From NCBI GenBank assembly GCA_963523555.1, contig CAURDG010000001.1, forward strand, positions 1 through 48,350: a stretch of DNA of 48,350 nt, written 5' to 3'. The DNA comes from an uncultured Cardiobacterium sp. Its GTDB lineage: Bacteria > Pseudomonadota > Gammaproteobacteria > Cardiobacteriales > Cardiobacteriaceae. Both the position numbers and the translations under genes were made by a program. The notes beneath the pieces are model-generated. The model made no database searches, was not told where the DNA came from, and worked only from the letters and a program-made list of their open reading frames with translations. Below, piece after piece: positions 1-48,350 of the stretch (the stretch's first letter is position 1; the number at the start of each line of letters is the position of its first letter).

Positions 1-235
1 CGATGTAGATTTGGTCGCCTTTTTTGCAGTATTGGCCGATGATTTCCGCCAGTTTTCGGAAGGCCACTGCGCGGTGCCATTCGGTCTTTTCGCGTTTTGC
101 GCCGGTGGTTTTGTCCGTCCAGCTTTCCGAGGTGGCAATGGATAGGTTTGCCACCGCTTCGCCGCTGGGCATGTAACGCATTTCCGGGTCGTTGCCGAGG
201 CGGCCAATAAGGATGACTTTGTTCACGCCTGCCAT
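1..235 (-). CDS. ssb: Single-stranded DNA-binding protein (5' part, runs off window)
   Basis: Manual translation [39 protein letters not shown]...TEWHR is a typical SSB N-terminus; absent from ORF track. Confidence 0.95.
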
Positions 236-237
236 AT

Positions 238-957
238 TTATTGCTCCTTCTTGGGTTGGGCGCCGATGGCGCGGTGAAAGCCGTTGCGCAGGCAGAAGCC
301 GATAAAATCGCCTGCCAGTCTCTGTACTTCTTCTGCCATGCCGGGATAGGGGCGGCAGGTCAGCGTATGCGCCGCCTTGATGGTCAGCACGTCGCCGTCT
401 TTGATTTCAAAGACGCGGTAGGTAAAACTGTGGGCACTGAAGGCGAGGCAGTAGATTTTCCACTGCACGCTCTGCATGTACCTCTCTGCTTCGAATTGGT
501 TTGAGGTGGTTTTGTAATCCATGACGGCCAGCCCCAGCACTTTGTCGGCTCGTGCCACCAGCACGGCGTCGCCATTGCCGGTCGTGATGGGCAGTTCTGC
601 CTTGATTTCATTGATGCCGCCTGATGCGGGAATACGGTCGATGCTGGCCGCATCCCACACAAAACCTAGGTGGCGGTAGCAGGGGATGTCCTCTTCGTCC
701 TCGTCGTAATACATGTCCTCAGCCGTCAGGCCACAAGTACCATATGGCACGCGTTTGGTTTCAATGCAGCCGAACCTAGCCTGCCGTTCGGCTTGTAGGG
801 TTTCGAGGATTTCATGCAGCGAAGTGCCGCGCCGCATGGCGTCGGTTTCTTCCCGCTCGCCGCTCAACTGGGCGGCGAGGCGGTCATAGTCCATCCAGTC
901 CTCGCTCAGGAAAAGGCGGTAGGCTTCTAGGGTGGTGGCGCTGATGCGGTAGGTCAT
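238..957 (-). CDS. PD-(D/E)XK (Cas4/RecB-like) exonuclease of recombination module
   Basis: RGTSLHE, ARAD...DYKT and Q..IY motifs; lies between AAA ATPase and ssb. Confidence 0.75.
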
Positions 958-1892
958 ACCGGTATCTCCTCGTCGGCAGCATCAATGTACTGCCCGCCTT
1001 GGAATACCAGCGCCATTTCTTTCGCCCGGCGCGCAATCAGGGTTTTTATCTGCTTGGTAACGCCGTGACTTTCGTTGAGGCTTTCTTTGGTATTGATCAC
1101 CAGCTTGTTGATGGCCGCAGCATCCGGGGCGGTGTCAATCATCGCCTTCCAAGTGTTGATAAGGTCAACCGCCTGTTTCTGCGCCTCGCTTTGCGAGGCC
1201 AAGCGTTCGCGCGCTTCCGCCAATTTGTGACCGAGATAGTCCGGCGCTTCGGCGAGGTTGGGGACTGCCAGCGGCGGGAAACCGGCGCTGTTCTTGCCTA
1301 TCCACCGTTCTGTCGGTGAGAAGTCCAGTACTCGTGCGACGTGTCCTTCTTCGCGGTTCATGTAGTAGTAGCCGCAGAAGTCGGCCATCTTCATGACCTC
1401 GTCATAGGAACCGCCGATGATGTCCGGGCGAATAAAAGTGTTGTCGTTTTCGGTCTTCTCTTTTCCGTGGGCGATGAGGACCACGTCCAGCCCGCTTTGT
1501 TTCAGCGCTTTCACCCAGTTGCCAAACTGGAGCTTGAGCGCGCCAAAGCCTTGCAGGGACAGACCGCCGGTGTAGCGGTTGTGCATTTTGGGGTCACGCC
1601 GCAAGATGTCTTCGGCGAGGCGGTCAAGGCAGGCGCCGAGGGTGTCCACGATCACGGTCTTGTAGTCTTTGAGGTCGGCGGGGGTGATGGTTTCGACTTC
1701 TGCCCACGCTCTCACCGGGACGTAATCCTTGCGGTAGCCGCTACGGTGCGCGCCCGCGTCGAAGTCGAGCAAGAGCGGGGCGTTTGCGGTAAAGGCAAGC
1801 GAGGTTTTGCCGATACCCGGCTGGCCGTAAATTAGAGTGATGAGGGTGCCGATTTCTACCGGATCAGCAGCGGTCTTGATGTTGAGTGCCAT
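954..1892 (-). CDS. AAA_24 / Sak4-like phage recombination ATPase
   Basis: Walker A GQPGIGKT, LLLDFD, VIVDT, IAH, KN motifs; start taken at MALNIK. Confidence 0.8.
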   Translation of the reverse strand: MALNIKTAADPVEIGTLITLIYGQPGIGKTSLAFTANAPLLLDFDAGAHRSGYRKDYVPVRAWAEVETITPADLKDYKTVIVDTLGACLDRLAEDILRRDPKMHNRYTGGLSLQGFGALKLQFGNWVKALKQSGLDVVLIAHGKEKTENDNTFIRPDIIGGSYDEVMKMADFCGYYYMNREEGHVARVLDFSPTERWIGKNSAGFPPLAVPNLAEAPDYLGHKLAEARERLASQSEAQKQAVDLINTWKAMIDTAPDAAAINKLVINTKESLNESHGVTKQIKTLIARRAKEMALVFQGGQYIDAADEEIPV

Positions 1893-1893
1893 G

Positions 1894-2076
1894 TCAGTTT
1901 CCGTGTTGGTTAAGGCGGGTTTCAATGGTGCGCAGGGCGGCGCGGTATTGCGCGCGTTCCTGGGCGTTTTCGGTCATGTCGATAAGGTTCGACAGGTCGT
2001 AAGCGGCGGCCTGCAAAACTTCGCGGCCGCTGGATTGGGCGACGCTTGGCCCGTCAAAGAGGTGGTCGTAGTTCAT
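1894..2076 (-). CDS. Small hypothetical early protein
   Basis: Coupled ORF in the early-left operon. Confidence 0.5.
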   Translation of the reverse strand: MNYDHLFDGPSVAQSSGREVLQAAAYDLSNLIDMTENAQERAQYRAALRTIETRLNQHGN

Positions 2077-2339
2077 GCGGCCTTCCCTCCGTCCAGATAA
2101 GTGAGCAATTCTGCGAAGGTGGCAAATTCGGCTTTGTGGTTCTCGCTTCCGTTTCTGTAGTAAGCGGCATAGTTAAGCCCGTCGCTGTATTCGCCCATCG
2201 TGATATAGAGCGTGTGATCGTCTGCGTAGGTGATATGGGCGTTTGCGTGGGTGTCGTGATATTGCGCTGTGAAGCAGGTGGCATTGGGGAAATGCTCGCG
2301 CAGGGCCCCAATGTCGCGGTCGTATTTGCGGGTGATCAT
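2073..2339 (-). CDS. Hypothetical early protein
   Basis: Start/stop overlaps with neighbours; SD GGAGAG. Confidence 0.6.
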   Translation of the reverse strand: MITRKYDRDIGALREHFPNATCFTAQYHDTHANAHITYADDHTLYITMGEYSDGLNYAAYYRNGSENHKAEFATFAELLTYLDGGKAA

Positions 2340-2647
2340 AGGCTCTCTCCTTCTTTTTCGATGATTGCTTCCGCCTGTACGCGGATGGACTCTTTCATGT
2401 CGGCGGGGTCGCGATAGCCGTAAAAGATAGACTTGCCCACCCCATGCTTTTCCTCTATTTCATCCAGCAGGGAAAAGCGGCATTCTTCCGCCGTGAACTC
2501 CGCCTCGATCTGATGATGTCCGCAGAAGTGGGCGGTGAATTTGGCATGTGTCGGTGTCAGGGTTACGCACATGTGCGTGGTCTTTGCTACTGTTGGCGAA
2601 AACAGTTTGATGAGTTCGCAGGCGGCGCTGACGTAAGTGATGTTCAT
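2336..2647 (-). CDS. Hypothetical early protein
   Basis: MNITYVSAA start with AAGGAG SD; coupled to downstream ORF. Confidence 0.6.
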   Translation of the reverse strand: MNITYVSAACELIKLFSPTVAKTTHMCVTLTPTHAKFTAHFCGHHQIEAEFTAEECRFSLLDEIEEKHGVGKSIFYGYRDPADMKESIRVQAEAIIEKEGESL

Positions 2648-2868
2648 GGGTGTCTCCTTTTCCCCGCACAGGCGGGGGTGTAGTGGGCGGCACACTCGTG
2701 CCGTATTTGTTCGGGGGTAAGGCGCGGGGCGTGGTCTACTTCCCACACCGCTGCGTCGAGTAATGAACCGAAGAAGAGGAAACCAGCGGCGGCAAGTGCC
2801 AGTGCAGTGAGGATGTGGCTTAGGCGTAGCATTTCGGCGGCTCCCATACACACCCACCAACCGCGCAA
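2644..2868 (-). CDS. Small membrane protein
   Basis: One hydrophobic segment; stop overlaps next start; start uncertain. Confidence 0.45.
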   Translation of the reverse strand: MRGWWVCMGAAEMLRLSHILTALALAAAGFLFFGSLLDAAVWEVDHAPRLTPEQIRHECAAHYTPACAGKRRHP

Positions 2869-3161
2869 TAAACGTCTTCCGGGAATTGCAGGTGGCTGCG
2901 GGTGTATTCCCGCAAGATAAATTCCGCCCCTTCTTCCGGTGTTTCCCCGTCGTCAGGGAAGGCGTCGAGGATGACCGGACGCTTGTCCGTGCGCTCGATG
3001 GTCATCACCGGACCATCGAAGGTGAAGGTAACGCGACGGTTTTCGCTACCGTCGCACCACAACTCGGCGCTGTGGTCGCTGTAGCGGTGGATGTTGTCGT
3101 AGATGCCGAGGCGGTCGGCTACCGTAATGATGTCTGCGAGCGTGATTCTTTGTTGTCCCAT
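2820..3161 (-). CDS. Hypothetical protein, first gene of the PL operon
   Basis: GGGAGAG SD; directly downstream of the predicted PL. Confidence 0.6.
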   Translation of the reverse strand: MGQQRITLADIITVADRLGIYDNIHRYSDHSAELWCDGSENRRVTFTFDGPVMTIERTDKRPVILDAFPDDGETPEEGAEFILREYTRSHLQFPEDVYCAVGGCVWEPPKCYA

Positions 3162-3205
3162 CTTTCTCTCCCGCCCCGTGGGGCATTGTTCGTTTTGATG
3201 GGGGT

Positions 3206-3311
3206 ATTTTAGGAAAACCTAAAGACGGATGCAAGGGATACTTTAGGAATACCTAAAATATTTCCTTAACGCATTATTTTTGAAAGGGTAAATTCTTTAG
3301 GTTTTGCTACG
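3206..3311 (-). promoter_or_regulatory. PL promoter and OL operators
   Basis: Minus-strand TTGCAT(3234-3229)-17 bp-TAAAAT(3211-3206); palindromes TTTAGG-N4-CCTAAA at 3208-3223 and 3242-3257, degenerate copy at 3296-3311. Confidence 0.8.
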
Positions 3312-3341
3312 GCGCGGCGTAGCAAGCATGCGTGGATAACG

Positions 3342-3364
3342 AAAAAAGCCGCCTCACGGGCGGT
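3342..3364 (-). terminator. Rho-independent terminator, minus strand
   Basis: AAAAAAGCCGCC-TCAC-GGGCGGT hairpin with U-tract on the minus strand. Confidence 0.55.
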
Positions 3365-3487
3365 CAAATCATCATCAAATCCTGAAACCCGCGCGGGTAC
3401 GGGGCGCGGTTACGATTTGGCATATTATTTGCTTTACATCATAAAGCGCGCATTATACGTGCATAGATGCAAAAGCAAGGAATAAAA

Positions 3488-4519
3488 ATGAACAAAGAAA
3501 TAACTGGCCGCGCGCGTGGCGGCAAGGCAAAAAACGAGAAAATGAGCGCTGAAGAGCGCAAGGCTGCATCTGCAAAGATGCTGGAAGCGAAGCAGGAGAA
3601 GGCGATGCTGCCGAAGGTCATACACAAGAAGTTGCCGCTGCAACTGGGAGATACACAAATCCCCTGCGCTGTTATCCAGGATGGCAAAACAGGAGAAATC
3701 CGCCGTGTATTGACTGAAAACGGCATATTGACGGCCATCTATGGGCGTGCTGGTATGGCGTCCGGAGCATCCAAGCGGAGCAAGGAGAAAGCGCTGAACG
3801 AAGGAACGGCCCCCATGCCGCTTTTCCTCTCACCGGAGAGGCTTAGACCGTTGATTTTGACAAACAAAAATGCGTCGGCCCTGCTGGAGAAGATTGAATA
3901 TCTGGATGAGCATGAAATTGTGAAAGGATACGATGCCTCAATCCTGCCAACGGTTTGCGAAATATGGTTGCAGGCGAGGGAACAGGGAATTTTGCAGCAG
4001 CAACAACAGGGGCGGGCACAGAAAGCAGAGATTTTGATGCGCGCTTTGGCTCATGTAGGTGTTGTTGCTTTGGTAGATGAGGCGACCGGTTATCAAGACG
4101 CGAGAGCCAAAGATGCACTGGCAAAAATTCTTGAGGAGTTCGTTGCCAAAGAATTGCAGCCGTGGGTTAAAACCTTTCCTGTAGATTATTACAAGGAGCT
4201 TTGCCGCCTGCACGGTTTGCCTTTTCCGCCACCACAAAGTAACAAATTCCCGCAGTTCTTTGGGCATATTACCAATAATGCCATTTACGAACGGCTTGCC
4301 CCCAATCTTTTGCCGGAATTAAAGCGCGCTGCGAGCAAAGAAGAAAAGAAGGCAAAGTTGCACCAATTTTTGACACATGAGATAGGGCATCCGAAATTAC
4401 GCGAACATCTTGCGTCAGTCGTAACTATTCTTAAACTGTCGAAAGACAAGGATGATTTTTACAGAATGCTGGAAATAGCGCATCCAAAAATCGATACAAA
4501 CCTCAAATTGTCGTTATAA
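3488..4519 (+). CDS. P63C domain protein
   Basis: ALAHVGVVALVDEATGYQ..RAKDALAKILEEFVAKELQPWVKTFP..YY motif. Confidence 0.85.
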   Translation: MNKEITGRARGGKAKNEKMSAEERKAASAKMLEAKQEKAMLPKVIHKKLPLQLGDTQIPCAVIQDGKTGEIRRVLTENGILTAIYGRAGMASGASKRSKEKALNEGTAPMPLFLSPERLRPLILTNKNASALLEKIEYLDEHEIVKGYDASILPTVCEIWLQAREQGILQQQQQGRAQKAEILMRALAHVGVVALVDEATGYQDARAKDALAKILEEFVAKELQPWVKTFPVDYYKELCRLHGLPFPPPQSNKFPQFFGHITNNAIYERLAPNLLPELKRAASKEEKKAKLHQFLTHEIGHPKLREHLASVVTILKLSKDKDDFYRMLEIAHPKIDTNLKLSL

Positions 4520-4531
4520 AAGCCGAAGGTT

Positions 4532-5287
4532 TCAGGCGGCAAGCGCTTCGCGTAAATCTGGTGCGTTAATGGTGCGGATATTGGTTACAGCGGCGAGCAG
4601 GGTGCTTGCCTCGCCGAAGTCTGCCGTGCCGTCTTCAAGGAAGGCAAGGCGGTGGTTCGGGTCATCGTTAAGCTTTACGTCGCTGAATTTGCCATGTACT
4701 TGATAAACGGCAGACCAATCAAGTTTGTCGCCATCTTTGGCGACGGTTTCGATATAGGTCAGGTTGCCGTCGGTTTTTTTGACGGCGAAGGGAAATCGCA
4801 CATCATGGCCGCTGATGCCTTTGACGCTGTGGTTTTGTATGACACGGTCGGGCATGAGTCGTAACAAGGTACGTTCAACGCTGGCTTTGAAGCGTGCGTG
4901 ATTGAATTTCGGCAGCCATTTTTCGTAGCGAAAGGAAAGGGAAAGCGCCAGCTTGGTAGCGTCAAACAGGGCGTCTTGTAGGTCGTCTATGTCGCCGTGC
5001 GCCTGTATTTCGCCGCTCTCGTCAAACCGCGCCAAACGGACGCCGCTGGTTTCGTTCAAGCTGCGGATTTTGTCTTTGTTCAAGGTTGCGCCCATCGCGC
5101 TTGCCAGCATGGCATGGTCGGCGTTGTCGCAGAGGTAGAAGCCGTTGTCGGTAAGGAACAGGGAAAAGGCAATGCAGGTGCCGTCATCGCCAAAGACAAA
5201 TGGCGAGGAGACGCGCGCCGCATTCTCACCCGCCTGAATCATTTGCCAGGCTGTGAGTGCTTGCAGTTGTTCGTGAAAGTGCTTCAT
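4532..5287 (-). CDS. DUF1828/DUF1829-like protein with C-terminal restriction-endonuclease-like fold
   Basis: SPFVFGDDG..I.F, LCDN and VKGISGHDVRFPF motifs. Confidence 0.7.
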   Translation of the reverse strand: MKHFHEQLQALTAWQMIQAGENAARVSSPFVFGDDGTCIAFSLFLTDNGFYLCDNADHAMLASAMGATLNKDKIRSLNETSGVRLARFDESGEIQAHGDIDDLQDALFDATKLALSLSFRYEKWLPKFNHARFKASVERTLLRLMPDRVIQNHSVKGISGHDVRFPFAVKKTDGNLTYIETVAKDGDKLDWSAVYQVHGKFSDVKLNDDPNHRLAFLEDGTADFGEASTLLAAVTNIRTINAPDLREALAA

Positions 5288-5805
5288 AGTGGCAGGGCGT
5301 ATTGTTCTGATGGTACGGGCTTGATGCCGCCTGGAATGGTGATGTGGCTTTCTTGCAGGAATGCTTTGATTATCCCCTCGGCACTGGTATCGGTCAAGGT
5401 GAGTGGTTCTGCATAGCCATCACCTTCTGCAACCCAAAAGTGGCGGTGCAGCCCGCTGATGCTTTGCCGGTAATACGGCAGCCCAGCGCCCACGCGGTTG
5501 TAATGAAAGCGGTCAGCGAGGTCATAGGCAAGCAGGCGATGTTTGGCAAGATATAACCCGACGCTGACGTGTTCGCTACGCACCAGCAGCGCCCCGTTTA
5601 TTTGTTGCGTGATGCGTCCGCGATATTGGGCGCGAAAGTATAAATCTTCGCGGATTTCATTTTCTATTTTCAGTGCTGTGCTGTAATTGAAATATTTGGG
5701 ATTGTGCTTGGCGGGGTTTTCAATCCATTTCATTCCCTGCACGGTTGTTTTATTTGTCGCAATAATTGCCCGTACTTCGGCAAGTGTGGGTTGTGCCTTG
5801 TCCAT
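5284..5805 (-). CDS. DUF6978-like protein, partner of the DUF1828 protein
   Basis: H.N...I.G.H.H.W..EG..YA.P motif; ATGA-coupled to the DUF1828 gene. Confidence 0.6.
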   Translation of the reverse strand: MDKAQPTLAEVRAIIATNKTTVQGMKWIENPAKHNPKYFNYSTALKIENEIREDLYFRAQYRGRITQQINGALLVRSEHVSVGLYLAKHRLLAYDLADRFHYNRVGAGLPYYRQSISGLHRHFWVAEGDGYAEPLTLTDTSAEGIIKAFLQESHITIPGGIKPVPSEQYALPL

Positions 5806-5850
5806 AGGCTTCCTTAGTGTTAATGATTACATCGCGGGCTGCCGTAGGCT

Positions 5851-6051
5851 TCACCGCTGCCCAAACAGGGAGATTGCGCCCATGAGCTTGTAGAAAACGA
5901 AGACAAAGAACAGCAGAAACCCTGCGTCAATAGCCAGGGTTTTCCACCAGTTTGTAATTTCCTGATTTCCACAGTTACGGCATTCGTAGTAATAATGCTT
6001 TAGCGGGTAGTTACATTGAGGACAGCGTGTGTAATTAAATGAAAGTTTCAT
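5851..6051 (-). CDS. Small zinc-ribbon membrane protein
   Basis: CPQC/CRNC pairs and C-terminal hydrophobic helix; AAGGAG SD. Confidence 0.65.
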   Translation of the reverse strand: MKLSFNYTRCPQCNYPLKHYYYECRNCGNQEITNWWKTLAIDAGFLLFFVFVFYKLMGAISLFGQR

Positions 6052-6061
6052 GTTTTCTCCT

Positions 6062-6748
6062 TTATCTTAGCATTACTGCATACCAGAAAACTTTACCGAT
6101 AATATGAATATCGGACATGGATTCTGGTGGCACAATTTCTTCTGGATATTCTTCCTTGTTATAGCTCACTATTCTTAATCCTCCCTGCGGCGTGTGGTAA
6201 AGCAATTTTACGCGCAACATATCGTTTTGGCGGAAGGCATATATTTTTCCGCTTTTGATTGTTGTATCTCCTCTATCGATACCAATAGTTGCGCCATCCG
6301 CAATAGTTGGTTCCATGCTGGTACCCTGGACAGTGGCAGTTACAACCATTTCCGGGGTTACGCCAAAATTTTTTAGGGAACGTTTTGAAAAACGTAATTT
6401 TCTTCTGGTGTGTTCATAAGTGGGGGCTATTTCGCCTACCCCTGCGGCAAGCCCTATATCCTTGAAAAATTCCGCTTCGATTTCGTCATCATCTAGCGGC
6501 GTATCGTCATCCCAAACGTCAAACCCATCTCCAAGTTCTACTTCATCTTTCTCGCCATATAGCAGGTGATTAACGGATACCCGCAAGACGCTGGCGAGTT
6601 TCGCGGCGTTATCAGCCTTTAAGGCGTGGTTGTCGCTCTCCCAGTTGGAGATGGTGACGTTGCTGACGCCTACGGCTTTTGCCAAAGCAACTTGGCTTAA
6701 TCCGATTTTTTCGCGTGCTTGGCGGATTCTGGCTCCGGTTGTGTTCAT
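6062..6748 (-). CDS. cI: CI-like repressor (XRE HTH plus S24 peptidase)
   Basis: HTH SQVALAKAVGVSNVTISNWE, AG cleavage site, SMEP and VK catalytic motifs. Confidence 0.95.
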   Translation of the reverse strand: MNTTGARIRQAREKIGLSQVALAKAVGVSNVTISNWESDNHALKADNAAKLASVLRVSVNHLLYGEKDEVELGDGFDVWDDDTPLDDDEIEAEFFKDIGLAAGVGEIAPTYEHTRRKLRFSKRSLKNFGVTPEMVVTATVQGTSMEPTIADGATIGIDRGDTTIKSGKIYAFRQNDMLRVKLLYHTPQGGLRIVSYNKEEYPEEIVPPESMSDIHIIGKVFWYAVMLR

Positions 6749-6762
6749 GATGTGTGCTCCTG

Positions 6763-6827
6763 TTTAAGAAATCTTAAATCGGCTTGCACAAAGTTATCCT
6801 AAACTTTATACTTTAGGAAATCCTAAA
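6763..6827 (+). promoter_or_regulatory. OR operators and PR promoter
   Basis: TTTAAGAAATCTTAAA (6763-6778), degenerate site (6788-6803), TTTAGGAAATCCTAAA (6812-6827); TTGCAC(6784)-17 bp-TATACT(6807). Confidence 0.85.
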
Positions 6828-6847
6828 GGTGGAAAAGCAGGTAAACC

Positions 6848-7075
6848 ATGAAAAAAGCTGATGCAATCAAACACTTCGGCACGCGAACCAAAATCGCAGA
6901 GGTGTTGGGGATTAGCCCGGCATCTATTAGCGGGTGGGGCGAACTGGTGCCAGAGAAGAATGCCGCACGTTTGGCGATCGCTTCTGATGGTGCGCTGGTG
7001 TATGAGCCCCGCGTTTATGACGCCTATCGCTCACGCAAGCCCGCTATCCCCGAACCCGCCGAAGCGGAGGTCTGA
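6848..7075 (+). CDS. cro: Cro-like repressor
   Basis: MKKADAIKHFG..KIAEVLGISPASISGWGELVPE; divergent from cI. Confidence 0.9.
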   Translation: MKKADAIKHFGTRTKIAEVLGISPASISGWGELVPEKNAARLAIASDGALVYEPRVYDAYRSRKPAIPEPAEAEV

Positions 7076-7077
7076 CC

Positions 7078-7248
7078 GTGGGCGCAAGGGAAGAAAAGCT
7101 GCTGCTGCGCCTGCCGGGCGCGCTCAAGGAGCGGCTGAAGGCACAGGCAGAGAGAAACCGGCGCTCGCTCAACAGCGAGATTGTCGTGATTTTGGAGTCG
7201 CAATCCCTTTGGAACAGGAAACAATTTTTAGCCGGAGAAGAGAAATGA
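7078..7248 (+). CDS. Arc-family ribbon-helix-helix regulator (56 aa)
   Basis: Manual translation MGAREEKLLLRLPGALKERLKAQAERNRRSLNSEIVVILE; GGAGG SD; below the ORF-track cutoff. Confidence 0.8.
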   Translation: MGAREEKLLLRLPGALKERLKAQAERNRRSLNSEIVVILESQSLWNRKQFLAGEEK

Positions 7249-7514
7249 ACTTACTGGAACCTATCGACGCCCGCGATTTTGCGGAATTTGGACGCAACAA
7301 CGGCGCGGAGGTCATCGCCGCGCTGAACATCATCAAGGCAATCCATGCCGCAGGATTGAACCGCTATGCGGTCGTGCGCGCCCTGGTGGATTTGACCGAC
7401 GCCGGCTACAACGGCTCAGGCGGTGGCGCGTTCAGTCTTGACCCGCTTGATGACACCAAGGGCTGCGATTTCCTCAGGCATCAGTCTGAGTATCTCCTGC
7501 TTCAAGCGTCTTAA
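7245..7514 (+). CDS. Hypothetical protein
   Basis: ATGA-coupled to the Arc-like ORF. Confidence 0.55.
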   Translation: MNLLEPIDARDFAEFGRNNGAEVIAALNIIKAIHAAGLNRYAVVRALVDLTDAGYNGSGGGAFSLDPLDDTKGCDFLRHQSEYLLLQAS

Positions 7515-7622
7515 TCCCTTTGGATCAGGGTCTGTTTTTAAACCTTCATTTTTTCTTCAAAGGTCATGCCGTGCTTCCTTTAGGGGTGGTATCGCCATGA
7601 TAGCAGAAAAGGAGATTTTACC

Positions 7623-8060
7623 GTGTCCGTAAGTAGATGCCCCGTCTGCGGGGAGCGGCTGATGTACCGCACACGCATCACCATTGACCCTTACGGCTAT
7701 TCGTCGGCTTGGGTCTGCCCGGTGTGCGAGCAAGAAAAAAGCCGCCCGGAGGCGGCTATCGAAACGAGAGCAGATGGGCTGCACTCAAAAAGGAGGAAGC
7801 AGATTATGACTGAAAGAAGCGATGAATACAAGCACCTGCGCAGTTTTGCGGATGCGGTTCCGCCACGAGGCTGCCAATTTCTGGCAGTTGGCCGGGGATG
7901 CTACGGGGCATTCCGTGTGCGCGAATCGGGGCTGGTGACCAAGGCTGAAAAACCTTGGTCGATTGTCACGAAAGACGAGGAGCTGCGCGGGGTGTTTGAG
8001 CCGCTTGGCTTTTCGCACTGGATTCCGCTGGATGATGCCAGCTTTTGGGGGGAAGCATGA
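7623..8060 (+). CDS. Hypothetical protein with N-terminal CPVC pairs; may start at 7806
   Basis: ORF with AAGGAG SD; strong internal SD AGGAGG before MTERS. Confidence 0.45.
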   Translation: MSVSRCPVCGERLMYRTRITIDPYGYSSAWVCPVCEQEKSRPEAAIETRADGLHSKRRKQIMTERSDEYKHLRSFADAVPPRGCQFLAVGRGCYGAFRVRESGLVTKAEKPWSIVTKDEELRGVFEPLGFSHWIPLDDASFWGEA

Positions 8061-8081
8061 CCCAAAGCGCACGCGGGCAAA

Positions 8082-8399
8082 TCAACGTATTGCTTGGGAG
8101 AAGAGCACCCCAAGCATCGTCCAGTTCATCACTAATGCGACGTAATCGCCGCGTATCACTTGGGATTTGAAGATGAAAAAACCTGTATTGACGACGACAT
8201 TCACGGCAAAGACCGGGAAAACCCATGCAGGGGCGGCGACCACGGCGATAACCAGGAAGAACAGAAGTAGTGTGCTGATTATGGTTTCTGCCTGCGCTTC
8301 CCTGCTGCTGTTTTTGGTGAGCTGGTGGACGGCACCAGCCAACCCGATCAATGCCAGCACGATGGTGGCGACACCCGATGCGGCGCTTATATCCGGCAT
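8082..8399 (-). CDS. Counter-oriented multi-pass membrane protein (moron)
   Basis: AGGAGG SD; 3-4 hydrophobic helices. Confidence 0.65.
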   Translation of the reverse strand: MPDISAASGVATIVLALIGLAGAVHQLTKNSSREAQAETIISTLLLFFLVIAVVAAPAWVFPVFAVNVVVNTGFFIFKSQVIRGDYVALVMNWTMLGVLFSQAIR

Positions 8400-8506
8400 A
8401 GATCACCTCCTGTTTCAGGTTCGGGTAATGCGCGTGACCACACTGTGCGCATTGCTCACTGTGATTTTAAGCCAGGTGTACGTCATGCGGCTAGAGGGCA
8501 GAAAAG

Positions 8507-8788
8507 ATGACTAGAAGCGAACATGCGCGCGTAACCAGCTGGATACGCGCCAAGTACAAAGAGACGGGCAAATACCCGTCGCATGAAGACATCCTGCTGC
8601 GAATGCTGCAAGAGGCGCGGGAAGTCACCTATTTGGACGCGGTGGAGTACGGGCTGGGCTCTACGTTTCGCAGCCGCCTCAGTGACCTGCGCAAGCTGCA
8701 CAGCATTATCAGTTACGACAAGAGCGTGCCGACGAGATACGGCACGAAGGCAACGGTTAAGGCGCATCGCCTGGGAGGTTTGTTGTGA
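8507..8788 (+). CDS. Winged-helix phage protein
   Basis: VTYLDAVEYGLGSTFRSRLSDLRK motif. Confidence 0.6.
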   Translation: MTRSEHARVTSWIRAKYKETGKYPSHEDILLRMLQEAREVTYLDAVEYGLGSTFRSRLSDLRKLHSIISYDKSVPTRYGTKATVKAHRLGGLL

Positions 8789-8838
8789 GCATGATGTTGA
8801 TGGTGCAGGCGCTGAAAGCCAAAGGAGGCGCGCAATGA
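8785..8838 (+). pseudogene. N-terminal remnant of a different replication initiator
   Basis: MSMMLMVQALKAK resembles the MSMxLMVxAMK N-terminus of HTH phage replication proteins; stops after 17 codons. Confidence 0.45.
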
Positions 8839-9209
8839 GTAAAAAAATCAGCGCAAGGAAGAAGGCGCAAATCATCTCCAAGACGGACGGACGTTGTGCG
8901 TATTGCGGCATTGAGCTTTTCGATGATGACGACTCAACAGGAACGGGGATGACCGTTGACCATTTAACACCCAAAAGCCGTGGCGGTACGGAAGAGCTTG
9001 GGAATCTGGTGTTGTGTTGCCGTTCTTGCAATTCGACCAAAGGAAGCAAAACGCTTGAAGAATACCGCATCTGGTTCACATGGATAGATGTTTGCCGTGA
9101 AGGCGGTTTTAGTTTGTCGCAACTGAACTGGCTGCATAACAACACCGACCTCAAACAGCGCTTCCCGCGCAAGGCTGCAAGGTTCTTCTTCGAGGGAGCA
9201 GAGCAATGA
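8835..9209 (+). CDS. HNH endonuclease
   Basis: CAYCG...TVDHLTPKSRGG...NLVLCCRSCNSTKG. Confidence 0.9.
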   Translation: MSKKISARKKAQIISKTDGRCAYCGIELFDDDDSTGTGMTVDHLTPKSRGGTEELGNLVLCCRSCNSTKGSKTLEEYRIWFTWIDVCREGGFSLSQLNWLHNNTDLKQRFPRKAARFFFEGAEQ

Positions 9210-10138
9210 GATACACAACCCGCATCAACAATGTGCGCGCGCTGGAATGGGGCATCAACATGACGCAGGCGGCGTTGTTCGACCTGATAAACGAATGCGC
9301 AAGCTGGGCAAGCACAGCCACCATTAACGGTGTCACTTTCTACTGGGTAAGCCGACAACTGGTTATTGAGGAATTGCCGCTGGTCTTCCGCAAGGAGGAT
9401 GCAGTTTACCGCACTTTGAAAGTCCTAGAAGAGAAAGGGCTGGTCGAGACAGCCAAGATGGACGGGCGCGACTATGTGCGCATCACCCCGGAAGGGGCGA
9501 AGTGGAACAGCCATGATGCACCCGAAACCGAGCCTCGGGAAAATTCCCGAGATATTCGGGAAAAAAACCGAAACCTTCGGGAAAATTCCCGAAATAGCTC
9601 GGGAAAAAACCCGACAGATAAAGATATAAATAATCAACCTGCAAATCAGGGGACAAATCAGTTTGGCGCGCCCGCGCACGCCCCCGACCCGCCCTCTCGC
9701 GAACCGTCGCCCCCACCCCATGCCAAGCCGAAACGGCAAAGCCGCGAGGAGGTGTTTGTCGCCTTCGTGGTTGGGCAGGGCGTGGACGAGGAGACGGCGC
9801 GCTGCTGGTGGCAGTACCGCGATGGCAAGCCGATGACCAGCAAGGCGTGGGAGCGGCATTGCGCGCAGGCCGAGGCGGCAGGGATTACCCCGCAGGCAGC
9901 GGCGGACTACACCGCTGGGCGGGGGTGGGCTGGTTTCTACGCCAACAGTTACCTGCGGGAAATGGAGGAGCTTGCGCAGATTAGGCAGCGACGGAGCGCG
10001 TCGCAAGGCCACGTGTTTGACCAGGCAGGCAATCCACAGGGCGGGATAGTCCAAGCGGGGATGCCACAAGGGCGGACAAGCCAGATGAGCAAAGGGCTGG
10101 CGATTATCGAGCAATTCAAGAAAGGGGGAAGGTCGTGA
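9206..10138 (+). CDS. Replication initiator (O-like)
   Basis: N-terminal winged helix, internal iterons, Pro-rich linker; position after cro. Confidence 0.85.
   Translation: MRYTTRINNVRALEWGINMTQAALFDLINECASWASTATINGVTFYWVSRQLVIEELPLVFRKEDAVYRTLKVLEEKGLVETAKMDGRDYVRITPEGAKWNSHDAPETEPRENSRDIREKNRNLRENSRNSSGKNPTDKDINNQPANQGTNQFGAPAHAPDPPSREPSPPPHAKPKRQSREEVFVAFVVGQGVDEETARCWWQYRDGKPMTSKAWERHCAQAEAAGITPQAAADYTAGRGWAGFYANSYLREMEELAQIRQRRSASQGHVFDQAGNPQGGIVQAGMPQGRTSQMSKGLAIIEQFKKGGRS
9535..9640. repeat. Phage origin: four iterons plus AT-rich tract
   Basis: TCGGGAAAA(T/A)(T/A)(C/A)CCGA at 9535, 9556, 9577 and 9599 (21-22 bp spacing), followed by AGATAAAGATATAAATAATCAA. Confidence 0.85.
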
Positions 10139-10656
10139 AAAAACTCTATCCGTTGCCGGAAAGCGTGAATGACGCAGTAGCTCTTGGCCTGCAACGGCTG
10201 TTCGCCCTGCGGTTGGAGGGTGCGCCTTCAGCGGAAAACATGGCGGAGGTTGTGCCAGTGTGGCTGGACGCCATCGCTTTCGATCAGCAATGGTGCGACG
10301 ACGACGCCGAACGTTTCCACGCCGCCTTCCTGTTCCTGACGCGGACTTGTGCCCGTTGGCCGCAACCGATGCACCTGCTCAATGCGTTGCCGCCACGCCC
10401 CATGCGCGCCTTGCCCGAACCGCCGCGAGCTGAAATCAGCGCGGAAGAAGAGGCGGAATTTTTCGCAACCTTGAACGGGTTGACAGGAAGAATAACGCAG
10501 TACGCAGCGCCTAAATTCCCACAGCCTCCGACGAAAGCAGGAGGTGGGCCTGTGTCATACCGTAACGGCTACGCCACATTCCGTGGCGCCAATGGTGAAG
10601 AGGTCGTTGTGAAGATGGGCGGCGCCATCAAAGTGCCGCGCGGAGGTGCCGCATGA
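10135..10656 (+). CDS. Putative replication accessory protein (helicase-loader position)
   Basis: GTGA-coupled to the initiator; function inferred from synteny only. Confidence 0.5.
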   Translation: MKKLYPLPESVNDAVALGLQRLFALRLEGAPSAENMAEVVPVWLDAIAFDQQWCDDDAERFHAAFLFLTRTCARWPQPMHLLNALPPRPMRALPEPPRAEISAEEEAEFFATLNGLTGRITQYAAPKFPQPPTKAGGGPVSYRNGYATFRGANGEEVVVKMGGAIKVPRGGAA

Positions 10657-10687
10657 CCGGGGCATTGAAAGCACGGAGGGCAGAACG

Positions 10688-11230
10688 ATGACCGGCGAGA
10701 TATTGCGGCGATTGCGTGAGGGCTACGGCTTGACCCGTGAACAGGTCGCCGTCGCCTCGGGTGTACCGGTTTTGGCGATAGCCAAAAGGGAATTAAAGGG
10801 CAAGTCATGGTGTCGTGCCAAGAGACCGTGCGAGCGGCGCAACCTTGGCAAGAGACGGCAGGCATATTTTCGCGCCTATCTGACTGCGCTGCGCATCATG
10901 CGCCCCATCAGGAAGCCCGCCGTGGAAGAAAGGGAGCTTGTACTGCGCCGCGCCTTCAAATCCCCGGTGGTGAAGCCTGAAGGCGCCACGCATCAGGTTG
11001 AGCGGCAGGGTATCAAGGAATGGGTGCGCATTGTCCCCATGCACGGCACCCTGCGCGGCTTTGCATGGCGGGGCGACGAATGGAGACGGGCAGCATGGGT
11101 GGAAGGCAGCAACGAGTTTCAGGCGGCACTGCTTGCCGCCCGTCTGCCACTGAAAAAGCGCAAGACGGTGCCAGTGCAGGGCGCAATAAACATCTACCAC
11201 GACACGCTGCGAGAGCGGGGGTGGCGATGA
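10688..11230 (+). CDS. HTH-containing hypothetical protein
   Basis: LRRLREGYGLTREQVAVASGV XRE-like helix; GGAGG SD. Confidence 0.6.
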   Translation: MTGEILRRLREGYGLTREQVAVASGVPVLAIAKRELKGKSWCRAKRPCERRNLGKRRQAYFRAYLTALRIMRPIRKPAVEERELVLRRAFKSPVVKPEGATHQVERQGIKEWVRIVPMHGTLRGFAWRGDEWRRAAWVEGSNEFQAALLAARLPLKKRKTVPVQGAINIYHDTLRERGWR

Positions 11231-11376
11231 CTTGGAAAAAGTGGGCAGCCTACGCGCAGACGCAAATCAGCGTCGCCCTTGACTGCGCGGACAACAGGAA
11301 GGAGGCGGACGGGCTGCTGGCCTATGCCGCCGAATGTATCGAGAGAGCAAGAACAGAATTGAGAGCAGGGGAATGA
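11227..11376 (+). CDS. Small hypothetical protein
   Basis: ATGA-coupled (MTWKKW...). Confidence 0.5.
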   Translation: MTWKKWAAYAQTQISVALDCADNRKEADGLLAYAAECIERARTELRAGE

Positions 11377-11543
11377 CGACAAACGAGAGACAGCGCTTTA
11401 TCGAAGCACTCGATAGCGCAGGCATGAAATTGAACATGGTCATTGACGGTGTGGACGACACGCCGCCGTCGGAATTGCTGGCGATGTTGCGCGACGCGGA
11501 AGGCAAGATACAGCGCGCGCGGAAGGTTATTGATAGGAGGTGA
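11373..11543 (+). CDS. Small hypothetical protein
   Basis: ATGA-coupled (MTTNER...). Confidence 0.5.
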   Translation: MTTNERQRFIEALDSAGMKLNMVIDGVDDTPPSELLAMLRDAEGKIQRARKVIDRR

Positions 11544-11546
11544 GGT

Positions 11547-12005
11547 ATGACAACGCAATCTTTCCGCCTGGTCAACGAACAGGTGAAACACAATGCCATT
11601 GCCGCCATTGCAGCGGCAAAAATCGGCGACGGAGAAATCATGACAGTCTGCATCGCACCGGAAGAGAAGAAGCGCAGCGTGCAGCAAAATCGCTATCTGT
11701 GGGGCGTGGTGTACAAAACTATCGTGGATAACGACCCCGGCTTTTTCTGCTGTGATGTGGTGGACAGTCTGCGCAAGACCGCGCGGCTATCAGCGGCGGA
11801 AGTGGTGCATGAATTCTGCAAGGCGCGCTTCCTGCCATCGGCGGACTTGCCCGGTTTGCAGATTACCGTCGCGCCTTCGACCGCCAAGCTGCCACTCAAG
11901 GAGTTTCAGGATTACGTTGAGGCCATCCGGCGCTGGGCGGCGGATGAATTGCAGGTGTTTGTGCCTGATCCGTATCAGGCTGGCTACGAAGATTTGAGGT
12001 GGTGA
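11547..12005 (+). CDS. ninB: NinB/YbcN-family recombination protein
   Basis: KRSVQQNRYLW and STAKL..KEF..YVEAI..WAA motifs. Confidence 0.8.
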   Translation: MTTQSFRLVNEQVKHNAIAAIAAAKIGDGEIMTVCIAPEEKKRSVQQNRYLWGVVYKTIVDNDPGFFCCDVVDSLRKTARLSAAEVVHEFCKARFLPSADLPGLQITVAPSTAKLPLKEFQDYVEAIRRWAADELQVFVPDPYQAGYEDLRW

Positions 12006-12083
12006 GATGTTTTCGATGTACGAAGAAGTGATGCTGACGATTTTTGCTGTGTGGCTGGTTGCCATGATGATGGGGATGCGGTG

Positions 12084-12263
12084 ATGGAATTGATTGCTCT
12101 TGTGCGTTGGCAGTTGGCGATTTATACGCTGCTTTTCTGCGGCGGCCTTTTGGTTGGGAGGGGGATATATCCCCCCGGCTTAATAATGTTGGTGTTGGCA
12201 AGCATTTGCGCCTGGAAGGCAAGTGGCATTGTCATTGAGGTATTTGACAGGTGCAAGCGATGA
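12084..12263 (+). CDS. Small membrane protein
   Basis: Two hydrophobic segments; preceded by a coupled 25-aa hydrophobic ORF at 12007-12084. Confidence 0.45.
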   Translation: MELIALVRWQLAIYTLLFCGGLLVGRGIYPPGLIMLVLASICAWKASGIVIEVFDRCKR

Positions 12264-12571
12264 CCGGCACCGAAAAAGACTACCTGAACCGCCTTGCCGC
12301 ACTGGGCTGCATTGTTTGCCGCAACGAAGGGCTGTATGGCGTCGCGGCAGAGATTCACCACATCCGCGACGGGCAGGGCATGGGGCAGCGCGCCAGCCAC
12401 TATCAGACCGTGCCGCTATGCGCCAAACATCACCGCACCGGAGGCTATGGCGTCGCCTTCCACGCGGGCAAAAAGGCGTGGGAAGCGAGATACGGCACGG
12501 AACGGGACTTGATGACACAGGCACAAGCGCTGCTGGCGAAAGAGCGGGCGCGCACTGTGGGGGCAGCATGA
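12260..12571 (+). CDS. Ref-like (RecA-dependent) HNH nuclease
   Basis: LGCIVC...EIHH...PLC..HHR...HAG...YGTE motif. Confidence 0.8.
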   Translation: MTGTEKDYLNRLAALGCIVCRNEGLYGVAAEIHHIRDGQGMGQRASHYQTVPLCAKHHRTGGYGVAFHAGKKAWEARYGTERDLMTQAQALLAKERARTVGAA

Positions 12572-12762
12572 GCGATTTCATCGCCCGCCTGCCCTTCCCG
12601 CCGTCTCTCAACCACTACTGGCGGCACGGCAGCAAGGGGACGTATATCAGCGCTGAGGGTAAGGCCTACCGCGCTGCTGTGTTGCGTCTGTTGCGCTCGC
12701 AGTCGCGGCTGTTTGCGCTACTCACGCCCGCCGAAAAACAGCGGTTGGGGGAGGGGTTATGA
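12568..12762 (+). pseudogene. rusA: RusA resolvase, N-terminal fragment
   Basis: LPFPPSLNHYWRH...YIS.EGKAYR; the RDLDN catalytic segment is missing. Confidence 0.75.
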
Positions 12763-13739
12763 GCAGTCGGAAGAAAAGCGCAGGAGTGTCGCCAGTTCTG
12801 AGGGCGTTCAAAACAAAAGAAGACAGAAAGAAGTTTGCAGATATTTTATGGGCCGATTATCAACTTCTAGGAAGTTCATACCGTGTTGGAGAAAAACACG
12901 GAATTAACCACGCTAGCGTTCACCGTTATCTGAAAGTTTACGGAGGCTATCGTTTGAAAGGAGACAAGTTTACAGAAGCAGACGATGATTTAATCAGATC
13001 TTATTATGCTACTACGAGTGAGCAGGATTTTGACCTGGACGAGCTTGTAAAAAAGCTCAAAAGACCGGAAAAGACTAACGTTTGTAGACGTGCCAGACAA
13101 TTAGGATTAACGCAACAAAGCAGGCCGCAAAACAAAACGACTCGCTCAAAAATGTCTGACCGTGCAAAAGCATGGCATGCGACGCATGAACACCCAAGAG
13201 GATATTTAGGACATGTTCATGGAGAGGAAACGAGGAGAAAATTAAGCATAAAATCTCAACAGGCCAGAGCCAATATAACGGAAGAACAAGAACAGGATAG
13301 AGTGATTAAAATGCTAAAAACAAAGCATAAAAATGGAACGCTTTACAACCCAAGATTCAAAGCGTCATGGAAGGCACAATGGGCAGAAATTGGAGGGAGA
13401 AAAAATTATTATCGTAGCAGGTGGGAGCTTAATTATGCACTGTATCTTCAATGGTTAAAAGAAAATAACCAAATTAAAGAATGGGAACATGAGCCGGAAA
13501 CTTTTTGGTTTATGGATATCATGAGGGGCACAAGGTCATATTTACCTGATTTTAGAGTAACCGAAATAAATGGTGATATTGCCTATCACGAAATTAAAGG
13601 ATGGATGGACGATAGAAGTAAAACAAAAATTAAGAGAATGGCGAAATATTATCCTGAGGTAAAGCTTATTGTTATTGACGCCAAGGATTATCGTAATTTG
13701 GAAAGGAAGGTAAAGCATTTGGTAAAGGGGTGGCAATGA
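12759..13739 (+). CDS. Homing-endonuclease-like protein (HTH/NUMOD3-like plus DUF1064-like PD-(D/E)XK domain)
   Basis: Low GC; HGEETRRKLS, RSRWE, YLPDF...EIKG motifs. Confidence 0.75.
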   Translation: MSSRKKSAGVSPVLRAFKTKEDRKKFADILWADYQLLGSSYRVGEKHGINHASVHRYLKVYGGYRLKGDKFTEADDDLIRSYYATTSEQDFDLDELVKKLKRPEKTNVCRRARQLGLTQQSRPQNKTTRSKMSDRAKAWHATHEHPRGYLGHVHGEETRRKLSIKSQQARANITEEQEQDRVIKMLKTKHKNGTLYNPRFKASWKAQWAEIGGRKNYYRSRWELNYALYLQWLKENNQIKEWEHEPETFWFMDIMRGTRSYLPDFRVTEINGDIAYHEIKGWMDDRSKTKIKRMAKYYPEVKLIVIDAKDYRNLERKVKHLVKGWQ

Positions 13740-13849
13740 AACGCAAAGCGGGGATATTTGCCGATGACAGCCAAATTGACCGGCTGGAGGTCGTGCGCGG
13801 CGAGAAAGCTGCTGAAGCGCATTGTGTGGTGGAGGTGGCGCGGTTATGA
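13736..13849 (+). pseudogene. rusA: RusA resolvase, C-terminal fragment
   Basis: Manual translation MKRKAGIFADDSQIDRLEVVRGEKAAEAHCVVEVARL contains the RusA AG..DDSQI motif. Confidence 0.75.
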
Positions 13850-14211
13850 GCGATTATTTGGATATCGAGAATTTGTTGCTGCGCTATGGCCGCTGGGTGC
13901 GCTCAGGCGATGGGCGCGTGGGGTATCCGCGCTGCGCTGCATTTGCCGTCGCCATCCCTGCCGTCATCCCGGATGATGCGGTGGCCGACATGGCCGACAG
14001 CGAGGGTGAGCGCATCGGGCGGGCGATGATGGCGTTGAAGGCCGCCAACCTTGACGCGCACACGGCACTGGAAGCTCGGTTTGTTTACGGTATGGTGGAC
14101 GACACGGAGCTGGGCAGGAGACAGGGGCTAGGAAGTAGAATGCGAGTCTGGCAGTTACGACAACAAGGCTATAGTTATCTTCAAGGTTATTTTGCGGCGG
14201 CTGCGGCCTAA
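13846..14211 (+). CDS. Late antiterminator Q-like protein
   Basis: IENLL..YGRWVR...GYP N-terminus and C-terminal HTH; last gene before late promoter and lysis genes. Confidence 0.75.
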   Translation: MSDYLDIENLLLRYGRWVRSGDGRVGYPRCAAFAVAIPAVIPDDAVADMADSEGERIGRAMMALKAANLDAHTALEARFVYGMVDDTELGRRQGLGSRMRVWQLRQQGYSYLQGYFAAAAA

Positions 14212-14219
14212 AATTGGGC

Positions 14220-14247
14220 TTGCTTTTATATATACAGAAACTATACT
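14220..14247 (+). promoter_or_regulatory. Late promoter (PR'-like)
   Basis: TTGCTT-16 bp-TATACT immediately after Q. Confidence 0.6.
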
Positions 14248-14282
14248 GTTCCTCATATGGTGCGTTACTGCACCTAAGTTAC

Positions 14283-14388
14283 AGCCCCGCTTTTTTGCGG
14301 GGCTTTTTCGTTTCCGGTTTTTCTGTTTGAAACAGGGAAACCCTGCTGATTACCTACTGACACATTGCCGCCTTCGGGCGGCTTTTTT
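14283..14388 (+). terminator. Tandem terminators after the late promoter
   Basis: AGCCCCGC..GCGGGGCTTTTT and GCCGCCTTCGGGCGGCTTTTTT. Confidence 0.75.
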
Positions 14389-14463
14389 ATTGCTCTTGTT
14401 GCCGAGCTTCTGTGTATAGCGGCGTTTGAGGCGGGCAAGGGCAGCTTCATTCAAGGAGGCGTA

Positions 14464-15255
14464 ATGGCCAAAGACAATTTCCCGCAGGCGCTGCGCTGGG
14501 TGTTGCAGCACGAAGGTTTTTTTGTGGACCACCCCAAGGACCCCGGTGGCGCAACAAACCGGGGCATCACCCAACGCACGTATGACGCTTTCCGCCGCAG
14601 CCGGGGTGAGACCCCGCGCGATGTGCGCGCCATTGAAGAGGCCGAGGTCAGGCAGATTTACCGCGAGCAGTATGCGGATGCGGTGTGGTTTGACCGGCTG
14701 CCGTCCGGGCTGGATTACGCCCTGTTCGACTTTGCTGTCAACAGTGGCCCCGCGCGGGCGGTAAAGGCATTGCAGGGTATTGTGGGTGTGCGCGCCGACG
14801 GCATCATGGGCAACCGCACGTTAGCGGCAGTCAAGGCACACGACAGCGGGCAGGTCATCACGTTGTTGTGTGATGCGCGGCAGCGTTTTGTGCGCTCGCT
14901 TCGGACATACAAGACTTTCGGCAAGGGCTGGGAGCGGCGCATTGCCGAGGTGCGGCACAAGGGGCTGGCACTCGCCAAGGGGCAAGCGCCTGGCGATGAC
15001 AATTTAAGCGAGACGCCGAAGGCCGACGGGGCGCAATCCCTCGCAGCATCCATCGGCGCCTCCCGCCGCAGCAAGAGCGCGGTGGCGGGTGTCGCTGGTA
15101 CGGCACTGGCCGCTATCCCGGAAGCCATGGAAATGGCACGCCCGGCACAGGAGCTGGCCGATTTCGCCCGTTATGCGGGATTGGTCGGGCTGCTGATTGT
15201 CGTCTGCGCGCTGGGATACATCATTTGGGTGCGCTGTCATGCTGTCAAGGATTAA
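14464..15255 (+). CDS. Endolysin, GH108 with peptidoglycan-binding domain and hydrophobic C-terminus
   Basis: HEG..VDHPKDPGGATNRGIT, LFDFAVNSG, ADGIMG, FGKGW.RR. Confidence 0.9.
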   Translation: MAKDNFPQALRWVLQHEGFFVDHPKDPGGATNRGITQRTYDAFRRSRGETPRDVRAIEEAEVRQIYREQYADAVWFDRLPSGLDYALFDFAVNSGPARAVKALQGIVGVRADGIMGNRTLAAVKAHDSGQVITLLCDARQRFVRSLRTYKTFGKGWERRIAEVRHKGLALAKGQAPGDDNLSETPKADGAQSLAASIGASRRSKSAVAGVAGTALAAIPEAMEMARPAQELADFARYAGLVGLLIVVCALGYIIWVRCHAVKD

Positions 15256-15502
15256 AGCCGTCATCGGCACGGCATGGCTATACGTGGTCGCCGTGCTGGT
15301 GGTGTTGCTGGCACTGGCTGGCAGGCGCAATGCGTCTTTGCGTGAAGAGATTGCCAGACGCGAAGCAGCGCGGCTGAAAGGGATTGCTGACCGTCTGCAA
15401 CAGCAGGTCGAGCGTTCACGGCAGGCGTCGGCAGAGGCGCAACAGGAACGCGCCCGCGTTGAGCAGAATATCAGCGCGGGGAAGCGGAATTATTTTGAGT
15501 AG
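15239..15502 (+). CDS. Putative inner-membrane spanin-like protein
   Basis: N-terminal TM helix and coiled coil, directly after the endolysin. Confidence 0.55.
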   Translation: MLSRIKAVIGTAWLYVVAVLVVLLALAGRRNASLREEIARREAARLKGIADRLQQQVERSRQASAEAQQERARVEQNISAGKRNYFE

Positions 15503-15891
15503 AAGGGTTTGAGCAGTGTGTTCGCTTCTTCCACCGTCAGGCATAACTCTGTTGTGGGTTTCGCTTTTTTCGGGAACTGCTCGCAATCAAAGCGGATGCG
15601 GAAGCTCACATCATTTTCCTGCTGGAAGGCGGGATCATAGACCAGCAAAGCAGCCATGTTGCCGGTGCTTGTCAGTGGATAAGCCGGTTTGCTCTTGCCC
15701 GCTTTCAGGGCGACTACCGCGCAAGGCGTCGGTTTCTTGTCAGCAACTTGGCATTTTTCAAGGAGTTGACTGCTGACTTCCCAAGCCTCGCTGTTCTTGC
15801 CCACCTCCACATAATGAATGCGGTCGTTGTCTTTTTTATCTGAACAGGCCGCAAGCAGTAACAACCCGCTAATAACAAACAATTTTTTCAT
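15490..15891 (-). CDS. Counter-oriented lipoprotein (moron)
   Basis: MKKLFVISGLLLLAAC lipobox; AGAGGA SD; minus-strand extended -10 TGTTACAAT at 15929-15921. Confidence 0.8.
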   Translation of the reverse strand: MKKLFVISGLLLLAACSDKKDNDRIHYVEVGKNSEAWEVSSQLLEKCQVADKKPTPCAVVALKAGKSKPAYPLTSTGNMAALLVYDPAFQQENDVSFRIRFDCEQFPKKAKPTTELCLTVEEANTLLKPFYSK

Positions 15892-16010
15892 GACTGGTTT
15901 CCTCTGATTTGGGGAAACCGATTGTAACAAATTCCGGAATTCTGCCGGATGTTGCCAGCAAGGCAACCCATCTGCCGCCTTCGGGCGGCTTTTTATTTGG
16001 AGTAAATACC

Positions 16011-16361
16011 ATGAAACGTGAAGATAAAGAACGTTATATCGACATCATCCACAGGATTTGGCCAAGCGCACAAAGCTACACTGCCGATGATGTGAATGAA
16101 GAAGCGGCCAGGGTTACCGACCTCGCTGTCAAAGACATTGCCGAGGCATCCAAGAGTGTTGCTATTCTTGAAACCACTGCAAGAGTGGTAATTGCGTTTT
16201 ATGTAAATAGAGTAGGCTCAAGCTCGCTTGCAAGTGATTTGTACTCGGCGATTACCGACCTTCTTGACGTTATCGAAGGGAAACGCCGCTATCAATTCAT
16301 TATCCAGACCGCCGCGCTGAAATACCGCAGCATGATTGAAATTGCCTTGATGGATATTTAA
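16011..16361 (+). CDS. Hypothetical protein, paralogue of 20679-21107
   Basis: GGAG SD; flanked by terminators; shared motifs with the 20679 ORF. Confidence 0.7.
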   Translation: MKREDKERYIDIIHRIWPSAQSYTADDVNEEAARVTDLAVKDIAEASKSVAILETTARVVIAFYVNRVGSSSLASDLYSAITDLLDVIEGKRRYQFIIQTAALKYRSMIEIALMDI

Positions 16362-16467
16362 GCAACGCCCTGCGGGGCGTTTTCTTTTGGCATAAAGCAA
16401 AACCCCATGCGGCGGGCAACTGCATGGGGTTTCTTTCATTCAAACCTTGGACAAGAAGGCTTAAACG

Positions 16468-16641
16468 ATGATTCAGTATAACCCGAAAACACGGGTAAAT
16501 GTGGAGGGCAAGATGAGCAAAGAAGATGCGGGTTTTGTCGGCAGAAGATTATCAACGGCAGCACTGGTGTTTTCCTGGATGTCCGGCATGGCAGCCGTGC
16601 TGTACGCTGTGGCGCAGCTGCTGGCGGTGTTGTTGAAGTGA
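16468..16641 (+). CDS. Small membrane peptide (57 aa)
   Basis: Manual translation MIQYNPKTRVNVEGKMSKEDAGFVGRRLSTAALVFSWMSGMAAVLYAVAQLLAVLLK. Confidence 0.55.
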   Translation: MIQYNPKTRVNVEGKMSKEDAGFVGRRLSTAALVFSWMSGMAAVLYAVAQLLAVLLK

Positions 16642-16799
16642 ACAAGGCGCGGGTGGAAATTCACCCACGGGAAGGTCTGAAAATGGAAATGTACGCAAGT
16701 CCGTTTGTACGGGGCTGTATTGGCGTGGCGGTGTTACTTGTCGCGGCAGGGTTGTTTTTGCTGCTGGCAACCCCGTTTGCGCAGGTGGTCAAGGGGTAG
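16638..16799 (+). CDS. Small membrane peptide (53 aa), paralogue of 29305-29496
   Basis: MNKARVEIHPREGLKMEMYASPFVRGCIGVAVLLVAAGLFLLLATPFAQ; GTGA-coupled. Confidence 0.55.
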   Translation: MNKARVEIHPREGLKMEMYASPFVRGCIGVAVLLVAAGLFLLLATPFAQVVKG

Positions 16800-16846
16800 C
16801 CGCTTGAGGTATTGGGACACGCGGGATGTTTAGTGGTGTTTTTTAC

Positions 16847-17086
16847 ATGACGAAATGGATGATGGCGGCATTAGCCGCTCTTTTTTTGGCATTGGCGGGC
16901 TGTGCGGCACGGGTTGAGTATGTACCTATGTCCGTGTCCTGCCCGCCGGTGCCGCCCCTGCCGTCTGTTTCGGCGCAAGAGTTACAGCCGCTCTCGGATG
17001 ATGCCTACCGCCGTTTGGTTGAGCGCGAGCTGCGTTTGAAGGAACACATTGGTCAATTGAGGGCGCTATGCGAGGAGGAAAAATGA
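16847..17086 (+). CDS. Lipoprotein, outer spanin (Rz1-like)
   Basis: LAGC lipobox and Pro-rich CPPVPPLP. Confidence 0.65.
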   Translation: MTKWMMAALAALFLALAGCAARVEYVPMSVSCPPVPPLPSVSAQELQPLSDDAYRRLVERELRLKEHIGQLRALCEEEK

Positions 17087-17433
17087 CAAGACCCTTCTAT
17101 GACGGGCGCATCAGTCTGGGCAATATCCTGACGATTATCGGGATGCTGGTGGCGGGGTTCTGGTTCTTTGCCAACGGTGAAAAGAAAGACGCTTTGCAGG
17201 ATGCGCAGATTGAGGCAAATAAATCTACGCTGAAAGAATTAATTGCCGCCGAGCAGCAGGCGAGGAAGGAAGGATTTATCGCGGAGCAGCAGGCGCGCAA
17301 GGAAGCGGTACAGGAGTTGCGCCTCAGGGTGGATGCTGACCGCGCAGAGATGCGGCAGCTTTTTGACAAGCTGGAAGCCAAGCTGGGGCATATGGACAGC
17401 AAGATTGACGCGCTAATCAAGCAGGGGCAGTAA
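17083..17433 (+). CDS. Membrane-anchored coiled-coil protein, possible holin-type lysis protein
   Basis: ISLGNILTIIGML TM helix and coiled coil. Confidence 0.45.
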   Translation: MTRPFYDGRISLGNILTIIGMLVAGFWFFANGEKKDALQDAQIEANKSTLKELIAAEQQARKEGFIAEQQARKEAVQELRLRVDADRAEMRQLFDKLEAKLGHMDSKIDALIKQGQ

Positions 17434-17927
17434 TGGCCAGACTCACGACGGAGCAGTGGGAGAAGATACGCGCGGACTATGAAGCACGTGGTCTGTCTTA
17501 TTCCGAGCTGGCCGAGATGTACGGGGTGAACAAGTCCAACATCTCACGCCGTGCCAAAGCGGAAGGATGGAATCAGGCGGAAACGCAACGGCTGATTGCT
17601 GCAACCGTTGAAAATGAAAAGGAAAAGCTAGCGTTGCGCAACGAAACGCAACGGCTAAACGCAACGTTGCGTAGTGCTGTGCAAGAGGAAGTATTCGACC
17701 GCCTCGCCTTCGAGTTACAGAACAACGCAGACTTTCAAGCAGCGAGGGATAAGGCAAGGGCGCTGCTCGCCGAAACCGACAAGATGGGCGATGTGGTACA
17801 GGCGGCCAATGTGTTCACCATGCAGCGCAAGGCAATGCTGGGCGATGGTCCGGCGGTCGCGGTGCAGGTAAACAGCAACGCGCCTGCCCGGATTGAGCGG
17901 GTGGTGGTGGATGCCGATCCGCATTAA
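17433..17927 (+). CDS. terS: Terminase small subunit
   Basis: WEKIRADYE...ELAEMYGV..SNISRRAKAEGW HTH directly upstream of terL. Confidence 0.85.
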   Translation: MARLTTEQWEKIRADYEARGLSYSELAEMYGVNKSNISRRAKAEGWNQAETQRLIAATVENEKEKLALRNETQRLNATLRSAVQEEVFDRLAFELQNNADFQAARDKARALLAETDKMGDVVQAANVFTMQRKAMLGDGPAVAVQVNSNAPARIERVVVDADPH

Positions 17928-19167
17928 CACCCCGCGCTGGGCGTTGCCGTTACTTAACCCGGCACGCTACAAGGGCGCGCATGGCGGACGTGGCGGCGGC
18001 AAGTCGCACTTCTTCGCCGAGATGGTGGTAGAGGAGCACATCATGAACCCGCACAGCAAGACGGTGTGCATCCGCGAGATTCAGAAGTCCTTGCGGCATA
18101 GCGTAAAGGCACTGATAGAAAGCAAGATTGAGGCGCTGGGCGTGTCGTCGCTGTTTGACGTGCAGCGCGACCTGATTCTCTCGAAGCAGGGCAAAGGATT
18201 GATTATCTTCCAGGGGATGCAGGACCACACCGCCGACAGTATCAAGTCGCTGGAAGATTTTGACCGCGCCTGGATTGAGGAGGCGCAAAGCATATCGGCG
18301 CGCTCGCTTAGTCTGCTGCGCCCGACCATCCGTAAAGCGGGGAGCGAGATTTGGGCAAGTTGGAACCCGCAGAACGAGACTGACCCGATAGACCGCCTGC
18401 TGCGCGCCGACCCACCGGAGAACAGCATCGTGGTGCAGGTCAATTTGCATGACAACCCGTTTGCCAGTGCCGAGACCTGGGAAGAGTATGCAGATGACCG
18501 CGAGCGCGCCAAGCGCAAGCAGGCAGCGGGCGACCGCAATGCCTGGGCGGACTTCGAACATATCTGGCATGGCGAATATGCCGTGCTGTCCGGGGCGCAG
18601 GTGCTGGCTGGTTGCTATGTGGTCGAGGCGTTCGAACCATCCCCGGATTGGGACGGTCCCTACTTCGGGGCTGACTGGGGCTTTGCCACCGACCCGACGG
18701 TGCTTATCAAGTGTTGGCTGTCCGGCAAGACCCTGTACATCGAGCGTGAGGCTTACGGCGAGCAGGTGGAGACGGTGGACATGCCGCAATTCTTCGATCA
18801 CATCGAAGGCGCAAGGCAACACATCATCCGTGCCGACAACGCCCGCCCGGAGATGATTAGCCACATGCGCCGTCACGGTTTCCCCGGTATCCGTGCCGCC
18901 GACAAATGGCCGGGCAGCGTGGAAGACGGCATCAGTTTCCTGCGCGGGCTGGACGACATCATCATCCACCCGCGCTGCAAATACACCGCCGAAGAAGCGC
19001 GGCTGTGGAGCTACAAGACCGACCGCCTGACCGGTGACCCGCTGCCGCAGTTGGCACCGGGTTCGGACCATTGTTGGGACGCTGTGCGCTATAGCCTGTC
19101 TCCCATCATTCGCGGACGCGGCAGTGTGTCCGTGGTCGGCGGCGCCAGGCGCAAATTCAACCGATAA
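17911..19167 (+). CDS. terL: Terminase large subunit, PBSX family
   Basis: HGGRGGGKS, WIEEAQ, WNP, GADWGF, DHCWDAVRY. Confidence 0.95.
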   Translation: MPIRINTPRWALPLLNPARYKGAHGGRGGGKSHFFAEMVVEEHIMNPHSKTVCIREIQKSLRHSVKALIESKIEALGVSSLFDVQRDLILSKQGKGLIIFQGMQDHTADSIKSLEDFDRAWIEEAQSISARSLSLLRPTIRKAGSEIWASWNPQNETDPIDRLLRADPPENSIVVQVNLHDNPFASAETWEEYADDRERAKRKQAAGDRNAWADFEHIWHGEYAVLSGAQVLAGCYVVEAFEPSPDWDGPYFGADWGFATDPTVLIKCWLSGKTLYIEREAYGEQVETVDMPQFFDHIEGARQHIIRADNARPEMISHMRRHGFPGIRAADKWPGSVEDGISFLRGLDDIIIHPRCKYTAEEARLWSYKTDRLTGDPLPQLAPGSDHCWDAVRYSLSPIIRGRGSVSVVGGARRKFNR

Positions 19168-19208
19168 CCCCGCGTCATGCGGGGATTTTTTTACCCAAGG
19201 AGTACGTC

Positions 19209-19607
19209 ATGACAAAAGACATTCCCTACAACAAACCGTCCTTCCTGCACTGGGAAGGACACCCGACCAACAGCCGCGCAGTGCTCACCGCAGGCGAGGC
19301 ATTCAAGACCGGTGAGCTGCTGGTGTTTACCGCCAAAGGCTACGAACCCTACAAGGGCACGGCACTGACGGCAGACGCCACCAAGGCACCGCAGGGTGTC
19401 GTCGTCGCTATCGCCCTGGAAGATGCGGCCAAGGGCGGCAAAGCTGCCTGCATTGTCCGCGTTGCCACGGTGATGAAGGACAAGCTGACGGGCGTCGCGG
19501 CGGATGCCTTCGACACCGGCAAGCCGCTGGCGGGCTTTGATGCCCATTTCTCGCGGCAGCAAATTGCGCTGGTGACGAGCATTGACGCGCAGCGGGCATT
19601 CAAATGA
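19209..19607 (+). CDS. Putative head decoration protein
   Basis: Small beta-rich protein adjacent to protease; AAGGAG SD. Confidence 0.55.
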   Translation: MTKDIPYNKPSFLHWEGHPTNSRAVLTAGEAFKTGELLVFTAKGYEPYKGTALTADATKAPQGVVVAIALEDAAKGGKAACIVRVATVMKDKLTGVAADAFDTGKPLAGFDAHFSRQQIALVTSIDAQRAFK

Positions 19608-20503
19608 ACGGCATCACCCTCGGCGTCCTGCGTCTCTCGCTGGACGAGCGGCGCAAAGTCAAAGGCACGGCCTACGCGGGCGGGGTGCTGTCCTACTACG
19701 GCGACCACATCGCTATTGACCTCGACAGCCTGCAATTCAGCGGCAAACAAATCCCGCTCCTGCATAACCACGACCGTGACCGCTGCGTCGGTTACGGCTG
19801 GCTGGCGCGTGAAGGCAAGGCGCTCACCGTCCACGGCGAGATGCTAAGTAATGACCACGCCGCCGAAATCATCAAGGCTGCTGACGACGGCCTGGAATGG
19901 CAGATGTCGGTGCATATCGAAGCGGGGCGGGTGCTGACCCGTCATGCGGGCGACATGGTCAATGGTGAGGCGCTGGCCGTGGATGACGTGCTGGTGATGA
20001 CCGACGGCGTCATCCGCGAGGTGTCTTTTACCCCGACCGGCGTCGATGCCGATACCTCGGCCAGCATCCTCTCTCTATCCCTGACGAAGGAAATCTCCAT
20101 GAACAAACCCGACAACACCCCCGATGAAAGAGACGCGCGCATCGCCAACATAGAACAATTACTGGCGTCATGGGGAAGCTGGTCGCGACAGGATGTCCTG
20201 CCCAAAGCTGCGCGTAACAGCATGGCATTTATCACAGAATACAATACTGCCAATCCACAATACTTTGCCCAAGTGCTTTTTGAACAAACCAATACGGCAA
20301 TGCTAATACTGAAACAGCGGCATAAACGGATATACCAAGTTCTGGAATCACGCTATCTATACAACAATTATGATGATAAAGATGTAGGGAGAAGAATAGG
20401 CATATCGGAACAAACCGTAAGAGTATGGCGCAATCAGGGGCATATGTTTATTGATGGGCGTCTGGCAGATAAATTTCCTGTAAAAGAAGCAAATATTTCT
20501 TGA
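19604..20503 (+). CDS. Chimeric ORF: prohead protease (truncated near 20146) fused in frame to a second Q-like antiterminator
   Basis: AYAGG, IPLLHNHD, WQMSV, IREVSFTPTGVD protease motifs, then IEQLLASWGSWSR...VGRRIGISEQTVRVWR Q-like region with lower GC; internal ATG at 20099 with AAGGA SD. Confidence 0.8.
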   Translation: MNGITLGVLRLSLDERRKVKGTAYAGGVLSYYGDHIAIDLDSLQFSGKQIPLLHNHDRDRCVGYGWLAREGKALTVHGEMLSNDHAAEIIKAADDGLEWQMSVHIEAGRVLTRHAGDMVNGEALAVDDVLVMTDGVIREVSFTPTGVDADTSASILSLSLTKEISMNKPDNTPDERDARIANIEQLLASWGSWSRQDVLPKAARNSMAFITEYNTANPQYFAQVLFEQTNTAMLILKQRHKRIYQVLESRYLYNNYDDKDVGRRIGISEQTVRVWRNQGHMFIDGRLADKFPVKEANIS

Positions 20504-20627
20504 CGCGCTAGCGGGGAAATACTACAATTTACCCAATCTCGAAGAAGTGTAAAGAAATTTACGCTTTTTTTCCAGATAGGCAGGTATCACCTGCCTTTTT
20601 CGCAGCCGCCGCAAGGCGGTTTTTTTA
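20500..20627 (+). promoter_or_regulatory. Second PR'-like promoter followed by terminators
   Basis: TTGACG(20500)-17 bp-TACAAT(20523); hairpin and U-tract at 20578-20600 and 20604-20627. Confidence 0.75.
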
Positions 20628-20678
20628 TGCCTGCGTACAGCGGGCTTTTTTATTGCACAACTGTGCAAGGAGAATATT

Positions 20679-21107
20679 ATGGGCTTGTCATATGAAATGA
20701 AAAAGAAATATGCAGAAACGATTAATGCACTGTTTGATGGAGCCGTCCGTGCAACGCCTGATCAGATCAATGAAACGCTCTGTCTTTATACAGACAAGAT
20801 GATTCTTGATATCACCAATTGCAGCAAGAACATTACAAACTTTGCATTCAATGTTTTCTATACATTCACTTTCTCGCATTTCACTAAATTTGCTGTTCAA
20901 TACGCGCTTGGACGATGGTTTCCATCCATGTCTTTGCTGGATGATTTTGTTAAATGGAGTGCCGTAGAAAAAGCAGATTATGAATTTAGTGGCTTTATTG
21001 CGGACTGGATATCTGAACTTACAAAAAGACGTAAATTTGTTGGCTGTGTATATACAGCTAGAGCCAATTGGCGTTCTCGATTTGAAATTGAATTGCTTGG
21101 AATTTAA
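20679..21107 (+). CDS. Low-GC hypothetical protein, paralogue of 16011-16361
   Basis: AAGGAG SD; similar N- and C-terminal motifs. Confidence 0.7.
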   Translation: MGLSYEMKKKYAETINALFDGAVRATPDQINETLCLYTDKMILDITNCSKNITNFAFNVFYTFTFSHFTKFAVQYALGRWFPSMSLLDDFVKWSAVEKADYEFSGFIADWISELTKRRKFVGCVYTARANWRSRFEIELLGI

Positions 21108-21161
21108 TCTTAAAATAATCTCTCATAGAGCAGGGTTTAATCCTGCTCTATGATAATATTT

Positions 21162-21425
21162 TTATTCCTTAGCTTGATGTAATTTATCAAGCTCCTCAAA
21201 AAGTTCTTCAGTAGGAGATTTATCGCTGCGTGCGCATAGGAAATCACCATCAAAAAATCTGCAATTTGTAACGACAGCACCAAAAAAAGACAGAACTAGG
21301 CAAATAATAAAATCCCGTAGTAAAATATAGAATTTAAGCCAGCTATCATCTTTATCTTGCATATGATAGAGCAAAAATAAACTTACCCAAAATACCATCT
21401 CAAAAAAATATATTTTTAAGAACAT
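21162..21425 (-). CDS. Low-GC two-TM membrane protein
   Basis: AAGGA SD; convergent on the 20679 ORF across a hairpin at 21123-21153. Confidence 0.6.
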   Translation of the reverse strand: MFLKIYFFEMVFWVSLFLLYHMQDKDDSWLKFYILLRDFIICLVLSFFGAVVTNCRFFDGDFLCARSDKSPTEELFEELDKLHQAKE

Positions 21426-21596
21426 TTTTCTTTTCCTTTAACTAATTACAAGTAAATTAATTGTAGCAGCTATAGCCATTCAACGCTAAGATAAAGTATA
21501 GGTGATGGCGTTTGCTCCCTGTTAATCGGACTCGCTTCCGGTTTTATAGTGTCACTACTGCCGCCTTCGGGCGGCAGCTTTTTTTTGCCTGAGCCG

Positions 21597-21813
21597 CCAA
21601 GCGGCGTAAATACTGGGTTCGTCAAGCGGCGTAGTTGCTGGATTCTCGCCAAAGCGGGAAAAACACGGTATTTCGTCGCTTTGCGGTTTATTTAACCCTT
21701 TCTCGCTGATGCGAGCTGTTCCAGCCCCCAAACCCCTTTCCCAATGGAGGAAGGGGTTTTTTGTGCATATTTTTAGGTTTGGACAGGCTCCAAGCGGCAT
21801 AAATGCTGGGGTT
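21597..21813 (+). repeat. Three copies of a ~23-bp motif CAAGCGGCRTARWTRCTGGR
   Basis: Copies at 21597-21619, 21622-21644 and 21790-21813. Confidence 0.65.
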
Positions 21814-21839
21814 CCGGCTTTATGCCGAAATCTTCCGAG

Positions 21840-22387
21840 CGTACTACGACCTCTTCACCGAGTTTGGTGTGACCGAACCGACGACCAACATGCAGTTTTC
21901 CAGCGCGACTGCCGACCTCGCCCTCACCATTGAGCAGACCATCCGCACCATGAAGAAGGGGCTGCGCGGTGATACGGCTTCCGGGGTGACCGTCCTCTGT
22001 TCGCCGGAATTCTTCGACGCACTGGTGACGCACAAGTCCACCAAGGACGCCTGGCTGCGTTACCAGGACAACGTGTTGGCGCGCGAGAACACCAACGGCA
22101 AGTTCACCTGGAAGGGTGCGGTGTTTGAAATCTACGACTACACCCTTGGCGAGACGCCGATGATTGAGGCGGGACACGCGCATGGGTTCCTCACCGGCAT
22201 GTACAACGGTTTCGTCCGCTACAACGCCCCGGCCAACATGATTACCGAGGCAAACAAACTGGCGCGGCCTTTCTACATCTCGACCGAAATGGGCGAGCAC
22301 AACCGTGGTGTCTCCATCTACACCGAGACCAACCCGCTGCCGCTCTGCCTGCGTCCGCAAACCTTGATGCACTTCAAGAGCGCGTGA
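21840..22387 (+). pseudogene. Major capsid protein (lambda E-like), C-terminal half only
   Basis: YDLFTEFGVT, CSPEFFDALVTH, YNAPAN, ETNPLPLCLRP; N-terminal half replaced by foreign sequence. Confidence 0.85.
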
Positions 22388-22845
22388 TGTACGCCGCACC
22401 ACAAGACCTCGTCACCCGCTTCGGCGAGCGCGAGATGGCGCAAATCGCGGGTGATGCCGCACCCACTAACAGCAAGCTGCTGGCGGCCTGCCTGGATGCG
22501 GCGCAACTCGCGGACAGTTACCTCAGCCGTGCCGTCGTCCTGCCGCTTGCCACCGTGCCAGCGGTGCTGGTTGGGGTGTGCGCCGACATTGCCCGCTACC
22601 GCCTACACGATGACCAGAACAAGGAGGGCGGTGACCAAGGCAAAACCACCATGCGGATGCGCTACGAGGACGCCATCAAATGGCTGGAAGGGGTAGCGGC
22701 AGGCACCATTCTGCTCTTCCCCAAAGAACGGCAGGCCGACCCGAAAGCGCCGCACCCGCTCACCGGCAACCACCGCATTGCCGTAGTCGCACCGCCGGTG
22801 GTGTTTGACCAGACCACACTGGACAAGATGGATGCTGTTCGTTGA
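22387..22845 (+). CDS. Mu gp36-like (DUF1320) head-tail adaptor
   Basis: YA...DL..RFGE, DSYL, CADIARYRL, RYEDAIKWL. Confidence 0.85.
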   Translation: MYAAPQDLVTRFGEREMAQIAGDAAPTNSKLLAACLDAAQLADSYLSRAVVLPLATVPAVLVGVCADIARYRLHDDQNKEGGDQGKTTMRMRYEDAIKWLEGVAAGTILLFPKERQADPKAPHPLTGNHRIAVVAPPVVFDQTTLDKMDAVR

Positions 22846-23248
22846 CACCCCCGGCCTTGATGCCGCGACAGCCAGACTGCGCGAGCTGGCAGCCCAGGGC
22901 AAAGACCTGGGCCCCGCGCTCGCGGAAATCGGCGAGGAAGAAGTCACCAACATCCTGCTGCGCTTCGAGCGCGAGGAAGACCCGCAGGGCAATCCGTGGG
23001 AGCCTTTTGCCGACAATAGCCCGCGCCTGCTGGAAGACGGCAAACTGCTGCAAGACACCGGGCGGCTCAAAGGTTCTATCCAGGCGCAAGTCCTGGGCGG
23101 TAGCGTGCTGCTAGTCGGCAGCAACGTCAAGTACGCCCCCTTCCATCAATTCGGCACCGTGTTCATCCCGGCGCGCCCCTTCCTCGGCGTGTCGGATGAC
23201 CTCAAAGATGCCATAGCGGACATTCTCCATGCCCACTTCAACCTTTGA
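22832..23248 (+). CDS. Phage virion morphogenesis protein (Mu gpG-like)
   Basis: L.DTGRLK.SI, VGSNVKYA..HQFG, IPARPFLG. Confidence 0.85.
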   Translation: MLFVDTPGLDAATARLRELAAQGKDLGPALAEIGEEEVTNILLRFEREEDPQGNPWEPFADNSPRLLEDGKLLQDTGRLKGSIQAQVLGGSVLLVGSNVKYAPFHQFGTVFIPARPFLGVSDDLKDAIADILHAHFNL

Positions 23249-23681
23249 CGTGAACGCCGCCTACGCGCCGATCGCCGCGCGCCTTGCGCAGGTGGACGGC
23301 GTCAAGGCAGTGCGTGGGGTGAACGACCTCACACAAATCCTGCGCGGTCAGACCACCGGCACCGATGGTTATGTGTACCTCTACTTTGACGGGGTCGCCC
23401 CGGTCGAGGATGCCGGCAATGGCCGCCATCAGAAAGTGCGCGTGACCTACACCGTGGTCATTGCCTCGCAGAACTACAACCGCGATGGGATGCCGCGCGG
23501 GGTCGGCAAACTGATTGGCGGCGTGATGCAGGCGCTGGCCGGTTTTGCGCCGCTGGACGCCGATGAACGCAGCCGGACGCGGCTCAAACCCGCGAACGGC
23601 GGGCAGCCGGTACACGCCTATGGTCACAGCCTCTATCCACTCAAATACACCCTAGACCTTATTTACCAATCTCAGGAGTAA
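23229..23681 (+). CDS. Putative tail terminator / connector
   Basis: Size and position before the tail tube; QALAGF.P motif. Confidence 0.6.
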   Translation: MPTSTFDVNAAYAPIAARLAQVDGVKAVRGVNDLTQILRGQTTGTDGYVYLYFDGVAPVEDAGNGRHQKVRVTYTVVIASQNYNRDGMPRGVGKLIGGVMQALAGFAPLDADERSRTRLKPANGGQPVHAYGHSLYPLKYTLDLIYQSQE

Positions 23682-23685
23682 AACC

Positions 23686-24435
23686 ATGCCACAACTACGA
23701 CACGACGGCTTCATTGGCGAGGGAACCCTCTACATCCGCCGCCTTGACCGCACCGACCTCGGCCTGATTCCAATGGGCAACGCCACCAGTTTCTCGGTGG
23801 CGGTGGAAAGTGAGGTGAAAGAGCGCCTCAGCAAAATGCGCGAGAACTACGGCGCAGTGCTCAACACCGTCATCCTGCCGAAATCGGGCGAGCTAAAAAT
23901 CACCCTCGACGACTTCAACGAAGAAAACTTTGCCATGGTCTTCATGGGGGCGCTGACGAAAGCACAAATGACCGCGCAGACCGTCTCGGATGAAGAAGTG
24001 GACGTTGACCTTGAGCGCTACCTCAAACTGGCGCACGGCTACCTCAACGAAGCGGGGATTGTCGTGAAGAGCCCAGGCGGGCAGACCATTGCCGCCGAGC
24101 ACTACGACATCCACCGCCGCCTCGGCATGATCCGCCTCAAAGACACCGCTGGCGTCAGCAAAGGGCAGAAAATCAAAATCAGCTACACCACGGCAGCCTG
24201 GGATGCGTGGGCGATTGCCGCCAACACCGACAGCCAAATCAAGTGCGAACTGCTGCTGGACGGACGCAACCGTGCCAACGGGGCAGACGTAAAAGTCCAC
24301 ATCCCGAAGGCGACCCTCTCGGCAGGCGGCGCGTTTGAATTCTTCTCGGATGACTTCAACACCATCGAACTTTCCGGGCGCCCGGAAGTGCCGGAAGGCG
24401 GCACCAGTCCGTTCACCGTGACCGTCAAGGCGTGA
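23686..24435 (+). CDS. Major tail (tube) protein
   Basis: FIGEGTLY...MGNATSFS, LLDGRN; no sheath gene seen. Confidence 0.75.
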   Translation: MPQLRHDGFIGEGTLYIRRLDRTDLGLIPMGNATSFSVAVESEVKERLSKMRENYGAVLNTVILPKSGELKITLDDFNEENFAMVFMGALTKAQMTAQTVSDEEVDVDLERYLKLAHGYLNEAGIVVKSPGGQTIAAEHYDIHRRLGMIRLKDTAGVSKGQKIKISYTTAAWDAWAIAANTDSQIKCELLLDGRNRANGADVKVHIPKATLSAGGAFEFFSDDFNTIELSGRPEVPEGGTSPFTVTVKA

Positions 24436-24443
24436 GGCGAAGG

Positions 24444-24596
24444 ATGAAAATCAAGGCAAGCAAGCCCTTCACCCATGCCGGGCAGACCGTGAATACCGGG
24501 GACGTGATAGACGTCCCCGCTGACGCGGCAGCGTGGCTGATAGCGCAGGGCGTTGCCGTGGAAGTGAAAGAAGACAAACCGCGAGCGGCGCAATAG
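24444..24596 (+). CDS. Small virion-associated protein (50 aa)
   Basis: Manual translation MKIKASKPFTHAGQTVNTGDVIDVPADAAAWLIAQGVA. Confidence 0.6.
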   Translation: MKIKASKPFTHAGQTVNTGDVIDVPADAAAWLIAQGVAVEVKEDKPRAAQ

Positions 24597-24637
24597 CAGC
24601 GCGCAAAGCAAAACCCCCGCGAGGTCTTCGCGGGGCA

Positions 24638-24666
24638 TTGCAGGTGCTGCCACCAAAGATTAACAT
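24638..24666 (+). promoter_or_regulatory. Sigma70-like promoter of the nuclease-PRTase moron
   Basis: TTGCAG-17 bp-TAACAT. Confidence 0.55.
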
Positions 24667-24693
24667 GATCCACCTCGCACAGGCGCAATCACC

Positions 24694-25554
24694 ATGAATC
24701 ATCAAAAGACCATAGAAAAACTCAAACAGGCAGGTTTCCCTTCCAAATGTCTGGAGAGATTGCAAAATATGCAACGCGGCGACGACAACAACAAAAAAGG
24801 GGCATTCTATGAGCGTATGTTTACCTTTTACCGTATTTTGCAAGAAACAGAAAAGCTGTTGAATGTTGAACAATCTCCTATCAATAGCGACATTCTTTTC
24901 AGCAATGCGGAACTGGCATTTGTGGATGACCTTTGCATCACTTTCTCTGAAAAGAAAGAGCGCTACCAGCTAAAAAATTCCCCTACGGCAGGCAAGGCAG
25001 ACAAATTGCACGAAGTGTTTGATGACCAAAAGCGCATGGATGAATGCCTGCAACAATCGGCACAATCCTTTTTGGTATGTAGCGACGAAAAAACCGTTAA
25101 TGATAATAATCGCGCTGGCAGAATTGCCAGCCAATATTTTCCGGCATATACCACCAGCATGGAATATGCGCGTGAGATGGCGCAACTTCTGCACTGCGTC
25201 TGCCCGGACGATAGCCAGCATGATACCGCATTGAGATTACTGGGCGCCGGAGCGGGTGAGGCGCAATCATTGCACAAGCCTTTGCGGCAGATTTGGCATG
25301 ACGTGCTACAATGCGCACATCCAAACATTTTTTATTTTGACAAAACAGAAGGTTATCCGCCGTTATTTGAGGCGTGCTGCACAAAATGCGGTATCACACT
25401 GGCAGCGGCGACAATATCGTACAAAGGGTTCAGCATCATGATTACGCCAGAAATGCGCACCAAAATTGCTGATGAAGACTGGTCAAACCTTGCCGATGCA
25501 AGACAGGTACTGGAACGCCTGCAAGTACTGGCCTTCACGGTGGAAGCGTCATGA
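24694..25554 (+). CDS. Putative PD-(D/E)XK nuclease (Cap4/DUF4297-like N-terminal domain)
   Basis: G..N.KG..YE ... FVDDL ... YQLK motif; lower GC than flanks. Confidence 0.6.
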   Translation: MNHQKTIEKLKQAGFPSKCLERLQNMQRGDDNNKKGAFYERMFTFYRILQETEKLLNVEQSPINSDILFSNAELAFVDDLCITFSEKKERYQLKNSPTAGKADKLHEVFDDQKRMDECLQQSAQSFLVCSDEKTVNDNNRAGRIASQYFPAYTTSMEYAREMAQLLHCVCPDDSQHDTALRLLGAGAGEAQSLHKPLRQIWHDVLQCAHPNIFYFDKTEGYPPLFEACCTKCGITLAAATISYKGFSIMITPEMRTKIADEDWSNLADARQVLERLQVLAFTVEAS

Positions 25555-26228
25555 ACCGCCGCGACTTGACCCGTTACACGGGAGAACGGGAAAAACAGGC
25601 GCTTAACATATTGCGCACGCCAAATGTCGCTGTTCCTGACTATCAGCAGGCAATGCGCGTCCTCGGGCAAACTTTGGGACGAATCATCCCCGTAGACGGG
25701 CAAACGCTGGTCGTTTCCACCTCCGAAGATGCCGATTACCTCGCCAAAGGCTGCATTGAAAGCCTGAAAACGCGGGAAGTGACATACAAACTGGCGGTTT
25801 TCTGGAACCATCACTATACCCTGCCCAATGGCGAAAGCGTCGCCCCCATCCTGAACCGCTACCTGCAACCGGGGTATGAGCGTTGCACCCGCATCATCCT
25901 GCTCAAATCCATTATCTCCGGTAGTTGCGTCATCCGTACCAACCTGCTTGCCCTGCTGGCAAGTATGCCCGAACCGAAAAATATCGCCGTTGCCGCGCCG
26001 GTGATGTACTACAAGGGCGAAGAAAGCCTGCGTCGGGAATTTCCGCCCGCTATTGCGGACAAATTCACCTTCTACACCTTCGCCATTGACTACGCTCGCG
26101 ACGAAAAAGGCAACGTACTGGACGGCATTGGCGGCGACGTCTATCCACATCTGGGACTTGCCGACCAGCCGGTGCGGACGGGCAAGCCCTATATGCCGCA
26201 ACTGGTTACAGATGCGCTGTTTGAATAA
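25551..26228 (+). CDS. Uracil phosphoribosyltransferase-like protein with altered PRPP motif
   Basis: L.ILR....Y.Q.M..LG N-terminus; AID..RDEKGNVLDGIGGD C-terminal UPRT-like signature; IILLKSIISGS in place of VLDPMLATG. Confidence 0.7.
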   Translation: MNRRDLTRYTGEREKQALNILRTPNVAVPDYQQAMRVLGQTLGRIIPVDGQTLVVSTSEDADYLAKGCIESLKTREVTYKLAVFWNHHYTLPNGESVAPILNRYLQPGYERCTRIILLKSIISGSCVIRTNLLALLASMPEPKNIAVAAPVMYYKGEESLRREFPPAIADKFTFYTFAIDYARDEKGNVLDGIGGDVYPHLGLADQPVRTGKPYMPQLVTDALFE

Positions 26229-26240
26229 CACAATGACACC

Positions 26241-26263
26241 AGCCCCCGCAAGGGGGCTTTTTT
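26241..26263 (+). terminator. Rho-independent terminator
   Basis: AGCCCCCGCAAGGGGGCTTTTT. Confidence 0.8.
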
Positions 26264-26275
26264 AATGGACGCCAC

Positions 26276-27739
26276 ATGTTCAACCGCTTTTTCAAGAAAG
26301 ACGCCCCCAAAACCCGCCGCGTTGTGGTCAAGGCCGGGGCGCAGTACGTTGACCCGACCTTTTCCCTGACCGTCGCTGATGTCGATACTGTCCTCCAACG
26401 TGCCAACCTGACCCGCAGTGACCTGCAAAAACTGCTCTACGACGACGAAATCTACGGTGCTTGTGAGCGGCGCATTTCGGGCGTCCTCGGCAATCCGTGG
26501 CGTCTGGAAGGGGACAATACCCCGTGGCTGTACGACGCCGTCAGCAACATCTTCGAGGCGGCGCTACGCATCATCATGCAGGCGAAGTGGCTGGGCGCAA
26601 GCGTGGGCGAGCTCATTTGGGCAGCGGATGCAGACGGCATCATGCGGGTGCAAAGTATCGCCCCGCGCAAAATCGAACGCTTTGTGCAGCGTGACGCCGG
26701 GCTGATGTTCAAGGAGCAGGGCGGGACAGAAATCCTCACCCTGCCGGAAAAAGTGCTGTACAGCGGCGTCAACGTCCACAAGGACAACCCCTACGGGGAT
26801 GCCCTGCTCTCGCGCGTCTATTGGGCATGGTTCAACAAAAACTACGGCGAACAGTTTTGGTCGCGCTACGCCGAACGCCACGCCTCGCCGCTGACCGTCA
26901 TCAAGAGCATGGTCAACACCGCCAACCCTGACGATGCGCGGCAGGAACTCGCCGCACTGGCAGCGGCAGCGGCAAATGCCGTGGCCGATGGCACCGTCGC
27001 CATCAGCGACCAGGACAGTATTGAATTTGTCGAGGCCACCAACGACGGTGCGGCCCATCAAAAATTTGTGACCCATCAAATACGCCGTATCCAGAAAACA
27101 TTAATCGGGCGCGTCCTCACCTCGGAACTGGACAGCGGCAGCCGTGCGGCGCAGGAAACCGACGACGGCTTTACGCAAAACCTGCTGGAAAGCGACCTGA
27201 CCTTCTGCGAAGCGGGCATCAACCACATCGTGGACTGCCTGCTCACCGTGAACGGTCTTGATCCGGAAGGCGTGTATTTTGCCTTCGAGCGCAAAAAGGG
27301 CATCGACAAAAGCCGCTGGGAGCGCGATGTGGCGCTCATTAACAGCGGCGCCATCACCTTCACGGCGCAATACTACCTTGATAACTACGGCCTCGAAGCA
27401 CAGCACTTTACCGTGAACACCGTAGAGAGACCGGTAGCATCACAAATGTCCCTTGCCCTGCCTGCTGGCGATGTTTGCTGCGCTGCCGGACACCTCACCC
27501 CCGGCGCGCAAGAGGTTGAGGATGGCATCCAGCGCGCGCTTGCCACCCTGCCTGCCAGTATCGATGCGGATGCCATCGCACAGACCATCAACGCAGCGAG
27601 TGATGAAGCCGACCTGATGCGCCGCCTCGCCCTGCTCTACGACGACAACGACCCATCGCACTACGCCGTCTGGCTGGAGCAGGCCATGGTGCTGGCGATG
27701 GCGCAAGGCTACTACCAGGCAGCCAAGGACATCGTATGA
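26276..27739 (+). CDS. Portal protein (Mu gp29 / DUF935-like)
   Basis: NPYGDALLSRVYW.W, ERHASP, LIGRVLTS...GSRA. Confidence 0.85.
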   Translation: MFNRFFKKDAPKTRRVVVKAGAQYVDPTFSLTVADVDTVLQRANLTRSDLQKLLYDDEIYGACERRISGVLGNPWRLEGDNTPWLYDAVSNIFEAALRIIMQAKWLGASVGELIWAADADGIMRVQSIAPRKIERFVQRDAGLMFKEQGGTEILTLPEKVLYSGVNVHKDNPYGDALLSRVYWAWFNKNYGEQFWSRYAERHASPLTVIKSMVNTANPDDARQELAALAAAAANAVADGTVAISDQDSIEFVEATNDGAAHQKFVTHQIRRIQKTLIGRVLTSELDSGSRAAQETDDGFTQNLLESDLTFCEAGINHIVDCLLTVNGLDPEGVYFAFERKKGIDKSRWERDVALINSGAITFTAQYYLDNYGLEAQHFTVNTVERPVASQMSLALPAGDVCCAAGHLTPGAQEVEDGIQRALATLPASIDADAIAQTINAASDEADLMRRLALLYDDNDPSHYAVWLEQAMVLAMAQGYYQAAKDIV

Positions 27740-29013
27740 ACCCCCTGCAAGCCCGTTACCCGGAAGCGTTTGAATACCTGCGCGCGCGGGGTGTCGAGCC
27801 GTCCGCCGACTTCTACGACCGCGTTGAAGCGGCGCGCAGACAGGCATGGACGATGAGCAAACTGAGCGACCTCGACCATATCCAGCGCATCAAGGACTCG
27901 CTGGAAAAAGCCATCGCCGAAGGCATGAGCTTCGACAACTGGCGCAAGGAAAATCTCGCTGACCTGCAAGGCCTGCCGAAGAGCTATCAAGAAACCGTCT
28001 TCCGCACGGCGGTGCAGAGCAGCTACAACGCCGGACGCTGGGCACACTTCCGCGATCACGCCGAGCGCCGCCCCATCCTGCGCTATACCGCCATAAACGA
28101 CCGCCGCACCCGCCCGGCACACCGTGCCTTGCACGGACTGATGATGCCGGTGGATGACCCGCGCTGGCAGACACTGGCGCCGCCAGGGGGGTTCAACTGC
28201 CGCTGCACCCTGATGAGCCTGTCGGAACGGCAGGCGAAAGGCATGGGCTACACCGGCGCGCCGCAGGACATCCCGACCTGGACGGACAAACACGGCGTCG
28301 AACACACCGCCGCCCCGGACAAAGGCTGGAACCACTCACCCGAACACGACCTGACCGACCTCTTGCGCGAGCGGGAACAGCGGCTGAACATGAACGCGGC
28401 AGTGTATGACAGCGGGGATGCCCCGCTGAGTCCTGAACCGTGGCATCCGCCGCTGCCGACAGCTGGCAATGCCTTCGAGGAGGCGCGTTATGACGTTGTT
28501 ACGCGAGGACAGCAAGACGGGCTAGAGCATGGCCGCGTGGTTGATGCAAACGGACAGGTTATAGATACACGGCAAGGTAAAGAACAGGCTATCAGCTATC
28601 AGGATATTATTAACCTGCTGCCGGGAACTACCCTGTATCACAACCATCCAAGCAACATGGGATTAAGCATGGCAGATATTGAATTTGCCGGGCAGGCTGG
28701 TTTGGCATCAGTTGTTGCCTTTGGGACAACACAGGAGGCGGCGTATAGCGTCAGTATCCTGTCCGGTTGGAGCGAGATGTATGCCGCAATCTACGATGCT
28801 AAGAAAATAGTCCGCCAGAAAGTATCCAGGTTGTTTCTGAGTGGTAAAATAAACGAGGGAGAAGCAGCCGCTATGTACGCGCATATCATGGCGTTGCGGC
28901 TTTCAGACCAAGGGTTGATTACATATAAAATAGCCCCTGCAAGTAAAGAAATGGCAGACCTGATAAATCGTTATGCTGCTGAAATTGAACAATGGCGCAA
29001 GGAGACTAAATAA
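27736..29013 (+). CDS. MuF minor head protein with C-terminal JAB/MPN-like extension
   Basis: D.RTRPAH, PPGGFNCRC MuF motifs; C-terminal EHG...HNHPS...LS.AD. Confidence 0.8.
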   Translation: MNPLQARYPEAFEYLRARGVEPSADFYDRVEAARRQAWTMSKLSDLDHIQRIKDSLEKAIAEGMSFDNWRKENLADLQGLPKSYQETVFRTAVQSSYNAGRWAHFRDHAERRPILRYTAINDRRTRPAHRALHGLMMPVDDPRWQTLAPPGGFNCRCTLMSLSERQAKGMGYTGAPQDIPTWTDKHGVEHTAAPDKGWNHSPEHDLTDLLREREQRLNMNAAVYDSGDAPLSPEPWHPPLPTAGNAFEEARYDVVTRGQQDGLEHGRVVDANGQVIDTRQGKEQAISYQDIINLLPGTTLYHNHPSNMGLSMADIEFAGQAGLASVVAFGTTQEAAYSVSILSGWSEMYAAIYDAKKIVRQKVSRLFLSGKINEGEAAAMYAHIMALRLSDQGLITYKIAPASKEMADLINRYAAEIEQWRKETK

Positions 29014-29183
29014 TGCCCATTCTGCATGACCTGAGCTGTTTTAGCCCGCCAGAAAAGTTGCGGGCATTGCTGGAAGAACTGCGCGCAATCAAAGAACCAT
29101 CCCCTCTCTTGGAACAGACTATCCGGAGTGTCGAAGATGACCTCGCCTTTTCCGAAAGCCTCTACGGTAAGACCGCCGCCTGA
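29013..29183 (+). CDS. Small 56-aa protein coupled to MuF, possible immunity partner
   Basis: TAATG overlap, AAGGAG SD; MPILHDLSCFSPPEKLRALLEELRAIKE... Confidence 0.55.
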   Translation: MPILHDLSCFSPPEKLRALLEELRAIKEPSPLLEQTIRSVEDDLAFSESLYGKTAA

Positions 29184-29304
29184 AATGCCCCCATCCCCCA
29201 GCCCCTGCAAACGCAGGGGCTTTTTAATGGGCAAAACAAAACCCCGTGAAGTTTGCCGCTTCACGGGGTTTTTCATTCAACCCTTGATGCAGAAGGAAAG
29301 AACG

Positions 29305-29496
29305 TTGCCAAAGTATAGCAAGACACGGGTGGAGATACACCCGAAGGAAGGAATGAAAGTGGAAACCTACGCAAGCCCGTTCATGCGGGTATGTATCGGC
29401 ATTGCCCTGCTGATAGTTGCGCTCGGCTTTGCCCTGTCGCTAACCGCGCCATTCGTGCAGGCCATCGGCCAGTTGCTGATGGTGCTTTCCGGATGA
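29305..29496 (+). CDS. Small membrane peptide, paralogue of 16638-16799
   Basis: TRVEIHPKEGMKVETYASPFMRVCIGIALLIV. Confidence 0.55.
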   Translation: MPKYSKTRVEIHPKEGMKVETYASPFMRVCIGIALLIVALGFALSLTAPFVQAIGQLLMVLSG

Positions 29497-29507
29497 CGGG
29501 GCGCCGC

Positions 29508-29536
29508 TTGCAAACGCAGGGGCTTTTTCGTATGCT
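29508..29536 (+). promoter_or_regulatory. Promoter of the C4/antirepressor unit
   Basis: TTGCAA-17 bp-TATGCT. Confidence 0.65.
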
Positions 29537-29649
29537 GGATTTGCACCCGAAAAGAACGGGTGTCGGGTTTGGCGACCTGAACTGCTCAACGGCGCACCCG
29601 CGCCCCGTCCGTACACAGGCGCATTTTTTATGCCCGAAACGGACGTATC

Positions 29650-29735
29650 AGTTATGGCGGTGTGCGTGGGGAACTCTACGGAGTTGCCGGGTTCCGTTGA
29701 CCTCGGTTCGCCAACCCCGCGTGCATCGTCGCCCG
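29650..29735 (+). ncRNA. C4 / P4-CI-like antisense RNA, boundaries approximate
   Basis: Loops CCGTTGA(29694) and TCGCCAA(29708) are complementary to TTGGCGA/TCAACGG sites upstream (29569, 29586) and downstream (29739, 29774 at the antirepressor RBS). Confidence 0.8.
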
Positions 29736-29788
29736 ATTTTGGCGAATCCTGCGACGATGCTTTTTCAACATTGTCAACGGAGATAGCC

Positions 29789-30667
29789 ATGACACAATCC
29801 GCCCAAGTTGCCTCAGCAACAACCTTCACCTTCCATAACATCACAATTTCTGCCTTCGAGCGTGACGGCTTGCTTTGGCTGGAAGCCAATCAAGTATGCA
29901 AAGCGCTGGAATACGCAAACCCACGCACTGCCCTTGCCAATCACGTTGACGAGGGGGATGTCCTGAAACAGGACACCCCTACCGAGAGCGGTATTCAAAC
30001 TAAAAACTTCGTTAACGAAAGTGGACTGTACGCCCTGATATTCGGCAGCAAAAAAGAAAGCGCCAAAACCTTCAAGCGCTGGGTCACATCCGAAGTCCTG
30101 CCCACCATCCGCAAAACTGGCAAATATGAAAGCGTCCCCCGCCTCTCGACCGTCGCTGACCGGGTACCGCTGAAAGACGCGGTGAACCTGTTGGTGGCAC
30201 GGGCGGGCATCAGTTACAGCGACGTCTACCGCATGGTGCATCAGCGCTTTGCGGTGGACAGCGTGGAAGAACTGACCCTCGAGCAACTGCCGCAGTCGGT
30301 AGAGTACGTCCACAAACTGGTGCTGAGTGGCGAGTTGCTGCCGCGTGAAGAAACACCGCAGGAAGATATCCGCAGCCATCAGGTCTGCGCTATTGCCCTG
30401 ATGCACGTCGGGCGGCTACGCTTTGAGGAGCAGAAAAAAGCACTCTTGCGCCTGCGCGACCTCACGGCACAGGCGCATGAAAGGCTGAAAGTGACGCTTG
30501 CCGAAACCCGCGCCACCCTCGACCTGACCAACGACATTTTGTACGGCAGCGGTGCGATTTGGGACGGCCTGCACGAAGCACTGTTTCACCTGCACCTGCC
30601 CGTTGACGTGATGAAAGAAGGACGGCAACGCGCCGAAACAAATTACAGTCCGCGCATCCCTGCGTGA
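29789..30667 (+). CDS. BRO-N antirepressor
   Basis: VNESGLYALIFGS...AKTFKRWVTSEVLPTIRKTGKY. Confidence 0.9.
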   Translation: MTQSAQVASATTFTFHNITISAFERDGLLWLEANQVCKALEYANPRTALANHVDEGDVLKQDTPTESGIQTKNFVNESGLYALIFGSKKESAKTFKRWVTSEVLPTIRKTGKYESVPRLSTVADRVPLKDAVNLLVARAGISYSDVYRMVHQRFAVDSVEELTLEQLPQSVEYVHKLVLSGELLPREETPQEDIRSHQVCAIALMHVGRLRFEEQKKALLRLRDLTAQAHERLKVTLAETRATLDLTNDILYGSGAIWDGLHEALFHLHLPVDVMKEGRQRAETNYSPRIPA

Positions 30668-30712
30668 ACCACAGCCCGCCCCGCGCGGGCTTTTTCATAT
30701 CCGGAGCCCATC

Positions 30713-30931
30713 ATGAAAAAAGACCTTGCCCACTACATCCTCAATACCCTGATCGCTGCCGGGATGGAGCCCGTACGCCTGGATGCTTACCCACAGAAAG
30801 AAGTCCAGCGCACATGGCGCCGTCTTGTCCGCGCGGGATTGGTTGCCGGGGTGCGCCGGTATGGGTGCTATCGCGGCGTCCTGACCTGGGCAGGACATGA
30901 ATACCACGCCAACGAAGGCTGGGACTTCTGA
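30713..30931 (+). CDS. Small winged-helix-like protein (DUF2513-like motif)
   Basis: LTWAGHEY motif; GGAG SD. Confidence 0.4.
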   Translation: MKKDLAHYILNTLIAAGMEPVRLDAYPQKEVQRTWRRLVRAGLVAGVRRYGCYRGVLTWAGHEYHANEGWDF

Positions 30932-31049
30932 CCCGCAAGCGCAATTTTGCACCAGGAAACGAAACAAAAACTTACACCCCGCTTGATGCGGGGTTTTTTA
31001 TTGGGCGCGGCAACCGCGCCTTGAACCAAGTCCGACAGGAGGACAACAC

Positions 31050-31577
31050 ATGGCAACACTCACCTTCCAAGACAGAACCCTGCACGTCATTGACCGCAAC
31101 GGCGACAAATGGCTGACGGTAAACGACATTGCGGCAGCGTTGTACCCAACAAACCAAAGGGGGTCTCAATTTGAGACCCCCTTTGTCAGTCGGGTGCGGA
31201 TGCTCTACAAGCGCAACGCCGAAGAGTTCAGCGACAGCATGACAGCACTGGTTGACATCGAAACCGAAGGCGGCGTGCAAAAAATCCGCGTATTCAGCCT
31301 GCGTGGTGCGCACCTGCTGGGGATGCTGGCGCGAACGAAGAAAGCCAAAGAATTCCGCCGCTGGGTGCTGGACATCATCGAGCGCCACCGCGACGATGCA
31401 GGCATCCTCACCACCGAATACCATCAGGCGCTTGCCTCTCTTGCACTCGCACAAGAGACCGCCAGCCTGCACGGGCGCGGTCTCAACCTGTGGCGGCAGC
31501 GAAAACCAAGCCTGCGCGAGCGGGTGCAGGCGCTACTCGCCAGGATGCAACCCGATATGTTCATTTCCGCCCGCTAA
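31050..31577 (+). CDS. Second antirepressor-like protein (BRO-related)
   Basis: RVFSLRGAHLLGMLART.KAKEFRRWVLD. Confidence 0.8.
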   Translation: MATLTFQDRTLHVIDRNGDKWLTVNDIAAALYPTNQRGSQFETPFVSRVRMLYKRNAEEFSDSMTALVDIETEGGVQKIRVFSLRGAHLLGMLARTKKAKEFRRWVLDIIERHRDDAGILTTEYHQALASLALAQETASLHGRGLNLWRQRKPSLRERVQALLARMQPDMFISAR

Positions 31578-31603
31578 TGCGGGCATTTTTATCGGAATAA
31601 CAC

Positions 31604-34600
31604 ATGGCAGATAACCGTTTGGACGTTGGCCTGCTGATACACGCAGGCGTAGAGGGATTGGACCAGCTTGACCGCGTCATCGGCGAGCTGGATCAGACCG
31701 GGGAAAGCACGGAACAACTGCGCACGGAAGCCGCGCGCCTGCGCCAGCAGTGGGACAACCTCAGCCCGGACGAGCAGGCCGCCGCCCTGGAACGCCTGGG
31801 GCGCGCGACCAACGACGCCACGCAGCGCGTTCGCGAAGTCAGGGAAGAACTGGATGACCTCAGCAAAGCCAAAATCACCCTCGGTCTCGACAATGACGAA
31901 AAAATCAAGCAGCAAATAGAAGAAGTCAATGCCGCTTTCCGCCTGTTGCAAGAGCAGGGTGGCCTTACCCACGAAGAGCTGATGCGCGCCGCCGATCACC
32001 ACCGCGCCCGCCTGCAGGAACTTGAAGCGGAACTGAGCAGAATCGGCCCGGAACTGGACGACCTCAGCAAAGCCAAAATCACCCTCGGCATCGACAATGA
32101 CGACAATGTACGCAAGCAGATAGAAGAAGTTACCGAAGCCTACAAGCTGCTGCGTGAAGAAGGCAACCTCTCGCACGAAGAACTGGTACGCGCGACGGAA
32201 GCGCACCGCGCCCGTGTTGAAGAGCTGGAAGCCCAACTGGGACGGGTGCGCCCCAGTCTGGAAGACATCGCCGCCGGTGTCGGCAAAATGGTCGGAGCCT
32301 TTGCCGGGCTGACCAGCATCGCCAAGGACGCCATGGAATTTGAAACGGCAATGGCGGGCGTGAAAAAAGTGGTGGACGGGACACCAGAACAAATGGCATC
32401 CCTTGCCGGGCAGGTAAAAAACCTCGCCTACGAGCTGGGCATGGTGCCGGAAGCAGTGGCCGAAATTGCCGCCCAGGGCGGACAGCTCGGTGTCGCCTTT
32501 GCCGACCTGCCCGAATTTACCCGCCTTGCCGGACAAATGTCGGTCGCCTTTGGCATGACTGCCGGGCAGGCAGCGGAAGCAGCAGCGAAAATCAGCAACG
32601 TCTTCGGCATCAGCCTCGCCGAAATGCGCCAGTTGGGCGACGCCATCAACGTGCTGGGTAACAACACTGCCGCCAAAGAAGCGGAAATCAGCGAGGCACT
32701 GCTACGTATCGGCGGCACCGCCAAACAGTTTGGTCTTGCCGCCGAACAGGCTGCAGCGCTTGCGGACGCCTTTATCGCCCTGGGCAAATCGCCGGAAGTC
32801 GCCGGGACGGCCATCAATGCCCTGCTCACCAAGCTGCAAACCGCTCCGGCACAGGGCAAAGAATTTCAGGATGCGCTGAAGTCTATCGGCATGGAAGCCA
32901 AGCAGCTTGCCAAAGATATCCACGACAACCCCGAACAGGCGCTGCTCAGTTTCCTGGGCAAACTGGAAACCCTCGACAAACAGCAGCGCGCCATTGTCCT
33001 CACCAAGCTCTTTGGCGCCGAATATGCCGACGATATCTCGCTGGCGGCGGGCAGCCTCGACACCCTGCGCCAGGCCTTCGGTCTTGTCGCCGACAAAACC
33101 GAGACCGCCGGTGCCATGCAAAAAGAATTTGAAGCGGCAATGAGCACGACCGGCGCGAAAGTCGAGCAAGCCAAAATCGCCATCGGCAACATCGCCAAGA
33201 CCCTGGGCGCACAACTGCTGCCGATTATCGGTGCCGTCGCCGACGGCATCGGCGGCGCAGCGAACGCCATCAACGACTTTGCCGAGCGTTACCCGCTGAT
33301 TACCGAATTTGCCACCTACATGGCCGGTGCCAAACTTGCCGCTGTCGGCCTCGAAGGCGCGATGGACGTGCTGGGCGTGTCGATGGAAGACATGACCACC
33401 TACGCCGTGAACGGTTTTGGCCGCTTCAAAGAGGCCGTTTCCAGCGGTGCGGGCGCGCTTGGCGGCCTCAAAGCCGTGCTGGCGGGGATGGGGCAGTTAT
33501 GGGTCACCGCCGGGCTTACCGCCGCTGTCGCCCTCTACGAGGCACTAAAAAGCAACGTGGATGAAGTCAACAAGGCGCAACACAAAGCCATGCAGACTTG
33601 GGCGGACGCAGGCATCGCCCAGCAGCAGCTCAATATGGCCCTTGCCGCCGGCTCGGATGTGCTCGGTGACTACGTGCAAAAGCAGCAAGCGGTGCTGAAA
33701 GCCGAACTCGCCGCCATCGACCAGCGCATTGCCAGCTACAAGGCGCAGCAGAAAGCAGCGGAAGAGCGTTTTTTTACCGACGAAAAAACCGTTGCAGCGG
33801 CGAAAAAAGCCATCGCTGCCGAAGAAGAGCGACGCACGTCTATTCAGCAAACTGTGGACGCCACGCAAAAGCTGATCGACAAGGCCAAAGCAGAAGCAGA
33901 GGCTACAGAAAAAGCGGCGCGAGCAAAAGAACTGTCAGCGCAAGGGTGGGACAAGCTGACCTCGCGAATGGATGCCGCCAGCCGCAAAATGCAGGAAATC
34001 CCGGAGAACAGCCAACGTGTCATTGAGGGATTAGACGACATCATTAAAAGCGGCAATCAGAGCGCTGCGGCGCTGGAACTTGCTTTCCGGCAGGCAATTG
34101 ACCGGGTGGAAACCGTTGAAGCATTGCAAGAGGTGCAGGATAAACTGACTGACCTCTCGCGTAGCGGGCTGGACGTCAAGGTGAATTTCGAGGCGCTCGC
34201 CGATGCCATGAAAGCACGTGCGCAAGAACTGCCGAAACCGCTGGATGATGCAGCCTACGCTCTCAAAGCCCTGGGGCTAGAAGTAGAGCAAGTACAAAAC
34301 GGCATCAGCAAGGCTGCCACGCAAACGCTCAAGGACTTTGGTGAGGCCGCCGCACGCTTCGGCACGGATGCAGACAAAATGCGCACCATTTTCCAGGCGG
34401 CGCTAAAAAACATGCACAGTCCGGCGGAAGTTCAGGCACTTATTGAAGCGCTGCGCAAGGTAGGTGAACAGGCGGGCTTGACCAAAGCGGAAATTGAGGC
34501 CATCGCCCGCAGCGCCGGGGACGCGGCAAGCAAAACCGCGCAGGCATTCGCCAAAATCGGGGTGGACATCGCTGCCGTCAGCAGAGGCATCAGCAGCAGC

Positions 34601-35803
34601 GCGCGGCAGAGCTTTGATGGCTTTGTAGAGGCGGCCAAGGCGGCGAAAGAAGAAGGGGTGAATAGCGCCAAGCTCATCCGTGAGGCCTTTGACCACATCG
34701 CGACAGGCCTCAAAACCAAAGAGGAGTTTGCTGAATTTAACCGCACGCTGGCGCAGACCGGCGTAGCAGGGCAACTTGCCAGCGGACAAATGCAAATCCT
34801 GCGTGCCGGGATGCAGGGCGGCGCAGAGGCAGCAAATGCGATGCGCGAAGCAACGAAACAGAGCAACGAAGCCACCCGCGAGAGCGCCGAGGTATCGAAA
34901 GTGGCAGCGGACGCGAAAGAAAAAGAAGCCGAAGCGGAGCGCAAGGCGGCGGAAGCAGAAAAAGAGGCGCTGGACAAAAACAGCGAAGCGAAAGAGAAAA
35001 ACGCGGAAGCCACCGGCAAAGCGGCGAACCGTGGCCGCGCCCTCTACGATGCCAGCAAACTCAGCGCAGAGGGCATTGCCAACCTGGACGACGCGTTAAA
35101 CCGCATGAACGACAACGTGACCACGGGGACGCAGGGCTACTTTGATTTGGTGGTCAAACAGGCGCGGGCGGCGGACGAATACATCAAGGACACCGAAAAA
35201 GCGGTGGCCGCAACCGATAACCTCACCCAGAAAATCAGCGACGGCACCGTTTCCATGCAGGACATTGCCGAGGCCACCCATGCCGCCTCCAGCCGCATCG
35301 CGCAACTGGACAGTACCACCCTCAACAACCTGCACGCCGCTATCGACGAAGCGCGGCAAAAGCTCAAAGAGTTGGAAGAACAGGCGAGGGATAGCGCCGA
35401 CAGCCTGGAAGCCGAGCTGGCACAACTCCGGGGGGACAACAGCAAGACGGCGGCGCTGGAACAGGAACGCAAACTGCGCGAACTCAACGCCAAGCTGCAT
35501 GAGGCAGAACTGCGCAATAACGCCGAAGAGATTGCCCAATACCGCCGCGCCCTTGACCTGCAACAGCAAATCGGACGCGAAAAACAGCAGCAGGCAGCGG
35601 CGAAGAAAGCTGAAGAACAGCAGCGCCAGCAGGCGAGTAACAACAACGGACGCAGCAGCAACGGTAATACGGGCAGTAATGGACGCGGTTATACCGCTGC
35701 CGAAGTGGCGGATGCCTTTGACGCCCGGATAGCCAAGGCGCGGCGCGAAGGCCGGGATGACCTCGCCCGCGAACTGCACGACGAAATGAAACGGAGGACC
35801 TGA
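31604..35803 (+). CDS. Tail tape measure protein (TP901-type)
   Basis: 1399 aa Ala-rich helical; FETAMAGVKKVVD, LGDAINVLGNN motifs. Confidence 0.93.
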   Translation: MADNRLDVGLLIHAGVEGLDQLDRVIGELDQTGESTEQLRTEAARLRQQWDNLSPDEQAAALERLGRATNDATQRVREVREELDDLSKAKITLGLDNDEKIKQQIEEVNAAFRLLQEQGGLTHEELMRAADHHRARLQELEAELSRIGPELDDLSKAKITLGIDNDDNVRKQIEEVTEAYKLLREEGNLSHEELVRATEAHRARVEELEAQLGRVRPSLEDIAAGVGKMVGAFAGLTSIAKDAMEFETAMAGVKKVVDGTPEQMASLAGQVKNLAYELGMVPEAVAEIAAQGGQLGVAFADLPEFTRLAGQMSVAFGMTAGQAAEAAAKISNVFGISLAEMRQLGDAINVLGNNTAAKEAEISEALLRIGGTAKQFGLAAEQAAALADAFIALGKSPEVAGTAINALLTKLQTAPAQGKEFQDALKSIGMEAKQLAKDIHDNPEQALLSFLGKLETLDKQQRAIVLTKLFGAEYADDISLAAGSLDTLRQAFGLVADKTETAGAMQKEFEAAMSTTGAKVEQAKIAIGNIAKTLGAQLLPIIGAVADGIGGAANAINDFAERYPLITEFATYMAGAKLAAVGLEGAMDVLGVSMEDMTTYAVNGFGRFKEAVSSGAGALGGLKAVLAGMGQLWVTAGLTAAVALYEALKSNVDEVNKAQHKAMQTWADAGIAQQQLNMALAAGSDVLGDYVQKQQAVLKAELAAIDQRIASYKAQQKAAEERFFTDEKTVAAAKKAIAAEEERRTSIQQTVDATQKLIDKAKAEAEATEKAARAKELSAQGWDKLTSRMDAASRKMQEIPENSQRVIEGLDDIIKSGNQSAAALELAFRQAIDRVETVEALQEVQDKLTDLSRSGLDVKVNFEALADAMKARAQELPKPLDDAAYALKALGLEVEQVQNGISKAATQTLKDFGEAAARFGTDADKMRTIFQAALKNMHSPAEVQALIEALRKVGEQAGLTKAEIEAIARSAGDAASKTAQAFAKIGVDIAAVSRGISSSARQSFDGFVEAAKAAKEEGVNSAKLIREAFDHIATGLKTKEEFAEFNRTLAQTGVAGQLASGQMQILRAGMQGGAEAANAMREATKQSNEATRESAEVSKVAADAKEKEAEAERKAAEAEKEALDKNSEAKEKNAEATGKAANRGRALYDASKLSAEGIANLDDALNRMNDNVTTGTQGYFDLVVKQARAADEYIKDTEKAVAATDNLTQKISDGTVSMQDIAEATHAASSRIAQLDSTTLNNLHAAIDEARQKLKELEEQARDSADSLEAELAQLRGDNSKTAALEQERKLRELNAKLHEAELRNNAEEIAQYRRALDLQQQIGREKQQQAAAKKAEEQQRQQASNNNGRSSNGNTGSNGRGYTAAEVADAFDARIAKARREGRDDLARELHDEMKRRT

Positions 35804-36201
35804 TGCATTGGACACTCACCCGTAAAGACACATCCGCCCCCCTCGAACTGCCCGGCGACATGCGCTGGACGGACGAATTCGACTGGCAGGCGCTGGCGCA
35901 GAGCAACGTGCAATACAGCCTCGGTGGCGCCGCCATCATCCAGCAGGGGACGATGCTCGCTGGTCGGCCTATCACCCTCGGCGGCGAGTGGATATGGCTG
36001 CCCCGTGCCACGCTGCTCACGCTGGCTGCCTGGGCGGATGTGCCCGAACTGGAAATGACGCTGACCACCCCGGACGGGCGCAGCTACAACACCTGCTTTG
36101 CCCGTCCTGCACTGTCCAACACCACCCCCGTCAACTACGCCAGCCCCGAAGACGGCGCGGCGCAGTACGAAGCGGTGCAGGTTCATTTGCTGACGATATA
36201 A
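35803..36201 (+). CDS. Tail tip (distal-tail-like) protein
   Basis: LP.DM.W.DEFDW...SL.GA..IQ....AGRPITL; follows the tape measure gene. Confidence 0.65.
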   Translation: MHWTLTRKDTSAPLELPGDMRWTDEFDWQALAQSNVQYSLGGAAIIQQGTMLAGRPITLGGEWIWLPRATLLTLAAWADVPELEMTLTTPDGRSYNTCFARPALSNTTPVNYASPEDGAAQYEAVQVHLLTI

Positions 36202-36239
36202 ACCTTGTCAGCGGATACTGCACGGGACATACTGACGCC

Positions 36240-36539
36240 ATGACCTACACCATCGAAAGAACCGACATCTTCAACGACTGGCTGGACGCCCTTAAAGATG
36301 ACCGCGCACGGGCAAAAATCATCACCCGCCTGACACGCGCTCAAAATGGCAATCTTGGTGACCACAAAAGCGTTGGCGGTGGAATCAGTGAAATGCGGAT
36401 AAACGAAGGCAAGGGCTACCGCCTCTACTACACCATCCGGGACAGTGTACTGATCATCATGCTGGTGGGTGGGGACAAAAGCAGCCAACAAGCCGATATT
36501 CGTAAAGCCCGACAAATGCGCGAGGAAATGAAACCATGA
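36240..36539 (+). CDS. RelE/ParE-superfamily addiction-module toxin (HI1419-like)
   Basis: F.DWL..LKD..A...I..RL, GNLGDHKSVGGGISEMRI..G.GYRLYY, GGDKSSQ..DI. Confidence 0.9.
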   Translation: MTYTIERTDIFNDWLDALKDDRARAKIITRLTRAQNGNLGDHKSVGGGISEMRINEGKGYRLYYTIRDSVLIIMLVGGDKSSQQADIRKARQMREEMKP

Positions 36540-36817
36540 CCAAAACAGCCCCCTTTGACCCCGTTGATTACCTGCATAACGAGGCACAAATTACCGCTTA
36601 CTTGCAAGTAGCGGCGGAAGAAGCGGCAGAATACGGTGATAACAGCATCCTCACGGATGCCATCCGGATTGCCGCTCGAGCGCGCGGCATGGCCGACCTT
36701 GCCCGGGCTGCCGGATTACCGCAGGAAAGTCTGGACAAAACCCTGCAGGAAGCCGCAGCGCTCAGCAAAATCCTTGCCGCCCTTGGCGTGAAAATTGCCC
36801 TCAACCCCATCTCCTGA
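36536..36817 (+). CDS. Addiction-module antidote (HI1420-like), shortened HTH
   Basis: FDPVDYL...I.AYL, ARARGM..LAR.AGL..ESL. Confidence 0.85.
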   Translation: MTKTAPFDPVDYLHNEAQITAYLQVAAEEAAEYGDNSILTDAIRIAARARGMADLARAAGLPQESLDKTLQEAAALSKILAALGVKIALNPIS

Positions 36818-36877
36818 ATTCCGCCTCTTGCCCCAGCCCGCTTATGCGGGCTTTTTTAATGCCCAAAAGGAAGACTC

Positions 36878-39800
36878 ATGCCACAAAAACACACCGCCCT
36901 CACCAAGCAAAACCTGCAAATCTACCCGACCGAACGCCTTGACGACTCCGCCGACGGCGGCGGACTGATGGTGAAAGACCCGCTCACCGGACGCGAGAAC
37001 GAACTGTTTACGCCCATTTCCGACGTGGCGCGCACCGTCGGCGCACTTAACCTGCGCAGTGTCCACGGCGCGGTGCGGGTGCCGGAGAACATCCCGCTCG
37101 GCGGCGCACACATGATTATCTCGCGCCCGCCAAAAGCGGAGAACGTCAGCTATCTGCTCTACAAGGGGGTACGCTACGGCGAATTGCGCAAAGACATCAT
37201 CAAGCGCATCGAAGCCTATGCCGTTGCCACGATTGAATCGCGCATGACCCTGCTCTCGACGCAGTCGCTCGGCTCGCGCATTGTCCAGGCCTATCAGCGC
37301 CCCGGCGAGCCGCTGCCACTGATTGGTGATGTGTACTGTCTGCGTCAGGACAAGGCGGGCTATCCCGCCGTTGAGCAGTATGTACAGGTCATCCGCGTTA
37401 GCAGCGAAGACCGCACCTTTACCACCCCGGACGGCAAAGAATTCGTGAAAACGGTGGTGAAGATGGAAACCTCGACCGCACTCACTACCGACTTTATCGG
37501 GGTAGATTATCCGGAGCCGGGCAAGGCTACCCCGCCATGCAAAATCAGGGAAACCCACATTGCCGATGGGGCGCAGTATTACGGGGTCAAGCCGCTGACA
37601 GCGGACGCGAAAGCGCAGGCGCTCAAAATCCGCGTGCCGACCCTGATGGAAAAACTGGTGCCGACGGCGCAAGTGGAAACGGCGCTGACCGACCTTACTG
37701 CCGCCGGGCAGGCACAAATACTGGCGGCTTCCTCGGGCGGCAGCGTCATCTGCACTGCCAGCACACCGCTGGATGAAGGCAAAAACGTCCACCTGGGCAA
37801 CGCCATCCTGCCCGGCTCACTCCAGCTCACCGCAGGCGGCAGCACTGTCACCGACCGTGGCGGTACCTTGTACGCAGGCGATCAGGCCGTGGGCAGTATC
37901 GACTACCCGCGCGGTGTGCTCAGCTTTAGCCAATACCTCAGCGGCGGTAGCACCTGGCAGGCGACATTCCGCGCCGCTGCCGAATACATCCAGGTAGCCG
38001 ACAGCGCCAGCATCACCATCGTCAACAACAACCGGGGCTACAACTACGTGCAGACCATCAACCCCGCCCCGGCGCCGGGCAGCCTGCAAGTCTCCTACCG
38101 TGCGCAGGGGCGCTGGTACGATCTGCGCGACGACGGCAGCGGTGCCTTGCGTGGCGCGGGGGCAGCGCACGGCAGCGGCAGCCTCAACTATGGGACAGGC
38201 ACCGTCTCCATCACCTGCGGCGAATTGCCTGATGTCGGCAGTGAAATCCTCTACACCTGGGGAACAACGGCGACGGTAAACAACCGCAGTAGTGAGCGCC
38301 CGCAAGCGACAATGCTACTCAAAACCGAAGCAGGGGTTGCCCCTGGCAGCCTCAGACTGGCATGGACGGACAATGGCGCCAAAGCCGCGCAGGATGACGG
38401 CGCGGGTAACATCACGGGGGCCTGGCAGGGCACAATTGATTACCGCACGGGCGACATTCGCCTCAGCTCTTTCCCCGGCGGCGAACAGCGCCTTGACGTG
38501 CAGGCACAATACTCGGTGGGCGAGCCGCAAAACAAAGAATTCAAGGCACCGCTGCGCGACGGTCAGGGCATGGTCAGCCTCAATCTTGGGCAGACACAAA
38601 TCAAGCCGCGCAGCTTCCGCATGACCTGGAACCTCCTGATAGAAGACTACGACCGCAAAGTGCAGGAGGGCGAGGCATATCTGCGCCAGGCGGGACGCTA
38701 CGAAGGGCCGCTGGATACCCCTGTCCGTATGTCCGCCTGCCTGGTTGACCCCTACAAGACCGTGCATGACGACGGCGCAGGCAAAGTGGTGGACGACGAC
38801 GGCACGGAATATGGCACGATTGACTACACACGCGGCATCGTCAAATTCAAGCCGGACACCACCGTTAAAATCCCCAAACCCATCTACCGCAAGGAGCCGG
38901 TTGGCGAAAAAATCACCGGGCAGCACCTGCGCCCGACGGGCATCTTCAAGGGGGCGGACATCATGCAGACCGTCGTGCCCTTCTACCGCCTGCTCTTCGA
39001 CCATTACGAATACGTCCCCGCACTGGCCTCGGCACCGATAGATGACAGCTTTCTTGTGACGACCAGCTTTCGCGGACAGCAAAGCGAAGATGCACGGACA
39101 AAAACGCTCACCAGTGGTGTTCTTGCCATTGACCTGATGCCCACCTACAGCGAGCGCATTGTCCCCGGCAGTGTGCGCTTCACCCTTGGCGGTGAGACCT
39201 ATACCGACCGTAGCGGCAACCTCTATTACCGCATGAATACTGCTACCGGTGCTGCCACCAAAGCGGGCACCATCAACTACGAGACCGGCATCGCCACCGT
39301 GGAGCTGGCAGGCGGGACAAGCGTCGTCTTGCAATCGCTGGCGGGAACGGCAACAGGCAACCCTGTCGATTCTGCGGTGTGGCGGGTGCCGTCCGCCCCG
39401 GTACGACCGCAATCCATCGTCATCGCCTACACGCCTCTCGGCGGCAGCGTCAAAACCGTGCGCGCGGATGCAGGCGGCAAAATCGAAGGCGCAGGCATCG
39501 AAGGGTATATCGATTACGAAACGGGCGTGGTGCGCGTCCGCTTCGGCCAGCTGGTGGATGCTGCCGGGAATGAAGACAAATACTGGTACAACCCCAACGC
39601 GGTGGATAACGGCAAAATCTGGCAACCCATCCCGGTCTATGCCGACATCATGACCTACTCGGCAGTCAGCTACGCCTACCTGCCGCTGGACACCGCCGTC
39701 ATCGGTATTGATGCGGTGCGCCTGCCCCCTGACGGGCGAGTGCCCATCTTCCGGCGTGGCGACATGATTGTCATCGGTCACCGTCTGGAAGACGACCTCG

Positions 39801-40579
39801 GCAGCGCCCACACCGCCGGGCAGACCGTGCAACTCAGTCGTAACGATCTGGATGACATCTGCCTGCGCGACGCGAAAGGGGTGCCGATTGACGCCAAGTG
39901 GTACGACTATGACCTGCAAAGCGGGAAAATCACCTGGGCGAGCCCGCTTGACCTCTCTGCCTACACCCTGCCGATCAAGGCCGGACATTCGCGCGAAGAA
40001 GAAAACCGCATCACTGCCGTGGACATCGACGGCACGTTGACGCTGCAATTCCCCATCCGCCGCGACTACCCCAAAAACGAAACCCACATCAGCAGCGCGC
40101 TGATAGGGGGTGATTTGCAATGCCGTGTCTCGCCGCCGTTTTCACAGAAAAACTTTGACAATATCTGGGATGACGCCCCCCGGGGTGACACCATCGCAGC
40201 GAGGCTCAACAGCAAGGACTTTCCTTTCCGCCTCAGCGACGATGGCGCCGTCACCGACCGCTGGGCAATCGTCTTCAAGGACGGCAACCAGTTCGAGCTC
40301 TACAGCGAGGCGGTCGGCTTTGTCGGCAAGTTTGACACCCTCTCCGATTTAGCACCCATCAACCCCGCCACCGGCAAACCCTATTTCACCCTGCCGAAAG
40401 GGGCGTTTGGCATCACCAACGGCGCCTCGGCCTGGGCGGCTGGCAACGCTGTCCGCTTCAACACCTACGGTACCCACATGGGCGTCTGGGTCATTCGCGC
40501 CGTGCAACCATCCGCCAGGCGGCAGAACACCACGGACGGCTTTATGGTCTGTCTCAAAGGCAACACCACCGAGATTTAG
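36878..40579 (+). CDS. Large tail tip / baseplate-hub-like protein
   Basis: 1233 aa with repeated G.IDY.TG beta modules; position in tail operon. Confidence 0.7.
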   Translation: MPQKHTALTKQNLQIYPTERLDDSADGGGLMVKDPLTGRENELFTPISDVARTVGALNLRSVHGAVRVPENIPLGGAHMIISRPPKAENVSYLLYKGVRYGELRKDIIKRIEAYAVATIESRMTLLSTQSLGSRIVQAYQRPGEPLPLIGDVYCLRQDKAGYPAVEQYVQVIRVSSEDRTFTTPDGKEFVKTVVKMETSTALTTDFIGVDYPEPGKATPPCKIRETHIADGAQYYGVKPLTADAKAQALKIRVPTLMEKLVPTAQVETALTDLTAAGQAQILAASSGGSVICTASTPLDEGKNVHLGNAILPGSLQLTAGGSTVTDRGGTLYAGDQAVGSIDYPRGVLSFSQYLSGGSTWQATFRAAAEYIQVADSASITIVNNNRGYNYVQTINPAPAPGSLQVSYRAQGRWYDLRDDGSGALRGAGAAHGSGSLNYGTGTVSITCGELPDVGSEILYTWGTTATVNNRSSERPQATMLLKTEAGVAPGSLRLAWTDNGAKAAQDDGAGNITGAWQGTIDYRTGDIRLSSFPGGEQRLDVQAQYSVGEPQNKEFKAPLRDGQGMVSLNLGQTQIKPRSFRMTWNLLIEDYDRKVQEGEAYLRQAGRYEGPLDTPVRMSACLVDPYKTVHDDGAGKVVDDDGTEYGTIDYTRGIVKFKPDTTVKIPKPIYRKEPVGEKITGQHLRPTGIFKGADIMQTVVPFYRLLFDHYEYVPALASAPIDDSFLVTTSFRGQQSEDARTKTLTSGVLAIDLMPTYSERIVPGSVRFTLGGETYTDRSGNLYYRMNTATGAATKAGTINYETGIATVELAGGTSVVLQSLAGTATGNPVDSAVWRVPSAPVRPQSIVIAYTPLGGSVKTVRADAGGKIEGAGIEGYIDYETGVVRVRFGQLVDAAGNEDKYWYNPNAVDNGKIWQPIPVYADIMTYSAVSYAYLPLDTAVIGIDAVRLPPDGRVPIFRRGDMIVIGHRLEDDLGSAHTAGQTVQLSRNDLDDICLRDAKGVPIDAKWYDYDLQSGKITWASPLDLSAYTLPIKAGHSREEENRITAVDIDGTLTLQFPIRRDYPKNETHISSALIGGDLQCRVSPPFSQKNFDNIWDDAPRGDTIAARLNSKDFPFRLSDDGAVTDRWAIVFKDGNQFELYSEAVGFVGKFDTLSDLAPINPATGKPYFTLPKGAFGITNGASAWAAGNAVRFNTYGTHMGVWVIRAVQPSARRQNTTDGFMVCLKGNTTEI

Positions 40580-40587
40580 GAGGCAAC

Positions 40588-41439
40588 ATGTACGTCAACA
40601 ACATCGAAATGCCGGTCACGCTCTACCTCTCCAGCGACGACCAGGCGCCGGTACTCACCAACGCCAACCTCGGCGTTATCCTCAAAGCCTGCCTCGTCAC
40701 CGGCTACGGCGCGAAACACGGCGCAGGCTGGACCCTGCCCTACGAAGACGCCGCCAGCAACACCCGTGTCTTTGCCCCCAAACACGCGGGCGAACACGAC
40801 AGCTACCTGCGCATCAAGGACACAGGCAGCGGCAAGGCAGAAGTCCGGGCCTACCGCGAAATGACGGGCATAGACACCGGGGAAAAAATCCTCGACCTCG
40901 GGCTTCCCTACAAATACGCGGTGAGCAACCCGACCGGGCGCTGGGCGGTCATTGCCAGCGAACGCAGCGCCACCATCTGGGTGGAAAGCGGCTACGACAG
41001 CGCCGGGCGCAACGGCCAAATGCTGTTCTACGGCGACACCGCGAGCGCGCACGACGGCAGCCGTTGCCTGCTGCTCGCGCACAGCGGCGGCACATACAGC
41101 GATGGCTCGACCAGCAGCCTGTTCCACTACAACAACGCCAACACCAGCGTCAAAGCCAGGAGCTACCGCGACGGGGACGGCGCGGCAGAACAGGACTTCC
41201 TCAGTCTCTTTGGCCGCCCGCGCGAAACAGCGGGGCAGTACCTTGCCCCCGTCCTCATGCAGCGCGGTGGGCTGCTTTACCCCGTGCCAGGCATCCACAC
41301 TAGCACCCGCGCCGCCGATAACCTGACCGAAATCAGCGACGACGGCACCCCATACACCGTGCTGCACAGCTATGGCTGGTCAGACCTCCCGAAAAACTTC
41401 GCCCGCCTCATCATCCGCACCGACAAATGGCGGTACTGA
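40588..41439 (+). CDS. Tail fibre / receptor-binding-like protein
   Basis: S.D..AP.L...LKACLVTGYG.K..AGW N-terminus. Confidence 0.6.
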   Translation: MYVNNIEMPVTLYLSSDDQAPVLTNANLGVILKACLVTGYGAKHGAGWTLPYEDAASNTRVFAPKHAGEHDSYLRIKDTGSGKAEVRAYREMTGIDTGEKILDLGLPYKYAVSNPTGRWAVIASERSATIWVESGYDSAGRNGQMLFYGDTASAHDGSRCLLLAHSGGTYSDGSTSSLFHYNNANTSVKARSYRDGDGAAEQDFLSLFGRPRETAGQYLAPVLMQRGGLLYPVPGIHTSTRAADNLTEISDDGTPYTVLHSYGWSDLPKNFARLIIRTDKWRY

Positions 41440-41440
41440 C

Positions 41441-41758
41441 ATGCTGCTCGAACCGCACTACATCCCCGACCACCGGGGTTACCTCGCCGGTCAGGACGAC
41501 GGCATCGTGACCGTCGCCGGGCAAGGCGCCGTCGGCAACCTCTACGTCTTTGATGCGCGCACCATGCTGCTAGTACAGCGCTCCCGTTCGCTCGCGAGCG
41601 GTCATTACCTCGTGCCCTACCTTGACCCCACGCGGCGCTACGTCCTCATGGCGCGGCACCCGCAGGGGCACTACGAACCGGTCTGCTACGACCAGCTGCG
41701 CCCGGCCAATAACCTGACTATCGCCGAACAGCGCGAGGTATGGCGCGCATGGCAATAG
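41441..41758 (+). CDS. Small tail-associated protein
   Basis: G.VTVAG...SG.Y....LDP...Y...ARH. Confidence 0.55.
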   Translation: MLLEPHYIPDHRGYLAGQDDGIVTVAGQGAVGNLYVFDARTMLLVQRSRSLASGHYLVPYLDPTRRYVLMARHPQGHYEPVCYDQLRPANNLTIAEQREVWRAWQ

Positions 41759-43545
41759 ACGTCAGCAAACTGCCGATCAGCTTTGTCACCCGCACCGGCA
41801 AACAGGCATCGGACAAACTGCCGCTGCCCTTTACCCGCCGTGTGGGCGACGCCCCCGGTCCCAAGCCACAGCCAAAGTGGGTGAAAATCAGCGGCTGCGC
41901 TGCGGTGGCAACGGCGCCGACAGTAGATGTGACCACCTGCCTTGAACAGCACACCCGCGTCAGCCCCGTCGCCGCCTGCCTGCCCGCGAACCACTCGCCG
42001 ATGGTGGATGTGGTGCGCTGCATGATGTTTACCATCGCCGGATTACCGTCGCTCACCGCCTGCACCCAGGCCGCAACCACACCGACCTACCGCCTCGCCA
42101 CCTGCCTGCCCATCACCCTCAACGCCTACCCGCGCCTGGGCAACTGCGCTATCCCCTCAATCGGCACTGCGCCACCGCTGGCCAACTGCGCAAGCGCCAT
42201 GCAGCCGGGCAATCCCCTGCTCAAAGGCTGCAAGACACCGCGCATCACCATCGCCCCGCCGCTTGTCAACTGCAACCGCCAGCACGGCTGGGCGCCGCCA
42301 CTCATCAACTGCCACCACCTGCGCTACCAACGCGCCGTGCGTCCACCCTGCGAGTATTACCCCATCCCGCTACCGCCACCGCCGCCGGACGTCTCGCCCT
42401 GCCGGGTGCGACCGCCATCGCACCGCCTGCCGCTGCCGTTTACGCGGCGCCGCATCAATCGCGACCCCAGCCGCCTGCCACTGCCGCTGCGCTGCTGGCA
42501 CGACAGCGACACCACCGACCTGCCCACCCTGCCCGGATACATCATGCACAACAGAATCAGCGCCGAATATAACGGCCAGACCTTACAAATCCTCGCCCTT
42601 ACCCTCAAAGCCGACACCGACGGCTACTGCTGGCAGGGCGACCTCACCCTCGCCCCCGCCGACTTTGCCAAACTGCAAATGGACACGCGCAAGGCGGGCG
42701 ACGAGGCCGTCATCACCCTGCGCATCAACCACCAGCGCTGGGACATCCTCGCCGAAGACTACCGTGACACGCGGCGCTTCATCGGCCACAGCTACACCAT
42801 CACGGGCAGATCTATCACCGCCAAACTGGGCGCGGACTACACACAAGGCCGCCACATCAAATACGAGCAGAGCCGCTACGCACGGCAAATCGCCGACGAA
42901 CAGTTGCAGCCGACGCCCTACACCATCGCGGGCTGGGACGCGGTGGACTGGCTGGTGTCGGGCGACAACTACACCGTGAGCGGACAAACGCCCATCGCCG
43001 TGGTGATGGACATCGCGCAGACCATCGGTGCCTTTGTCGAGAGCCATCCCTACGAGCCGCAACTCTTTGTGCGCCCGGTGTGGCAAAAAGCCGCATGGGA
43101 AAAACCGACACCAACGCTGACCATCCCGTCCAACCTGATCTTGAGCGTGTCGGGACAACGCCGCATCAGCGAGCGCTGCAACGGCGTGCGCGTGGTCGGC
43201 AAAGGCGCAACCGCCAAAGGCGCGCTGGTGTGGCGCGAGGGCACCGACCAAACCCCGGAAGCGGCGCTACGCGAACATGCGCTTTACACCGACGAAACCG
43301 CACACCGTGCCGCAGGCATCCATGCCCTGTCCGAAACCGGTACGCACAAAATCGAGACCGTCGCCCTGCCGTGGGCAGAAAAATACCAACTGCCGCTGGC
43401 GAGCCTCGGCGCAGTGTGGGCCTTTACCGAAGCGGGGAAAACATGGCAGGGTGTCATCAAAGGCGTGCAGGTGGACGTGACACTGGACAACAACGCGCCG
43501 GTGGTCACGCAAACCCTCACCATTGACCGCTACATGGGGGACTGA
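41749..43545 (+). CDS. Tail protein with Cys/Pro-rich N-terminal repeats
   Basis: Repeated PxLxxC units and LPLPFTRR duplicates; C-terminal hub-like domain. Confidence 0.6.
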   Translation: MAIDVSKLPISFVTRTGKQASDKLPLPFTRRVGDAPGPKPQPKWVKISGCAAVATAPTVDVTTCLEQHTRVSPVAACLPANHSPMVDVVRCMMFTIAGLPSLTACTQAATTPTYRLATCLPITLNAYPRLGNCAIPSIGTAPPLANCASAMQPGNPLLKGCKTPRITIAPPLVNCNRQHGWAPPLINCHHLRYQRAVRPPCEYYPIPLPPPPPDVSPCRVRPPSHRLPLPFTRRRINRDPSRLPLPLRCWHDSDTTDLPTLPGYIMHNRISAEYNGQTLQILALTLKADTDGYCWQGDLTLAPADFAKLQMDTRKAGDEAVITLRINHQRWDILAEDYRDTRRFIGHSYTITGRSITAKLGADYTQGRHIKYEQSRYARQIADEQLQPTPYTIAGWDAVDWLVSGDNYTVSGQTPIAVVMDIAQTIGAFVESHPYEPQLFVRPVWQKAAWEKPTPTLTIPSNLILSVSGQRRISERCNGVRVVGKGATAKGALVWREGTDQTPEAALREHALYTDETAHRAAGIHALSETGTHKIETVALPWAEKYQLPLASLGAVWAFTEAGKTWQGVIKGVQVDVTLDNNAPVVTQTLTIDRYMGD

Positions 43546-43546
43546 T

Positions 43547-43774
43547 ATGAACATCCGCCAGCAATTCGAGAGCCTGCTCAACCCCAAACGGCGCATGACC
43601 GCGAAAATCACCGGCGGCAAAGGCGCAAACGTGTGGGTAGCCGAAACCCCGACCGGCTCTGTGGTCGTCCTCACGGGACAAGGACAAATCGGCCAGCACG
43701 TGTACTACAACGCCTACACCCTGGAAATCGAAGGCGAAGCCCCGGCAGTGGCGTGGGCGGAAATCAAGGTGTAG
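43547..43774 (+). CDS. Small tail protein
   Basis: Last coupled ORF of the tail operon. Confidence 0.55.
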   Translation: MNIRQQFESLLNPKRRMTAKITGGKGANVWVAETPTGSVVVLTGQGQIGQHVYYNAYTLEIEGEAPAVAWAEIKV

Positions 43775-43782
43775 CGGTCGGC

Positions 43783-44040
43783 TTAGACCAATCCCCGCCA
43801 CTGCATGACCTGATCGGCCCACCACTCCATCATGCGTCGGCGAGGCTCAATCATGGAGGAGTGGTCGTAAACTGCTTCTATCTCACGCGGGATGTGGGAA
43901 AGCTGCTTTTCTATTAGCTTGTTCTCCCACAGCCCGCTCTCGTTCGCTCGGGTCGAGAAAACTTTTCTGGAGCCATGCACCGTCTGCTTTCCTGAGTAGC
44001 CCAAAGCACGCAGTATGAAATACGCCGCCTGCTGATTCAT
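43783..44040 (-). pseudogene. C-terminal remnant of a P4-like tyrosine integrase
   Basis: TVHGSRKVFST..NE...IEKQLSH...YD......RR.MMEWWAD; no N-terminus. Confidence 0.8.
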
Positions 44041-44417
44041 TGGCACGTCTTTATCGCGCGGCGAGCTGGTACAAAGCGGCGCCGGTCATCGGCGGCTTCG
44101 TCCAGGGCGCACCGACCGAAGACCGCGAACGCTACTACGCCTACCGCGACGCGGTGAAAGACGGCAGCGCCCGCTACATGAACGCGGCGATGCGCGGCAA
44201 AAACGAGACAAAATACGAAGATGACGTGTACTGGCAGGCACGCTTTGACGCCGTAGAAAAACAACTGCAACGACTGCGCAAACAGCGCAAACAACTGCGG
44301 CAAATGCTGACGGGCGACGAACGGCAGACCATGGAGCGGGAATACAACGACGCCATGCTTAACCTCCAGCGCGGCATGGTACAAGAATTTGAAACCCAAA
44401 CCGGGCGGCGGAAATAG
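44040..44417 (+). pseudogene. Probable C-terminal fragment of a larger helical protein
   Basis: No convincing start or SD; abuts the integrase remnant; charged coiled-coil end. Confidence 0.35.
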
Positions 44418-44425
44418 CCGCCGTT

Positions 44426-44446
44426 GTAGGGTGGGCTTGCCCCACC
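44426..44446 (+). repeat. GTAG-type REP-like palindrome
   Basis: GTAG-GGTGGG-CTTG-CCCCACC; single copy in window. Confidence 0.5.
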
Positions 44447-44534
44447 GCAGCCCCTGGACACGTCAATTTCGCAAGACAAGAAGAAAACGACAAGTGTTAC
44501 AATAAACAATATTACCGACTGTTTAGGGCGATGT

Positions 44535-45620
44535 GTGAAGAAACTTACCGATAAATACAAAAAAAGGCTTCTATGTGCAAACAAAAGAGAAATGGCAAAG
44601 CGGCAAAAACATGGTGCCAGATACGACAAAGAACAATCACGAACTATCCTCCTGCCATCCATAATGACCCTGCAAAAAGAAGAAGGGCACACTGCGCTAT
44701 GCAAGGCCATCAATAACATTAAACGGTGGGTAAAAAGTTGCGAAATACATCGGGTCATTCTTGACTTCTCCAAAGTTGACACCATAACGCCAGAAGGAAT
44801 GCTGCTGCTCTTCGCTGAACTAGATGTTATTAACCGCCTGCGCGGAAAAACCGTTTTTACCATCAAGCAGCCGTCGAACCGTCGTTGTGCGCAGGTACTC
44901 CGTAAAATCGGATTCTATGAACTGTTAGGCAAGAAGCAACCACAATATCCTGAAATTTCAGATGAAACCGTAGTGCATTGGGTGGTGTTACAAAACACTA
45001 ATACTAAGCCGGTGGGATGGGAAATATTAATGAAACAGACAGGAGATATTGGATTGTACACACCTGTTACGGAAGCCATTGATAACAGTATTTCGCATGG
45101 CTATTCTGGTTCGCGGGATGACTTTTTCTGTTGTAAAAAAGCCTTTGCAGAAGGGCAGAAATGGTGGATGTTTTCTCAACGTAAAGATGAAGAACTACAT
45201 ATCGCGCTAGCAGATTTGGGCATTGGCTTTTCCAAGTCATTAAAAGAACAAGACTTGTCAAAAAACAAGTCTGTAAAACATAAACTCATTGAAATATTTG
45301 GTAAAAAACCTTGGACGGATGACGAAGTACTTAAGGTCGTAGTGGACGCCGCCTTGGAAGGTGAACACACCGTTACCTCAACGGGGGCAGCGCATCGTGG
45401 TAAAGGGATAGCCCAGATATGTCATCTTGCACAAACAACATCACGTTCCAGGTTGTGGATTTGGAGCAACCGAGGCGGGTATTGCATCAAACGCGGACAG
45501 AGTATGCTACACTCTCGAACCCCTAAAAGAGGGGTTAAAGTAAAATTTCCTTTTTCAATCAATGGTACCATTCTCTACTGGAGTATCCCCACAGGGGTGA
45601 AGCATGAACGAAAGCATTAG
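44535..45620 (+). CDS. STAS-like domain plus GHKL ATPase/kinase
   Basis: VILDFSKVDTITPEG; EAIDNSISHGY, DLGIG, RGKG, GT boxes; upstream extended -10 TGTTACAAT at 44495. Confidence 0.8.
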   Translation: MKKLTDKYKKRLLCANKREMAKRQKHGARYDKEQSRTILLPSIMTLQKEEGHTALCKAINNIKRWVKSCEIHRVILDFSKVDTITPEGMLLLFAELDVINRLRGKTVFTIKQPSNRRCAQVLRKIGFYELLGKKQPQYPEISDETVVHWVVLQNTNTKPVGWEILMKQTGDIGLYTPVTEAIDNSISHGYSGSRDDFFCCKKAFAEGQKWWMFSQRKDEELHIALADLGIGFSKSLKEQDLSKNKSVKHKLIEIFGKKPWTDDEVLKVVVDAALEGEHTVTSTGAAHRGKGIAQICHLAQTTSRSRLWIWSNRGGYCIKRGQSMLHSRTPKRGVKVKFPFSINGTILYWSIPTGVKHERKH

Positions 45621-45942
45621 AACCTACGACATCGCCCGCGAGTACACCCCGTACCCGGCAGGCCGTTACAAAAAAAACGGACCTGGCAGCGGTGAGGGTT
45701 TCCGGGAAATCCTTAAAGAAGAACTGGATAAAAGCGACAAAATCCGCCTCGTGATGGATGGCACATACGGCTACGGTTCTTCCTTCCTGGAAGAAGCCTT
45801 TGGCGGACTGGTGCGAGAACACGTCCTGAGTGCCAACGAAATAGAAAAACGGCTGGAGTTTGACACCGCAGACGAACTGCTGCGCTCCGAAATCAAGGGA
45901 TACATCGCAGACGCCGCGAAAGTGGCAGCGCAGGACAAATAA
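45604..45942 (+). CDS. DUF4325 STAS-like protein
   Basis: GR....GP.SGE.FR ... DGT.GYGSSFLEEAFGGL. Confidence 0.85.
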   Translation: MNESIRTYDIAREYTPYPAGRYKKNGPGSGEGFREILKEELDKSDKIRLVMDGTYGYGSSFLEEAFGGLVREHVLSANEIEKRLEFDTADELLRSEIKGYIADAAKVAAQDK

Positions 45943-46412
45943 TGCGCGACCTGCTACCTTGGGCAGCACCGATACTGACAGTCATTGGTTGGGGCGTGGT
46001 TGCCGTAATCAACATACGCGGTTGGCGTAACGCGCGCATCGTGGCAGAACAGAATTTCACTCGCAGCCGGGAAAAAGACAACTACGAACATCTGCGCCAA
46101 AATCTCGCCGACATCAAGACTGCCGCCATAGATTATTACGGCAAGACCGGGAAAGACCATTACACCCTCATGGAACTTATTGACATGACGGCCATATTTG
46201 CCAAACATCACAACTACCTTGGCAACAGCACAACAGAATTCGCCCGGGCATGGCTGGAATTCAAAAAAGCTGTTACAGACCGGTTGGTTGATGAAGCAGA
46301 CCGCATCCATACCCGTAACTCCAAACTGATACAAAAAATAGACGCCAGCTACAAACAACTTTACACAGAACTACTTTCTGAATACCAAAAACGGATTGAA
46401 CAAATAAAATAA
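45942..46412 (+). CDS. Membrane-anchored helical protein
   Basis: TAATG-coupled; N-terminal TM ILTVIGWGVVAVI. Confidence 0.7.
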   Translation: MRDLLPWAAPILTVIGWGVVAVINIRGWRNARIVAEQNFTRSREKDNYEHLRQNLADIKTAAIDYYGKTGKDHYTLMELIDMTAIFAKHHNYLGNSTTEFARAWLEFKKAVTDRLVDEADRIHTRNSKLIQKIDASYKQLYTELLSEYQKRIEQIK

Positions 46413-46431
46413 AGAGCTGCCATATCACAAC

Positions 46432-46458
46432 AGACGCCCCACACGGGGCGTCTTTTTT
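46432..46458 (+). terminator. Rho-independent terminator
   Basis: GACGCCCC-ACAC-GGGGCGTC-TTTTTT. Confidence 0.8.
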
Positions 46459-46521
46459 ATAGCCATCCACGACGCACAAAACCATTTGTGCATCAAAAAA
46501 CGCCGAAAATGAGACACAACC

Positions 46522-46875
46522 ATGAGCATCACCCCGATTATCCTGAGCGAAGACGACAAACAAACCTGCATCACCTTCCACGGTGCCTGCGGACGCCACG
46601 CCTACCCAAGCGGCGGAGTCGTTATCCGCCTGCGCCGCGCGGGCAGGCGGGAATACGAAATAGAATACCCCGCGATCATTGACGGGGAAAACGTCTGCAT
46701 TACCTGGGGCGAGTTGATGTACAACCTGCACGGGCGCTATATTGGCGACGTGTACGAAAACGGCAAACCCGTGGGCATGGTGCAATTCCAGGTGAACCCT
46801 GAGCAGTGGCAGGCGACCATCGCAGAAGCAAAAGAATGCCCACCCGCGCCGCCGCCGTGCAAGCCGTGTCCGTAG
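46522..46875 (+). CDS. Hypothetical protein
   Basis: Phage-like codon usage; Pro-rich end. Confidence 0.55.
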   Translation: MSITPIILSEDDKQTCITFHGACGRHAYPSGGVVIRLRRAGRREYEIEYPAIIDGENVCITWGELMYNLHGRYIGDVYENGKPVGMVQFQVNPEQWQATIAEAKECPPAPPPCKPCP

Positions 46876-46893
46876 TGAGATTTTCTCACTTCG

Positions 46894-47883
46894 CTAATCC
46901 AGCAACCCCGCAAGGTCTTCGCCCTGCGGGTTGTAGTAAGTATTGAGCAGAATCTTCACATCCTTGTGGCCACTGATTTTGGCCAAAGTCATTGGGTTAT
47001 GCACCTTCTGCGCCATGCGCGAAAGGGCTTCATGGCGCGTATCGTGAAAGCGGATATGCGCCAACTCTGCCGGACGGTACTTGCGGAAGAGGGCGTCAAC
47101 CTGGGCGGGCGTAATCCCCAGCGGCACCTCGACCAACGAAAGCAGCCGTCGTGCTTCCGGCGACAGCGGCACAAAACGGTCATCACCATTCTTGGTGTCG
47201 CGCAGATGGGCGATACCGTCGCGTATATCCTCCGCCGTGAGTTTGCAAATCTCGCCGCAACGCATCGCCGTTTCAATGGCAAAAAGAAACGCCCAGGCGA
47301 CCTTCTCGCGCTGCTGCTTCGGTGGCCGATGGCCGTCATAACCCAGCGCCTCAACGATGGCCTGCGCGACCTCGGCGCTGATGCGCTGGTTGCGAGGTGC
47401 GGCACCCTTTGGCCTGCGCACCATGTGGAAGGGATTTTCCGGCAAAGGCAGCCCCCAATCCTTCTGCGCGTAAGAAAAAATCGCGCTCAAATTATTCCAC
47501 TCGCGCGTCACTGTCGCCGGGGAAACACACTGGCTACGATGTTCCTTCCAGGTGACCACATCCTGACGCCCGAACTTCGATACCGGTTTGCGTGCGAGGT
47601 GGGGATAATCGGCGAGGAAGCGGTTGAGGCGCAACCTTTCATTGCGCGCTGACTTCTTTTGCGGCGTCACCTCGGCGAGGTAACGGCGGATGAGGTAAGA
47701 GAAGGGTAGGGCCTCCAATGCGCTGGAATCAATCCCGACCTCCAACCGCTCCTCTTCAGCGCGCGCCCACGCGAGCGCCTCGCGCTTGGTGTCGAAGTTT
47801 TTGGTACGCTTCAACTTCTCGCCATTGACCATTCTGCGGGCGACGCCTTTCCAGCGTTTCCCGATTTTTTCTGCTGACGGCAT
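46894..47883 (-). CDS. int: Tyrosine integrase
   Basis: TAMRCGEI, TKNG, FHDTRHEA, ISGH, YY catalytic motifs. Confidence 0.93.
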   Translation of the reverse strand: MPSAEKIGKRWKGVARRMVNGEKLKRTKNFDTKREALAWARAEEERLEVGIDSSALEALPFSYLIRRYLAEVTPQKKSARNERLRLNRFLADYPHLARKPVSKFGRQDVVTWKEHRSQCVSPATVTREWNNLSAIFSYAQKDWGLPLPENPFHMVRRPKGAAPRNQRISAEVAQAIVEALGYDGHRPPKQQREKVAWAFLFAIETAMRCGEICKLTAEDIRDGIAHLRDTKNGDDRFVPLSPEARRLLSLVEVPLGITPAQVDALFRKYRPAELAHIRFHDTRHEALSRMAQKVHNPMTLAKISGHKDVKILLNTYYNPQGEDLAGLLD

Positions 47884-47894
47884 AGGGGCAAATC

Positions 47895-48011
47895 TGGGGA
47901 CAATTTGCCGCAGAATAGCAAATAATGGGGACTAATGACGAATAATGGGGACAAGCACGGCGCGGCATCCCGCATGGTTGACATGCGGTGCGGCACAGGC
48001 TCCGGGCACCA
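47895..48011 (+). other. Attachment site: arm-type repeats plus tRNA 3'-end core
   Basis: TGGGGAC at 47895 and AATAATGGGGAC at 47921 and 47941; GGCTCCGGGCACCA (47998-48011) resembles a tRNA-Leu 3' end with CCA. Confidence 0.7.
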
Positions 48012-48043
48012 TCAACTCCCCTTAATTATCTATAATTTCCTTA

Positions 48044-48069
48044 AAAACCGCCTGCTTAGGCGGTTTTTT
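48044..48069 (+). terminator. Terminator downstream of the tRNA remnant
   Basis: AAAAACCGCC-TGCTTA-GGCGGTTTTTT. Confidence 0.75.
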
Positions 48070-48137
48070 CTTGCCATTTCACCCCTGTTTTTTGCGCCCC
48101 GACCGCACCATGTGCGTACCAGGAACTAGGGGGAGTT

Positions 48138-48305
48138 ATGGCAACCATCCAGAAGCGCGGAGAGAAGTACCGTGCGATTGTCAGGAAACGCGGTTACACA
48201 CAGACAGCAACGTTTACCCGGCAACGTGTTGCGGCCAGATTTCCCACAGGGCTAGGGCTGGGGCGTTTTTCCAGGCGTTATAGGACAAAAAGGAGCTATG
48301 GCTAA
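48138..48305 (+). pseudogene. N-terminal remnant of another tyrosine integrase
   Basis: MATIQKRGEKYRAIVRKRGYTQTATF, then unrelated sequence. Confidence 0.65.
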
Positions 48306-48350
48306 TGTACTTAATTATTCATACAGATATTAAATAATAGGTCAATATTA

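Follow-up and report, generated by a model that had tools for sequence, protein, structure and literature searches.

A temperate prophage carries, between its tail and portal genes, a conserved two-gene module with predicted function that is apparently undescribed, judging from sequence and literature comparison. It occupies part of the window, that is, the whole stretch of 48,350 nucleotides analysed here, which is a single contig of the host genome (G000). Its first gene encodes a candidate nuclease (ORF1) and its second a protein with the fold of uracil phosphoribosyltransferase (UPRT, Upp) and a remodelled site (ORF2). An anti-phage role of the pair is probable. The reading that we prefer, a nuclease restrained by a pseudo-UPRT nucleotide sensor and released in infection, is offered tentatively, its chance of being right as a whole falling somewhat short of even. 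The relevant features, in window coordinates, are:

6062-6748: repressor, prophage gene
17433-19167: terminase, prophage gene
23686-24435: major tail protein (tube), prophage gene
24557..26252: accessory segment, as defined by comparison with L106, the phage with the empty site (blastn blocks stop at 24556 and restart at 26253; junction alignments)
24615..24635, minus strand: GC-rich hairpin at the left cassette edge, called as a minus-strand terminator
24638..24666, plus strand: proposed sigma-70 promoter TTGCAG-17-TAACAT, with a 7/12 match to the consensus; absent from the promoter calls
24694..25554, plus strand: ORF1, 286 aa, Cap4/DUF4297-type PD-(D/E)XK-like nuclease (predicted fold, conservation)
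25551..26228, plus strand: ORF2, 225 aa, uracil-PRTase fold with remodelled site (predicted fold, profile alignment, conservation)
26241..26264, plus strand: intrinsic-terminator-like hairpin and T-run, called by the scan (hairpin 26241-26258)
26276-27739: portal, prophage gene
31604-35803: tape measure, prophage gene
46894-47883: integrase, prophage gene

The cassette is accessory prophage cargo, absent at the same site in a close relative. As an earlier sequence-only reading of this DNA had proposed, two ORFs coupled through an ATGA overlap are inserted between the tail tube and the portal, with the major tail protein and a 54-aa gene upstream and the portal downstream. In the close relative L106 the tail region is joined to the portal without ORF1 and ORF2: it matches the window at 22757-24556 and 26253-29244 with ~94% identity and has ~86 bp in between (blastn). 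In L086, unrelated DNA (other cargo) follows the same junction. The cassette is carried by L061, L062/L087, L157, L159 and L160, and a search with the tube protein retrieved 22 viral loci; of the three that extend as far as the portal, two carry the cassette and the third lacks it. ORF1 is indeed distinctly lower in GC (0.463, GC3 0.495) than the tube (0.593), portal (0.600) and ORF2 (0.556) genes, with 7% of equal-sized windows falling below it. The GC content of ORF2 is near the phage average. A hairpin similar to the one at the left cassette edge precedes the different cargo of L086, and the cassette is intact in a prophage with disrupted head genes.

The claims that the cassette has a promoter and a terminator of its own are weak. 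The proposed promoter is present in the sequence, with the incomplete consensus match given above, and a scan of 24000-27000 returned a single promoter-like site, on the minus strand, where 1.5 are expected by chance. For the terminator, the hairpin with its T-run was called, but it is not clearly the cassette's own because its 3' half and T-run are also present in L106. One RNA run yielded a single 207-base contig and was uninformative.

The model supports assignment of ORF1 to Cap4/DUF4297-type nucleases by fold, with predicted DNase activity. The restriction-like fold that had been anticipated is found in the AF2 model (pLDDT 90), whose best structural match is Cap4 (6vm6; Z 10.8, rmsd 3.8, 159 residues aligned), including a Cap4-type helical extension. 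It is followed by Avs3 (Z 9.0), LmuA (8.8), a further Cap4 (7yib, 8.1) and Hachiman (7.6); the top six matches, among them a second LmuA, all come from the Cap4/Avs3/LmuA/Hachiman group, which Foldseek also places first, but with a best E of only 1.9e-3. The nuclease domain spans approximately residues 30-215, and residues 152-284 form a predicted partner-binding surface. The motifs G..N.KG..YE, VDD and YQLK, read from the sequence earlier, are present and conserved in homologues: E40, D78, D79 and Q92 occur in 48/48 and K94 in 47/48 sequences of the ORF1 family, and these residues are putatively catalytic; Q112 is invariant as well. The alignment consists of ORF1, one close relative and 46 genes located upstream of ORF2 homologues, chosen by eye for length and motif. 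In the best 150 representatives matching the nuclease profile (193-352 aa), the three motifs are present in 143, 146 and 148 sequences. At three conserved non-catalytic positions the window protein itself deviates: it has D30 where the family has G, A72 where the family has Q, and it lacks a Trp at 101.

At the level of sequence ORF1 is highly divergent from catalogued families. A word search retrieved just 6 close relatives, and the nuclease profile reached 314 clusters at E ≤1e-30 and 695 at E ≤0.001 (50%-identity representatives). ORF1 had no match in Pfam, PADLOC, PHROGs or NCBIfam; PF14130 (DUF4297) did not match it and was weakly touched by 4/48 homologues (E ≤0.05), P0229 scoring 16.7 bits against a cut-off of 26.2. 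The ORF1 sequence profile, compared with solved structures, gave noise only, and the last 70 residues, searched within the whole protein, had no clear match.

ORF2 follows the UPRT layout, as had been suggested. Its AF2 model (pLDDT 91) matches UPRTs in Foldseek at E 1e-9 and in structural alignment at Z 21.3 (rmsd 2.4-2.5, 183-184 residues aligned), the next PRT family being at Z 12.0. The sequence profile retrieved UPRT only among solved structures (E 0.011), and hhalign linked the ORF2 family with 96% probability to an Upp profile built from 25 canonical Upp proteins of genomes carrying the pair. A word search found 55 relatives. ORF2 itself had no match in Pfam, PHROGs or NCBIfam, and 13/51 family members touched the Upp models of Pfam or NCBIfam at E ≤0.1 (best 1.8e-5). 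One NCBIfam row at E 0.059 was rejected as an assignment for the window proteins.

In Upp, R78 (in LRAG), R103, D130 and D199 (in GLGDAGD) bind pyrophosphate, Mg and ribose; the 5'-phosphate is bound by a separate loop and the base by the PGxG motif. R78, R103 and D199 are present in 25/25 canonical Upp sequences and D130 in 23/25, otherwise as E. The profile alignment places K119 of ORF2 opposite D130, N86 opposite R103 and G195 opposite D199; either E59 or D60 faces R78, although here the trimmed alignment had only 11% probability and the register is uncertain by one residue. Three Upp residues are replaced by invariant ones (R78 by E/D, D130 by K, D199 by G); position 88, which is R or H in all 48 ORF2-family rows, could stand in for R103. 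The PRPP motif DPMLATG of Upp becomes K-S-I/V-I/M-S-G/T-S/A-C in the ORF2 family, and the loss of the conserved acidic residue noted in the sequence-only reading corresponds to K119. The 5'-phosphate loop (S123-G/T124-S/A125-C126) and the base-binding motif V/I-x-P-G-I-G-G are retained, the latter confirming the proposed C-terminal uracil-binding-like segment, which is conserved in homologues. In all, the ORF2 site comprises E59-D60-x-D62, W85, K119-S120, C126, D180, G192-x-G194-G195 and Y198, of which E59, D60, D62, W85, K119, S120, C126 and Y198 are invariant in both alignments of the family (51 and 48 rows). PRPP is not a likely ligand, given that the pyrophosphate-binding residues of Upp have been replaced. 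The earlier label of a degenerate uracil-PRTase does not do ORF2 justice: conservation indicates a site that is remodelled rather than decayed, because the replacing residues are invariant across the family.

In a 67-row tree, midpoint-rooted and carrying a long-branch warning, a very long branch with full support separates the ORF2 family from Upp; four solo ORF2-type copies fall inside paired clades. Solo PRT copies at L020, L035, L063, L068, L175, L185 and L201 keep the pocket motifs; the one at L020 adjoins thymidylate synthase. Two copies fused to an IrrE-like peptidase have lost K119 and the PGIGG motif, which means that the pocket motif can decay when unselected. A search for nuclease-PRT fusions, prompted by one 90% cluster containing both kinds of protein, found none among proteins of 542-2000 residues, a range in which a fusion near 500 could be missed; what it did return were the two PRT-IrrE fusions. 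A canonical upp gene, separate from ORF2, is present in the host genome, and the host Upp protein clusters with proteins named Cardiobacterium.

The nuclease and PRT genes are tightly linked, in agreement with the expected co-occurrence of their homologues. A whole or partial nuclease gene lies directly upstream of the PRT gene at 57/60 genome loci; 45 of these 60 loci had trained the nuclease profile, and 12 of the 15 remaining ones are linked. Among 82 further loci (two from plasmids and 80 from metagenomes, the best 80 of 374), 75 are linked, with the nuclease whole in 61 and partial in 14; four others lie at a contig edge and three are solo. When searches started from the nuclease (screens of 401, 351 and 351 genomes and one viral scan), a full PRT gene was found downstream at 16/16 places outside the window, most of them in genomes already found via the PRT. 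Out of 13 viral loci, five are linked, three are at edges and five are solo, four of the latter sharing one junction. The two genes show correlated pairwise identities (r 0.90; 0/2000 permutations), and ORF2 is the better conserved one (mean identity 0.42, against 0.26 for ORF1).

The pair is spread over several bacterial phyla. Loci occur in Pseudomonadota, Bacteroidota, Cyanobacteriota, Bacillota and Acidobacteriota, and the pair is present in 1/400 phylum genomes. A search of 40 host relatives did not find it. Isolated phage genomes gave no match to ORF2 or to an ORF1 homologue, E. coli genomes gave none at the DNA level, and predicted viral structures returned generic PRTases only. One pair, from Segatella, is annotated at NCBI as 'DUF4297 domain-containing protein' plus 'uracil phosphoribosyltransferase'; most named members, including all others that we saw, are 'hypothetical'.

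Structure prediction supports binding of ORF1 and ORF2 to each other. Modelling of the two proteins together, which the sequence-only reading had put forward as a check, gave a 1:1 complex with a score of 0.88, against 0.00 for the best of three controls, with both alignments used. The benchmark for the score mark, which was reached by 116/157 solved complexes and 2/215 mismatches, is roughly applicable to these alignments. The runs share at least 85% of contacts, with partner pLDDT of at least 88. ORF2 is predicted to contact ORF1 through its loop II hairpin (residues 87-107), residues 97-107 pairing with strand 243-249 and helix 173-189 of the nuclease. Both putative active sites lie outside the listed interface, which means that control of the nuclease by ORF2, if any, would be allosteric or exerted via oligomer state. 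Fold searches listed no solved complex of a Cap4-type nuclease fold with a UPRT fold.

Loss of the genes is asymmetric. Both are intact at 132 of 171 loci and 18 loci lie at an edge; the nuclease is broken beside an intact PRT at 12 and absent at 8, and a single locus has a broken PRT with the nuclease absent. No locus (0/171) combined a broken PRT with an intact nuclease, in a sample biased toward intact PRTs. At 90% identity, nuclease-broken loci make up 9/106 clusters and nuclease-absent ones 7 clusters. The PRT was the starting point for finding the majority of loci, the metagenomic set was limited to the best 80 of 374, and assembly errors may account for some of the frameshifts. This asymmetry is what restraint of ORF1 by ORF2 predicts, with the sampling bias just described.

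The neighbourhoods show a moderate enrichment in defence genes, the kind of setting that had been suggested as a check. At E ≤1e-25, PADLOC models match 42/288 ORFs near the pair (39 loci) vs 2/69 near upp (25 loci; Fisher p 0.007). After 11 and 1 generic matches are dropped, the counts are 31/288 vs 1/69 (Fisher p 0.010); those dropped were GlgB, two TnsB, a relaxase, two ABC transporters, an SMC-like protein, two UvrD/Rep helicases and two kinases, and the single match dropped on the upp control side is weak. The control flanks measured 1.5 kb against ~7 kb around the pair, and related genomes are non-independent. A defence match remains at 18/39 loci, at some of them to candidate PDC families only, and 21/39 keep none. 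Direct neighbours include CBASS (L025), Kiwa (L049), DRT (L028, L029), PDC-M01 (L052) and a type III restriction subunit (L107). Pfam contexts are prophage (L001, L008), satellite-like (L007, L018), Tn7-like (L003) and conjugative (L036), plasmid contexts are also seen, and several loci are solitary beside the housekeeping genes gyrB, rpoC, mutS and thiC.

We propose that ORF1 would be the Cap4-type DNase effector of a two-subunit anti-phage module and ORF2 a UPRT-derived subunit that no longer performs PRPP salvage. ORF2 would bind the non-catalytic half of ORF1 through loop II and keep the nuclease off, while its remodelled pocket would still bind a nucleoside 5'-monophosphate. The ligand would most likely be a pyrimidine (dUMP, dTMP, dCMP or a phage-modified form) that accumulates as the phage breaks down host DNA or redirects pyrimidine metabolism. 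Its binding would move loop II, so that the nuclease is freed or oligomerised and infection aborted. In the covered parts of the literature, Cap4-type nucleases are described as abortive effectors switched on by a partner, and loop II as shaping nucleotide binding and ligand choice in XPRT, a PRT. The steps differ in probability: restraint of ORF1 by ORF2 has slightly better than an even chance, gating by a nucleotide slightly worse than an even one, and a pyrimidine monophosphate as the specific ligand is doubtful, being favoured solely because ORF2 descends from UPRT. Monophosphate sensing has a precedent by analogy in PUA-Cal-HAD, going by the portion of its report covered here (PMC12871103).

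Stated more broadly, the module may be one in which charge swaps in the PRPP site converted a salvage enzyme into a receptor for nucleotides or a new enzyme that cleaves them, the catalytic loop was wired to a Cap4-type nuclease, and the pyrimidine monophosphate pool is read as a sign of infection without a second-messenger cyclase; this version is rather unlikely to hold in full. Solo PRT copies on mobile DNA, e.g. at L020, could act as counter-defence decoys. The pair offers a small, well-modelled test case for what triggers anti-phage nucleases, with two proteins, a predicted interface on a ligand-responsive loop and few invariant pocket residues. If nucleotide gating is true, sensing of a metabolite pool by a repurposed salvage enzyme would join the inputs controlling Cap4-type nucleases, and the usual role of PRTases in defence would be reversed.

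Two other readings are serious rivals, each with a low but appreciable chance. The invariant acids, Lys and Cys of ORF2 are as compatible with an active enzyme as with a sensor: E59/D60/D62, K119 and C126 in the former pyrophosphate/Mg site could act on the base of a nucleotide by hydrolysis or exchange, and the product or the depletion of substrate would switch on the bound nuclease. The pocket has more invariant polar residues than a plain binder needs, the seven-locus set of solo copies named above keeps the motifs, and the decay seen in the IrrE-fused copies indicates that they can be lost when unselected. The defence PRTases ShosT and OpnC act catalytically, according to the covered parts of their descriptions. 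Yet our fold searches with ORF2 returned no solved structure of such chemistry on a PRT fold, the solo copies sit within groups of paired ones, perhaps as remnants of recent origin, and loop II is held by the partner in the complex model. Loop II is needed for catalysis in PRTs. With a similar chance, the pair may be a protein-protein toxin-antitoxin in which ORF2 is a scaffold antitoxin with a structural pocket, the nuclease being released by a phage protein or by lost expression, or in which the pair stabilises mobile DNA. A small overlapping bicistron with a predicted complex, the loss asymmetry (12 nuclease-broken loci vs 0 PRT-broken with intact nuclease), the mobile and solitary insertions and the intact pair in a prophage with disrupted head genes all accord with this. 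However, conservation in ORF2 peaks in the pocket and not at the interface, where many positions are variable, and ORF2 is the more conserved of the two proteins.

Less weight falls on the two remaining readings. It is improbable that ORF2 is an obligatory activator of a nuclease inert alone, which would need ligand-bound ORF2 as Cap4 needs a SAVED domain and signal. Activation is required by Cap4-type domains in the covered literature, and the predicted interface leaves the nuclease site open, but in that case the PRT could be lost without harm, contrary to the (biased) absence of PRT-broken, nuclease-intact loci among 171 against 12 of the reverse type. Strongly disfavoured is an ordinary uracil salvage enzyme paired incidentally, despite the UPRT fold and the homologue named uracil phosphoribosyltransferase by NCBI: Upp signature residues are replaced, the branch to Upp is very long and fully supported, linkage to the nuclease is near-obligate, and 19/36 genomes tested have upp above the TIGR01091 cut-off, with 6 more having a strong match below it.

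A Cap4/DUF4297 nuclease combined with a UPRT was found neither in the literature searched nor in PADLOC 2023, consistent with the earlier statement that the pairing is not a named system; term searches in PMC10542128 and PMC13434031 did not find the pair, and the covered part of PMC9503650 held nothing relevant to it. The pair may yet be listed somewhere as a predicted system, for example in the DefensePredictor supplements, which were covered in part. Compared with Cap4/DUF4297 (PF14130) effectors, namely CBASS Cap4 (6vm6, 7yib), Avs3 (8dgc), LmuA (9ux8, 9hqx), Hachiman (8zue) and DUF4297-HerA (9c1m), ORF1 shares the nuclease fold (~30-215) and likewise would work with a partner module. Those systems have a cyclase, SMC ATPase, STAND ATPase, helicase or HerA, whereas the partner of ORF1 is a UPRT-fold protein. 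There is no CD-NTase gene at the window locus, where the neighbours are tail and portal genes, and a cyclase is nearby only at L025 of 39 loci, with its own phospholipase effector. The partners of Lamassu, Hachiman, Avs3 and DUF4297-HerA are likewise absent; the conserved unit is two genes, with varying flanks.

ORF2 shares with Upp (PF14681, TIGR01091; 1vst, 1i5e, 2e55) the fold, N-terminal helices, 5'-phosphate loop and base-binding motif, but the equivalents of R78, R103, D130 and D199 are replaced, an arm of ~20 residues after helix 2 is missing in the alignment, and the family is a separate clade linked to a nuclease. PyrR and PurR are PRT-fold nucleotide-binding regulators of transcription. 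They too reuse the fold for regulation, but ORF2 resembles UPRT far more closely (Z 21 vs ~10), and its predicted binding partner is a nuclease. No PADLOC 2023 model matched ORF2 at E ≤1, the library predating OpnC and DS-32A. In the covered parts of their reports, the PRTases of retron type III, ShosT, PsyrT, DprA+PRTase, Ophion (OpnC) and DS-32A are described or proposed as effectors or toxins, with RT, DprA, rSAM/PHP or NADAR as partners (10.1101/2025.09.30.679545, 10.1101/2025.01.08.631726, PMC9122126, 10.1101/2022.05.11.491447, PMC13092281). As with ORF2, a PRT fold has there been recruited to phage defence, often in prophage hotspots, but the role proposed here for ORF2 is the opposite one and its partner is a Cap4-type nuclease. 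The closest parallel in proposed logic is PUA-Calcineurin-CE-HAD, which, in the covered part of its report, depletes dNTPs and senses m6-dAMP (PMC12871103): there, too, a nucleoside monophosphate made in infection switches on a pre-assembled effector, an analogy only, with no domain in common with ORF1-ORF2.

The UPRT-fold protein encoded by ORF2 (PRT) also occurs without a nuclease gene beside it. Three loci carrying such solo PRTs are the following:

L020:7995-8684 (G442:C10), solo PRT lying 3′ of the genes for thymidylate synthase, an HD protein and an ADP-ribosylglycohydrolase
L035:2815-8696, solo PRT following Gabija and a 318-aa unknown protein
L063:5231-6672, phage solo PRT with a preceding 255-aa hydrophobic ORF, immediately before terminase

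Four viral contigs (L068, L069, L071 and L072) match the nuclease-containing L070 from position 4777 onward, identically or nearly so; the match begins ~30 bp upstream of PRT, and the L070 nuclease is replaced by other DNA in all four. This difference is one swap event, which may have run in either direction. The tree places the phage PRT of L063 in the same clade as the window PRT. In four Psychrobacter or Psychrobacter-like loci (L004, L015, L175 and L185) the module lies 3′ of mutS and a ferredoxin gene, and two of the four lack the nuclease gene. The 318-aa protein at L035, which has weak matches to propeller and TPR proteins, is possibly an alternative partner of the PRT.

The solo PRT of L020 also has a ribonucleotide reductase gene nearby, and the neighboring thymidylate synthase, when searched among isolated phages, finds its best matches in jumbo phages. 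Visual inspection of the 77-kb contig further shows genes resembling those for folA, dUTPase, macro and integrase proteins and no evident housekeeping gene; this content gives the contig the look of a large mobile element. A possible role of its PRT is that of a decoy or sponge.

The head module of the window prophage (20147-21844) is apparently disrupted. A segment of ~1.7 kb, also present in the cassette-bearing L061, stands where L086, L087 and L088 have the 3′ end of the protease gene and the 5′ portion of the capsid gene. The replacement has left two remnants:

19604-20503, protease/Q-like chimera
21803-22387, capsid fragment of 194 aa

The prophage may be defective while its nuclease-PRT cassette is intact. 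Other features of the window are:

9535-9611, three repeats with 21-bp spacing, probably iterons of a replication origin, within the O-like replication gene
3204-3257 and 6808-6827, copies of a 20-bp motif close to the repressor region, probably operator sites
44535-46412 and 3467-4519, further lower-GC ORFs of PHROG families 3364, 5816 and 2384 (unknown function), which may be additional cargo

In L086, the slot equivalent to the cassette site (5945-6928) is filled by different cargo, namely small hydrophobic ORFs placed 3′ of a hairpin resembling that of the window. The portal does not adjoin this slot, because the end of the L086 contig aligns with window positions 31581-31698.

Finally, two proteins of ~590 aa (P0278 and P0279) have a PRT domain of the ORF2 family fused to an IrrE/M78-like peptidase. 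This domain is decayed, having lost both the K119 lysine of the former PRPP site and the base-binding PGIGG motif, and clusters weakly with cyanobacterial copies in the tree.
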